DNA of 62,861 nucleotides, counting the filler, from Craspedostauros australis (lineage: Eukaryota): the NCBI GenBank assembly GCA_030167865.1. It is 13 parts of 13 records of this genome, joined end to end, with 100 filler letters (N's around TTAATTAATTAA, not from the genome) between each part and the next. Parts side by side here need not be neighbours in the genome. Positions count along the whole stretch, not along the records: positions 17,749 to 21,816 come from JALAGF010004272.1; positions 21,917 to 25,894 come from JALAGF010004273.1; 11 more parts are not named here. One strand, given 5' to 3'. Positions within the stretch are counted from its first letter, which is position 1, and every line of letters starts with the position of its first letter. Both the position numbers and the translations under genes were made by a program. This document shows, one piece after another, positions 1 through 62,861 of the stretch. The notes under the pieces are model-generated. The model had not been told where the DNA came from. It ran no database searches and saw only the letters and a list, made by a program, of their open reading frames with translations.

Positions 1-811
1 CGGACAACAGAGATGCAAGCACTCTTCTCTGCTCGCGCTCTCCTATCGTGCTGATAGTCGTAAGTGTAGACGATGGCTGGACGTATAAACATTTACTTTA
101 CAATGTGTACTATTATATGATATAAACGAGATTGGATGTGATGGGTTTGGACTTTCATACGAGTACACGAAGGGGCAAGCCGTCGTGTTGGTACGTGTGC
201 CATGGATGCGCTTGATACATCGAGATGTCGACGATCCCGCGCAGTCCATTTGCCACAGCGGGAGATGCTCCACGAACTCTCACATACTCGTACATATGAA
301 TTCGAGTTGTGTGACACATCTCCATCTCGCCATGAACCCACGAAGGTCATGATGGGAGTGCGAGGGCCTCCTCAACGAGGGGCTTGTTGATCCATGCTTC
401 TGCTGGATCTCTGTTCGAGAGCACCGTTCCATGAGAATGTCATTGTGCGCAGAGCGGCGGAGCATATTGACAAGGAACGCCGCCACTGTCTCAATGCCGA
501 ATCGCCGGATCTGTTCCGCTTGGTTGATCATCCACCAAGCCATTCATTGGAGGATGGATGCGTTGGAGGACAGTCGGATAGTATCCAGATTGTGCTTACG
601 TGGATGCCTGTGATTGTGGACGGTGTATTGCAACGGCACGGAGAGAAACGAAAGGTGAGATGAGATCAAAGTGACGGACGCGTGTGCTGATGATTGTAGC
701 GGTTTCGGTCCATCTCCTGGTTTGCCAATCATGTGTGCCGCTTTCTCGCTGGCAACGACGGACTGCATGAATAGACGAATGGATGCTTGGGCCATGGCAG
801 GAGCAGCGTTT

Positions 812-1561
812 TCAACGTACCTTCTTGCTCTTGGTTTCCTTGAAACCATCCGCCGAAGCCGTCTTCGATTTTTTCGTGACCTCTGAGGTCTTTGGAGCCT
901 TGGTGCTGCTCGCTGCAGTGGTAGTAGTCGTTGTTGTCGTAGTGCTGCCATTCTTCGGTGCCTTCGTGGACTTTGGCGCCTTGGTGCTCGCGCTTCCGCC
1001 AGTATCGCTGGTTGTCTTTGGGGACTTGGTGGCCTTCGGTGCCTTGGTGCTGCCACTTGTGGTATCGCTGGTTGTCTTTGGCGACTTGGTGGCCTTGACG
1101 CTCTTCATGGTTGGGGAGGCTGTGATTGTTGGCATATATGTTGGTGCTGATGTCGGCAACCCTGTTGGCACTGCTGTTGGTGACAGGGTTGGGAGATCAG
1201 TTGGACGTGCGGTTGGCATGCCGGTCGGTGCTGCTGATCCTGTTGGCATATCCGTTGGTGTTGATGACGGCGACCCTGTTGGCACGCTGGTTGGGGCTGC
1301 TGTCGGCATGCTCGTTGGTACTGACGACGGCGTCGAAGACGGTGCCTCTGATCTGGTGGGAACCGCCGATGGCAACGTCGATGGGGTTGCAGACGGCGCG
1401 ATCGACCTGGTGGGAACAGCTGATGGCAAGGTCGATGGGGTCGCAGACGGCGCGATCGATCTGGTTGGAACGGACGATGGCGAACTGCTTGGTAGCTGCC
1501 CGTTCGTCGTGGCGACGTTTGAGAGGGCGACGAAGAGGAAGGAGAGAATGGAGATCTTCAT
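812..1561 (-). CDS. Secreted Pro/Ser/Thr-rich protein with C-terminal KxxK lysine clusters (silaffin-like / cell-wall or extracellular matrix glycoprotein)
   Basis: Signal peptide MKISILSFLFVALSNVA. About 3 copies of an 18-aa repeat (PSAVPTRSIAPSATPSTL), a PT-rich stalk, and a tail with KATK/KSPK/KAPK/KSTK motifs including a 20-aa repeat. A possible extra intron at 820-608 would add a terminal exon 607-596 (AST-stop). Confidence 0.8.
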   Translation of the reverse strand: MKISILSFLFVALSNVATTNGQLPSSSPSSVPTRSIAPSATPSTLPSAVPTRSIAPSATPSTLPSAVPTRSEAPSSTPSSVPTSMPTAAPTSVPTGSPSSTPTDMPTGSAAPTGMPTARPTDLPTLSPTAVPTGLPTSAPTYMPTITASPTMKSVKATKSPKTTSDTTSGSTKAPKATKSPKTTSDTGGSASTKAPKSTKAPKNGSTTTTTTTTTAASSTKAPKTSEVTKKSKTASADGFKETKSKKVR

Positions 1562-1605
1562 GGTGGACGGCGTTGGCTGGTCTGATGAGGTTGTCGTTTG
1601 CGGTA

Positions 1606-1610
<5 letters not shown>

Positions 1611-1651
<41 letters not shown>

Positions 1652-1802
1652 GCGTTTGTAGCAGTGGGCAGATTGGTCAACTGATTGATTTTATGAGGAC
1701 AATCTTGGCTTGTGCGTCGCGGTGAAAGTGTCGACGCACCATCAGGTCCCCAACTGTCGTCGCCGTTATGGCTGTTGTTGTTGTTGCTGTTGTTGTTGTT
1801 GT
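1611..1802. repeat. Microsatellites (GCTGTT)n at 1611-1651 and (GTT)n-rich tract at 1771-1802
   Basis: Simple repeats read directly, upstream of the 1561 start codon. Confidence 0.9.
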
Positions 1803-4049
1803 AGTCGGTACCATTTCCGTCGTGATGGAGCAACACAGTTGTCTTGGTGGATGACATGCATCTTGGACGCTGACTCTCGAGTTTGGCCAAGGTTGGGACT
1901 TGGGAAACGATTGAATTTTTGTCGGTGTTTGCACGAGTTGTGAGCATGAACGGTGTCGTAGCTTTGGGCATCGTCACCAAGGGATTGTTGTTGTGGGTGT
2001 TGGCGATGCGATTGTGAATCTTGTGACGATCTGCCAAAAATGTGAGCGGATTGCGAGGACACTCGACAAACAAATCTTGTTCGACACGAGTGACGCAGCA
2101 AACGTGTTTGGAAACAATGCGATTTCTTCATGTTCGGAGAATCACGTACAGTCGGACAGACAATGGAGAACATCAGGCTCGTTATTTGTTGTCGTCGTGA
2201 CCTTCGACCTCACCCAACAACTCTTAGTCGTGGTTTTCGAGTTACTCCGACATCATGTGGTGACCGTTGGTTTTGTGCCTTCTCTGTTGGTCTCTCGTTT
2301 GGTTGGATGCGCACTCCTTCGAACAATCGCTTGCTGTGCAGATTTAGTGCCAATTCCCGAATCTGGCCGAATCCGAACAATGAGTGTCGATGGACAGACG
2401 ATACTGCACAAACCACGCGTAGGATCCACGTTGAGCAAATGACCGCTCCGCACAGTCATAATTTTCAGAACAGACAGGTTTCACCCCCCAACACCTCCGG
2501 TCACGTGAAAAACCTGCACACTTGCGTGTCGATCGGTCGATCGATCCATCCATCCATCAGATCAGAGTGCCATGACGATACACGACCTGCAGTCAGTCCT
2601 GAGGTGACGGCAACATACGGGGCTTTCATCCAAACCACTCATAAACTACATAAGTTTGTTGATACACTGTGGACGTAGATTTTTCTTTAATGCCTTCCTT
2701 TAATTTTTATGGACCATTGTAGATGTACGGTCCTCTTGGTCGAATAGGCACGCTGCTTTGTGACGTTGAAGAGGCATTTTTTTAGTTTTCCCGATGCAAA
2801 AAACACAATGTGCGCAGACACGTTCGGGAAAGAACTTTTTGACACGTTGCGCGCACAATTCTGCTATCCGACTACCTGGACCAAATGCAGTCCTTCCAAG
2901 AACCAGCTTTTCTTCAGAAATCTCGATTGTCACGATGTCGTATGTGACAAGATCCCTGGTGCTTACGGCAGAAAACAAAATGTCATCTATTATTTTGAAG
3001 TTAAATCACGTGGATGCTTCCTTTCGTGAAAGCAAGTATGTGGTTGCAGAGAGATGGACAGACAGAAAGTTGTCATTGATGATCATCCAATACAACGTCC
3101 GTACGTGTGTGCGTGTGTTCGCCAATGATCGAATCGCATCACGAAGAGACAAATCGCGCCAAAATCAAGATCGCGAAGACAACCGGTGCCAATGCAATGT
3201 CTCTCTTGTTTTGCACACAACGCTCGCCCATGTGTCATGACGACCACGCCAACCGCGAGGATCGGCCACAAAGGCGTTTGATCGCTCATGAACGCGCGCT
3301 TGCAAATGAGCAACAAGGGGGGATTGACGCCAGAGAGAGAAAGAGAGAGTGGCACACACAAACCACACACAACAACCACTTCAACGCGGAATTTCCGGAC
3401 ACGAGACGGCGGCAGAAGGGCATTCCACTCTGCGGTGCTTCGCATCCATGTCTGGTGGTCTTCGAGTAGATACCCACCCAACGGTTCTCGTGGGATGCAT
3501 GCCGCAAGGCTGCGCAGGCCCTGCACTATCCTGCAGCTGGCTCAAGTCGCATTCTCTTCTAGCTGAGATTGGTCGACACTCAGAGTGACATGCATCAAAC
3601 ATGGCACGCAGGCAGACACGATGGCACAATGGCACGATGACGATCCGTCACGCAAGAGCAACACGTTGGTGGAGCAGTTCCCGCATCGCGATGCACTCTC
3701 GCATCAAATGCAACCAACATCCAAACAGTACTCATCAGTACTGGAGTGGCTCCGTGCTGTATGATCTACTCCAATCACTACGTATATCACGCACACCCTC
3801 TACGATCGCGTGGATGAAAGAGGAATCGATGACGCATTGCCAATACCTACGTCCCCCGCGCGAGTGCTGCCATTCTCCGCGATCACAGCCAAAGGCAAAT
3901 GCAAATCATCAAATGAGATCATCAAGCGCAGGCCACAGCAAACGAAAGCACTACTCGTAAGCGTGGCCGTCCACACGTTGCAGCTTCAACTTCATCAGTC
4001 GGACCAACCGGACGAACGCTTCAACTCATCATCCAACACAGCCTTCGAC

Positions 4050-4529
4050 ATGGAGAAGAACAGCTGTCAGAACAAGACGGGAGTCATGGCAGTCACCCAG
4101 ACCCTCCCCTTTCGATCCGTGAGCGAGTACGTGACGTATCAGAGAGGATCGAAGAAGATGTCCCTCCCTGATGTAACCTGGTACTGGGAGGAGGACACGG
4201 ACACCGTGCAAATGCACGCGAAGGGAATAAGATTGGAGAACACGAACTTTGTGTCGTACGGCAGCGACATATCGAAGCAAATCGAGCGAGCGTTTCAGCA
4301 ATACAAGAAAGATAGTACGGTGCATTCGTTTCCGCTGGATCTTTCGAACAAGGTGGTGAAGAAGCGGAACGTTCATACGGGCATTGTACACGGTGAACTT
4401 CGCTCGCATGATCCAAACCAACCATTCGTCGCAGTACGACCGCAGCATTCATCGTGAAGAGGTCAAGGTTGCCACTGACGTTGGATGCGTCAATCAGATC
4501 CCGGCCTTGCCCAACGACATTGATGACAA
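4050..4529 (+). CDS. WWE-domain protein, 5' part; frameshifted at ~4384 and truncated by the contig end
   Basis: From ATG 4050 the frame reads VTWYWEED...FVSYGSDISKQIERAF. A different frame then continues YTVNFARMIQTNHSSQYDRSIHR. Together these give the WWE pattern (W-W..Y..S..IE.AF..Y.vdF..M.Q.N....R.i.R). Confidence 0.65.
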
Positions 4530-4629
4530 NNNNNNNNNNNNNNNNNNNNNNNNNNNNNNNNNNNNNNNNNNNNTTAATTAATTAANNNNNNNNNNNNNNN
4601 NNNNNNNNNNNNNNNNNNNNNNNNNNNNN
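4530..4629. other. Artificial contig spacer N44-TTAATTAATTAA-N44 (also at about 6828, 9216, 17649, 21817, 25895, 29380, 34089, 39505, 54188, 58214, 60574)
   Basis: The same ~100-bp block, with stop codons in all six frames, occurs 12 times. Confidence 0.98.
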
Positions 4630-4669
4630 AATTCGCTCCAACTACTCGGACAACATCTGCAACATGTAG

Positions 4670-6827
4670 AGCCGTCACAAGTGTTCACTCTGTTGGAAAC
4701 CGTGTTCTCGTCCTTCGATGAACTGGCCAACGTGCGACGAGTCTTCAAGGTCGAAACTGTTGGTGACTGTTACGTCGCCGCGTCTGGCATTCCAGAGTAC
4801 AGGAAGGATCATGCCATCGTGATGGTGCGATTCGCACGCGACATCCTGCAACGAATGGATTACATCACGAAGCAGCTCGAGATCACATTGGGCCCGGACA
4901 CAGGGGACCTGTCGCTGCGCATCGGTATCCATTCCGGGCCGGTCACCGCCGGCGTCCTGCGTGGAGAACGTGCTCGCTTCCAGCTGTTCGGCGACACCAT
5001 GAACACCGCATCCCGCATCGAACATACCGGTGCGGTTGGCCGCATCCATTTGTCATCCGAAGCTGCTGAGGTTGTGAGGACCTGCGGCAAGGGACACTGG
5101 CTGATCAAGCGTGAAGGTCTGGTGGAAGCCAAAGGAAAGGGAGAGATGCAAACGTGAGTTCGTTCGTTCGTTCGTTCATTTGTTCAATCGTTCTTTCGTC
5201 TGTTCTTTCGTTCGTTCATCCACAACACTGTTGCTACTGTGTACAGTTACATTTGTATTCCCAATGTTAAGCTCCCAATGTTGAACAGCCTCGTTGCCTC
5301 TGAGATCGAGGCCATTCATTTCAATGCATCCAGATGCCTTGCTTACCCCCACAAGCCGTCCTTTTCTTCACTCCACTTCTCATTCGCATGATACCAAACC
5401 TTGTTTCAACATTCATCTCGCTCTCATGCACAATCAGGTACTGGATCGATTCTGGTATGGCCATGGAGGACAAGACGGATTCCTCATCCACCAACACCCC
5501 GTCCGCACCCGCGCAACCACCGATCACTTCCCGACACCGTGCCTCCGACAAAGGAATGTACTCGACCAACCAGAGCGGCCACGATGCATCAGATTCCCGT
5601 CAGTCCATGAGCACTGAGAGTGGCCTGGATGCACGGTCACTGCGGTTGGTCGGCTGGAACGTCGAAATGCTTCTGCAGCTCATCAAACAGATAGTCGCGC
5701 GACGTGAGGCTGCTCAAACCGTCCCTCATCGGAAGCAGTCGGGGAGTCGTCGAACTAGTTCGAACGGCATCATCCGAGCAATGTCCAACGATCAGTTCAT
5801 GCCATTGGACGAGGTGCAGGAGATCATCAGGTTGCCAGCATTCGACAAAAAGGTGGCCTTGCGACAGCAGGATCCTGAAACGGTGAAGATTTCGCCAGTC
5901 GTCGTCGAGCAGTTGCGCAGCTACGTCAGCATGATCGCCAGCATGTACCAAGGCAACGCATTCCACAACTTCGACCACGCCTCTCACGTGACCATGTCCG
6001 TCATCAAGCTCCTTTCGCGGATCGTGGGCCCATCGGATCTGCTCGACAAGACGCAGGGTTCCGAAACGAGCCAAGTGGTGGCGACGTTGCATGATCACAC
6101 CTACGGCATCACGTCAGATCCGTTGACGCAGTTCGCATGCGCATTCGCAGCGCTGATCCATGATGTTGATCATTGCGGAGTTCCAAATGCGCAGCTCATC
6201 AAGGAGGGCACCCGCATCGCCTCTGTCTACAACAACCGGAGTGTGGCAGAGCAGAACTCGTTGGTGTTGGCGTGGGATCTGCTGATGCTGGATGAGTACG
6301 ATGAATTGCGATCCATCATCTGCGAGACGGGGGCCGAGCTCACGCGCTTCCGCCAGCTGGTTGTGAACGCCGTGATGGCGACTGATATCGCCGACAAGGA
6401 TCTGAAGGCGTTGCGCAACGCCCGTTGGGACAAGGCCTTCAAGGGTGCCACGTCTCTCGCTGAAGAGGAAAGCCGATTCGGAGACAGCGTGAACCGCAAG
6501 GCGACCATCGTGATCGAGCACTTGATCCAGGCTTCCGACGTCGCCCACACCATGCAGCACTGGCACGTGTATCGCAAGTGGAACGAACGGTTCTTCCAGG
6601 AGTGCTACGCATCGTACCTGGCCGGTCGCGCAGAGCAGAATCCGCTGGACAACTGGTACAAGGGGGAGATCGGGTTCTTCGATTATTACATCATTCCATT
6701 GGCGAAGAAGCTGAAGGATTGCGGTGTGTTCGGCATTTCGAGCGACGAATATCTGAACTACGCGTTGGCCAACCGCAACGAATGGGAGCGCAGGGGCAAG
6801 GAGGTCATTGCGGAGATGGCAGCGAAG
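4670..6827 (+). CDS. Class III nucleotide (guanylate-type) cyclase fused to a 3',5'-cyclic nucleotide phosphodiesterase, 3' part; exons 4670-5153 and 5438->6827
   Basis: Cyclase motifs FKVETVGDCYVA, LRIGIHSGPVTAGVL, FQLFGDTMNTASRIE, KGKGEMQTYW (spliced AC|G across GT 5154..AG 5437). PDE motifs FHNFDHASHV, ALIHDVDHCGVPN, VMATDI, IQASDVAH. Confidence 0.92.
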
Positions 6828-6953
6828 NNNNNNNNNNNNNNNNNNNNNNNNNNNNNNNNNNNNNNNNNNNNTTAATTAATTAANNNNNNNNNNNNNNNNN
6901 NNNNNNNNNNNNNNNNNNNNNNNNNNNATGAACGAACGAACGAACGAACTCAC

Positions 6954-9215
6954 GTTTGCATCTCTCCCTTTCCTTTGGCTTCCACCAGACCTTCACGCTT
7001 GATCAGCCAGTGTCCCTTGCCGCAGGTCCTCACAACCTCAGCAGCTTCGGATGACAAATGGATGCGGCCAACCGCACCGGTATGTTCGATGCGGGATGCG
7101 GTGTTCATGGTGTCGCCGAACAGCTGGAAGCGAGCACGTTCTCCACGCAGGACGCCGGCGGTGACCGGCCCGGAATGGATACCGATGCGCAGCGACAGGT
7201 CCCCTGTGTCCGGGCCCAATGTGATCTCGAGCTGCTTCGTGATGTAATCCATTCGTTGCAGGATGTCGCGTGCGAATCGCACCATCACGATGGCATGATC
7301 CTTCCTGTACTCTGGAATGCCAGACGCGGCGACGTAACAGTCACCAACAGTTTCGACCTTGAAGACTCGTCGCACGTTGGCCAGTTCATCGAAGGACGAG
7401 AACACGGTTTCCAACAGAGTGAACACTTGTGACGGCTCTACATGTTGCAGATGTTGTCCGAGTAGTTGGAGCGAATTTGGTTGTTGCAATGGTTGGATGG
7501 GAACGTAAAATAGATGATGATGAGCGAGGGATTTCATAGACTGACAGACTGACGGCACAGCACTGCACTGTTTGAAATAGATCCTGCCCCATGAAGATCC
7601 AACTTTCCTTCCTTCCTTCCATCCACACATACACATTGCATATTCCACACTGCACATCGCACATTGCACATCGCAGATCACTCGATGTTTGGCTCCATCC
7701 CACTCACCTCGCACGGAACTCCACGCCGTGAAGCCCGCAATATCAGCAAACAGAATGGTCGTCTCCAAGAACAGATCTGCCAATGGTTTGTCGTTGCGAC
7801 CCAGCACCGATGTCGACGACGATGCATTGTCGACGTTGCCATTCATGACGGACTTCAAGTTGGAGCGACGTCGGCGGCCGAGGTGACTGCCACCGACCAA
7901 ATCGTCATCGTTCTTCTTGGCATCGCCATTCTGCTGCGCATTCAGTGCGATCAACCGATCGCGGATGTTCTCTGGGAACAAGGACGAGACGATTGCGTTG
8001 GAACGAGCTGCGTTGGCGATGAGCTTTTCGTTGCGGCGTTGCACAAACATATCATAAACGAAGAAGACGACGGCGACGAGGACGAATGTGCACGCGATGA
8101 CAGCCGCGAAGATTTCCGGGATGATCTCATCCGAATTCTTGAACAGCTTGGTGGATGGGTAGATGTGCAGAGAGTAGCGGCAGTGTCCCGGTGTGGTTTC
8201 AAAATCCGGGTGCGTTGCGAGGGACAAGTCGTAGACTTCCTCCGAATCGTCGAAGCTACGCTCGTGGATGTCACCTGCACAGGCATAATCGAAGTGGAAT
8301 GGAATCAATGGCATTGCAATGAAGTTGACATGACGTGAAATGGAGTATTATAGAATGCAAAGAAGATGAACGTGAGAACATGGCAAGGATATAACGCGGA
8401 GGACCCTGTCACTCGACACACACATGACGATTCATAAACAACCCCACACGTACCTTCCCCAAGATAATTGACGTTGCCGCCATCGATCTCGTATGTCACA
8501 GCATCGCCGCAGGAATTCTGGATGACACACACGATGCCCTTGGCATCATCCGGCAGAACATCTCGAAAGGCCCCGTTCCAATCAATGGCAGCACCGATGA
8601 CGCCCACCACATTCGTCTTCTCGAGCGTGTCATGGATCGGAACCCAGACGACGGAATGCGGGTGATCCGCTTCGTGGCTGTGGCTGTGAACGTCGTCCTC
8701 GTTATTGCTCGTGGCATCATGCTCAAGTTCATGCTCATGCTCATGTTCGCTATCGTGTTCATGCTCATGTTCATGCTCATCATGCGATTTCGCCTCGCGG
8801 TTGAACTCCAACTCGGATGGACGGACAGAGGTGCGCTGGGTGCTGGACGGAAAGACGTCGGCATTCGAAAAGAAAGTACCGTAGACTGTCTGCGTTTTCA
8901 TTTGCAATAGCGCCTCGAGAATAGGAGCGCTCGTTGTGATGGCGTTGAAATTGATGAAGGATGCATCCAAAGGTGGTGGTGAGAACTCGAGCGCCGGTAG
9001 GTAGAGGTCTCGGTCGGTGACGTCCGGAACCGGTTGCTGCGGTTTGTCACCGATCGCGGCATCATCTGCGGCGGGATTGGATGTGCTTGCATCGATCATT
9101 GTCCATGCAGGAGCGGTGATGAAATCGTGATAGTTGTAACTGCCCGTGGCTGTCTCGGAAGTCGTCTCATTCTTCAACGCGTCGATGGTTCCATGAAAGA
9201 TCCTGTGCGATTCCT
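6954..9215 (-). CDS. Receptor-type cyclase, 5'/middle part of the same gene: extracellular sensor region, TM helix, cyclase; exons <9215-8454, 8274-7708, 7437-6954
   Basis: Splicing restores YLGEG|DIHE and WSSVR|EPSQVFTLLE at GT-AG sites. TM helix IFAAVIACTFVLVAVVFFVY; motif TILFADIAGFTAWSS. 6928-7477 is the reverse complement of 4630-5179. Confidence 0.88.
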
Positions 9216-9321
9216 NNNNNNNNNNNNNNNNNNNNNNNNNNNNNNNNNNNNNNNNNNNNTTAATTAATTAANNNNNNNNNNNNNNNNNNNNNNNNNNNNN
9301 NNNNNNNNNNNNNNNATCAAG

Positions 9322-10486
9322 ATGACGGTGACAAGCGCGGATGTACTCAAGGAAGGATGCACGGCCGTCGTGACCGGTGCTTCATCTGGCATCGGTCGAG
9401 CCGCATGCATTGACTTTGCCAGCCGAGGCATGCATGTGTGGATGACAGACATTGACGAAGAAGAGCTGGGTCTTGCGAAAGATCTCGTCAAGAGCAAGTG
9501 CACTTCCGAATCTCAAGTGAGTGGCGACCGCAAGCAGTTTGGTTGGATCCTTCGCTGTGGTTCGCATCCTTCATCTATCGACCTGTCTTCCTCTCTCACC
9601 CTCTCACCTCACTCTCTTTGTTGCTTCACATTGCTCTGACGATTTCTTATCGCCATGGCTTTCACTGCTCTGACTGATTTCACTGATCAAACCAATCTGC
9701 ACGCATTCATTGCTTCTTCTTCTGCTCCCCATTTTTCTCTGACGCATGGCCTTTCAGAGAATCGAAGCGAGGGTGGTGGATGTCTCGAAGGAGGAAGCAC
9801 TTGCGAAGTTGGCAGACGAAGTGTTTGAGGATGGTGGAAAATGCCACTTCCTCATGAACAACGCCGGGGTTGGCCAAGGCGGTGGTCCGCTCACGGACAT
9901 GAAGACTGTGCACTTCACTATGGGCGTCAACACGTACGGCCCGATCCATGGATGCCTGGCGTTCGTGCCCAAGATGAAGGCATCGGGCGAACCTGGCATC
10001 ATCGTCAACACCGGATCCAAGCAAGGCATCACCATGCCGCCAGGAAATCTCTCGTACAACATGTCGAAGGCGGCGTTGAAGTGTTACACGGAAGGATTGG
10101 AGCATGATCTGCGCAGCGAGGAAGGATCGAAGCTGCGATCATGCTTGCTCGTTCCAGGCTGGGTCAACACATCCATCGCGCTCAAGGCGGCGAGGTCGAA
10201 AGCATCGGAGAAGGATGAAGCGTTTGATCAGGACGCAGTCTTCTTCCACGAGGACAAGCCGGCCGACGGAGCTTGGATGCCGAAGCAGGTGGTTGACTTC
10301 ATGGTGGCAGAGATGGACAAGGGTCTCTTCTACATCATGTGTCCTGACAACAGCGTCGATCGCAAGACTGACAACCTCCGTATGACGTGGACCATGAGGG
10401 ACATCACGGAGGACCGCCCTCCGCTCAGTCGTTGGCATCCGGAGTACAAAGACAAATTCGCGGCCTACCTCAAGGACAATGCTTGA
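9322..10486 (+). CDS. Short-chain dehydrogenase/reductase (classical SDR); exons 9322-9516 and 9758-10486
   Basis: TGASSGIG cofactor motif, NNAG, catalytic S..YNMSK. Phase-0 intron GTGAGT 9517..CAG 9757. Confidence 0.92.
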
Positions 10487-11183
10487 AGAGATTTCGCCCT
10501 TTTCGATGATGTCATTCATGGCATGTGGCCATTGCATGGAGTACCACACAAACATGGGCATGGTAATGACAAGGAGGACAGTGACGAGTGCGTACGAGTA
10601 TGATTGGAATGCTTGGCTCCAATGCTTGAGTGTAAGACTCGTGCATGCCCGTAGGAAGAAGAAACAGCGCCACTCTCTCTCTCTCTCTCTTGAGCGAAAT
10701 ACTTGCTCGAATGCGTACTCGCAGTCTGAAACTTTGGAATGTATCTTTATGCTCGTTGTGTACAAGGCAGAGAGTGCTGACGGTGGTCTGGCGCTCGTAT
10801 GAGCAGCGTACATGTACGAGTTTGGCACCAGCATGGTTGTTTTCAAAATTCCTCTTGCTTCCATCCCGTAGAATGCTGACATCCAAGAACAAAAATGGCG
10901 GGAAACGGTTTGGCGATGATGGCGATGATGGCGATTCGTTTCGCGTTTCTTCTTCGAAATTCTTGTTCTGTGTTGTTTCCCCACACAACCAAAAACGCAA
11001 AGCATCAACCAACACTTCCTCCACACTTCCTCTGCACTTCCTCCTTTTCTGTTTCATTTGTTTCATTTGTTTCATTCTCGTCTCAATCAATCAAACATCT
11101 GTCCAGACGATCAAACAATCCAACAATCACTCAAGCATCTGATAATCTCATCAGTACAACCCAACAAGCAAAGAACACCGAAG

Positions 11184-11651
11184 ATGATGACACGCACATG
11201 GCCATTCTCCTTTTTGGCATTGCTGCTCATTGCAACACTGACGCTCGGCAGTAGCACGGCATCTGCAGCCCACGTGCGGACAACATCCTCCATCGACACT
11301 GTGAAGACAGTTTCGCAAGAATCAAACGAGATGCCACCACTGGTAGACACAGCGCAGCACAAGGAATCCCCATGGCCTCACGTTGATTCTTCCAACGACG
11401 ACGCAACAACTAGCGTCGCCCGACGATTGGGATATGACGAGTACTTCAACAATGATTTGGGTCTCAGCGAAGATGAGACGATGATGCTGATGGTGGGTCT
11501 GCTCGTCATGGTGGCACTGTGCCTCTTCTGCTGCTGCTGTCGCAGAATCTCCTTGTGCGACCTCATCCTGCTGTACTGCTGTTGTCAAATCTGCACGGAG
11601 GCAGGCGGTGGCGATATGGCCCGATCGTACGTGGACATGATGGATTGTTGA
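11184..11651 (+). CDS. Small type I membrane protein with RRL motif and Cys-rich juxtamembrane tail, function unknown
   Basis: Signal peptide MMTRTWPFSFLALLLIATLTLGSSTASA; ARRL; TM MMLMVGLLVMVALCLF; tail CCCCRRISLCDLILLYCCCQIC. Confidence 0.7.
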   Translation: MMTRTWPFSFLALLLIATLTLGSSTASAAHVRTTSSIDTVKTVSQESNEMPPLVDTAQHKESPWPHVDSSNDDATTSVARRLGYDEYFNNDLGLSEDETMMLMVGLLVMVALCLFCCCCRRISLCDLILLYCCCQICTEAGGGDMARSYVDMMDC

Positions 11652-12361
11652 GAGCGCATCCATTGACGCAAAGGCGAATGAAGAGATGTGGTGGACGTCT
11701 GGAAGAATGGAAATGAGAATATATATTTATGGATCGAAAGAGAACAGAGGCCGATGGACGTCGTCGATGAGGAGGCTATTGCTTTGCCAATCCAGTTGAT
11801 GCTAGTATGGAAACATTACACACGACAGGAGGTGGAGCTCGAGTCCTCGTCACAAGTATGATACTTCATTCGTACACACGAGTATGATGCGATACGAACA
11901 AAACGATGAAGATGTGAAGTGAAGTGAACAAAAGGAGACTGACGACGAATGCACTAGAAACAGAAAGATGTGAAGGATACGTGGCTCGCAGCAGCACTGG
12001 AATAGTCCTAGTCTTTGTACTTATAACTGCATGATTACAAATGATCTGAAAAGGACCACGCTCCTGAACTCTGCGTGTGTGTATGTGCATTACAAGTACT
12101 GTTATGCATCGTACCTGGATAGAAATGCGAGCTCTAAAGTGGCAAGCGCATTGCACTGAAGCACGGACTGCGACTGCGTTCATGCCATGTGAAATCTTGT
12201 GCACACTGGCAATCCTCCTCCTCCTCCAATGTTGCAACTATGCAAGAGAAGACGCCGATGTATGGGTACGACTCTGATACGCCATGCACAAGCACTCCTG
12301 CTAATGGCGGGGGAATGAGTGGGTTATGAACAGAAGGAGACGTACTCTGCACAAAGCCAAT

Positions 12362-13311
12362 TCACTGCCGACGGCTGCCAGTGAGCACGGTGGCAGCCGC
12401 AAGAGCGATTGCACCAACAGCTGCTGCGGTCAAGACATTTTGTTGCAGATGTGACTTTGCCCGCGCAGCTGTGAGTTCCTCGATCTCCTTCTGTCGTCTC
12501 GCTTCTTCTTCTTGTCGTTTCTTTCGCCTTTCCCTGCGTCGTCGTTTGCGTTCACGTTTGCGTAGCTTGCGATCCGATACTTCGGGCGTACCTGCTGAGA
12601 CGTCCATGCTATCATCGCTGTCGCTGCTGGAGGAATCGTCCGAATCTGCAGATGACGATGCCGACTCATCTCCTTCTCCTTCGACTACTGGAGCCTTCAC
12701 GTTTGGATTCTGTGGCGAGGGCCCGAGCTTGCCAATCCGTCCCGCCGGCATTCCGGCGTTTCCATTCCAAACCAAAGTGTTCATGACACCCTCTATCTGA
12801 TCATCCTTTCCTCGAATCCTGGAGTACATGTGAGTGTTCTTCGACTGCTCCCATTCAGTGCATTTGGTTGGCGGTTGAGCGAATATGGTTCAATGGCAGA
12901 CGCATGAGGTATTGAAGACGAAGCGAGCGTGGTGGTACGTGGTGAGTTGGAGGCAATGTGAAGATAGAAAACCAAGCTGCCCAACGATAGATTCGCGTCA
13001 TTTTTCTCTGATTTCATCTGATTGATTCATGCATGCGCATCGTGCTGCAAGGCCTGCAAGTAGAGCAACATTAGTTCACACCTGCCTGATTCGTTGATAC
13101 TCTTGGTGCAAGAGCATCATGATGACGTGCAATCCTTGCTTACCCGAATGTCCCGAAGATCACCACGGTACGTGGATTGGACAGTCGTCTCCAACTCGTC
13201 CGAGTCCTTCTTGCGTTCATTGTAGTAGGTGAGTCCGCAAACCCCCGCCAGAATGACTCCGTACGCCAGCATCTGCGGCTGGATGGAGATGGAAACTGGA
13301 GCGCGCTTCAT
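12362..13311 (-). CDS. Hypothetical protein with N- and C-terminal hydrophobic segments; exons 13311-13144 and 12844-12362
   Basis: Phase-0 intron GTAAGC 13143..CAG 12845 joins ...DLRDIR to SKNTHMYSRIR. Ser/Asp tract, Arg/Lys coiled coil, terminal helix AAAVGAIALAAATVL. Confidence 0.65.
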
Positions 13312-13920
13312 GATCGATGCTCTTCTTGCTTGCTATGCTACAGCGCCCAGATTTGAGCACAGTATTGCACTTGATGTATTCTTCGCGCTTCTTGGAACGT
13401 GTGGTAATGACAGATAATGTGTGAATCGATGCCCAGTTGGACGGTCGATAGAGTCCTCCTGACGTCCTTTTGATGTGCGAGTGCGGCTACTGTGGCTGCC
13501 CGTGTAGTATTGTGATGGATCATGGACCGTCCCACAAACAACACGCCAGTGTTCTGCCCTGTTGTTGCGCACCGCAGATGGTGGCGCGTTTTGGTTGGTT
13601 TGCGTCCTTCTCTTTTTCCATTTTGCGCTTTCTGCGATCGTGACGGCGATTCTCTTCCAGCGCCATTGTCGCTCTTTCGGTCGAACTAGTCCTTCATTCC
13701 TTCGACACGAGCTCTTCACTAACATTGCGAGCTCTACGACAAAATGGAAAAACAATGACGAAACTCAACCGTCGAACGGAAGAACGTGTGCCAAGAACGG
13801 CATCAGAACGTGCGCGACCGGCACCATCCTCATCCCACAGATCGGAAGGAAAGATTCGAAGATCCCACAAAAGTACGCCTACACCAACGCACACAAGTAT
13901 TCGTATTGTAGAGAGCATTG

Positions 13921-14784
13921 ATGAGAGTCAGCGCAGCAAGCAGACGTTTTCGTGTCATCACCACTCTTTGCCTTGCCTCATTCATCCTCTTGGCCTTCAG
14001 CGTTGACAGCAGCATAGCATCGTTCGTCCCAACTCCATCCGGCAATCCAGCAGCGACTTGCGGCAACAACGGCAGCAGTAGCATCAACACCAGCAGTAGC
14101 AGCAGTAGCAGCAGTAGCAGCAGCAGTAGCACCACCATGAGCACATACGAACAAGACGGGCCAGAGGCCAAGGAAATCGCGCAGTACCTGCCGTACTTCC
14201 CATTCAAGGGCATCCCTCGCTTCTACGACATTGGCGGATTCCTGTACGAACCAGCCGTCTTCCAAAAGATCGTCGACATCTTCGCGGAACGGTACAAGGC
14301 CCTGGATGTGGACGTCATTGCCGGCCTCGATGCCCGCGGCTTCATCCTGGGACCGCCCATCGCGCTGGCGCTGAAGAAGCCCTTCATCATGATGCGCAAG
14401 AAGGGCAAGATGCCCAACTCCATCTCGTCCGACGACTACAAAACCGAGTACGGCAACCGCTCCGGATTGACCGTGCAGCGCGACAAGATCACCAAGGGAC
14501 AGCGCGTCCTCATCATTGACGATCTGGTGGCCACGGGCGGCACCCTCAGCTCCTCCATCTCCCTCGTCAAGATGCTCGGCGGCATCGTCGTGGAATGTGC
14601 CTGCGTTGTCGAATTGAAGATGTTCATCGATCCGTCGGAGGAATCCGGCCTGCCCAACCGAACGAAGCTCTTCAAGGAGCTTGGCCACCAGGACATTCCA
14701 GTTTGGGGGCTCATCTCCGAAGATATCCTCACCAACGAGGCCGAGCTGGACAAGGACTACGTTGATGATGGCGAAGAGCATTAG
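13921..14784 (+). CDS. APRT: Adenine phosphoribosyltransferase (core from ATG 14137; in-frame N-terminal extension from ATG 13921)
   Basis: FPFKGIPRFYDI, GLDARGFILG, MRKKGKMP, YKTEYG, and PRPP-binding motif VLIIDDLVATGGT. Confidence 0.95.
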   Translation: MRVSAASRRFRVITTLCLASFILLAFSVDSSIASFVPTPSGNPAATCGNNGSSSINTSSSSSSSSSSSSSTTMSTYEQDGPEAKEIAQYLPYFPFKGIPRFYDIGGFLYEPAVFQKIVDIFAERYKALDVDVIAGLDARGFILGPPIALALKKPFIMMRKKGKMPNSISSDDYKTEYGNRSGLTVQRDKITKGQRVLIIDDLVATGGTLSSSISLVKMLGGIVVECACVVELKMFIDPSEESGLPNRTKLFKELGHQDIPVWGLISEDILTNEAELDKDYVDDGEEH

Positions 14785-15220
14785 AGGATGCACGTACGAG
14801 TGGCACTGGCATGCACATAGAAGTACTCGTCCTGACATGATAGCACGGGCACAGCACTGATATGGTAAATTGCACACCTTGCAAGCCTAACCGAACTTGC
14901 ATTCAGAGACGCATTCGTACTTAGTTTTGTGCAAGATAGTGCACTCTCTGGTGATACGATACTCGTAGGTAGACCAACGCTCATATACTCCAGAGTATTT
15001 GTCAGAGGAGTGTGCAAGAGGGTTGCGTCGTCGTTCACGTTGATTCCATTCATCCAATCTACTCTGCGCAAGTGTAGTGCTGACCTCTTCTCTGCAATAT
15101 CGTCTGCCATAACATGTTTGTACTAGTACGCCAGCAGGCGGAGTAGAACACTCTCCAGAGTGGAGTGACCTTCACTGCTCGTCTGCAACTACTTTATGAT
15201 TACTCTACTCGTCCAACACA

Positions 15221-16750
15221 TCAGAGGCTGCCGTACTGATTTTGTCCACCTGCGGCTCCCAGCGCGTTGCCCTGCTGGCGGCGTCGTCGCCTGCTGCTGT
15301 CGTGCTTAACAACGATGAGGAACACGGCCGCCACCGCGAGAAACCACAACAGGACGGGCAGGAGGACACCATTCGATGAATGTTGGCTCTCGTTCACCTG
15401 ATCGTTGCCGCGGTTTCGACCATGATACCCGTCGGCCAGGATGCCCCGAATGATGGACAGGTTGCCGTCCGATTTGTGACTATTGTCACGGTCTTGAGGG
15501 ATGCACTCCAGCTCGTGCTGAAATCTGGGATTGTGCAGCACATGCTCGTACCACAGCTCCATGATGCGCTGGGACTGCACGAGACGCGTGTCGCCAAATC
15601 CAACCCCCTTCCACTGCGGCAAGGCCTCCCAATCGCAATCGATGTAGGACCACATGCCGATGTCGTACTTTTCGATCAAGGACAGCGTGGGAGCGAACCA
15701 CATATCCCACACATCCACAGTTTCGTTGTCCAATCCGTACTGCATGAGGTTGTCCTGCCACGCCTCGCTTTCCCACTTGATGCCACCAAATGGTGTGGAC
15801 TCCGCAATCATGATGGGCTTGCTGTGGTTCTGAGCAAAGTCCATGACCTCTTCCAAGTCCTCGATGGCGCCCGCGCTGTATTCGGCCGCACGTGGTGCCC
15901 ATGGATAGAATTGCTGGAAGACGGAGACGCCGACCCAATCGACGTAGTCATCGCCTGGATAGAGCTGCGAGAGATCCACGACGCGTGGCGCCGACCACGA
16001 GTGCCAGACGAAGGCGATCTTCTCACGGCATGCCGAAGGGTCGTGCTTGCGATGCTTGTGATGATGCTTGGATTGCATCTGCTCTTCGCACATGTCCACC
16101 AACCGGGTGTACGCATCTCGGAAAGCTTGCGGATCGTCCGAGTATCCGAAGCTCGGATTGTCGAACTCGTAGCCGATCCGGAGAAAGACCTTGGGGGTCT
16201 GCGCGTCATGGAGGTAGTCGAAGAGACGCTTGATGTTGTCATCGAGATTCCCCGCGAGGATGTCCTGGCAGCCCTGAAGTCCATTCAACCACAACCCGAG
16301 TTGCAATCCAGAACCGGGCGCATACTCGAGGAGACCCGAAGCGAATTCCACGCCGCTGCCGTAGTCAACGGGGGTGTCCAACCCATGCAAGGTCTGAATG
16401 TCGGTGTAGACCATGTATGAGGATGGTTGGAAGGTGGAGAGTTTGTAGGGGGAATGGTCTTCATGATGCTGATGCTGATGATGTTTGTGTTGCTTGTGAT
16501 GTTTCTTGTGATGATGCTTGTGCTTGTCTTCGTCACCATCTTCGCCATGGTCGCCTTCGTTGCAGTCATCGCCATCGTCTTCGTCTTCGCAATCCTCGTG
16601 GGGGAGCTCATGGACGAACAGAGATTGGTTCCGGTGCAACGATGCGTCGTACTGATCCGTCACGTACCGTTGAATGGACAGCAGATCTTGCCCGATGGTC
16701 AGCCAGGTGTGCCCAGCTGCTGGCTGGCACGATGTGTCCTTTACCGTCAT
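15221..16750 (-). CDS. Glycoside hydrolase family 26 (beta-1,3-xylanase-like) with His-rich insertion and C-terminal TM anchor
   Basis: TWLTIGQDL, acid/base motif LRIGYEFD, AFVWHSW, YPGDDYVDWVGVS, nucleophile motif KPIMIAESTP. TM LLPVLLWFLAVAAVFLIVV followed by RRRRR. No intron evident. Confidence 0.82.
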   Translation of the reverse strand: MTVKDTSCQPAAGHTWLTIGQDLLSIQRYVTDQYDASLHRNQSLFVHELPHEDCEDEDDGDDCNEGDHGEDGDEDKHKHHHKKHHKQHKHHQHQHHEDHSPYKLSTFQPSSYMVYTDIQTLHGLDTPVDYGSGVEFASGLLEYAPGSGLQLGLWLNGLQGCQDILAGNLDDNIKRLFDYLHDAQTPKVFLRIGYEFDNPSFGYSDDPQAFRDAYTRLVDMCEEQMQSKHHHKHRKHDPSACREKIAFVWHSWSAPRVVDLSQLYPGDDYVDWVGVSVFQQFYPWAPRAAEYSAGAIEDLEEVMDFAQNHSKPIMIAESTPFGGIKWESEAWQDNLMQYGLDNETVDVWDMWFAPTLSLIEKYDIGMWSYIDCDWEALPQWKGVGFGDTRLVQSQRIMELWYEHVLHNPRFQHELECIPQDRDNSHKSDGNLSIIRGILADGYHGRNRGNDQVNESQHSSNGVLLPVLLWFLAVAAVFLIVVKHDSSRRRRRQQGNALGAAGGQNQYGSL

Positions 16751-18733
16751 CTTGCTCTTGCTTTTGCTGTTGAGTTGGATAGAGTATCTGCTCTTGCCTT
16801 TGCTGCTGTTTGTGATCTTTTATGATTATTGTCCGTGTTGTCAGAGGCGTTGCCGTTTGTGAAGGCGCTCCTGTTTGTGAAGGTGCTGTCTGCCATCGTG
16901 ACGAAGAGACACAAAGATAGGCACAAGAGGATCTTCTTCTCCATGCAATTGCACGAGTTCCTTCACTTTGCGGACACTTGTGCTGTGCATCCACACCACC
17001 CATTTGATGTCTGTTTGATGCGGTTTGTCAACTTTCTTGTCATGAAGAAACACTTTCTCACTCGTGATTGCCAGAATTCCTTCCATTTCCTTCACTTCGT
17101 TCATCCCAATGTAGAGTACGCACCGGAACTCCGATTTCGAGCGCGAACGTCGACAGAGATGTGACAATAGTGCGTACTCTTACGAATAGCAGCTCTGCTT
17201 CCATGGCTTCTCGGGGGGCAGTTCAAAATGCAATAATTGGCTCTATTTCATAGCGTTTAAGTCATAAATCGCTTGTTTCCGCCTAGTTCTTATCCTCGAC
17301 GGAATAATATGGCATTTTNGTTNNTTTTTGGATAATTGGTGCTTTCCCCCCAAAATTCGCCCGAGTTGCTTTCGCTCTTCGTCATTGCTCCATTTCCCCA
17401 CTTTACACTGTGTCGGTGTTTGCTGAGCGTGTTTTCGTCTCCGGTCCGCGCAAAACAAGGCTGCTGTCTTGGGCCAGCGCAGAGCACACAAAACTCACAA
17501 CCCCAACACTCTCCACAGAGATCATTGCTCCACAGAGCACTTCGTTCCTGTTACAATCACAATCACAACCACAACCACAACCACAACAATAACAACAACA
17601 ACAGGTACACCAACATCACCACTGCAACAGTGTTTCGTCCATGGGTGGNNNNNNNNNNNNNNNNNNNNNNNNNNNNNNNNNNNNNNNNNNNNTTAATTAA
17701 TTAANNNNNNNNNNNNNNNNNNNNNNNNNNNNNNNNNNNNNNNNNNNNTGCCATCAAAGACCGCAATGAATGAAGGGCAGCGACCATCAATGAACGATGG
17801 ACGAAACGCACAACAAACGAGCAAAGAGCGGCCACCCGTCGGTGGTTTTTCAACAACACAACAGCATCGGCACACTCAGCAAGCACGGTTTCCACGCGCG
17901 CAAATGACGGTGTTGCCTCCGAGGACACCTCTGTTCTCACAAAATCAATCGACCGCCAGATTGCAGATCTCCACAAAACAACGTTGAGAAACAATTGAAC
18001 GGTGATCACAAGTCCATCCGAGACCAGAACAAGCAACACTGCAAAGGTACGACCACCCTCTCAGCGGAATAAAATGATGCTCTGCATGATAGCATGACGG
18101 GTCCGACGAGGCAATGACGCGAAGCCCGCAACGAACGCACACCCACGCGGTGCACATGTCGCGAGACGCAGCAACCTGCACTTCATGAAGTGAAGCACCC
18201 TGCTCTTCCGCAAAATACCCTGCGTCATTCCGATGGCGTGATCATACCATTCCTGCAGAAGCTTCACTGTCTCTACCCCCACCTTGTTCGTGCGCATCAT
18301 CTTCCTACTCGGCCCACTCAGCTCAGCCCGACTCACGCCGCCCTGCCCAATGCTTTCTTTTCTTTTCGTCCCGCTCGTTCCGTCCTGCGCGCCGATTCTT
18401 ACCTTCGGCATTATCAACAACTCGCGACGCGAACGAACGACGCGCCATCGTTGGTTTCTTTCGTTCTACAACTACGATGGTCACACTCGTGCGTTGGACG
18501 CTAACCCGTTCGGACTCGGCATGCGCGCCAACAACCTTCTTACAAACGGCACCGCTCACGCTGCTCCACTTGCTGGCTTGATGCCCCGTGGATACCCACT
18601 ACTCTAATTGGACTCGTCCAATGCGTACGATGCGTGCATATCTCGCAATCTCCCGCTTGATCCGGCTTCATCTGCATCCACCACGAACACGAACTATAGA
18701 ACACGCGACTGAACCAACCAAGAAACAGCAAAG

Positions 18734-21700
18734 ATGGTGAACTTCAAGGTGGCCCTCGCGGCTTTGCTCTTGCTCGACAGCATGCCGAAAGCCCAAGCTG
18801 CACTGCGTGGGAACAGACTCCTCGTGGACCCAATGGATGAACTGCAGTTGATCATGAGGTCCACCCGCATGCTCAAGGACAACGTCAACGACGGCACGAA
18901 GTCCATTAAGCAGGTCAAGACCAACAACCCACCAACGGGCAACGAGCCTGACGTGGAGTCGTCGCCACCCACCGCATTGCCGACTGGATCGCCTACCGCA
19001 ACACCGAACGTCGCCTCCAGCTCCTCCCCGAGCGAAGCAGCGACGGACCCGCCGATGACCGCTCCCACATCTGCGCCGACTTCCTCACCGACAGCCGCAC
19101 CGACAATGCCCCCCGTCCCTCAGCCAACCTCGCAGCCCACACTCGAACCGACATCTGCCCCCGTCGACTTTGATTCCTCCCTCTTCATCATCTGCCGACC
19201 AGATGGCGCAACTGTCTTGACGCGAGACGAAGCACGTGGCAAGACCATCATCTGCGATGCCCGCAAGGAATCGTGCCGCGAGGCCCTGGCCGCCGTCAAG
19301 GCATCTTCGGACCTGCAGAACTTTTTCGCGTGTGCAGGAAACCTTGGCGAAGGAGCGGCACGCAGGCTGTTCAATCGCTACGCCATGAACCCGAACCTCG
19401 TCGAGCAACTCAAGGACGTGGCTGCCTCCCGAACCGCCCTCATCACGGAACGAACTGATGAGATCAAGGCCACCTGCATGACCATCGGGATGTCCCGGTC
19501 GCCGCCGGAAGGCAGCCCATGCTGTCAAGGATCTTCTGGATGCGTGGCAACGGCCGTTTCTAAAGAATCTCCTGCCCCTTTCATGACCGTTGCTCTCACC
19601 GCGTGCACTGGCGATGAAGCATGCAAGGACATGGGACTCAATCCTCTCATTCTGGGTTCTGCATGCACCGGCGTGGGTGCGTGCAAGGAAATGAACAAGA
19701 ACGACGTCGATCCTGTGACCTCAGGCGTCACCTTCGTTGGCACGGTATCATGCACCAGCGCCGGATCATGCGAGGGAGTCGGCCATCTATCCTACGGTGA
19801 TGTCGCCATCATGGATAGGTCTTGCCTCGGCTCGAATGCATGCAACGCAGCTGGACGACGTACCGCTCAGTTCTCCGCGATCCGCACGCAGAGCCATATC
19901 GACATCGGACCGAATGCTTGCGTTGGCAGCGAGGCCTGCAAGGACTTCCATTCCACCGTTAATCGTGTAACTGGTGGGAAGGCCATGGGCAGTCTGTCGA
20001 TCGGTGATCGCGCCTGTTCCCGTCGCGCCTCATGCACCGAAGTCGGGTTCAGCGATGCGATGCTGACGGACATCATTGTCCCTCCAAGTACTTGCGATAG
20101 CGTCGACAGCTGCCGTGGATGCATGACGGTCTCGTCATGCAACCGCGACGAGGTGTACCTCATCAGCGACGCTGAAGGCGCCTGTCCGAAGGGGGGCAAC
20201 AGCAACCAGCCAACTGGAGAGAAGGTAACCGATTACTGCATCGGAAAGGACACTCTTCCGACTGAATGTCCGACTTTCTCTCCTACGCCGTTCCCCACTC
20301 CTCTCGCGTCATCCAATCCGTCGGATCTCCCATCGCAGCTGCCATCTGGTCTACCGTCGATGCAGCCGTCTGATGTGCCGTCTGATATTCCAAGCGAAGT
20401 ACCCTCAATCTCACAGGCGCCGTCCGAACGCCCATCAGATCTGCCGTCTGTGCAGCCATCCGAACGCCCTTCAGATCTGCCGTCTTCGCAACCGTCCGAT
20501 TTGCCGTCTGCCATGCCGAGCTCACAGCCTTCGGATCTCCCTTCGCAGAGTCCATCGGATGTACCGTCCCAAATGCCCAGCGCCGTTCTTTCGGAGAGGC
20601 CTTCTGATATCCCGAGCTCAATGCCGTCCGATTCACCGAGCTTCATACCTACGAGAACCACAGCCCCGTCCGATCGGCCGTCCGATCAACCATCCCTTGA
20701 ACCAACCCAGCAACCATCGGAAGGCCCGAGTATGGCGCCTACGGACTCCCAGGCTCCCTCCGAAGCATCTGCTTCCCCGACCGCCCCTCCGGCTTCTTTC
20801 CAGGCTGGATGCATCACGAATCCCCAAAGTTTCAACCAAGTCATCGCTGATGTTGCTGGTGAGGTTACTTGCGATGAACCAACAGGGCCGTGTGCAGACT
20901 TTGTCAACGGCATGAACGCTTTACCAACCAGGAAGGCAAACATGGTCAAGAGCATTTTTTCATGCAGCGACGGCAAGCCGCCAAGAGCATATCCTCTGTC
21001 AATTGTTCAGCAACAATTCGACAAGATCAGGGACGATCCAGTCGTGACCAAAGCCATACTCACAACAGTGGCAACCAAGGATATATTCACTGGCGATACC
21101 AACGTCCTCGCGAGTGCATGCCAGTATAAAGACTGTTGCACCGGGACATCCGCTTGCACCACCAGCAGTCTCGGCGCGCCTATGACAGTGAGCGAAGGGT
21201 CCTGCAAGGGTGACGCGGCCTGCGCTGGTTTCAGCGTGTTTGGCATCGCCCTTGAGAGTTGCAACGGCGCCAGAGCCTGCCTCAACTTGGGCAAGTACTC
21301 TTTTCGTACCAGTCCTGAGAACAGTGGCTTCAGGCTGATCGAACCAGGTGCGTGTAATGGTGACAACAGTTGCGAAAATCTTGGCCGCAACGTGAACGGC
21401 AACATAAGAATTGAGAAAGGGGCTTGCGATGGAACCAACGCATGCCTAAATCTTTCGAACCGTCCTGGTCAAAACAGATCACCCGTGGTGAAGAACGATG
21501 TAATGCTTGGACCGAGCGCATGCGATGGAGAGTCCGCTTGCGAAGACATCCACGCAGGCAATAACAAATTCCCTGGAGGCGTCGCCATCAACAAGAATGG
21601 CTGCAAAGGAGACAACGTGTGCAAGGGTATTGCCAATGACAATCTATCGATCAGCGACATCGTCATCGAGGAGGGTGTCTGCAATGCGGATAATGGCGAG

Positions 21701-21811
21701 AGCTGTGAGGACTGCGTGATTGCACAACCGTGTACTCCTGCTTCGCTGACATACACCATCGACGACGCGAGCGAGGACTGCCCCACCGCCAGCGCAGGTG
21801 GCTGCAGCTAA
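18734..21811 (+). CDS. Large secreted Cys-rich repeat (CxGxxAC) / Pro-Ser-Thr mucin-like protein, version A (1025 aa)
   Basis: Intronless ORF with signal peptide and LRG/RLL/RML propeptide-like motifs. Two modules, each a PT or PSxxPS stalk, a Cys-containing helical part and about 6-8 [SA]CxGxxAC repeats. Confidence 0.9.
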   Translation: MVNFKVALAALLLLDSMPKAQAALRGNRLLVDPMDELQLIMRSTRMLKDNVNDGTKSIKQVKTNNPPTGNEPDVESSPPTALPTGSPTATPNVASSSSPSEAATDPPMTAPTSAPTSSPTAAPTMPPVPQPTSQPTLEPTSAPVDFDSSLFIICRPDGATVLTRDEARGKTIICDARKESCREALAAVKASSDLQNFFACAGNLGEGAARRLFNRYAMNPNLVEQLKDVAASRTALITERTDEIKATCMTIGMSRSPPEGSPCCQGSSGCVATAVSKESPAPFMTVALTACTGDEACKDMGLNPLILGSACTGVGACKEMNKNDVDPVTSGVTFVGTVSCTSAGSCEGVGHLSYGDVAIMDRSCLGSNACNAAGRRTAQFSAIRTQSHIDIGPNACVGSEACKDFHSTVNRVTGGKAMGSLSIGDRACSRRASCTEVGFSDAMLTDIIVPPSTCDSVDSCRGCMTVSSCNRDEVYLISDAEGACPKGGNSNQPTGEKVTDYCIGKDTLPTECPTFSPTPFPTPLASSNPSDLPSQLPSGLPSMQPSDVPSDIPSEVPSISQAPSERPSDLPSVQPSERPSDLPSSQPSDLPSAMPSSQPSDLPSQSPSDVPSQMPSAVLSERPSDIPSSMPSDSPSFIPTRTTAPSDRPSDQPSLEPTQQPSEGPSMAPTDSQAPSEASASPTAPPASFQAGCITNPQSFNQVIADVAGEVTCDEPTGPCADFVNGMNALPTRKANMVKSIFSCSDGKPPRAYPLSIVQQQFDKIRDDPVVTKAILTTVATKDIFTGDTNVLASACQYKDCCTGTSACTTSSLGAPMTVSEGSCKGDAACAGFSVFGIALESCNGARACLNLGKYSFRTSPENSGFRLIEPGACNGDNSCENLGRNVNGNIRIEKGACDGTNACLNLSNRPGQNRSPVVKNDVMLGPSACDGESACEDIHAGNNKFPGGVAINKNGCKGDNVCKGIANDNLSISDIVIEEGVCNADNGESCEDCVIAQPCTPASLTYTIDDASEDCPTASAGGCS

Positions 21812-22901
21812 ACATCNNNNNNNNNNNNNNNNNNNNNNNNNNNNNNNNNNNNNNNNNNNNTTAATTAATTAANNNNNNNNNNNNNNNNNNNNNNNNNNNN
21901 NNNNNNNNNNNNNNNNTGCCATCAAAGACCGCAATGAATGAAGGGCAGCGACCATCAATGAACGATGGACGAAACGCACAACAAACGAGCAAAGAGCGGC
22001 CACCCGTCGGTGGTTTTTCAACAACACAACAGCATCGGCACACTCAGCAAGCACGGTTTCCACGCGCGCAAATGACGGTGTTGCCTCCGAGGACACCTCT
22101 GTTCTCACAAAATCAATCGACCGCCAGATTGCAGATCTCCACAAAACAACGTTGAGAAACAATTGAACGGTGATCACAAGTCCATCCGAGACCAGAACAA
22201 GCAACACTGCAAAGGTACGACCACCCTCTCAGCGGAATAAAATGATGCTCTGCATGATAGCATGACGGGTCCGACGAGGCAATGACGCGAAGCCCGCAAC
22301 GAACGCACACCCACGCGGTGCACATGTCGCGAGACGCAGCAACCTGCACTTCATGAAGTGAAGCACCCTGCTCTTCCGCAAAATACCCTGCGTCATTCCG
22401 ATGGCGTGATCATACCATTCCTGCAGAAGCTTCACTGTCTCTACCCCCACCTTGTTCGTGCGCATCATCTTCCTACTCGGCCCACTCAGCTCAGCCCGAC
22501 TCACGCCGCCCTGCCCAATGCTTTCTTTTCTTTTCGTCCCGCTCGTTCCGTCCTGCGCGCCGATTCTTACCTTCGGCATTATCAACAACTCGCGACGCGA
22601 ACGAACGACGCGCCATCGTTGGTTTCTTTCGTTCTACAACTACGATGGTCACACTCGTGCGTTGGACGCTAACCCGTTCGGACTCGGCATGCGCGCCAAC
22701 AACCTTCTTACAAACGGCACCGCTCACGCTGCTCCACTTGCTGGCTTGATGCCCCGTGGATACCCACTACTCTAATTGGACTCGTCCAATGCGTACGATG
22801 CGTGCATATCTCGCAATCTCCCGCTTGATCCGGCTTCATCTGCATCCACCACGAACACGAACTATAGAACACGCGACTGAACCAACCAAGAAACAGCAAA
22901 G

Positions 22902-25889
22902 ATGGTGAACTTCAAGGTGGCCCTCGCGGCTTTGCTCTTGCTCGACAGCATGCCGAAAGCCCAAGCTGCACTGCGTGGGAACAGACTCCTCGTGGACCCA
23001 ATGGATGAACTGCAGTTGATCATGAGGTCCACCCGCATGCTCAAGGACAACGTCAACGACGGCACGAAGTCCATTAAGCAGGTCAAGACCAACAACCCAC
23101 CAACGGGCAACGAGCCTGACGTGGAGTCGTCGCCACCCACCGCATTGCCGACTGGATCGCCTACCGCAACACCGAACGTCGCCTCCAGCTCCTCCCCGAG
23201 CGAAGCAGCGACGGACCCGCCGATGACCGCTCCCACATCTGCGCCGACTTCCTCACCGACAGCCGCACCGACAATGCCCCCCGTCCCTCAGCCAACCTCG
23301 CAGCCCACACTCGAACCGACATCTGCCCCCGTCGACTTTGATTCCTCCCTCTTCATCATCTGCCGACCAGATGGCGCAACTGTCTTGACGCGAGACGAAG
23401 CACGTGGCAAGACCATCATCTGCGATGCCCGCAAGGAATCGTGCCGCGAGGCCCTGGCCGCCGTCAAGGCATCTTCGGACCTGCAGAACTTTTTCGCGTG
23501 TGCAGGAAACCTTGGCGAAGGAGCGGCACGCAGGCTGTTCAATCGCTACGCCATGAACCCGAACCTCGTCGAGCAACTCAAGGACGTGGCTGCCTCCCGA
23601 ACCGCCCTCATCACGGAACGAACTGATGAGATCAAGGCCACCTGCATGACCATCGGGATGTCCCGGTCGCCGCCGGAAGGCAGCCCATGCTGTCAAGGAT
23701 CTTCTGGATGCGTGGCAACGGCCGTTTCTAAAGAATCTCCTGCCCCTTTCATGACCGTTGCTCTCACCGCGTGCACTGGCGATGAAGCATGCAAGGACAT
23801 GGGACTCAATCCTCTCATTCTGGGTTCTGCATGCACCGGCGTGGGTGCGTGCAAGGAAATGAACAAGAACGACGTCGATCCTGTGACCTCAGGCGTCACC
23901 TTCGTTGGCACGGTATCATGCACCAGCGCCGGATCATGCGAGGGAGTCGGCCATCTATCCTACGGTGATGTCGCCATCATGGATAGGTCTTGCCTCGGCT
24001 CGAATGCATGCAACGCAGCTGGACGACGTACCGCTCAGTTCTCCGCGATCCGCACGCAGAGCCATATCGACATCGGACCGAATGCTTGCGTTGGCAGCGA
24101 GGCCTGCAAGGACTTCCATTCCACCGTTAATCGTGTAACTGGTGGGAAGGCCATGGGCAGTCTGTCGATCGGTGATCGCGCCTGTTCCCGTCGCGCCTCA
24201 TGCACCGAAGTCGGGTTCAGCGATGCGATGCTGACGGACATCATTGTCCCTCCAAGTACTTGCGATAGCGTCGACAGCTGCCGTGGATGCATGACGGTCT
24301 CGTCATGCAACCGCGACGAGGTGTACCTCATCAGCGACGCTGAAGGCGCCTGTCCGAAGGGGGGCAACAGCAACCAGCCAACTGGAGAGAAGGTAACCGA
24401 TTACTGCATCGGAAAGGACACTCTTCCGACTGAATGTCCGACTTTCTCTCCTACGCCGTTCCCCACTCCTCTCGCGTCATCCAATCCGTCGGATCTCCCA
24501 TCGCAGCTGCCATCTGGTCTACCGTCGATGCAGCCGTCTGATGTGCCGTCTGATATTCCAAGCGAAGTACCCTCAATCTCACAGGCGCCGTCCGAACGTC
24601 CATCAGATCTGCCGTCTGTGCAGCCGTCCGAACGCCCGTCAGATCTGCCGTCTGTGCAACCGTCCGATTTGCCGTCTGCCATGCCGAGCTCACAGCCTTC
24701 GGATCTCCCTTCGCAGAGTCCATCGGATTTGCCGTCCCAAACGCCCAGCGCGGTTCTTTCGGAGAGGCCGTCTGATATCCCGAGCTCAATGCCGTCGGAT
24801 GGCCCGAGTATGGCGCCTAGGGCCTCCCAGGCTCCCTCCGAAGCATCTGCTTCCCCGACCGCCCTTCCGCCTTCTTTCCAGGCTGGATGTATCACGAATC
24901 CCGGAAGTTTCACACAAAGCGTCACTGATGTTGCTGGTGAGGTTACCTGTGATGAACCAACAGGAACGTGTGCAGACTTTGTCAACGGCATAAACGCTTT
25001 GCCAACCAAGAAGGCAAACATGGTCAAGAGCATTTTTGCATGCAGCGACGGCAACCCGCCAACAGCAAATTCTCTGTCAATTGTTCAGCAACAATTCGAC
25101 AAGATCAGGGACGATCCAGTCGTGACTAAAGCCATACTCACAACAGTGGCAACCAAGGAGCTATACACTGGCGGTACCATCGTCCTCTTGAGTACATGCC
25201 ACTTTAAAGACTGTTGCACCGGGTCACTCGCTTGCACCACCAGCAGAAACGGCGCGCCTATGACAGTGAGCGAAGGGTCCTGCAACGGTGACGCGGCCTG
25301 CGCTGGTTTCAGCGTGTTTGGCATCGCCCTTGAGAGTTGCAACGGCGCCAGAGCCTGCCTCAACTTGGGCAAGTACTCTTTTCGTACCAGTCCTGAGAAC
25401 AGTGGCTTCAGGCTGATCGAACCAGGTGCGTGTAATGGTGACAACAGTTGCGAAAATCTTGGCCGCAACGTGAACGGCAACATAAGAATTGAGAAAGGGG
25501 CTTGCGATGGAACCAACGCATGCCTAAATCTTTCGAACCGTCCTGGTCAAAACAGATCACCCGTGGTGAAGAACGATGTAATGCTTGGACCGAGCGCATG
25601 CGATGGAGAGTCCGCTTGCGAAGACATCCACGCAGGCAATAACAAATTCCCTGGAGGCGTCGCCATCAACAAGAATGGCTGCAAAGGAGACAACGTGTGC
25701 AAGGGTATTGCCAATGACAATCTATCGATCAGCGACATCGTCATCGAGGAGGGTGTCTGCAATGCGGATAATGGCGAGAGCTGTGAGGACTGCGTGATTG
25801 CACAACCGTGTACTCCTGCTTCGCTGACATACACCATCGACGACGCGAGCGAGGACTGCCCCACCGCCAGCGCAGGTGGCTGCAGCTAA
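22902..25889 (+). CDS. Same protein, version B (995 aa)
   Basis: Translation identical to version A except in 24599-25286 (30-aa shorter PS stalk plus many substitutions). Confidence 0.9.
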   Translation: MVNFKVALAALLLLDSMPKAQAALRGNRLLVDPMDELQLIMRSTRMLKDNVNDGTKSIKQVKTNNPPTGNEPDVESSPPTALPTGSPTATPNVASSSSPSEAATDPPMTAPTSAPTSSPTAAPTMPPVPQPTSQPTLEPTSAPVDFDSSLFIICRPDGATVLTRDEARGKTIICDARKESCREALAAVKASSDLQNFFACAGNLGEGAARRLFNRYAMNPNLVEQLKDVAASRTALITERTDEIKATCMTIGMSRSPPEGSPCCQGSSGCVATAVSKESPAPFMTVALTACTGDEACKDMGLNPLILGSACTGVGACKEMNKNDVDPVTSGVTFVGTVSCTSAGSCEGVGHLSYGDVAIMDRSCLGSNACNAAGRRTAQFSAIRTQSHIDIGPNACVGSEACKDFHSTVNRVTGGKAMGSLSIGDRACSRRASCTEVGFSDAMLTDIIVPPSTCDSVDSCRGCMTVSSCNRDEVYLISDAEGACPKGGNSNQPTGEKVTDYCIGKDTLPTECPTFSPTPFPTPLASSNPSDLPSQLPSGLPSMQPSDVPSDIPSEVPSISQAPSERPSDLPSVQPSERPSDLPSVQPSDLPSAMPSSQPSDLPSQSPSDLPSQTPSAVLSERPSDIPSSMPSDGPSMAPRASQAPSEASASPTALPPSFQAGCITNPGSFTQSVTDVAGEVTCDEPTGTCADFVNGINALPTKKANMVKSIFACSDGNPPTANSLSIVQQQFDKIRDDPVVTKAILTTVATKELYTGGTIVLLSTCHFKDCCTGSLACTTSRNGAPMTVSEGSCNGDAACAGFSVFGIALESCNGARACLNLGKYSFRTSPENSGFRLIEPGACNGDNSCENLGRNVNGNIRIEKGACDGTNACLNLSNRPGQNRSPVVKNDVMLGPSACDGESACEDIHAGNNKFPGGVAINKNGCKGDNVCKGIANDNLSISDIVIEEGVCNADNGESCEDCVIAQPCTPASLTYTIDDASEDCPTASAGGCS

Positions 25890-25994
25890 ACATCNNNNNN
25901 NNNNNNNNNNNNNNNNNNNNNNNNNNNNNNNNNNNNNNTTAATTAATTAANNNNNNNNNNNNNNNNNNNNNNNNNNNNNNNNNNNNNNNNNNNN

Positions 25995-27691
25995 CGTTCG
26001 GACGGCGCCTGTGAGATTGAGGGTACTTCGCTTGGAATATCAGACGGCACATCAGACGGCTGCATCGACGGTAGACCAGATGGCAGCTGCGATGGGAGAT
26101 CCGACGGATTGGATGACGCGAGAGGAGTGGGGAACGGCGTAGGAGAGAAAGTCGGACATTCAGTCGGAAGAGTGTCCTTTCCGATGCAGTAATCGGTTAC
26201 CTTCTCTCCAGTTGGCTGGTTGCTGTTGCCCCCCTTCGGACAGGCGCCTTCAGCGTCGCTGATGAGGTACACCTCGTCGCGGTTGCATGACGAGACCGTC
26301 ATGCATCCACGGCAGCTGTCGACGCTATCGCAAGTACTTGGAGGGACAATGATGTCCGTCAGCATCGCATCGCTGAACCCGACTTCGGTGCATGAGGCGC
26401 GACGGGAACAGGCGCGATCACCGATCGACAGACTGCCCATGGCCTTCCCACCAGTTACACGATTAACGGTGGAATGGAAGTCCTTGCAGGCCTCGCTGCC
26501 AACGCAAGCATTCGGTCCGATGTCGATATGGCTCTGCGTGCGGATCGCGGAGAACTGAGCGGTACGTCGTCCAGCTGCGTTGCATGCATTCGAGCCGAGG
26601 CAAGACCTATCCATGATGGCGACATCACCGTAGGATAGATGGCCGACTCCCTCGCATGATCCGGCGCTGGTGCATGATACCGTGCCAACGAAGGTGACGC
26701 CTGAGGTCACAGGATCGACGTCGTTCTTGTTCATTTCCTTGCACGCACCCACGCCGGTGCATGCAGAACCCAGAATGAGAGGATTGAGTCCCATGTCCTT
26801 GCATGCTTCATCGCCAGTGCACGCGGTGAGAGCAACGGTCATGAAAGGGGCAGGAGATTCTTTAGAAACGGCCGTTGCCACGCATCCAGAAGATCCTTGA
26901 CAGCATGGGCTGCCTTCCGGCGGCGACCGGGACATCCCGATGGTCATGCAGGTGGCCTTGATCTCATCAGTTCGTTCCGTGATGAGGGCGGTTCGGGAGG
27001 CAGCCACGTCCTTGAGTTGCTCGACGAGGTTCGGGTTCATGGCGTAGCGATTGAACAGCCTGCGTGCCGCTCCTTCGCCAAGGTTTCCTGCACACGCGAA
27101 AAAGTTCTGCAGGTCCGAAGATGCCTTGACGGCGGCCAGGGCCTCGCGGCACGATTCCTTGCGGGCATCGCAGATGATGGTCTTGCCACGTGCTTCGTCT
27201 CGCGTCAAGACAGTTGCGCCATCTGGTCGGCAGATGATGAAGAGGGAGGAATCAAAGTCGACGGGGGCAGATGTCGGTTCGAGTGTGGGCTGCGAGGTTG
27301 GCTGAGGGACGGGGGGCATTGTCGGTGCGGCTGTCGGTGAGGAAGTCGGCGCAGATGTGGGAGCGGTCATCGGCGGGTCCGTCGCTGCTTCGCTCGGGGA
27401 GGAGCTGGAGGCGACGTTCGGTGTTGCGGTAGGCGATCCAGTCGGCAATGCGGTGGGTGGCGACGACTCCACGTCAGGCTCGTTGCCCGTTGGTGGGTTG
27501 TTGGTCTTGACCTGCTTAATGGACTTCGTGCCGTCGTTGACGTTGTCCTTGAGCATGCGGGTGGACCTCATGATCAACTGCAGTTCATCCATTGGGTCCA
27601 CGAGGAGTCTGTTCCCACGCAGTGCAGCTTGGGCTTTCGGCATGCTGTCGAGCAAGAGCAAAGCCGCGAGGGCCACCTTGAAGTTCACCAT
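25995..27691 (-). CDS. Same protein, 5' part (contig-truncated), attached to upstream haplotype 1
   Basis: Identical N-terminal translation. The contig ends exactly where versions A and B start to differ. Confidence 0.85.
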
Positions 27692-28790
27692 CTTTGCTGT
27701 TTCTTGGTTGGTTCAGTCGCGTGTTCTATAGTTCGTGTTCGTGGTGGATGCAGATGAAGCCGGATCAAGCGGGAGATTGCGAGATATGCACGCATCGTAC
27801 GCATTGGACGAGTCCAATTAGAGTAGTGGGTATCCACGGGGCATCAAGCCAGCAAGTGGAGCAGCGTGAGCGGTGCCGTTTGTAAGAAGGTTGTTGGCGC
27901 GCATGCCGAGTCCGAACGGGTTAGCGTCCAACGCACGAGTGTGACCATCGTAGTTGTAGAACGAAAGAAACCAACGATGGCGCGTCGTTCGTTCGCGTCG
28001 CGAGTTGTTGATAATGCCGAAGGTAAGAATCGGCGCGCAGGACGGAACGAGCGGGACGAAAAGAAAAGAAAGCATTGGGCAGGGCGGCGTGAGTCGGGCT
28101 GAGCTGAGTGGGCCGAGTAGGAAGATGATGCGCACGAACAAGGTGGGGGTAGAGACAGTGAAGCTTCTGCAGGAATGGTATGATCACGCCATCGGAATGA
28201 CGCAGGGTATTTTGCGGAAGAGCAGGGTGCTTCACTTCATGAAGTGCAGGTTGCTGCGTCTCGCGACATGTGCACCGCGTGGGTGTGCGTTCGTTGCGGG
28301 CTTCGCGTCATTGCCTCGTCGGACCCGTCATGCTATCATGCAGAGCATCATTTTATTCCGCTGAGAGGGTGGTCGTACCTTTGCAGTGTTGCTTGTTCTG
28401 GTCTCGGATGGACTTGTGATCACCGTTCAATTGTTTCTCAACGTTGTTTTGTGGAGATCTGCAATCTGGCGGTCGATTGATTTTGTGAGAACAGAGGTGT
28501 CCTCGGAGGCAACACCGTCATTTGCGCGCGTGGAAACCGTGCTTGCTGAGTGTGCCGATGCTGTTGTGTTGTTGAAAAACCACCGACGGGTGGCCGCTCT
28601 TTGCTCGTTTGTTGTGCGTTTCGTCCATCGTTCATTGATGGTCGCTGCCCTTCATTCATTGCGGTCTTTGATGGCAATCTTTGATTGGAGTCCTCAGCAA
28701 CTTGCAGCGGCGATCTCTGTCTGCGTGTTCACGTGACCATTGGTTTGCCATCGACAACTGTGGACCAAGAAATGGTTGGTGAGGGTGAGG

Positions 28791-29211
28791 GTGGTTTGAG
28801 CCAAACGCGCAATCGATCATTTTTCGCGGTTCTCTCTTCTCGGCCGGGGCCCAACAAAACATCAGAGCGATGTGGTGGTTTGCGCCAAACGCGCAATCGA
28901 TCATTTTTCACGGTTCTCTCTTCTCGGCCGGGGCCCAACAAAACATCAGAGCGATGTGGTGGTTTGCGCCAAACGCGCAATCGATCATTTTTCGCGGTTC
29001 TCTCTTCTCGGCCGGGGCCCAACAAAACATCAGAGCGATGTGGTGGTTTGCGCCAAACGCGCAATCGATCATTTTTCACGGTTCTCTCTTCTCGGCCAGG
29101 GCCCAACAAAACATCAGGGCGATGTGGTGGTTTGCGCCAAACGCGCAATCGATCATTTTTCACGGTTCTCTCTTCTCGGCCGGGGCGCAACAAAACATCA
29201 GGGCGATGTGG
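28791..29211. repeat. 84-bp tandem repeat, 5 copies (VNTR)
   Basis: CCAAACGCGCAATCGATC recurs at 28801, 28885, 28969, 29053 and 29137. The homologous region at ~32280-32362 has one unit. Confidence 0.95.
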
Positions 29212-29479
29212 TCATGACAAATGAGAAGTGCCGTGTTGGTGCCGATCCGACGAGAGAACTACTTTTGCAAGTAAATAGCCTGCGACTATTTCCTTCTTAA
29301 GAGCCCATTCAGTCACAAACCAACGAGTCGCGGGGGGAGCAGTCTACATGCGTTTTCAGGTTATTGCAGAATATTATGCNNNNNNNNNNNNNNNNNNNNN
29401 NNNNNNNNNNNNNNNNNNNNNNNTTAATTAATTAANNNNNNNNNNNNNNNNNNNNNNNNNNNNNNNNNNNNNNNNNNNN

Positions 29480-31176
29480 CGTTCGGACGGCGCCTGTGAG
29501 ATTGAGGGTACTTCGCTTGGAATATCAGACGGCACATCAGACGGCTGCATCGACGGTAGACCAGATGGCAGCTGCGATGGGAGATCCGACGGATTGGATG
29601 ACGCGAGAGGAGTGGGGAACGGCGTAGGAGAGAAAGTCGGACATTCAGTCGGAAGAGTGTCCTTTCCGATGCAGTAATCGGTTACCTTCTCTCCAGTTGG
29701 CTGGTTGCTGTTGCCCCCCTTCGGACAGGCGCCTTCAGCGTCGCTGATGAGGTACACCTCGTCGCGGTTGCATGACGAGACCGTCATGCATCCACGGCAG
29801 CTGTCGACGCTATCGCAAGTACTTGGAGGGACAATGATGTCCGTCAGCATCGCATCGCTGAACCCGACTTCGGTGCATGAGGCGCGACGGGAACAGGCGC
29901 GATCACCGATCGACAGACTGCCCATGGCCTTCCCACCAGTTACACGATTAACGGTGGAATGGAAGTCCTTGCAGGCCTCGCTGCCAACGCAAGCATTCGG
30001 TCCGATGTCGATATGGCTCTGCGTGCGGATCGCGGAGAACTGAGCGGTACGTCGTCCAGCTGCGTTGCATGCATTCGAGCCGAGGCAAGACCTATCCATG
30101 ATGGCGACATCACCGTAGGATAGATGGCCGACTCCCTCGCATGATCCGGCGCTGGTGCATGATACCGTGCCAACGAAGGTGACGCCTGAGGTCACAGGAT
30201 CGACGTCGTTCTTGTTCATTTCCTTGCACGCACCCACGCCGGTGCATGCAGAACCCAGAATGAGAGGATTGAGTCCCATGTCCTTGCATGCTTCATCGCC
30301 AGTGCACGCGGTGAGAGCAACGGTCATGAAAGGGGCAGGAGATTCTTTAGAAACGGCCGTTGCCACGCATCCAGAAGATCCTTGACAGCATGGGCTGCCT
30401 TCCGGCGGCGACCGGGACATCCCGATGGTCATGCAGGTGGCCTTGATCTCATCAGTTCGTTCCGTGATGAGGGCGGTTCGGGAGGCAGCCACGTCCTTGA
30501 GTTGCTCGACGAGGTTCGGGTTCATGGCGTAGCGATTGAACAGCCTGCGTGCCGCTCCTTCGCCAAGGTTTCCTGCACACGCGAAAAAGTTCTGCAGGTC
30601 CGAAGATGCCTTGACGGCGGCCAGGGCCTCGCGGCACGATTCCTTGCGGGCATCGCAGATGATGGTCTTGCCACGTGCTTCGTCTCGCGTCAAGACAGTT
30701 GCGCCATCTGGTCGGCAGATGATGAAGAGGGAGGAATCAAAGTCGACGGGGGCAGATGTCGGTTCGAGTGTGGGCTGCGAGGTTGGCTGAGGGACGGGGG
30801 GCATTGTCGGTGCGGCTGTCGGTGAGGAAGTCGGCGCAGATGTGGGAGCGGTCATCGGCGGGTCCGTCGCTGCTTCGCTCGGGGAGGAGCTGGAGGCGAC
30901 GTTCGGTGTTGCGGTAGGCGATCCAGTCGGCAATGCGGTGGGTGGCGACGACTCCACGTCAGGCTCGTTGCCCGTTGGTGGGTTGTTGGTCTTGACCTGC
31001 TTAATGGACTTCGTGCCGTCGTTGACGTTGTCCTTGAGCATGCGGGTGGACCTCATGATCAACTGCAGTTCATCCATTGGGTCCACGAGGAGTCTGTTCC
31101 CACGCAGTGCAGCTTGGGCTTTCGGCATGCTGTCGAGCAAGAGCAAAGCCGCGAGGGCCACCTTGAAGTTCACCAT
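29480..31176 (-). CDS. Same protein, 5' part (contig-truncated), attached to upstream haplotype 2
   Basis: Identical N-terminal translation and the same truncation point. Confidence 0.85.
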
Positions 31177-33243
31177 CTTTGCTGTTTCTTGGTTGGTTCA
31201 GTCGCGTGTTCTATAGTTCGTGTTCGTGGTGGATGCAGATGAAGCCGGATCAAGCGGGAGATTGCGAGATATGCACGCATCGTACGCATTGGACGAGTCC
31301 AATTAGAGTAGTGGGTATCCACGGGGCATCAAGCCAGCAAGTGGAGCAGCGTGAGCGGTGCCGTTTGTAAGAAGGTTGTTGGCGCGCATGCCGAGTCCGA
31401 ACGGGTTAGCGTCCAACGCACGAGTGTGACCATCGTAGTTGTAGAACGAAAGAAACCAACGATGGCGCGTCGTTCGTTCGCGTCGCGAGTTGTTGATAAT
31501 GCCGAAGGTAAGAATCGGCGCGCAGGACGGAACGAGCGGGACGAAAAGAAAAGAAAGCATTGGGCAGGGCGGCGTGAGTCGGGCTGAGCTGAGTGGGCCG
31601 AGTAGGAAGATGATGCGCACGAACAAGGTGGGGGTAGAGACAGTGAAGCTTCTGCAGGAATGGTATGATCACGCCATCGGAATGACGCAGGGTATTTTGC
31701 GGAAGAGCAGGGTGCTTCACTTCATGAAGTGCAGGTTGCTGCGTCTCGCGACATGTGCACCGCGTGGGTGTGCGTTCGTTGCGGGCTTCGCGTCATTGCC
31801 TCGTCGGACCCGTCATGCTATCATGCAGAGCATCATTTTATTCCGCTGAGAGGGTGGTCGTACCTTTGCAGTGTTGCTTGTTCTGGTCTCGGATGGACTT
31901 GTGATCACCGTTCAATTGTTTCTCAACGTTGTTTTGTGGAGATCTGCAATCTGGCGGTCGATTGATTTTGTGAGAACAGAGGTGTCCTCGGAGGCAACAC
32001 CGTCATTTGCGCGCGTGGAAACCGTGCTTGCTGAGTGTGCCGATGCTGTTGTGTTGTTGAAAAACCACCGACGGGTGGCCGCTCTTTGCTCGTTTGTTGT
32101 GCGTTTCGTCCATCGTTCATTGATGGTCGCTGCCCTTCATTCATTGCGGTCTTTGATGGCAGTCTTTGATTAGAGTCCTCAGCAACTTGCAGCGCGACCC
32201 ATGTCTGCGTGTTCACGCGACCATTGGTTTGTCATTGGCAAAATGATGACAACTGTGGACCAAGAGATGATTGGTGAGGGTGGTTTGCGCCAAACGCGCA
32301 CTCGATCATTTCTCACGGTTCTCTCCTCGGTCGGGGCCTAACAAAACATGAGGGCGATGTGGTCACGACAAATGAGAAGTGCCGTGTTGGTGCCGATCCG
32401 GCGAGAGAACTACTTGTGCAAGTAAATAGCCTGCGACTATTTCCTTCTTAAATGCCCTTGCGAAAAGACGTTCATCAATTGCCCTCGGGAATGAGTACCA
32501 TGGCAATACTTATGCTAGAATAGCTCGAAAGTACGGCGCTCCACACGGAGTGGTCCCATTCTGCACTTCACCATTTCGTGACCAACGCCGATTGGAAGAC
32601 GTCATTCGAAGACATGCCGAAGGTAGAAGCGTCCCAGTCCCAGGGTTGACACATGCCGTGCGTCAAAGTGATTGCGTCTTCGTTGTTGTGGGTATGCACA
32701 CGGCGATCGCGTAACGGTTGGCTCATCGGACGATGTGTTGGACATCCTCCGACGAAGAGGAAGCACTCCGGCAAAATAAGACGACAGGCTCATCAGTCGA
32801 CTAAGAGCACTGTAGGAAAGGAGTAGTGCACTATTCGAACTCCATCACCATGAATCAACATTGTCAGAAGTGGTGGCAGCAGCAACACTAGCAGTAGCAC
32901 TAGCAGCAGCAGCAAGAAGGAGACGATTTTCGCCTTGCGTATTGAGTACTGCACCACGAAGGCTGGTCGGCATGGATGTTGCAAAGTCAAAGAACAGAGA
33001 GCAGAAGAGAGTTGAGTATTGTATCAAGTGCGAACTGCTCGGACGCGTGTGGTGATGCTTGGCGCCAACACTCGCTTCTTCTCTTTCCACAGGGGCTTCC
33101 GGTAAACTGCCGGACATGGGAAGTCGGACATACTGTTCGCGAACTGAAGAACAATACTAGTCGTGTATGCGATTTTATTAGTCATGGTTGTCATGTCCTT
33201 CAGACATTCTCGTCGCGACTCGCGACTCGTATCTGTATGGTGT

Positions 33244-33445
33244 CAAAAGATGCCCTATTTAGGGCACCTTTTTCAAAACGTGCTCTAAATAGGGCACCTT
33301 TTCAAAACGTGCCCTATTTAGGGCATCTTTTCAAAACGTGCTCTAAATAGGGCACCTTTTCAAAACGTGCTCTAAATAGGGCATCTTTTCAAAACGTGCT
33401 CTAAATAGGGCACCTTTTCAAAACGTGCCCTATTTAGGGCACGTT
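33244..33445. repeat. Tandem array of a 29-bp palindromic unit (~7 copies)
   Basis: Unit CAAAACGTGC(C/T)CTA(TTT/AAT)AGGGCA(CC/TC)TTTT, contiguous, with no spacers. Confidence 0.92.
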
Positions 33446-33705
33446 GCCCTCGCACCCACGTGTCGCTGTTCGGAGACAGCCAGATGACAGACGGAGCAGC
33501 AGCAACCCCGCACGCAGCGACACGACAGTGGAGGATTATCAACGTCGCGTCAATTCAACGTGACAGCAACTGCACAGGACTGTGCAACACTCTGCTTGCG
33601 CTGGGACTGCCAAAGTCAATGCTGAAACATGAGGGAGGTGGCTCCACATGAACCAAACACATTGCCACAAACCAAGCAACCAACACCCATCTGCAACCGT
33701 GCAGT

Positions 33706-34088
33706 CATGAACCCAACAATACAGTTCACCCATCATGAAGCCATGATGCTTGGCTTGCGCCTGCTGTACACCGACAAGCAGATCAATCGAGTCAAGGCTG
33801 GGAGCAACACCAACGCCAACCGGTTTCGAGCTCACTTTGGTGTATCCCCGGCAGTATGCTGCCAAGTCTTCGAGGATCTCCAGACAACAAAAGTGGCTGC
33901 TGCCAGAATGGATCCATCAACCATCAAAGTAGAGCGATTGCTGATGGCCCTTCACTTCATCAAGACATATCAGACAGAGGATGGACGAGAGGCAACATTC
34001 GCCTTGAGCTCAAAGACTCTTCGAGCACACACATGGCACTATCTTGAGAAGGTGCAAGCTCTGAAAGCCCAAAAGATCATTTGGCCAG
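33706..34088 (+). mobile_element. PIF/Harbinger-like (DDE_Tnp_4/ISL2EU-type) transposase, N-terminal part, contig-truncated
   Basis: RFRAHFGVSP...LLMALHFIKTYQTE...SSKTLRAHTWHYLEKVQALKAQKIIWP matches the helix-turn-helix region preceding the DDE domain in this family. Confidence 0.7.
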
Positions 34089-34188
34089 NNNNNNNNNNNN
34101 NNNNNNNNNNNNNNNNNNNNNNNNNNNNNNNNTTAATTAATTAANNNNNNNNNNNNNNNNNNNNNNNNNNNNNNNNNNNNNNNNNNNN

Positions 34189-35327
34189 AGATGGTCCGAA
34201 GCAGCGAGCGTCTTGGACCGCAGCTGGTCCGTCTCATCTTCCATGACTGCGTCGACATGTGTGACGGGTGCATCAACCTAAACAACCAAGACAACAATGG
34301 ATTGCTAGCCCCAATCGAGGCTCTCCGCCCATTTGTGACAAAGTATTCTCAATACCTCACCCGTACCGATGTGTGGGCGGTGGCTGGGATGACGGCCGCG
34401 GAAACGATGCAACCCAGAACCAAGTTCGACTACCGTTTCGAGGTGTACGGTCGACCGACATGCGACGCTGCTGGCTTCAGCGAGACAGCCGGTCCAGAAC
34501 GAGAGCTGCCAGGAGTGAACCTCACCACCGAACAACTGCTCGAATACTTCCGGCAGCACTTCAACTTCGACGCTGACGAGACTGTAGCAATCATGGGCGC
34601 ACATACGCTGTAAGTTTGAGGTGCTGCCTTCGCGTGAGGGTGTGCTGCGGCTGCGGCTGTGGTTGCGATTGTCGAATGAGATACACAGTATGCAAGCGCA
34701 AACAACCTCGCTCACCATTGTTCTCGCATCATCTCTCAATCCAACACTGTGTGCATGTACATGTGCGCCCATGCTTCCATCTATCCATTCGACCATCAAC
34801 GCAGCGGAGAGCTCAACGAGGAAAACTCCGGTTTGGTGGACGGTGAATGGGTGCAGGATGAAACAACATTGGACAATGAATTCTTGCGCCGTGTACTCGA
34901 CGGAAACTTTGACATCGAAGTTGCTGCCAATGGCAATGCCATCTGGGAACGTAACGGTGGAGGCGATGACGACTTCTTCCTCAATGCCGATCTTGCACTG
35001 GCGTACGACTTCGCTGGGTCCATGGATGCCGATGGCTTCGTGACCTGCAACTTCGCCGGCACCAACGCAAACCTCGGCACTTCTAACTGCTCCAGCGCGA
35101 GCACCAGTGCCAAGCTTGCCGAATACGCGAGCAACGGAGCTCTGTGGTTGGAGGACTTCCGCAACGTGTTCGAAAAGATGGTGAACAACGGTATCAATAC
35201 AACCGAATTGCTGGAGGTCGGTTTACCTTCTGGAAACGCAACCGCCCCTCCATCCGCATCGCCAGTGGTCCAGCTGAGCGCTGTTGTAGCCGCTCAATCG
35301 ATTGGGTATCTCCTTCTATTTGCTTGA
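34189..35327 (+). CDS. Haem peroxidase, copy A (5'-truncated by contig start); intron 34610-34804
   Basis: Repeat of 38198-39336 at offset 4009; the ORF translations are identical. Confidence 0.85.
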
Positions 35328-35480
35328 TCACGGCGGCTGCTGCGCCTTGTCACACTGCATCTCCAGATGCGTAAAGTTGGACAACACCTTGGTTCGGTGA
35401 ACATGGTATACTTGATATAGTTAGAATATACCATTTACAGTAACTCCATCTGTGTTCTTACTGTGATAACGGACCATGTA

Positions 35481-36350
35481 TGTTGTATCGGACAACAATC
35501 GAACATTGGCGGATGTTCGGCCACTCCCATTTTCTCGTCCTGTTGTTACAACAGCGTTCCTGCCAGTCTCTACCCGGCTTTGAGCCGAAGGACAGTTCCA
35601 GACGATGCTGTGTGATCGTATGTTTGGCTAATCAGATAGTTACAATTGATTTTTATGGTGTTTGTTTGCTCTCTCTTTTGTTGTTACTTGTTGCTGCTGT
35701 GATCTTCTTGCTGACCTGGCACAGTGGTTGTGTGGTCTCGGTTGGTTTTCCTTGCCTGGTCTGGTCTTCGTCAGGATGTCCCGAAACCACAGGTAGACCG
35801 GGAATGTAGGTGTCTTCCCCAACACACTCCTTTGATCCCACCAAGGCTTCCTTGTATGACTTGCCCTTGATGACATCACCAGTATGGTGGTTGAGGATAG
35901 TGTCTCGGAATGTTCTGAATTTGGTTCGCTGGAGTGGCTTCGTGAAGAAGTCTCCGAGCATGACATCTGTTGGACAGTACTGGATGGTGATGTCTCCTTT
36001 TTCGATTCGATCTGTGGCAAAGAAGAATCGCATGTTGATGTGACGAGTCCGTTTGCTGCTTAACCCTTGACCGTTCTGTTCCAGGAGCATTGCACTTGGC
36101 TGTCCTGATAAGTGATTGTGGGGCCAAGGTCGATAACATGCTCCTGCAGGAAATACTGTGTCCATAACACTTGTGGCATGACATTGTCAACTGCCACGAG
36201 TTCTGCTTCAGTCGAGCTCCTGGTGTTCAGTTTTTGTTTGGACGAAGTGGCGTATATCTCCACCTCCTGCGGACAGACATGCTCCTGTGCGGCTGCGCAT
36301 ATTGTCCCGTTATTGTACACAGCGAAATCGCACGAGTCCGTCAAGAGAGA
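35481..36350 (-). mobile_element. Degenerate Ty1/Copia (CoDi-like) LTR retrotransposon 3' end: RNase H, PPT and putative LTR
   Basis: SSKQKLNTRSSTEAELVAV, YQD, SSKRTRHINMRFFF, YCPTDVMLGDFFTKPLQ, with frameshifts. AAAGGAGTG|TGTTG at 35824 marks a likely LTR start. The distal LTR end (CAACA at 35481) is tentative. Confidence 0.85.
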
Positions 36351-37229
36351 TCAAGTCTTTCAGGAAGATGGCGATGAGCTGGTGTAGTAAAGACACTGAT
36401 TGGGTAGAGTGACTTCTGAATCTATGTTACCTTTCTTGTGTTGTATCTCATGTTGCTGTGTTGAAGGACAGCTCTTGGTCATGCATCTTTGCAATCTTGT
36501 TCTGACGTGGAGATGACCCATGATGTAGCGATGACGCCTCTTGTGTCGATGTCACTTGTCACCACTCCATGGCACTGTCGATTCCGCATTCCATTGATGA
36601 TGCTTGAGGTCGTCGATGTTGGTGTCGCTTCAGGTTTAGTTGGGAAGTAGATCATTTCAAATATTGACGTCTCATGCTTTTCCGGGTGGTGGCCAGACCA
36701 AATCTCTGATGCTCTCTGTTGGAAGGTTCCGCGCACGGAGAATCGGTAGTAGTCACACTCTTTGTCGAAAGTGTTTCTGTTACTTGTTACTGTAGTCATT
36801 TCTGATTGTTGATGAGCGTGCGTGGGGAATGAGATGATCAAGATGCTCTCTTGATCCATCTCCTCTCCACGGTCGTTGCTGGTGCAATCCTCTTGCACCT
36901 CCCATGCACATTGGTCTCCTTGTTGCGCGTTGATGTTGTCTTGGTTGTTGTTGACCTTGTCGCAATTCTCTCATTGTCTCGTCGTTGTTCCATTCTCAGG
37001 TTTTGTTGAATCTGATGATTGATGGAATCTGTTGGATTATTTAAAACATATTTCATTCTCTGTAGACCTGGTAGGTAAGGCCTTCAGGTATCGTCGCATG
37101 TGATGGATACTGTGGTATCTGCTGGTATCGCGGTATCCTGGCATTTTAGTATCGCAGTATCTTCGTGGTATCGTGGTTGGATCGTTGTGACATCACCAGT
37201 TTTGGGTCATGATTGCGCCAACAAATATT

Positions 37230-37567
37230 CCCGACGGCAAGCAAGTGTGACTGATGCATACACATCCGAGTACACACATTCCGACACAAATGCACGACTT
37301 TCTGGCAAGGAGGGAACCAAACCTAAACGGGTTACCAGGATGTGTAGCTTCTGCCGAGTCTATATCTGTAGGGATCATTGGGATATATACCATGGAAAGA
37401 AGTGAAATAGACACAAACAAGAATTCAGTAGTTTCCCACGACAACACTAGTTGTGAGGGGTACAGACTTAGTTTTCACGTAGGCCCTGGTAGGGAAAATT
37501 CGTTCAAAAAACAACTAGTGTCGTTATATCGCCCATAATATGGGCGTTAAGCTCCGGTCGTAAAGGG
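37230..37567 (+). mobile_element. piggyBac-like transposon 3' remnant
   Basis: C-terminal Cys-rich motif TRMCSFCRVYICRDHWDIYH-stop. Subterminal inverted repeat ACAACACTAGTTGT / ACAACTAGTGTCGT and palindrome CGCCCATAATATGGGCG. Ends ...CGTAAAGGG without an intact TTAA. Confidence 0.55.
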
Positions 37568-37884
37568 ATACACTAATAACAAATTTAACGCTATTAACGT
37601 CTATCTATGACCACTTAAGGGTTTATCGGCAACAGGGCGTTATGTGCTTGAGTGCATACATAAGTGACTACACGGATCGTGCACAAGACGTCAGCATGCG
37701 GCCCATCATCTTGTGCGGGACACTGATTGGTACCGATGGGGGCAGTCTCATCTCACAAAACCAATCACCGGCAAAATCAAAAGCGAATCAAACCAACGAG
37801 CACACAGGCAAACAAACATCCAAAGCAAAAGCAAAAGCAAAGCAAAAGCAAAGCAAACACGCACACAAACTACCTAAATCCAAG

Positions 37885-39336
37885 ATGAAGATCAGCCTCG
37901 CAACTTTCCTCGCAACCGTTGCCGTCGCACACGCATGCCCATACCTCGGATACACCGCAGGCGGCGACAACCCTCATGACACGGATGCTGCCGCACCGTG
38001 CACAGGCGATGCCATGCATGTGAACGACGGATCCGTTCATGGTGGCCGTGCCTTGCATCGTGGTGGAAGACGTGGAAGTTTTGATTCCCAGAGCACTGAG
38101 GGCGATGCATCCAGCCGAGCCACTGGCGACGATGGCACCCCGCTGGACTTCGACGCTCCAAGGGATGCAGTCGACTCGCTTCGATACGAAGTCGGTAAGA
38201 TGGTCCGAAGCAGCGAGCGTCTTGGACCGCAGCTGGTCCGTCTCATCTTCCATGACTGCGTCGACATGTGTGACGGGTGCATCAACCTAAACAACCAAGA
38301 CAACAATGGATTGCTAGCCCCAATCGAGGCTCTCCGCCCATTTGTGACAAAGTATTCTCAATACCTCACCCGTACCGATGTGTGGGCGGTGGCTGGGATG
38401 ACGGCCGCGGAAACGATGCAACCCAGAACCAAGTTCGACTACCGTTTCGAGGTGTACGGTCGACCGACATGCGACGCTGCTGGCTTCAGCGAGACAGCCG
38501 GTCCAGAACGAGAGCTGCCAGGAGTGAACCTCACCACCGAACAACTGCTCGAATACTTCCGGCAGCACTTCAACTTCGACGCTGACGAGACTGTAGCAAT
38601 CATGGGCGCACATACGCTGTAAGTTTGAGGTGCTGCCTTCGCGTGAGGGTGTGCTGCGGCTGCGGCTGTGGTTGCGATTGTCGAATGAGATACACAGTAT
38701 GCAAGCGCAAACAACCTCGCTCACCATTGTTCTCGCATCATCTCTCAATCCAACACTGTGTGCATGTACATGTGCGCCCATGCTTCCATCTATCCATTCG
38801 ACCATCAACGCAGCGGAGAGCTCAACGAGGAAAACTCCGGTTTGGTGGACGGTGAATGGGTGCAGGATGAAACAACATTGGACAATGAATTCTTGCGCCG
38901 TGTACTCGACGGAAACTTTGACATCGAAGTTGCTGCCAATGGCAATGCCATCTGGGAACGTAACGGTGGAGGCGATGACGACTTCTTCCTCAATGCCGAT
39001 CTTGCACTGGCGTACGACTTCGCTGGGTCCATGGATGCCGATGGCTTCGTGACCTGCAACTTCGCCGGCACCAACGCAAACCTCGGCACTTCTAACTGCT
39101 CCAGCGCGAGCACCAGTGCCAAGCTTGCCGAATACGCGAGCAACGGAGCTCTGTGGTTGGAGGACTTCCGCAACGTGTTCGAAAAGATGGTGAACAACGG
39201 TATCAATACAACCGAATTGCTGGAGGTCGGTTTACCTTCTGGAAACGCAACCGCCCCTCCATCCGCATCGCCAGTGGTCCAGCTGAGCGCTGTTGTAGCC
39301 GCTCAATCGATTGGGTATCTCCTTCTATTTGCTTGA
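37885..39336 (+). CDS. Secreted, probably GPI-anchored haem peroxidase (peroxidase-catalase superfamily), copy B; exons 37885-38618 and 38814-39336
   Basis: Signal peptide MKISLATFLATVAVAHA then CPY. Distal RLIFHDCVDMCDGC; proximal ETVAIMGAHTL|G restored by splicing; LDNEF; LNADLAL. Hydrophobic C-terminus with no cytosolic tail. Confidence 0.9.
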
Positions 39337-41396
39337 TCACGGCGGCTGCTGCGCCTTGTCACACTGCATCTCCAGATGCGTAAAGTTGGACAACACCTTG
39401 GTTCGGTGAACATGGTATACTTGATATAGTTAGAATATACCATTTACAGTAACTCCATCTGTGTTCTTACTGTGATAACGGACCATGTATGTTGTATCGG
39501 ACAANNNNNNNNNNNNNNNNNNNNNNNNNNNNNNNNNNNNNNNNNNNNTTAATTAATTAANNNNNNNNNNNNNNNNNNNNNNNNNNNNNNNNNNNNNNNN
39601 NNNNGCAACAGATCTGATTACCATGGCATTGCATCGTGCCACATCTTGAGTGTTGGAGTAGGCAGCGTTGCCTCCAGTTGCGCCACGTCTGTGATCTTTC
39701 ATTGCCGACAAACGAATGCAGAGTACTCTAACAAGTTCCACTACTATACTCTCCAGTCTCTCTACCAATAAGGAGAGAGAGAGAGAGAGAGGAGTCCAAG
39801 TTGCTCATATCATGTAAAATGTGAGGCATAAAATCGGCGGATACTCGCAGGATCGGCAAGGCCAACAACGAACGGCAACAAGACGAAGGACGACTGGTAT
39901 TCAACACCAGTGAGGAGCGAGAAACGGACACGGAAGAGATCCCGAAATACGTACGAAACCTCGATCCAGGACAAGGAAGAGGAATGAGCGAATTCACTGC
40001 AAACAGAGAATGGAAGTGAACAATCGTGTAGAGTGGGCGCACCGCCATCCATGCTGTTGGTGTGCCAAGGCTTTCCCAAATGTGCGCCATTGCTGCTCCG
40101 CTTCGTCCCTCATGTTCTGGTCTCGCGCGACGGAGATGAGGAATACAAAGTGCACAGGGGAAGTCAGAAGGAGTCGGAACTTCTGAATTTGGCAGCCATT
40201 GTACGTAGTCTATCTCGCAATTGTCAGGCCTCGGATGTCTATGGTGCGAGTATGGGAGTGCGACGGCTTCTCCTGGTATCATGACTGTTCCAAGATATAA
40301 TAGCAGCTGATGATCTCTGTGTACTCATACAACACGACACAAAGCGCAACACTATCAATCCCACCAGCATGCTCGAAGTTAGTTAGTTGGTTCGTCAGTA
40401 GCAAAGCGTCATCTAATGCATTCGTATGATTCACTCACACACGAGTTACAGCTGCGATCTTCAGACACACTTGTTTGTTGTACTCGTGTTCGTCTGTACT
40501 GATGCATATTATACCAGTGGATCTCACCAGTACCAGCATGGAATGATACGAACCAAGACGTGAACCAGGGCAAGATTCACTCTCGTGTATGGTACTCGTA
40601 CGTATCTTTGGTCAAGTCGGACCAAGGAGTGTGGCAGAAGCGACGCGGCAGTCTTGTGCTATCTTCAGATACGGTTACCACTTGATGGGTGAGAGCATCA
40701 AGGACCGCAAAAGAAAGGAGAAGCGGACGGGTCAAGATTCACCAGAGCAGAATCTCGAGTGCTCTGACTGTCTCATTGATCGACGGATCCAAGGCGCGAG
40801 CAAGTGGCAAGAAGATGGAAGTGAGTCCAATTGTTTCCGTTCAATCGTTCACATTTCATCACCGAAGATCGCAATCGTTCATTCCCCAGGCACATGCGCA
40901 CACCCGCGACCGTCCATCAATTCATTTCTTCCTGCCGTCTCATCCCTTTCATGTACGTGCAGAGTACTAATATGTTGGATAGCTGGGCGGGTATTCGTCG
41001 ATTTCCGAGAATATCCCGTGCATTCTCTCCCAAGGACGGCGATGCAAGGATGGGGAGATACGTACCATACAATGTTGTCTGACCATGGCCACGTTTGCCC
41101 ACGTCATTCGTGGTGGCAGGAGCTCCCACCAAAAGCGAACCTCTGAGAGCGAAACTCTCCATTCTCTGTTCTGCTCAATGCCGTTTGCTCTGGAGACGAG
41201 CCTTTTCTTGTGCGTCTCATGTCTTCAACAGGACATGGACGACGGAATGGTGGTATTGAAGCTGGAATAGAACTCCAATCGTGTGATGGCTGGCCTCTAC
41301 AACCTTGGTGGATCGGTTGGTACGATTGAAATCTACTATCTGTCCATATGCCATACGTCGACGATACCAATCGAGTGATGACATTCAGATTGCAGA

Positions 41397-43460
41397 TCAA
41401 ACAACGTCAGTGAAGGTGACATCAGCTCCTCCATCCACTTCTCCATCTCCTTTGCCGAGGGTAATGACGACGAACAGCTGAGGACCCAGCTTGCGTACTG
41501 TCATCACAACAGGTGTGATACCAAACTCCTTCCGCAGCGATTCCATCCAGTCCTTCACGACGAACGTCACAGGAAGCCGCAGTCCCAGAATGGCCGGTGT
41601 CAAGTGATAAAAGCACTTCGCGATCACCTCATTCAAGCTCCACCGCCCCATTCGTATCGTGGAATGCACCTCGTCCTCCTGCTTGTAATCGATGCCGCCC
41701 CACGGTGGATCCATCACAAGGATCATACTCTGGTCGTGTTTGCCATGTGTGCGTTCGTCTGCCAACACAGGTAGAGCGCTCATGGCGTCCATGTTCCTCA
41801 CATCCACCGCTGATCTGGCGCTGAAGCCATGCTTTGTCATGTTGTGCTGACAGAGTTCGGCGCGGATCGGATCGATCTCGATGGCGATGACCTGCTGGAA
41901 ATAGTTTGTTTTGGCCAATCCAAGAGTCATGCCACCGACAGATGCTGTGAGATCGACCGCCACAACATCGTTGCATGGAGTTCTTTGGTTGACCACAGTA
42001 GGGTGTAGGTGGGGTTCGTCGCATTCATCCTTTCCATACTTCCCGCAACCGCTGCCGTTACTGCTGCCGCCACCGCTGTGGAATGGAGATTGTGGAGATG
42101 TGCAGCTCCACACCATGATGTTCGCTATGGCTGTCGACCACTTCGATGCTGTCACAGAATACAAGCCTTGATGATCTACCGCCATCCTGCTGTGGCCAGG
42201 AGGCTGGTGAGAAGTTCCGACCTGCGAGATGCTGCCACTGCATGTGCTATCTTTGTCGTTCTTTGGGACGGCATTGCGCATGTTGATTGTGGGATGATCC
42301 TTCATGCGCAGCTCCACATCACCGCTTGCAATCTGCTTCATTGCCAACCCATCAAACAAAACTGGAAAGGCCTTGACGAGGCCGCTGAAGTCCCGGCCGC
42401 CAAGGCATTCTTTCACGGACGAGTACCGATGGATGAGAAGGGAGAGCTTCATTTGCGTTCCACCATCCTGGCGCAGACACTCCATGATGACGGCAGCAGC
42501 TCGTTTCGCCTCCTCTTCTGCCCACACTTCGGATGTTACATCTGCAACTGCTGCTGTGGTTGCTCTCACGGTCGCTGCCATTGCTGATATGCAGATCTGG
42601 TTCCTCTCGTCGATGATATCGTATCGCTCTTGAGCGTGTTGTTGCAGCAGTCGCTTCACAGCTGGCAACACTGCCTTTGCCCATTGCGTGGATCCGACCG
42701 GACAGTACGCTTGCTTGCGCGGCTCTTGCTGGCCATCGCTGGTGTGGAGGCCTTCATGCTTACTGCTGCAGTCGCTGTTGCTTGGCTGATGTGAATGTTC
42801 ACGCACGTTGATTGCACCGTCAGATGATGCTCGATCTGCTGGCAGATTGAAACTCCCATAATGCTTGACGTAAAAGTTGGTTTCGCGCAGCCATGCGTGG
42901 GCCGGCGTTTTGCATTGTCGGATCAACCAATCAAGGCTGCATTCTGGCCGGCCGTTGCTGCGTTGATGCCCTTGGTTCTTCTGCCGCCTTATCAGTTTGG
43001 CTTGTCGCCTGCGCATCACGATGCTGACATACTGCAACAGCTTGTCTTGGCTGTCGTGGTATCTTTCATTGTCCCAAACGAGCAGATGCTGTTTCTCAAC
43101 GTTGCTGTGAGTGTCGTTGTTGCTCTCTTCGCTGCTGCCATTGTCCTCGTGCGCGACCGCGATAGGGCTTTTGCGTGCAGCGTAGAAGAGGGTGACGTAA
43201 CTGTTCTGAATCAAGTGGACGAGATGCATGTTGGTGCTGGTATCCACACGAAAGATGGCAGGGTACCTTCGGCAGAACGTCAGCAACCCCTTCGACCCGA
43301 TGCTTTGCACCAGCAGTCTGTCAACGTGCCTTGGACGCGCAAGGTGATCCTTGAGGGCCGTGGCCATGGTAATTCCGCCATCCTTGTGGATCTCGTTGCT
43401 CAGAATCTCCAGCAGTTCATGATCAGCAGAACTGGCGAGAGGCGAATCGACGGATGGCAT
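41397..43460 (-). CDS. RNA cap guanine-N2 methyltransferase (Tgs family) with long N-terminal region
   Basis: GLYSVT, SAM motif VDLTASVGGMT, VIAIEIDPIRAELCQHNM, and the Tgs signature MDPPWGGIDYK. Confidence 0.82.
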   Translation of the reverse strand: MPSVDSPLASSADHELLEILSNEIHKDGGITMATALKDHLARPRHVDRLLVQSIGSKGLLTFCRRYPAIFRVDTSTNMHLVHLIQNSYVTLFYAARKSPIAVAHEDNGSSEESNNDTHSNVEKQHLLVWDNERYHDSQDKLLQYVSIVMRRRQAKLIRRQKNQGHQRSNGRPECSLDWLIRQCKTPAHAWLRETNFYVKHYGSFNLPADRASSDGAINVREHSHQPSNSDCSSKHEGLHTSDGQQEPRKQAYCPVGSTQWAKAVLPAVKRLLQQHAQERYDIIDERNQICISAMAATVRATTAAVADVTSEVWAEEEAKRAAAVIMECLRQDGGTQMKLSLLIHRYSSVKECLGGRDFSGLVKAFPVLFDGLAMKQIASGDVELRMKDHPTINMRNAVPKNDKDSTCSGSISQVGTSHQPPGHSRMAVDHQGLYSVTASKWSTAIANIMVWSCTSPQSPFHSGGGSSNGSGCGKYGKDECDEPHLHPTVVNQRTPCNDVVAVDLTASVGGMTLGLAKTNYFQQVIAIEIDPIRAELCQHNMTKHGFSARSAVDVRNMDAMSALPVLADERTHGKHDQSMILVMDPPWGGIDYKQEDEVHSTIRMGRWSLNEVIAKCFYHLTPAILGLRLPVTFVVKDWMESLRKEFGITPVVMTVRKLGPQLFVVITLGKGDGEVDGGADVTFTDVV

Positions 43461-45341
43461 CGCTTGTGGGCTCGCCTCCAGTTGCACTTCGGGCGCACAG
43501 CTCCACTGTCGTGGTTGCGCTGTTTGATCTTCTCACAGCACCAACGGGATCACTACACACAGGAGGCGTCACATGACCATGGCGTTGCCATCGCCGTTGT
43601 TGCGTCGTGCTGGATCTTCGCTCATCGTTCATGCGTTTGTTGGAGTGTTCGTCGTTGTTGATTGAATTCGTGAATGGTTTCGTTCCATCTTTTTCATTCT
43701 CAACACGACTCACATCCAACAAAACGAAGAACAAGAAAGAGAAAGAAGATTGCGTTCGTGTTGGTCGCGGATCAGATTAGGCTGTCCGACATCGAAGCAG
43801 GATTGTTGACAAAACACGGTCATTGACGAAACAAAGGAAACGGGGCATCAACACATTAACACTTGCACACACACACCAACACATCAACGCTTGCGCAAAG
43901 ATACGGATGCGGTTGGCATGTCCCCATCGCGCTTCTCACTCCCTTGTTGCATGCCCTCTCTGACTTCGTCACTCCACTTCCAAGTATTCTACGAGACATC
44001 TTGTGAGCTCCTCCCCAAGCCTCATCTCGGCATCGTTTGGATGGTCATCGCTGCTGGGTGTTGCGAATCAGAGAATCAAAGCAGGTGCGACGCATTGCAA
44101 TACTCGTATGTACATACAGCTGCATTGTGTAAATTGAAGCATGGCTGACCGTGGACTTAATAACTGTCTGATCGATCCTTCTTCGACATCACGACGGTTG
44201 CTATACCACGGGACATTGAACTCAGCGATGGTGTTGATCGTTGCGGCTGCGTGGCATGGCTTCACGTTGGATGCATTCGCATGCGTGCACGTTAGCCGAC
44301 GACCACGCAGCATGTGGCACACGTCACGCGATATGACCCATGGCACAGATTTTGCAAGGCATTGATGGACTGATTGCGTACGAGTATGTATGTGATACCA
44401 CCATGATGATGGGTTGCACTGACCCTACGTTCGTACCTCTCTACTTCTCTCTGCATACCGAATTGAACCATGCACATACGAGGGTGCATAGCATGCAAAG
44501 GCATCGTCGATATCGATGACGAGAGTGTCTATCAATAGCTGGCGGCGGTTGTTAGCATCGAGACGAGATGGATGTTCAACGGTGAAGTGCGACAAGAAGC
44601 TGCAATGGGACACACGTGGTTCTCATAGAGTGTGCTGCTGAGTGTCATCCGCTGCATCACTGTCGGTTTGGATGGAAGAGGAAGAGATGAATGGATGTGT
44701 TGTGCTGTCGAGTTCCTGATTATTATTGGTGCCACTCAGTTCTGAGATCGAACACCAGGGGGTCCACCCACGCACCGAAGGGACGAGAACGGCCCGAAAA
44801 GAAGACAGCCGACCTGTGTAAATCAGCAACAAACATGAAACAGGCGAAATGGTGCATTCGCAAGTTGGTGGTTGATGCGAGGTGTTTCAACTCACGCTGC
44901 CTTCATTGTGCGCTCTAATGGTAGTCGCAATGAAAGGAATTAGAGCAGGTTGATTGCCGTCCTCCATCGCAAAGTTGTAGACAGAGGTCATCCTTCATCA
45001 TCATCTTGCTTGCTTCGGCGTGGTAGATGGTCATCGTCCAAGTCCATGATACCAATACAACGGTATATAGATAGAAATGAAGTCAAAAGATAGAACTGCC
45101 ACAACTCCCATCGTTCACGAAGGAACACGACACAAACACAAGAACATAGCAGCGAGGTTGGACAGGACAACACGTGATCTCACAACTCAGCTGAACCCAA
45201 CCCACTACACAAGAGATCATCAAGATTGCGACAAGGTTTGTGGGGAGGAGCTTACGACACATGATCCTTTCTGGCCTTCATCTTGTGTAATACAAGAGAA
45301 AGAGAAAGGCAAACGAAGGCACACAAGCAAGGAGACGAAGG

Positions 45342-46678
45342 ATGGAAAGAGCAGAGGGAAACGATCAATTCGTGGTGTCAGATGGTGACAGTTCTCACCA
45401 ACATCAACCGCAGCAGCAGCAGCAGCAGCAGCAGCAGGTAGCACAAGTGGGAGCACCAACAGTAATACAGAGAAGCAATAGCAACAGCCACAATCGACAA
45501 CAAGATGGATTGAATGACGATGCTTCTGACGTTGGGGATGACAATCGCAATCGCAATCTCGCAGAGACCAACAACAGCAACCACGGCAATATTGGCAATG
45601 ACAATGGCAATGACAATGGCAAAGACAATGGCAAAGACAATGACAATGACAGCAGCGATGAAGAAGGCGGAGATGAGACAGACCAGTCGTTTCGTATGGA
45701 GGCACCGTCACCACTTGACATGCAGCACATCAACATGCATCCTCCCTCTTACCAACAGCACCGACATCCACCACAACAGCCGGGTCACGCATTCTCGCCT
45801 CATGCCGCAGTCAATGGATTTGGACAACCATACGCATTCGCTCAGTTCGCCGCTCCGCCTGTCCCAACGATGCTCTCTCCCGTCTTTGGGAACGTCCATG
45901 CCCTGTCACCCTTCCAGCATCATCCATCCTTTCCGGTAGCAACGGCAGCAGTCACTCCGTCTCCTCTATCTCACGGAGCTTTTACTGTGCAGAATCCGAA
46001 TCCCAATCACCATCATCATCCAACGCAAGCACATCCATTTTCATTGCCGCACAGCGGCTCTGGCCTCCAACTGCAGAGCACACACCCAACTCCAGATGCC
46101 ACTTCCGCGCCAGGATACGATCACTTCGCCTTTTATGACTTCAAGGTCATCACGCCTTCGCCGCAACACATCGACCATGATGGATCCTGCGGGGACAACG
46201 ATGATGCCAGCACAAGGGCAAAGACACCAGCGCAAACACAAACGATCTTCAAGAAGGTTCGGCTGTCTGATCGCATGTCATTGCAGGAAGCCATGGTAGA
46301 GCTGGGCCATCAACTCAAGCCAAAGAGACGATGCGAAACGCAGAATGACGGCACGGAAGATACAAGAGACTTCACTGACCGCATCGAATCCATCACATGC
46401 GGAGACTACGACCTTTGGGACAACGCGCAGTACACGCTCGAGGATTTGACGAGCAAATCCACGCCGCTGAAGGACGTTGAGCTTCTGGTGCGATTGAGAT
46501 CAGCGGAACGAGTGGAACGCCATCGTGATGACGGGGAGAGCAAGGGCGCCGAACGCGGCATCAGCGAAGATAAGGAGGCAGAAAGGATGGAGCAGGATGG
46601 GCAGGATGCGGAAGACGATGGGTCGACGGCACAGGATTCGTCGATGATGCAGGGAGATGTATATCTTCCTCATCATCC

Positions 46679-46727
<49 letters not shown>

Positions 46728-49700
46728 GGTGACAACCATGCATATGCCCATCACTTTGCGCAAGCTCATGCTCCGGCCGTTCCGATGTCGCCTGCAACGC
46801 CAATCAATCCATTCGGTGTTCACCCCCATGTTGCTACTCATTCGCTGGGAATGGGGTTCGGTATGGGCACAACTTCGCAGGTGAACTTTTCGTTCAGCCA
46901 GGGACCCCCATTTCACCCATTCCAACCTCATTTCCATTCACATCCGCACCATCAGCAACCACCCCATCAGCCATTTCCTTCTTTTTCTCCCTTTGTTCCA
47001 TCACACCAGGGGCAGGTTGCTGTTCCTCATCCCTCCAACAGCAGCAACGCCGGTCAAGATACGAACCTCCATTATCACCACTACCAGCAACAACAACAGC
47101 AACGGCAACAACAACAACGCCCACTCGGACAAGGACCTGGCGAAAGCAACGCTCAGCGCATCCCAAGCGGCCCTCGTAATCGCCAGCAATCTGGTACTCA
47201 CCGTCACAACAGACGAAAACGGCACCAACGAGACCGGGCCGCTGCCTACTCACATACTAACCATCGGAACGCGATAACATTCAAGCCGCATGATTCCAGC
47301 AGCATCCATCGTCGGCCCACAAATGAGGGAAGTGCCACTGGCACAGCGAACAGGTCGGGAGCGGATCAGCAGAATCAACTTCGATCAAGAGATGGCAACG
47401 ATGCTGACCCTGATGTTGACGGTGTGAGCATGGACATGGAATCCAAGGATGGGAGAGAGGGGCGAAGGCGTCGCCGGAAAGTGCATCCCCAGCACTCAAC
47501 CGTTGCAGCGAACCATGACCCTGCTTCCGGGTCTACTTCTGCTCCTGCTGCTCGAGATGATGACGTTATGTGCACATCTTCCAATGAAAACACAAATGCG
47601 CATGCGGGCATGGCCAATAGCAGTAACAAGGACGGTGCCAGCGCCCACGACAGTGGAAACCGACGAAGGCGACGCAAACCATTCCGATACAACCTATCGT
47701 CTGGCCAATCCTCGGAGAATGATGGGAACGGAAGGTGGGGATACGCATCCACCAGGAAGAAGAAAGCGCGTGCACCTCCCAATGACGACAGCTTGATCGG
47801 AAAGACGCCACTGGCCGCGCTACATGAATGGTGTGGGAAACGACAAACCGCTCCAACGTTCAGACTGGAGGAGCTGGCATCAAGTGGTAGTCAAGATGGC
47901 GCGAAGGCAGGGGAAGAATCAACCCTGAATGCAAACGCAAGCGCAAGTGGGAGCGCAGGTGTGGCATCACTCGCATCAGGAGTCAAAGGGTTGGTATCGG
48001 CAGGGGGGTCGCATGTCGACTTCCAATTCACCGTCTTCGTCCACGAACGAGAGTGTGGCAAGGGAAGAGGCCGGAACAAGGCAGCGGCTCGTCAGGATGC
48101 TGCGGCACGGGCGCTGACGACGCTCAAGCCTGGAATCGCCTTTGACTGCGAAACTGGTGTCGTCATTGCATTGCCATCAATTGACGGTGTTGCCACTGCC
48201 ATTCAAACAACTACGACAACATCAACGGCATCATCAGCGACCATACCAACAAGCAAAGATGGGAAATTAGCACGCAAGCGATCTCCGCTCAGCCGATCCA
48301 CGGAACCAATGGAGGAGCTGGCACCGAGCCTTGCCAAACGATTGGCCATCGGGCGACCCCAATTGGAAGAAGCTGACAAAGGAAATGCCGCGGCAAAGGC
48401 TCTCCGCGGTAGATTGAAGCACATTGGCACATCGGCGGATGAGGATCATTGCAAGAAACGACAGAAATCATTTGGCGTCAGCGATGTGTGCACGACCAAC
48501 CCCTTGCCCCATCGCGCGCAAGATGGAGACGATGCTCAGATCAAGTCCATCATTGAATCGTCCAACCAACTGTCTGTCGCAGACGACGCAAAACAAAGCA
48601 TCGGAGACAAGGTGTCTGGCACCTCAATTCAACGTTGCGGCGTTGACACGGACCGTCATGTTGATTGTGGTAGCGATGAGCACAACATAAATGACAACGA
48701 TGACGAGGAGGAAGACGAAGACGCCTATCTTGCTTCAAGAGGAGCGTCGGCCTGCAGCACGCTGCTCCACGCCATGTTTCAGATCGACGAAAGAATCAGG
48801 ACTCCACCTTCATTCTCATACAGCACATCCAGAACAACGTCCGGCACTGCATCAGTAACATCGACTGTGTCGCTACCTCCATCGTCATCGTCATCGCCAT
48901 CGATGCAATCATCTGCCACAAAGCCAGTCGTCGTGTTGCACAAAGTAAGCTTCACTTGCGTTGCAAATCTAGTCTTGCATCATCCACCAAGGCGATGCGA
49001 TCATCATGCCACGCAGATCGATGCTGGAGCTGGGGCAGATTCCGAACGCAGTGTTGATACTTGTGACAGTGCAAAAGCCATCGCCTGCTCACAAAACGAC
49101 GAAAAGCCGGACTCCGTGACGGATCAAGCCAAATGCGATTGTGACTGCAGCCACAGCGAAGATCGAGTGGAAACTCTCGAGGCTGTGGGAACGTCTGGGA
49201 GCAAACGAGATGCAAGGTACATTGCGTCTGCGAAACTGTTGGCGAAGCTGTTTCCTGATTGCAATGGGATGGTACAAGTGAAACGGGCAGCAGAAGCAGC
49301 GCGCGGTGAGTATTGATCGTCTGTCTGGGTTTGGACGTTGCCAAGACGAGATCGAGCATTAATCATGTGTATGGTACTGTGCTGTTCCATGGTGTAGGTG
49401 CCCATACGAGGTGATCCATCTCTGTCCTCTTCTCACTCTGCTGCTTATCACGATTTACCGTCTCCTACTTCATTCCTCACAGAACAATTCGCAGTCAGGA
49501 AGACGCAAAAACGAAAGGTGAGGCGCAGAATGATAGCGCACCAAAAGATGATGTCTGCTTCCTCGCATTCGCCTCACTGTGATGCTTCTCGAACCGACGC
49601 GGACAATGATGCGCAACATCTTCATTTGGGGTACGCGCTTCATGACCCTCTCCAAGATCCACCATTGTTGCAGAGTGATGTGGCATGCGCACGGAACAGC

Positions 49701-50960
49701 GATGTTCCCTGTCGACCAAACGGCACGGCTCAGCACAAGCGAACTGGCACTGCCAACGTCGACACGTCGGAAGCCAGGGTGCTGAGTCGTCAGAAGCAAC
49801 TCGTGCGTCAAGTGGGCACAGCCCTTGCGCTGTTGAACGAGTACGACGAAGAAGGCAGGTCACGACCGATCGAGATCACTGAAAATGATGTCGGGCGCAC
49901 GATACTGCGGCAAGCCACGGTCGATGACATCGGGTGGATTCAAGTGCAGCTCGCAGGTAGAAAGGATGCAAGCAACAGCGCAAAGACGACCACCAGTGCC
50001 AACGCAGATGCAGATGCAGCTTCAGGAACAGCAGCGAAAAAGACGACTCTGCATGCGGAGAAAGGCACCGACACATTGGCATCCACATCCACACCCATGC
50101 TGAATCTGCTACTGGACACTACCCACAGCCGCGATGGACCCAGCGACAAAGATGCAACGATTGTGTCCAAGCCTTGGTCGTCATCCACGTTCGTGTTACT
50201 TCTGTGTCTGGCGATCGCTCCGCACGATGATCCGCCCTTGGGATGTGCCATGCTGATGACTGGATTCTCCATGACACATGGCAAAGTGCTTCGTGTTGTT
50301 GATCTGCTGAGCGAGCCTCATCTACCGAGGGAGCGGTTTGTGGAGTGCCTTTCAAGCTTTGCGGAATACATGTCCTGCAAGCTCGAGCTGGGTGGGCATG
50401 GCGCGAAGAATGTCGATGATCGTCTCAACAGCTCGATCAGCAGAATGAGCGTGTCTCAGTCGGCATCGAAGACACTCGTGGCAAACGATGATGAAGACGA
50501 AGAGTGGAAGCATGATGGCGAACAACCAGTTTCGTTACATCTTCGATTGGATGAGTTGCAGGCCATCTGCGATTCGTATCCAGGCACCAGGCAGACAGTG
50601 AGAGAGCTCCATGGCGACAGTGGCGAAACGGATGCGAGCACACCACACACTCAATGTCAGTCAACGGGCGTCGGAAGCAGTGGCAACGCCGCCGAAGACA
50701 GAGCTGATGACCATGGGAAGGATGGAACGGGTACAAAGGACGAGATGGCAGCGGCTGGCTACGCTCGCTTGGAAAGATCCAGCCGCGAAGGACGAAGTGA
50801 CGATGACGACGACTGCGATCTTGTGGTTGGCGTTGGCGTTGATGCCGGCAGCAACGCTGGCAGCCGCGAAGCAACGGTGAAGCATGCCGAGGAGCAGCAG
50901 CATGGACAGCGGCGCAGCACTGTCAGCGACAAGCCGACGAAACGATCAAGAATGGAGTGA
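45342..50960 (+). CDS. ~1813-aa protein with two dsRNA-binding motifs and Q/H/P-rich low-complexity regions; exons 45342-49305 and 49483-50960
   Basis: dsRBD1 GKTPLAALHEW...FTVFV...GKGRGRNKAAARQDAAARAL. dsRBD2 STLLHAM...FTCVANL...GTSGSKRDARYIASAKLL. Intron GTGAGT 49306..CAG 49482 gives AAREQF. Confidence 0.85.
46680..46724 (+). repeat. (CAG)15 polyglutamine tract
   Basis: Perfect trinucleotide run in frame with the dsRBD gene. Confidence 0.95.
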
Positions 50961-51034
50961 GGGTGGGCACTTGTATCGCCCCATCAACAGTTGAGTATTC
51001 TATAACAGTCTACTTGTATCATGTGTTGGTTACT

Positions 51035-52324
51035 CTATGGTTCGGTTGCCTCACGAATTGATGTGCAGGCTTCGACCTGATCGCACATTCCAACATACCT
51101 GGCCATCCGTCTCATTGGTCTCGTCAATGTCCTGGATGTGCAGGCAAGGAGTTTGGCCCGTTGCGACGGGGTGAGAGTGGAGGGTAGTCTGCACTGCGCC
51201 TTCAACACGCTGCGCACCACCCTCCTTCTATCTTGGACGAGCACGGGAAAGATGTGCCGCTCCAATCCTCTGGCAGCTGCGGATGCCGAAGAAGTCAGCG
51301 GAGATGGGGTCTTGGGTTGGTGAGTGGCACGCGGCGATGCATACAGATCAGGCGATGGCGGAGGTGACCATGATGGCGACCACGATGGGGATGACGAAGG
51401 TGGTGGTGGGACCATTGATGAGGTGATGGATGGCGCGCCTGGTGATGTGACCGGTGGCGTCTGTCGATCAGCAAGAGCGCTGAAATGTTGCAGCGCTTGT
51501 TGATACTGCGTAACGTACTGAGCGCATGCAGTGGTGTTTGGTACCGGGTCTTGGGCTGATGGCATTGGTTGAGCTTCATCAACTCCGGTGGGCTCACAGG
51601 CCATAACATCGCTGGCATTGTGTTCATCGATGGTGTGGATGCGTCTGCTGTTGATGCTGTCATCGTTCGTCATGCTGGTGAAGGCGTCGGTGACCGCATC
51701 CTGTTGGTTGACCTCCAGCCGGTACATGCGAGCGACCTGTTTGGCACGGCGTTTGATCTGCACCGCCTGCTTCGGGGACCACCACATGCGCGCCCGTTCG
51801 TATTCCATCATGATGACTCGGTCATAGTTGACCCAGCTGGAAGACTTGGCAGTGCTGACATCGGTGTTGGTATTGTTGCATTTGGGATGCATTGGTGTGT
51901 CTGATGATGGGATTGGTGCTGGCGGCAAGTCAAAGCGGACGCGCTTGCTTGGCTTGCATGGTGTTGGCGCTAGTTGAGCATCGGGTGCGGCATGTAACGT
52001 CATGTGGCCACTGCACATTCCCTTGATGCTGTTGATGTCGCTGTCTGTGAAGTTGATGCCAGCCTTGCTGGTCAACGCGGCCGCTCCGACATCTTTGTGG
52101 AGTGTCAGCTTGTCAAAGGAGGAAGGCGCACCACGAGTACTGTTGCCCATGACTGCGACGCCTCCGTTGCCTTGGTGCATGGTCTGTGAGTATTGCTGCT
52201 GGTGTTGTTGCTGGTGCTGTTGCTGGTACTGCTGATGTTGTTGATGTTGGTGTGCATGCGAGTGCATGAGATGTAGCTGAGGTGGGTAGGAGGCAGCGGT
52301 CATCACGTTCATGTTTCTGTTCAT
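51035..52324 (-). CDS. Hypothetical protein of the diatom KRVRF...WW...RGLE type
   Basis: Long ORF with polyQ, KRVRF, MWWSP and a C-terminal RGLERH...VRSVLKAQ...MARYVGMCD helical block. Family recognised from memory only. Confidence 0.7.
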   Translation of the reverse strand: MNRNMNVMTAASYPPQLHLMHSHAHQHQQHQQYQQQHQQQHQQQYSQTMHQGNGGVAVMGNSTRGAPSSFDKLTLHKDVGAAALTSKAGINFTDSDINSIKGMCSGHMTLHAAPDAQLAPTPCKPSKRVRFDLPPAPIPSSDTPMHPKCNNTNTDVSTAKSSSWVNYDRVIMMEYERARMWWSPKQAVQIKRRAKQVARMYRLEVNQQDAVTDAFTSMTNDDSINSRRIHTIDEHNASDVMACEPTGVDEAQPMPSAQDPVPNTTACAQYVTQYQQALQHFSALADRQTPPVTSPGAPSITSSMVPPPPSSSPSWSPSWSPPPSPDLYASPRATHQPKTPSPLTSSASAAARGLERHIFPVLVQDRRRVVRSVLKAQCRLPSTLTPSQRAKLLACTSRTLTRPMRRMARYVGMCDQVEACTSIREATEP

Positions 52325-54287
52325 GAGTTCAGGTTCTTCCTTCACTGGTCGCCACTGGTCACGGCTGCTGGTAGCTCGTACGAGAAAGCTGGTTGCTTGT
52401 TTGTCTTTGCGTGCCTTGGAGATGAAGGTGGTGAAGATGGTTGTGGTTGGCGATTTGGATTATGAGTGGAGGTGAATGATCTGTTGAGGCAGCCCAGCCA
52501 TCAAGATGCTTGCCTGTATGGTCTGTGGTCTATGTTGTGTTGTGTTGCGTTGTCTCTTGTGCCGTGAAGTGAAGTGGGAATAATCAGCCAGAAGAGTGCA
52601 TGGAGTCAGAAAATGGCAGAAGCCTGAAGGTTGTGATCACGCAGATCGTACCGGTTGTTTGCGTTGTTGACCTGCTACGAGTACCACACTCTGCATACCA
52701 GGTGATGGACGCTTGTACTGCTTTGTCGTCAACCAGAATGGGAGAAAGATGGGCTGGCGGAAAACGAATGCGAAGTGGAGACACCCGACAAAACACGAGT
52801 AGGCGGTGGTGCTGGTGGTGGCGAAGAGACACGGAGAATGCAGAGAGGGAGAGGGAGAGGACAAGGCATCCACTCGTCTCCATCAGCTCTCAGGTTATGT
52901 TCTGCTGTATCAGTTGGAGATGGTGTTGGTGTTGGCGTTGACGCGCGGTCGCTCTCTCCGCGCTGCGCTTCATCGCTTCCTCTCTCTTTCAGTCTTTCTT
53001 CTTTCTTCCCAACGCCGGTTTGGATTGTCCCCATCAAGAACACATCCTTCGTCACGCGTTTACCGCCATGATGGATCAATGTGATGCGTCGGCCTCCCAA
53101 AAGCCATCCACAGCGCGTACGAGTGCACACACCAACAATGAAGACGCACTTGGACAGCTTCACACAAGACAAACAACGCAAACAACACAAACAACGAAGA
53201 CAACCGCCACGAATGATGTGAGGAAGAAACATCTGTTTCCCATTCCGCCCAAGTGATCGCTTGTTGGGAATGATGATACTGGTATGGACACACTGAACAA
53301 GACAAGAATAAAGTCAGAGACACAAAGCAGACATGTAATCGTTATCAATCACAATGTATATATGGTGATTCACGCACAATAAGGGACTGACAATCATCAC
53401 ATAGGAAGCCAAATGCCGCTCTCGATCACGAGTCACTTGTGGACGGCCAGTAGACCTCCTTCTCTGTGACATCGGTATCCTTCTTCGTGACTTATCTCGA
53501 CAATCATCACACGATTGGTTCGAGTTGATGGTGCTCATGATGGCGTGAGTGATACAAATCGTTGGTCCTTTGTTGCGACAATCGGGAGCATATCGAGTCA
53601 CGAGTCATTGGTTGTTGTTGAAGCGAACGCTGGGCGATGTCACTAATTCTACGACCTGTACCAGACTCGTTCCATTCCAACAACAACACCACACAAATTG
53701 CACATCACGACGTGGATCATCACAACATCGAGCATCACGACAGGGTACGCAACAAATACCAAACCCCCACAAGGAACAACATCACGTGAGAGCAAACACC
53801 CAACACCCATCGCAGATTGCAGATCGCAGAATGGGACATTGAACTCTGGGAGCAGAGACTGGAAGATGAACAGAAACCGAAACTGAGACGAAGAGAGGTT
53901 CACAAGGATGGCGGAATGAGATTCGGTCCTGGTTTCTGATGGAGCATGTTTCAATTGGGGATTGACGATCGAATCTGCTTGTGCCCTCTCTTGCGCCCCT
54001 TTGGGCCTGTGCGGCAAAGCATTGCGCGCTCTCAGGCTTGTGTGTTGTGATACACCTGTACCTGTTGGTTCAGCTTGCTCTTGCCGGATTGGAATTGAGT
54101 TGGGTTGAGTTGAGTTCATCATGTGTGTGCGTGTGGAGTAGTACGTTGGTTGGGCTGCGATGTTTCAGATCGAGCAACTTTTGCATTNNNNNNNNNNNNN
54201 NNNNNNNNNNNNNNNNNNNNNNNNNNNNNNNTTAATTAATTAANNNNNNNNNNNNNNNNNNNNNNNNNNNNNNNNNNNNNNNNNNNN

Positions 54288-54621
54288 CACAGGCTCCACC
54301 AAGGAGGTAAACATGACTTGACTATTTGTTGTGAAGGATTGTTGCATCAGATCACAGGCAAAAAAGTCATCATTACTGATCGTGCGCACAGGACGAGTTG
54401 TATGGAAAAAGAATATGATGTGAACACCAAATGAGCTCGATGGGCCAGAACTTGAAAACTTCAAGAGCAGAGCACAGTTGCATCATGAGACCTTCAATGA
54501 GAGACTGGAGTTCTTCAGCGTTCTGGAGATCACTTTTTGCATGGCACAGAAAAGCAGAAGCATGTGTTTGAAGCCAGTTGTGTCATTGTGCAATACCATC
54601 AGGATGATGGAGCAGAACTCT
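54288..54621 (+). mobile_element. Degenerate Harbinger-like (DDE_Tnp_4) transposase, C-terminal part
   Basis: Across two frameshifts: GGKHDLTI...KKVIITDRA / TPNELDGPELENFKSRAQLHHETFNERL / HGTEKQKHVFEASCVIVQY. Confidence 0.7.
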
Positions 54622-54875
54622 TNNNNNNNNNNNNNNNNNNNNNNNNNNNNNNNNNNNNNNNNNNNNNNNNNNNNNNNNNNNNNNNNNNNNNNNNNNNNNN
54701 NNNNNNNNNNNNNNNNNNNNNNNNNNNNNNNNNNNNNNNNNNNNNNNATCTGTTCTTGTGGTTTGGGTTGGCTTGCGTCACTCCGTGCGAAGTAGTTTTG
54801 TCTGTTTCTTCACGATCCAAATGTCCGTTATATTCGATTAACCGTCCGTTAAATAGTTCGATAAATTCTTGAGTA

Positions 54876-55070
54876 TTGTCCGGTCTGTCCGGTTGATTCG
54901 TTTGTTTTGTCCGGTCTGTCCGGTCATTTTGTCCGGTCTGTCCGGTTGATTCGTTTGTTTTGTCCGGTCTGTCCGGTTTGTCCGGTCATTTTGTCCGGTC
55001 TGTCCGGTCTGTCCGGTCATTTTGTCCGGTTTGTCCGGTCTGACCTAGTTTCTCCGCTTTTGTCCGGTCT
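54876..55070. repeat. Minisatellite built from TGTCCGGT(C/T) 9-mers with a ~50-bp higher-order period
   Basis: More than a dozen TGTCCGGT cores read directly. Lies just 3' of the transposase remnant. Confidence 0.9.
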
Positions 55071-56092
55071 CTGTCGTGCCTGGACCAACGACAATTGAAG
55101 AGCAATAGCGTAACCCTATCTACGATTTTCAGGATTTCAGGCGATTCACTTTTCTGTCTCAACGCAGTGTATTAAGTCCCGGTAAATTAGGTCACGATCT
55201 AGAAAAGTGGAAATCGGACAAAATGTTGGGTGTTCCTGGTGGTGGCTGCAGCCATTCCACTCCGCGAGCGTCTCGCTTCGTTTGGCCAGTAAGACCTTCA
55301 CTTGTTGTTCACGCACAACAGTTTTGGAAGTTCACCGGTTATCTATCGCCGACTGGAGGGGACGCAAATGCGTTGGGTCTGGACATGTGCATGGAGGGGA
55401 CTGCATAGTGATCGGTCGTGTACTATGACTAGTTGTGCCAATTTGTTCCAACCACTTCGCACCTTCACCTTCACCTTCCTGTGGCTGTTTGCAAATAGTC
55501 CCAGCTGCATCACAGGGAGAAGTCCAAGTAAACTCTGGAGAACATTATGAGTCATGCCATTGGCCACCTGCTTCTGTTGGGAGCGGCTCGTGCCACGAGG
55601 ATAGCCAAACAAGACCACGAACTCACAGAAAACGAACGCAGGGAGAGAGAGAGAGAGAGAGCGATCGGATGAAAAGAGGAAGCGAGCAGAAACAACAAAA
55701 CAATCACAACCACCACCTGCGGTGGACCTCAACGATAGAGACAAACAAACTCTCGGGACTTACACACATTGATGACACAAAAATCCAACGCGATTCATTC
55801 CGCTGGCACCAGGGAGAGGACAACAGACCTGCGGGAGGACCCACAACCACACCAGTCGGCAACTGCTCCTGTCTGGAAGAGGCAGCGCGGAGGGAAAGAG
55901 ACAGTGTCGCCATCATCTCACCATCCCGCCGATTACCAACGATTGGTTCAGATACACCAACATCAACAACTCTGCCGCCAGCAGATATTTGCTGTTGCAT
56001 TTTATTATCCTATTCTATGCAAACCGAATTGGGTGTGTAGTTCCATACGCTGAACAGCGTTCATCTTTGCCATCACTGATTCAAACATCACG

Positions 56093-58213
56093 ATGACGCG
56101 ATCCGTCTCGTCACCGCCGTCTCTATCATCATCCGAAAAAAGCGCAACCGCGTGTCCACCATGCCGCTCCGCACAGAGGCTCCGTCTCTCAATAGCCTTC
56201 GCTGCGATTATCTTGGCATCATCAAGCATCGCACCGGCCAACGCAGGCTGCACCATCTGCCCAAACCCTGACGATGCCATCACGAAACCAGATTTCCCAA
56301 TCGACCTGAAGACGCCATTCTCTCTCGCAACATGCGGCGACCTGCAGGCCGTGGTCGGCTACATTGACGAAAGCACTGACGATTGCCGTGGCGTCCGCAC
56401 GCTGGGTGGACTCTGCGGCTGTCCCAAGATCCAAGGTGCCTGCTCTCTGTGTCCGTCGCCATCATCATTGGTGAATGCCGATCATGTGTTACAGACGATC
56501 CCCAGCTTCCTGCAAGATGCACCCAGCGAACTGAAGCGAACGTGTGGATTGGTGGACTCGTCGCTGCAGCAATTCGAACAAACTTCTGACGAGTGCAAGT
56601 CAATCGCCCAGAGTGTTCCAGACTGTGCATGCAGCGGCGGTGGCGGCGGCGGTGGAATCGATCCGGGCGCCACGGCCGCACCAACACCGACCGCCATGCC
56701 AACGGGCGGCGGCAACAACACCGTCGTCGATGGTGATGATAGCGCTGACACGGACACAAGCAGTGATACGATCAGCACCGAGAAGTGCTTGCTGTGCTCT
56801 GGCATCGGCAAGGTGAGATTCCCGGACAAGGTCATTGAATTGGAAGGCATCGAAATACCAGCAGAGACTTGTGGCGAGCTGGAGACGTTGACCGCACTCT
56901 TGGACGTCGAAGCTGAGGAATGTGGGCTCAGCCAGCTGCTATCCGGTTACTGCGGGTGTCCCATGAGACAAAACTCGTGCTCGTTGTGCCCAGGTGGGCA
57001 GAGCGTGCCATATCCAGACAAGATCCTGGAATGGATCACAAATGACGTCGTTGAAGCTTACAGCAGCGCGGGTTCGAGACAAGACTCATCCTTGGCCTAC
57101 TCCAATGAACAAGTATCCTGTGCGCTGTTTGACTCATTCTTGCAGTTCGGAGTTGACCAGGATTCCACCGTCTGCTTCGCCAATCAGCTGCGTCGGGATG
57201 CATGCGGATGCGAGCCCAACCCAAGACTGACGGCATTAGCCGCATCTCAAATCTTCTCTGGGGTGCTATCATTCTTTGTAAGTATCGCCCTCGCGCAGTC
57301 GCATTGTTTGAACCGAGAGACAGGGAGAGTCTCACTCGCGTGCTAACAAATGCGCAGTTGTTGCTGTGGTAGAAGGAGTGTGTATTTGTAGCGCTCATCA
57401 GTTCGTGCTGACATCGGCTCTGTCATAATTCACCCTATCAATACTCTCACGATATCTCTACTTCTATCGTCTCAATATGCAACTGCGATGTTCACACGGG
57501 ACCGTGACCATGACCGCGACCGCCATCACACTTTTCACCATCAACTCCAAACAGGGATCGTCGTTTATCATCTTCGACATTCTGCGGGATCCCAAGAAGA
57601 GAGTGAAGACTTATGGCCAGCTCATGCTTGGCATCAGTATCTTTGATTGGATCGGTTCCATCAATTACATATTCAGCAACTTCTTCATGCCGGAAGAACA
57701 AGATCTCTTCAATTCCAGTGGCACGGAGGCGACCTGCAAAGTGAATGGCGCAATGCTGCAGTTATCATTCGCATCGCTTTGGTACAATTTCGCGTTGGCT
57801 GTCCACTTTTGGCTCATCGTCACGAAATCATGGAGCGAGGATCAGCTTCGATTGTACCGAAGATGCTGCCATGCTGTCATTATACCTTTGGGCTTGGGGC
57901 TGGCACTTGCTGGCATCCCGTTCTACCAACCCTTACTGAATCTCTGCTACACGGTCGGTCCGCCGCAAGAAAAGACCTGGTTGCCGGCCACGTTCTTGTA
58001 CTTCGTGCCATCCACTATTTGCATCCTCGGTGCGACTGTGGCCACCTCAGCCACGTTTCTGTCGGTGTACAAACTCGACAGGGCTTCGCAGCGATGGAGG
58101 CTCCAAAGCCAATCCAACTCGATGACGAATCAGGTGTTCTGGCAATCCCTTTGGTACCTGATGGCATTTTATGTCCCCTTCCCGCTTCTGTTCAGCTCCT
58201 TCTTCGTGGACAT
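56093..58213 (+). CDS. GPCR-like multi-TM receptor (cAMP-receptor-like) with Cys-rich repeat ectodomain; exons 56093-57277 and 57555->58213, 3'-truncated
   Basis: Signal-like segment, then four CxxCP...TC...C...CGC repeats. Splice LSFF|GSSFIIFDIL. Further TM segments LMLGISIFDWI, CKVNGAMLQL..ASLWYNFALAV, QSLWYLMAFY. Confidence 0.82.
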
Positions 58214-58313
58214 NNNNNNNNNNNNNNNNNNNNNNNNNNNNNNNNNNNNNNNNNNNNTTAATTAATTAANNNNNNNNNNNNNNNNNNNNNNNNNNNNNNN
58301 NNNNNNNNNNNNN

Positions 58314-60573
58314 GACAACAGCAGCGGCGGTACCTCCGTGATTCATGACTGCATCACAGATGCGCTGAACATATTGAATGGCCAGAACCTCGACTTCAAG
58401 CAGTTTGATGCTGACGGTGATGGCTGGATCGACGGTTTCACCATCATCCATTCGGGATACGGTGCCGAATCGGATTCGGACCCGGATGGATTCGGCGCTG
58501 CCCAGAAGGACCGCATCTGGTCACACCAGTGGAGCCTCACCAACAAGTTCACGAGCTGGGACAACGTGGAGATCCAGGACTACCACGCGAATCCTGGTTT
58601 GTGGAGCACGTCCGGAACTGCGATCGGACGTGTTGGCGTGATCACGCACGAGATGGCGCACTTCCTTGGCTTGCCAGATCTGTATGATTACGGCGATGAC
58701 GGCAGCGGCATCGGATCGTTCGGTCTCATGGCGAACAGCTGGGGATTCGAAGGCGACCAGTATCATCCGCCACACCCATCCGCTTGGTCGAAGGTCACGC
58801 TGAACTGGGTCACGCCCAAGCGTCCCGGTGAGGGTGTCAACCCCATCACGGCGGTTCAAACCAACAGAGATATCTACAAGATCGGAGACGGCGAGGGTGG
58901 CTACCCAGCCGGAGAGTAAGTGCGCCTCATTGCACTGCCATGTCATGCTATGATTCATATTTCGAATTGTCCTCCCCAAATTGTGGTCTGTCGATGCTCA
59001 AGTACATGCACGCTCACAGCCTCAATCACATTCACACTTTTGTACAATTCTCCACATGCCTTCGAACTCTCCTTGATGCAGGTACCTCCTGATTGAGAAC
59101 CGCCAACAGCTCGAGTCTGACAAGAATATGCCACAGGCCGGTCTCTGCATCTGGCATATCGACGAGAAGAAGGCGGAACCGCACGACCAGGGCTGGCCAG
59201 GACAGGCCGGTTGGCCAACAAACAACAAACATTACCGAATCGCGATGGTGCAGGCAGATGGCCAATACGATCTCGAGCAAGAGAAGAACAACGGCGATGC
59301 CAACGATGTCTTCCACGGCCGCGGCGTCACCAAACTCCTGCCGTCCAACGATCCCAACATCGGGGCCAACAAGCACCCCAACACGGACAGTTACCAGAAT
59401 GGAAACATCAACCCGACGGGCCTCAAGATTACGGAGATCAGCAACTCGGGCGAGTACATGACATTCCGTTGCGAAGGTGCTGGATGCAGCGGGGGGCTGT
59501 CTCCGACACCAGCGCCTGTCCCAGATTGCGAGAATGGATTGGAACTAGTTGAGGTCTTCGTGAGGACAGACAACTACCCAGCCGAAACAACATGGAAGCT
59601 GACTGTGGACTCGCAGGTTGCCCAGACTGGTGGACCATACGGTGCCGATGAGAAGCTGACATCGTTCGAGTCCAAGCTGTGCGTGTCTCCCAACAGCTGC
59701 GTGAAGTTTGAGATTGCAGATGTGGAAGGCGACGGCATGTGCTGTGGGTGGGGCCAGGGAATGTACGAGGTTTCCCGTGCAGGAGTGAAGATCAAGTCCG
59801 GCGGAACGTTCCAGAACAGTGAAGAGTTCGACGTTGGAACCTGCGGTGGCGGCGGTCCCACAACGACAGCCGCTCCAGTTCCTGCCCCCACCGCAGCACC
59901 AGTCACTGCCGCACCAGTCAGCAGCCCAACAAGCAACCCAACAAGCGCACCCACAAGCAAGCCAATCGGCAACCCAACAAGCGCACCTACAAGCAAGCCC
60001 ACTTCGGCACCTACAGTTGGAAGCAACTCGAATGGCTGTGCATCCAATGAGTCCATGGTCCGCGTACAAATACTGACAGATAACTACGGATCCGAAACCA
60101 CCTGGGAGCTGAAGAATGGAGACAGCGTCCTCCTCCAAGATGGCCCGTTTACCGACGACACCATCCAGGTCCACACCAAGGAGATGTGCGTCTCCGAGTC
60201 TGCCTGCTTGAGCATGACGATTTCTGACTCATTCGGTGACGGCATCTGCTGCAGTGAAGGTTCGGGATCATACAAGATCTTCGTCGATGGCGTCGAGCAG
60301 AAGTCTGGAGGAGAATTCGAATCATCCGAGACGACCCCAATCGGAAATTGTCAGGGCCCGGAACCAACAACTGCTCCGGTGACTCCGCCCACCGCCGCAC
60401 CAGTCACCGCCGCGCCAGTCAGCAGTCCAACAAGCAACCCAACAAGCGCACCCACAAGCAAGCCAATCGGCAACCCAACAAGCGCACCCACAAGCAAGCC
60501 CACTTCGGCACCTACAGTTGGAAGCAACTCGAATGGCTGTGCATCCAATGAGTCCATGGTCCGCGTACAAATA
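58314..60573 (+). CDS. M6-family (immune inhibitor A-like) zinc metalloprotease with repeated C-terminal modules; partial at both ends; intron 58916-59081
   Basis: FDADGDGWID, IIHSGYGAE, IWSHQW, HEMAHFLGLPDLYD, LMANSWG, SAWSK..L.W; spliced GE|YLLIENR. TDNY..ETTW...DGxCC..GxGxY modules separated by PT linkers. Confidence 0.9.
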
Positions 60574-60673
60574 NNNNNNNNNNNNNNNNNNNNNNNNNNN
60601 NNNNNNNNNNNNNNNNNTTAATTAATTAANNNNNNNNNNNNNNNNNNNNNNNNNNNNNNNNNNNNNNNNNNNN

Positions 60674-61298
60674 TGCTCTATCCACCGTGGGTAATCAACC
60701 ATATTCCATCTTCTACCATCCCAGCTCATGGGATGCGCCTGGTACCTGGACGGAGATTGCATCCGGAACCATCGAGGCGAGAGGTGCAGACGAGTTCACC
60801 GATGTGATCTCGTTCAATCCACCGCTTTCTTTTTCAGCAAGCGACGGCATGGTCGCCATCCGTGTGGATACGCAAACAGAATCATGGAATGATGCCACGG
60901 GGGACTTCGAGCCTACAACACCAGACTGGTTCGAATGTGAGGGATGGCCGTTCATCATGTTCCCAGAGTTGTCAAGCGAAGAGGTTGAAGAGTATCCTGA
61001 TGTCCCTCACGAAGGCTTCAACGACTTCTTCATGGGATCGTTGGAGTTCTGCAACAACGACTCTCTGACAGTGTTGGCTGCGGGTGCACCATCGGACATG
61101 ACATCCGCTGCGCCATCGCTTCTGCCATCATCCACACCGTCACCTTCGCCGTCATCCGGACCACCATTCATGCCCTCGCCCACACCATCCTCCGCATCAT
61201 CTTCTCAACCAACCCTGGCCTGGAGCATGAAGGAAGCGAAGGGGTCAAAATCATCGAAAGACAGCAAAACGAGTAAGTCCGCCAAATCATCCAAGTGA
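60674..61298 (+). CDS. 3' end of a probable secreted protein with Pro/Ser stalk and terminal KxxK lysine cluster
   Basis: Acidic beta-rich domain, PS-rich linker, C-terminus KEAKGSKSSKDSKTSKSAKSSK-stop. Confidence 0.65.
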
Positions 61299-61873
61299 TC
61301 AAGGAGCACCAATGTAGTGATGATGGAGAGGCGATGATGGGAAAGAGCGGGAAGGGAGAAAATCGCTTGTGCCTGGTCATCACTGACGTCGAGAGAGGAG
61401 AGGCTGTGTTGATGAAGCGCTCTGTGATGCTTGCCGTGACGCTCCTCCCACAACGATACTGCTCACAACCACTTTCCACAAAAGATGTGTTCAGTTGATG
61501 GTGGCATGACTCAGTCGAACACATCTATCTGTGGCCAAAGTGATGTCAAGTTGCCTTTTCCATCTGCTCCAAGTTGTCACACGACAATTTGAATTCTGTC
61601 TCGATTTAACGTCTATATAACGTCGAGTCCAACCGAAAATGGACTCCTGGTCGATCACAAAACTGGAACAAGCCATCAATGCGGTGGTCAACCTGTCCAC
61701 AAACAACAAATCAATGATTTCAAAGAGGAGCTCGACGTGAGTGTGCATGTTGTGCACTCTGTGCTTTGACGCTGCAGTTCGAATGCTCCTTCTGACGGTA
61801 TTCGACACATGCAAAACAATGACAGTTGCCTTTGAGAAGGATGCTCGCTAACTTGCAACGTGCAGAAGCGTGG

Positions 61874-61998
61874 GTCCACGATCAAAATCGACCGCTTGTG
61901 GTCCACGATCGAAGTCAACCGCTTGTGGTCCAGGCTTGTCTTTCCAACTTTGCGCCAAAGACAACGTGGTACAACGCGATACAACGCGATACAACGCG
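61874..61998. repeat. Short tandem repeats (27 bp x ~2.2; TACAACGCGA x3) and palindrome CTTTGCGCCAAAG at 61948-61960
   Basis: Read directly. Confidence 0.8.
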
Positions 61999-62169
61999 GC
62001 AAGTGCAAGTTCTTTCGTTGTTCTCCTCGTCCTCCATTTGCCTCTTCATAAATGGAGCAACTTCGCAACACAAATCTTTGACACACACCCCTTCCACATC
62101 GGCCAACGAATTGACCTGAAGGAGCACTTCCCATCAGCACACGCACACATCCGAACGACAACGTCAACC

Positions 62170-62861
62170 ATGGTGACTTTCACAGACGAAGAAAAAGAAC
62201 ACGTTGAGGCACTTGTTGCTCTCGCTCAAGCCACCAACAGCGCAAAACAGAAGTGGGAAGTTCACTCGCTTCTGAACTTCCTCAACAAGGTAGTCAAAGA
62301 TCTCGGTACACTCGACGAGCGCAAGGAGACGAAGAAGTTGTTGGGGTGTTTCAAGACGTCAGCAAAAAAGACCAAGAATGCAAGAAACATCTCCGCAAGT
62401 GATGTCACCGCCGTGCTACGAGACTTTTGTGGGCTCGTGGTATGGGCCAGACATGGGAACAATGCCATCCGCGCCCTGCGCGACCTCCTTCCCCAAGAAC
62501 AACAGCAGGCCCTTCTTCAAGTCGACAGTGACCTCAACAATGAACAGGAACGCCTCGTCAGCGAACATGGTGGAGGGGGGCACACCGAAGCGAGCTCGCG
62601 GCCTTCGAATGAGCAGAATTGGCACTCGCAGACTCGGAATTTGGTGCGGGATTTTTGGCAACGTGCCAACGACCAAGTCGAGGAAGGTTTCGAAACCTCC
62701 GCTGCCATCTTCGACTCCTTTCTTGGTAACACGTGCGCCACTTGTGGCGATGGCCAAAACAGCAGCGTCATCGACGTCATCGACAGCATCGACAGCGCTG
62801 ACGGCAACAGCGCCGACAACAGCATCGACAACAGCAGCGTCATCGACAGCATCGACAACAG
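62170..62861 (+). CDS. Hypothetical protein, open to the window end (absent from the ORF track)
   Basis: ATG in CAACCATGG context, then 230 stop-free codons MVTFTDEEKEHVEALVALAQ...; ends in SIDN/SVID repeats. Confidence 0.55.
   Translation, partial: MVTFTDEEKEHVEALVALAQATNSAKQKWEVHSLLNFLNKVVKDLGTLDERKETKKLLGCFKTSAKKTKNARNISASDVTAVLRDFCGLVVWARHGNNAIRALRDLLPQEQQQALLQVDSDLNNEQERLVSEHGGGGHTEASSRPSNEQNWHSQTRNLVRDFWQRANDQVEEGFETSAAIFDSFLGNTCATCGDGQNSSVIDVIDSIDSADGNSADNSIDNSSVIDSIDN

Follow-up and report, generated by a model that had tools for sequence, protein, structure and literature searches.

Introduction

Plant NLR LRRs, lamprey VLRs, Giardia VSPs and ciliate immobilisation antigens are diversified repertoires of solenoid or Cys-rich surface proteins, and families of the NLR and VSP type usually owe such a pattern to an arms race with biotic partners. 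To our knowledge, the way in which diatoms recognise viruses, parasites and bacteria at their cell surface, or escape them, is largely open. Craspedostauros australis is a model for biofouling adhesion among these organisms. The Trichomonas BspA-like family can be grouped with the diversified surface repertoires (PMC2843621).

In C. australis itself, the closest described system is CaFAP1, a mucin-like frustule-associated glycoprotein (Poulsen et al., 2023, via 10.1101/2023.03.06.531300). CaFAP1 is secreted and alternates Cys-rich and PTS regions, and this layout is matched by that of the proteins described below, whose signal peptide was judged by eye. Its composition (about 23% PTS repeats and 40% PTSG) is close to that of copy A (25% and 37%, respectively) and, like the strong matches of our family, it is reported from C. 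australis only. In its accessible portions, the published account mentions neither a large family nor positive selection; the two were compared by their descriptions (10.1101/2023.03.06.531300). Protein searches with the modules of the family returned no match named CaFAP1.

We analysed a stretch of 62,861 nucleotides of the C. australis assembly GCA_030167865.1 (hereafter the window), in which a preliminary description had pointed out a sharply bounded hypervariable cassette between two otherwise identical versions of a surface protein, A and B. There is nothing unusual in the cassette itself, which we read as a remnant of conversion displayed through the assembly graph. What is new is the family behind it, with its strong and mapped signal of selection, even though the kind of system is already known.

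Two gene copies and their shared blocks

The window is made of separate contigs joined by unstranded spacers of 100 bases (N44-TTAATTAATTAA-N44), one of which lies at 21817-21916 and others at 17649, 25895, 29380, 34089 and seven further places. Copy A is carried by contig C4272 (17749-21816), copy B by C4273 (21917-25894) and two versions of the upstream region by C4274 and C4275. A and B thus lie on different contigs and are not neighbouring genes. A is a single-exon ORF of 1025 aa (18734-21811) and B is an ORF of 995 aa (22902-25889), both on the plus strand, as are all features of A given below.

From its N-terminus, A comprises a probable signal peptide (aa 1-22; 18734-18799), recognised by its hydrophobic core and AxA end and resembled by N-termini throughout the family, then a first Pro/Thr/Ser-rich linker (aa 65-145; 18926-19168), an N-module with 27 Cys (aa 146-515; 19169-20278), a Pro/Ser stalk containing a Pfam PT repeat (aa 516-690; 20279-20803), whose length ranges from 22 to 557 codons over 55 members, and finally a C-module with 26 Cys (aa 691-1025; 20804-21808). 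The two modules are homologous to each other (probability 100%, E 2e-42, 25% identity); family comparison and selection tests designate the N-module as the conserved copy and the C-module, which is DUF7640-like, as the diversified one.

Self-comparison finds an exact block of 2682 bp four times in the window. It covers 985 bp of upstream DNA and codons 1-565 of A (17749-20430), and its other copies lie at 21917-24598 and, on the minus strand, at 25995-28676 and 29480-32161. A second shared block, of 608 bp, lies at 21209-21816 and 25287-25894 on the plus strand, and also, beyond the window, at the ends of contigs C5731 and C4384, both of which begin with it. All four copies of the long block abut a contig end (C4272-C4275), and so do the four copies of the short one (C4272, C4273, C5731, C4384). 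Because every block copy touches a contig end, the layout is that of a fork, a shared node, a bubble, a shared node and a fork. The shared blocks are demonstrably assembly nodes written into several contigs, and the gene copies are two, not four. More generally, identical blocks at contig ends call for caution, as they can be shared assembly nodes.

A very large family in this genome

By sequence homology, A and B belong to a very large, previously undescribed family of putatively secreted diatom proteins. With 120 of 404 candidates scored, the C-module of A matches at least 116 other places of the genome at 30-43% identity; its N-module, with 111 of 401 candidates scored, matches at least 107 other loci at 49-67% identity, and the union of both amounts to at least 157 further places. 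From these 157 places, 140 were extracted, about eight of which are overlapping pieces of one gene, while four have no long frame and several are frameshifted. Most members are single-exon ORFs of about 900-1150 aa, with a signal-like start, a PTS linker, an N-module, a stalk of variable length and a C-module; 14 members are forms of about 400 aa that consist of a signal peptide and a C-module only. Member pairs are dispersed, many of them at 85-95% identity.

A full HMMER scan of 1.84 billion representatives retrieved 32 proteins, four of them at E<=1e-30. These four top proteins are 90-99.7% identical to family loci of this genome, and close relatives occur only in records that are labelled C. 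australis or unlabelled. One of the four top clusters is labelled C. australis in UniRef and another holds a transcriptome protein, so that at least some members of the family are transcribed; no evidence of expression was found for A or B themselves. The weaker outside matches include Stauroneis constricta proteins, and DUF7640 ties the repeat to other diatoms. In word-seeded protein searches, the C-module of A retrieved nothing at E<=0.001 and the N-module of another member retrieved one protein; a PDB sequence search gave one weak match (E 0.028), which was rejected. Linking two overlapping loci did not improve their match to C. australis-labelled proteins (355/372). In the literature searched, mostly without subscription journals, we found no paper describing this family or DUF7640, and the accessible text on lineage-specific expansions in Seminavis does not list this family among those described (PMC7335047).

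DUF7640 (PF24646) is the described domain to which the family can be attached. With a gathering threshold of 28.1 bits, the whole of A (34.7 bits) and of B (31.0 bits) pass, the C-module of A alone falls just below (27.4 bits), and a match at E<=0.01 is obtained for 56 of 95 C-modules. In the Atlas, the nearest cluster is also a DUF7640 cluster, mostly from diatoms (0.88, to be taken as a lead only). The family nevertheless differs from this domain, since only about 50 of the 121 profile positions match and since the helical cap and the doubled-module layout lie outside the Pfam model as matched.

Diversifying selection on the C-module

Selection on the C-module was analysed on 97 sequences, after removal of 17 N-module cross-hits from a set of 114; a pooled dN/dS of 0.51, obtained with these 17 cross-hits still included, was set aside. 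The test used 20 independent close pairs (<=15% distance, A/B excluded), with sites ranked on 41 sequences outside these pairs.

The N-module has a dN/dS of 0.21 (0.20-0.23; 32 close pairs). For the C-module, the value is 0.75 overall (20 pairs), 0.10 in the conserved quartile of sites, 1.83 (1.53-2.17) in the variable quartile, where it exceeds 1 in 19 of the 20 pairs, and 2.67 in the most variable tenth. When the same variable-site test is applied to the N-module as a control, dN/dS is 0.48 and exceeds 1 in none of 21 pairs. The result for the variable quartile of the C-module stays at 1.74-1.89 under gap masking or altered thresholds; with single-change codons only, it is 1.11 (0.90-1.37), and 1.44 (1.12-1.86) in the top tenth.

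Codon models, run on pairs with our own GY94 implementation and with relative branch lengths fixed, point in the same direction. For the C-module, M2a is preferred over M1a (LRT 305), with 14.4% of sites at a dN/dS of 3.98, and M8 over M8a (LRT 289); a small class is also found in the N-module (0.6% of sites, LRT 25). When double and triple substitutions are allowed, the C-module keeps an LRT of 121, and 13.5% of its sites then have a dN/dS of 3.24. This multi-hit model designates 25 sites with a posterior above 0.95, all of them at residues 827-1021, in a stretch that is the same in A (21212-21796, plus strand) and B (25290-25874). These 25 sites form 95 distinct signatures in 97 modules, and the variable positions of the repeat hold 11-17 residue types each. 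The four top outside proteins differ from their family partners at 14/99 selected sites as against 73/1243 elsewhere (p 0.004), two of the four partners being in test pairs; the two proteins whose partners are outside the test pairs show little enrichment (5/49 versus 46/618). The pair tests and the codon models show a signal of diversifying selection on the C-module.

A different reading would give these proteins a structural role, as mucilage, lubricant or adhesive coat, and would let the C-module vary either for abiotic reasons, such as diverse surfaces or glycans, or by relaxed constraint combined with mutational artefacts. The alternation of Cys-rich and PTS regions, as in CaFAP1 (10.1101/2023.03.06.531300), speaks for it, as do the frameshifts of several members and the fact that multi-nucleotide changes explain part of the selection signal. 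However, relaxed constraint cannot bring omega above 1, the framework sites keep their low dN/dS, and the excess survives the multi-hit model and follows a strict repeat register. We therefore regard this structural reading as doubtful, although an abiotic or glycan ligand combined with true positive selection is possible.

Predicted fold of the C-module

AlphaFold2, run with 95 sequences, predicts the C-module with a pLDDT of 92 and a pTM of 0.92, as a helical cap (model residues 29-105) followed by one short strand per repeat of 24-32 residues, that is to say a beta-solenoid. By homology, the N-module would adopt the same fold. Variable positions recur in the register CxG-XX-AC-XX-LG-X along the predicted solenoid, and stacking of the rungs would align them as outward-facing ridges or a stripe, as deduced from the repeat register only.

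Foldseek returned no match to the model at E<=0.001. Its best structural matches are left-handed beta-helix proteins (LpxA/LpxD, gamma-carbonic anhydrase), with Z 11.8 and an rmsd of 3.4 A over 163 residues, right-handed ones aligning at an rmsd of 10-14 A. These proteins differ from the family, at 12% identity, by the nature of the repeat, which in the family is Cys-paired and not a hexapeptide, and no Hexapep family is found among the Pfam matches of 95 members. For repeat proteins, a Z below about 13 may mean a mere common arrangement and implies no common function. The Candida Awp1 adhesin (7o9q) aligns to the model with Z 8.7 and rmsd 11.9.

The differing patch between A and B

The differences between A and B are confined to 20431-21208 in A and 24599-25286 in B, both on the plus strand, between an exact prefix and an exact suffix formed by the two shared blocks; the preliminary description had placed these limits correctly. 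With respect to B, the patch of A has 54 substitutions and 90 extra bases, the latter being an in-frame indel of 30 codons in the stalk, where a length change of this size had been reported. The earlier count of 29 amino-acid-changing versus 6 synonymous-only codons, with all Cys kept, is exact for codons 685-825. It left out the stalk part of the patch, which has 3 amino-acid-changing and 6 synonymous-only codons (dN/dS 0.19 before the indel; Nei-Gojobori, as for the values that follow), so that the excess fades over the whole differing stretch (34 versus 12 codons, dN/dS 0.96). In codons 693-825, pN is 0.105 and pS 0.072, and the resulting dN/dS of 1.51 is compatible with neutrality (Fisher p 0.41; binomial p 0.18-0.31). 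Given this Fisher p of 0.41, the A/B pair alone does not demonstrate positive selection. Relative to the family regional dN/dS of 0.49-0.61, and for a window chosen post hoc, the same codons do have an excess, 32-33 of 39 changes being amino-acid-altering (binomial p 0.002-0.03).

The clustering of the differences is real: at the silent rate of the patch, about 44 synonymous differences would be expected in the identical coding parts and none is observed, which is far beyond chance. The patch is not one domain, however, since it extends from the middle of the stalk into the C-module, as far as the second coil. It includes residues 691-825, which across the family are under stronger constraint (dN/dS 0.49-0.61) than the other half of the C-module (0.82-0.93 for residues 826-1025). 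None of the 25 positively selected sites falls in the patch (2/34 with the model without multi-nucleotide changes), the remaining selected sites all lying in the 608-bp block, which is the same in both copies. In addition, the changes between A and B show no preference for sites that vary in the family, since they amount to 3/37, 7/35, 10/40 and 5/21 by quartile of family variability. A paralogue acting as donor for the patch was ruled out, as a DNA search matches A and B only, other members having at most 43% protein identity.

Paralogues, alleles or collapsed copies

The upstream flanks are diverged, as had been claimed. On the minus strand, flank 1 (28677-29379) has five tandem units of 84 bp (28790-29212), followed by the terminus of a multi-copy element inserted after a TTAA (29301-29379). 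Flank 2 (32162-34088) has a single unit of 84 bp, followed by a single-copy segment (32457-33080) and by a multi-copy element that contains tandem repeats of 29/58 bp (33082-33442). In the DNA bordering the shared blocks, 27/433 and 18/191 aligned bases differ, which is similar to the silent rate of the patch; flanks and silent sites together give a divergence of 6-9% between the A and B versions. Further out, the flanks are non-homologous on both sides, where one version per side enters a multi-copy element and breaks at transposon ends. The upstream element is preceded by TTAA or ATAA in the six junctions examined, and the downstream element, which we take to be Mutator-like, has terminal inverted repeats and, in locus L054, a 10-bp direct repeat. 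The other flank versions run on into single-copy DNA, which downstream is an EF-3-like gene. A composite transposon carrying the gene was ruled out: the termini on its two sides come from different elements and adjoin almost no other member of the family (1 and 3 loci among 140 others).

As flanks and silent sites have diverged, as the flanks break at transposon ends and as the ordinary DNA is single-copy, A and B are probably paralogues homogenised by gene conversion. The organism, being a diatom, is presumably diploid, and A and B could alternatively be two alleles at a single locus whose haplotypes carry different transposon insertions, mitotic recombination (loss of heterozygosity) having erased the differences outside the patch. 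On each side, one version indeed stops at the terminus of a transposon, which a hemizygous insertion would produce, and a study on P. tricornutum reports copy-neutral tracts of such a size, of 296-8016 bp, between homologues (10.1101/2020.11.08.373134). Yet the far junctions of the insertions in the flanks were not found and flank-2 DNA is single-copy on both sides, even though the assembly duplicates shared nodes into several contigs; no second allele of the ordinary DNA of the neighbouring contig was found across 13.8 of 14.4 kb; and the family contains many other dispersed pairs of high identity. We consider that alleles are rather unlikely.

The sharp edges could also be an artefact of copies that differ throughout, all of their differences having been collapsed by the assembler except for the bubble with the 90-bp length difference. 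That the identical blocks are single graph nodes ending at contig ends is in agreement with such a collapse. Elsewhere in the family, however, the assembler retained a bubble of equal length, a patch of 10 SNPs over 300 bp in the N-module of L074/L075, which argues against wholesale collapse even if single SNPs could still hide. Furthermore, copies at the divergence seen here would have few long exact words in common, and a patchwork is also seen against the independently assembled proteins P0001 and P0002; P0002 differs from L097 by 14 residues, all at 706-739 or 1011-1022. Collapse is thus an improbable explanation, one which would in any case leave the family-level selection result unaffected, although isolated SNPs may have been collapsed inside the identical A/B blocks.

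Probable conversion and module exchange across the family

Exact runs of at least 200 bp are common to 49 pairs among 142 family loci. Of the 64 tract boundaries that do not coincide with a contig end, the N-module holds 30 and the stalk 5, residues 691-825 hold 6 and residues 826-1025 hold 3, while 12 lie upstream and 8 downstream; these region labels are approximate for loci without an N-module. The boundaries are scattered over the gene and are not reused between pairs; L094/L174, for instance, are identical in 5' and diverged in 3', and L181/L182 show the reverse. Such tracts throughout the family lend support to gene conversion between diverged copies, as had been proposed for A and B, and we infer that it operates in the family at large. 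The copy-neutral tracts of P. tricornutum, albeit between homologues, point in this direction too (10.1101/2020.11.08.373134). Genes are also mosaics of modules. Of 55 genes, only 20 have N- and C-modules that point to the same nearest neighbour, and L100 and L172 are 7% apart in their N-modules and 46% in their C-modules; overall, N and C distances still correlate (Spearman 0.73). It is possible that these chimeric pairings are partly mis-joins at the repetitive stalk in a short-contig assembly.

The patch of A and B is consequently read as an unconverted remainder between two conversion tracts, not as a region under selection. The cassette initially proposed is sharp and its clustering is not due to chance, but it is not a fixed one. 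That it would be a dedicated hypervariable specificity cassette, in a self/non-self or mating locus under balancing selection, is very improbable. Its dN/dS of 1.5, the retention of all Cys and a rate of amino-acid change above the family regional average would fit such a cassette, but not the lack of significance against neutrality, the absence of the selected sites, the want of any focus of the A/B changes on family-variable positions, or boundaries that are not reused. A self/non-self or mating locus with two alleles is also hard to reconcile with a family that is dispersed, numbers over 100 copies and has no visible C-terminal membrane anchor. The idea of one domain kept diverse holds for this type of protein, only elsewhere than in the patch. 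A patch left between conversion tracts can thus mimic a selected cassette.

Proposed role and comparison with known systems

Taken together, the best explanation, to which we give a probability of about 0.65, is that A and B are conversion-homogenised paralogues of a secreted, diversifying coat or matrix family. They would be dispersed members of a family restricted to this lineage, that of a benthic diatom (C. australis or a species very close to it), and comprising over 100 coat or matrix proteins, secreted and probably O-glycosylated. A duplication of about 5 kb would have given rise to A and B, which would have diverged neutrally by about 6-9% before conversion over two tracts of 2682 and 608 bp. 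After secretion, with the stalk glycosylated and extended, the conserved N-terminal module, a putative disulfide-rich solenoid, would hold the protein in the coat or matrix, and the distal C-module, beyond the length-variable Pro/Ser stalk, would present a variable surface. Duplication would supply copies, conversion and C-module exchange would mix them and selection would favour new stripes. The outcome might be a repertoire of binding surfaces, most likely in an arms race with biotic partners such as viruses, parasites or biofilm bacteria; glycans or substrates are possible ligands as well.

More tentatively, and at odds that we would put below even, this repertoire could be the diatom's own immune-like or antigenic-variation system: over 100 secreted beta-solenoids, rich in disulfides and built of two modules, in which the constant module would hold the protein in the coat while its shuffled, positively selected twin would turn a variable stripe towards viruses, parasites or the bacteria of biofilms, and in which the short members with a C-module only might be soluble decoys or effectors. 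The study of CaFAP1 reportedly used GFP-tagging in C. australis. The 25 mapped selected sites, the confidently predicted scaffold and the conserved twin as an internal control make these proposals directly testable, and a long-read assembly of C. australis is reported (10.1101/2023.03.06.531300).

No sequence homology to NLRs, VLRs, VSPs, immobilisation antigens, BspA-like proteins or Awp1 was found in Pfam and PDB sequence searches. The likeness to these systems lies in the many paralogues, the conserved framework, the variable positions in register, and the conversion and shuffling among copies. As in VSP-like antigenic-variation families, a large paralogous repertoire is under diversifying selection. 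The diatom family differs from these by the lack of a C-terminal membrane anchor: no transmembrane or GPI-type hydrophobic tail is present in the 40 of 97 C-termini examined, all of which end a few residues past the last Cys. It finally differs from all the repertoires named above in that the variable module is accompanied, within the same protein, by its own conserved twin.

Other members of the family

The family of secreted proteins to which genes A and B belong also includes, elsewhere in the genome, a subfamily reduced to the C-module. Its 14 short members (L132, L136, L141, L153-L155, L158, L159, L164, L165, L167, L169, L171 and L176) are 376-412 aa long and each consists of a signal peptide and a variable C-module; one of them, L155, is matched by transcriptome proteins. 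Two other family members, L138 and L139, lie at opposite ends of a single 19.4-kb contig (G000:C4971), in inverted orientation. Their last 924 bp are identical, and both run on into another contig, C3913.

Flanking sequences of A and B

An 84-bp unit is found 5' of the gene, in five copies in one version (28790-29212) whereas the other carries a single copy (32279-32363). This variation in copy number may make A and B differ in their regulation.

An element like the one in the downstream flank of one of the two versions is complete at the locus L054, where it is about 700 bp long, has terminal inverted repeats starting with GAGG and is flanked by a 10-bp direct repeat. The genome contains 30 or more related copies of this element. 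One of the two gene copies is followed downstream (L006:1445-7343) by genes for an EF-3-like HEAT protein, a DUF6824 protein and an ATP-dependent DNA ligase.

Other contigs of the window

Three further open frames were observed in the window. A dsRNA-binding motif, together with poly-Gln/Asn runs, occurs in the frame at 45291-49316 (1341 aa), and an RNA cap guanine-N2 methyltransferase domain in that at 41397-43532 (711 aa). The third, of 499 aa (58314-60573), has repeats of the Pro/Thr/Ser type, with an internal 207-bp duplication, and gave no match in Pfam; it probably encodes another mucin-like protein.

Comparison of the window with itself revealed an identical stretch of 1307 bp at the start and at the end of the single contig at 34189-39504. 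This terminal repeat contains a piece of a heme peroxidase gene. The contig probably represents a tandem array that has been collapsed, its unit being about 4 kb long. The same comparison showed an inverted 550-bp end common to two contigs (4630-9215). A cyclic-nucleotide phosphodiesterase domain lies on the first of them (5304-6827), and a cyclase domain on the minus strand of the second (6953-8347). These two contigs are likely to be pieces of one cyclase-phosphodiesterase gene family, split at a shared node, i.e., a block of the assembly graph written into several contigs.
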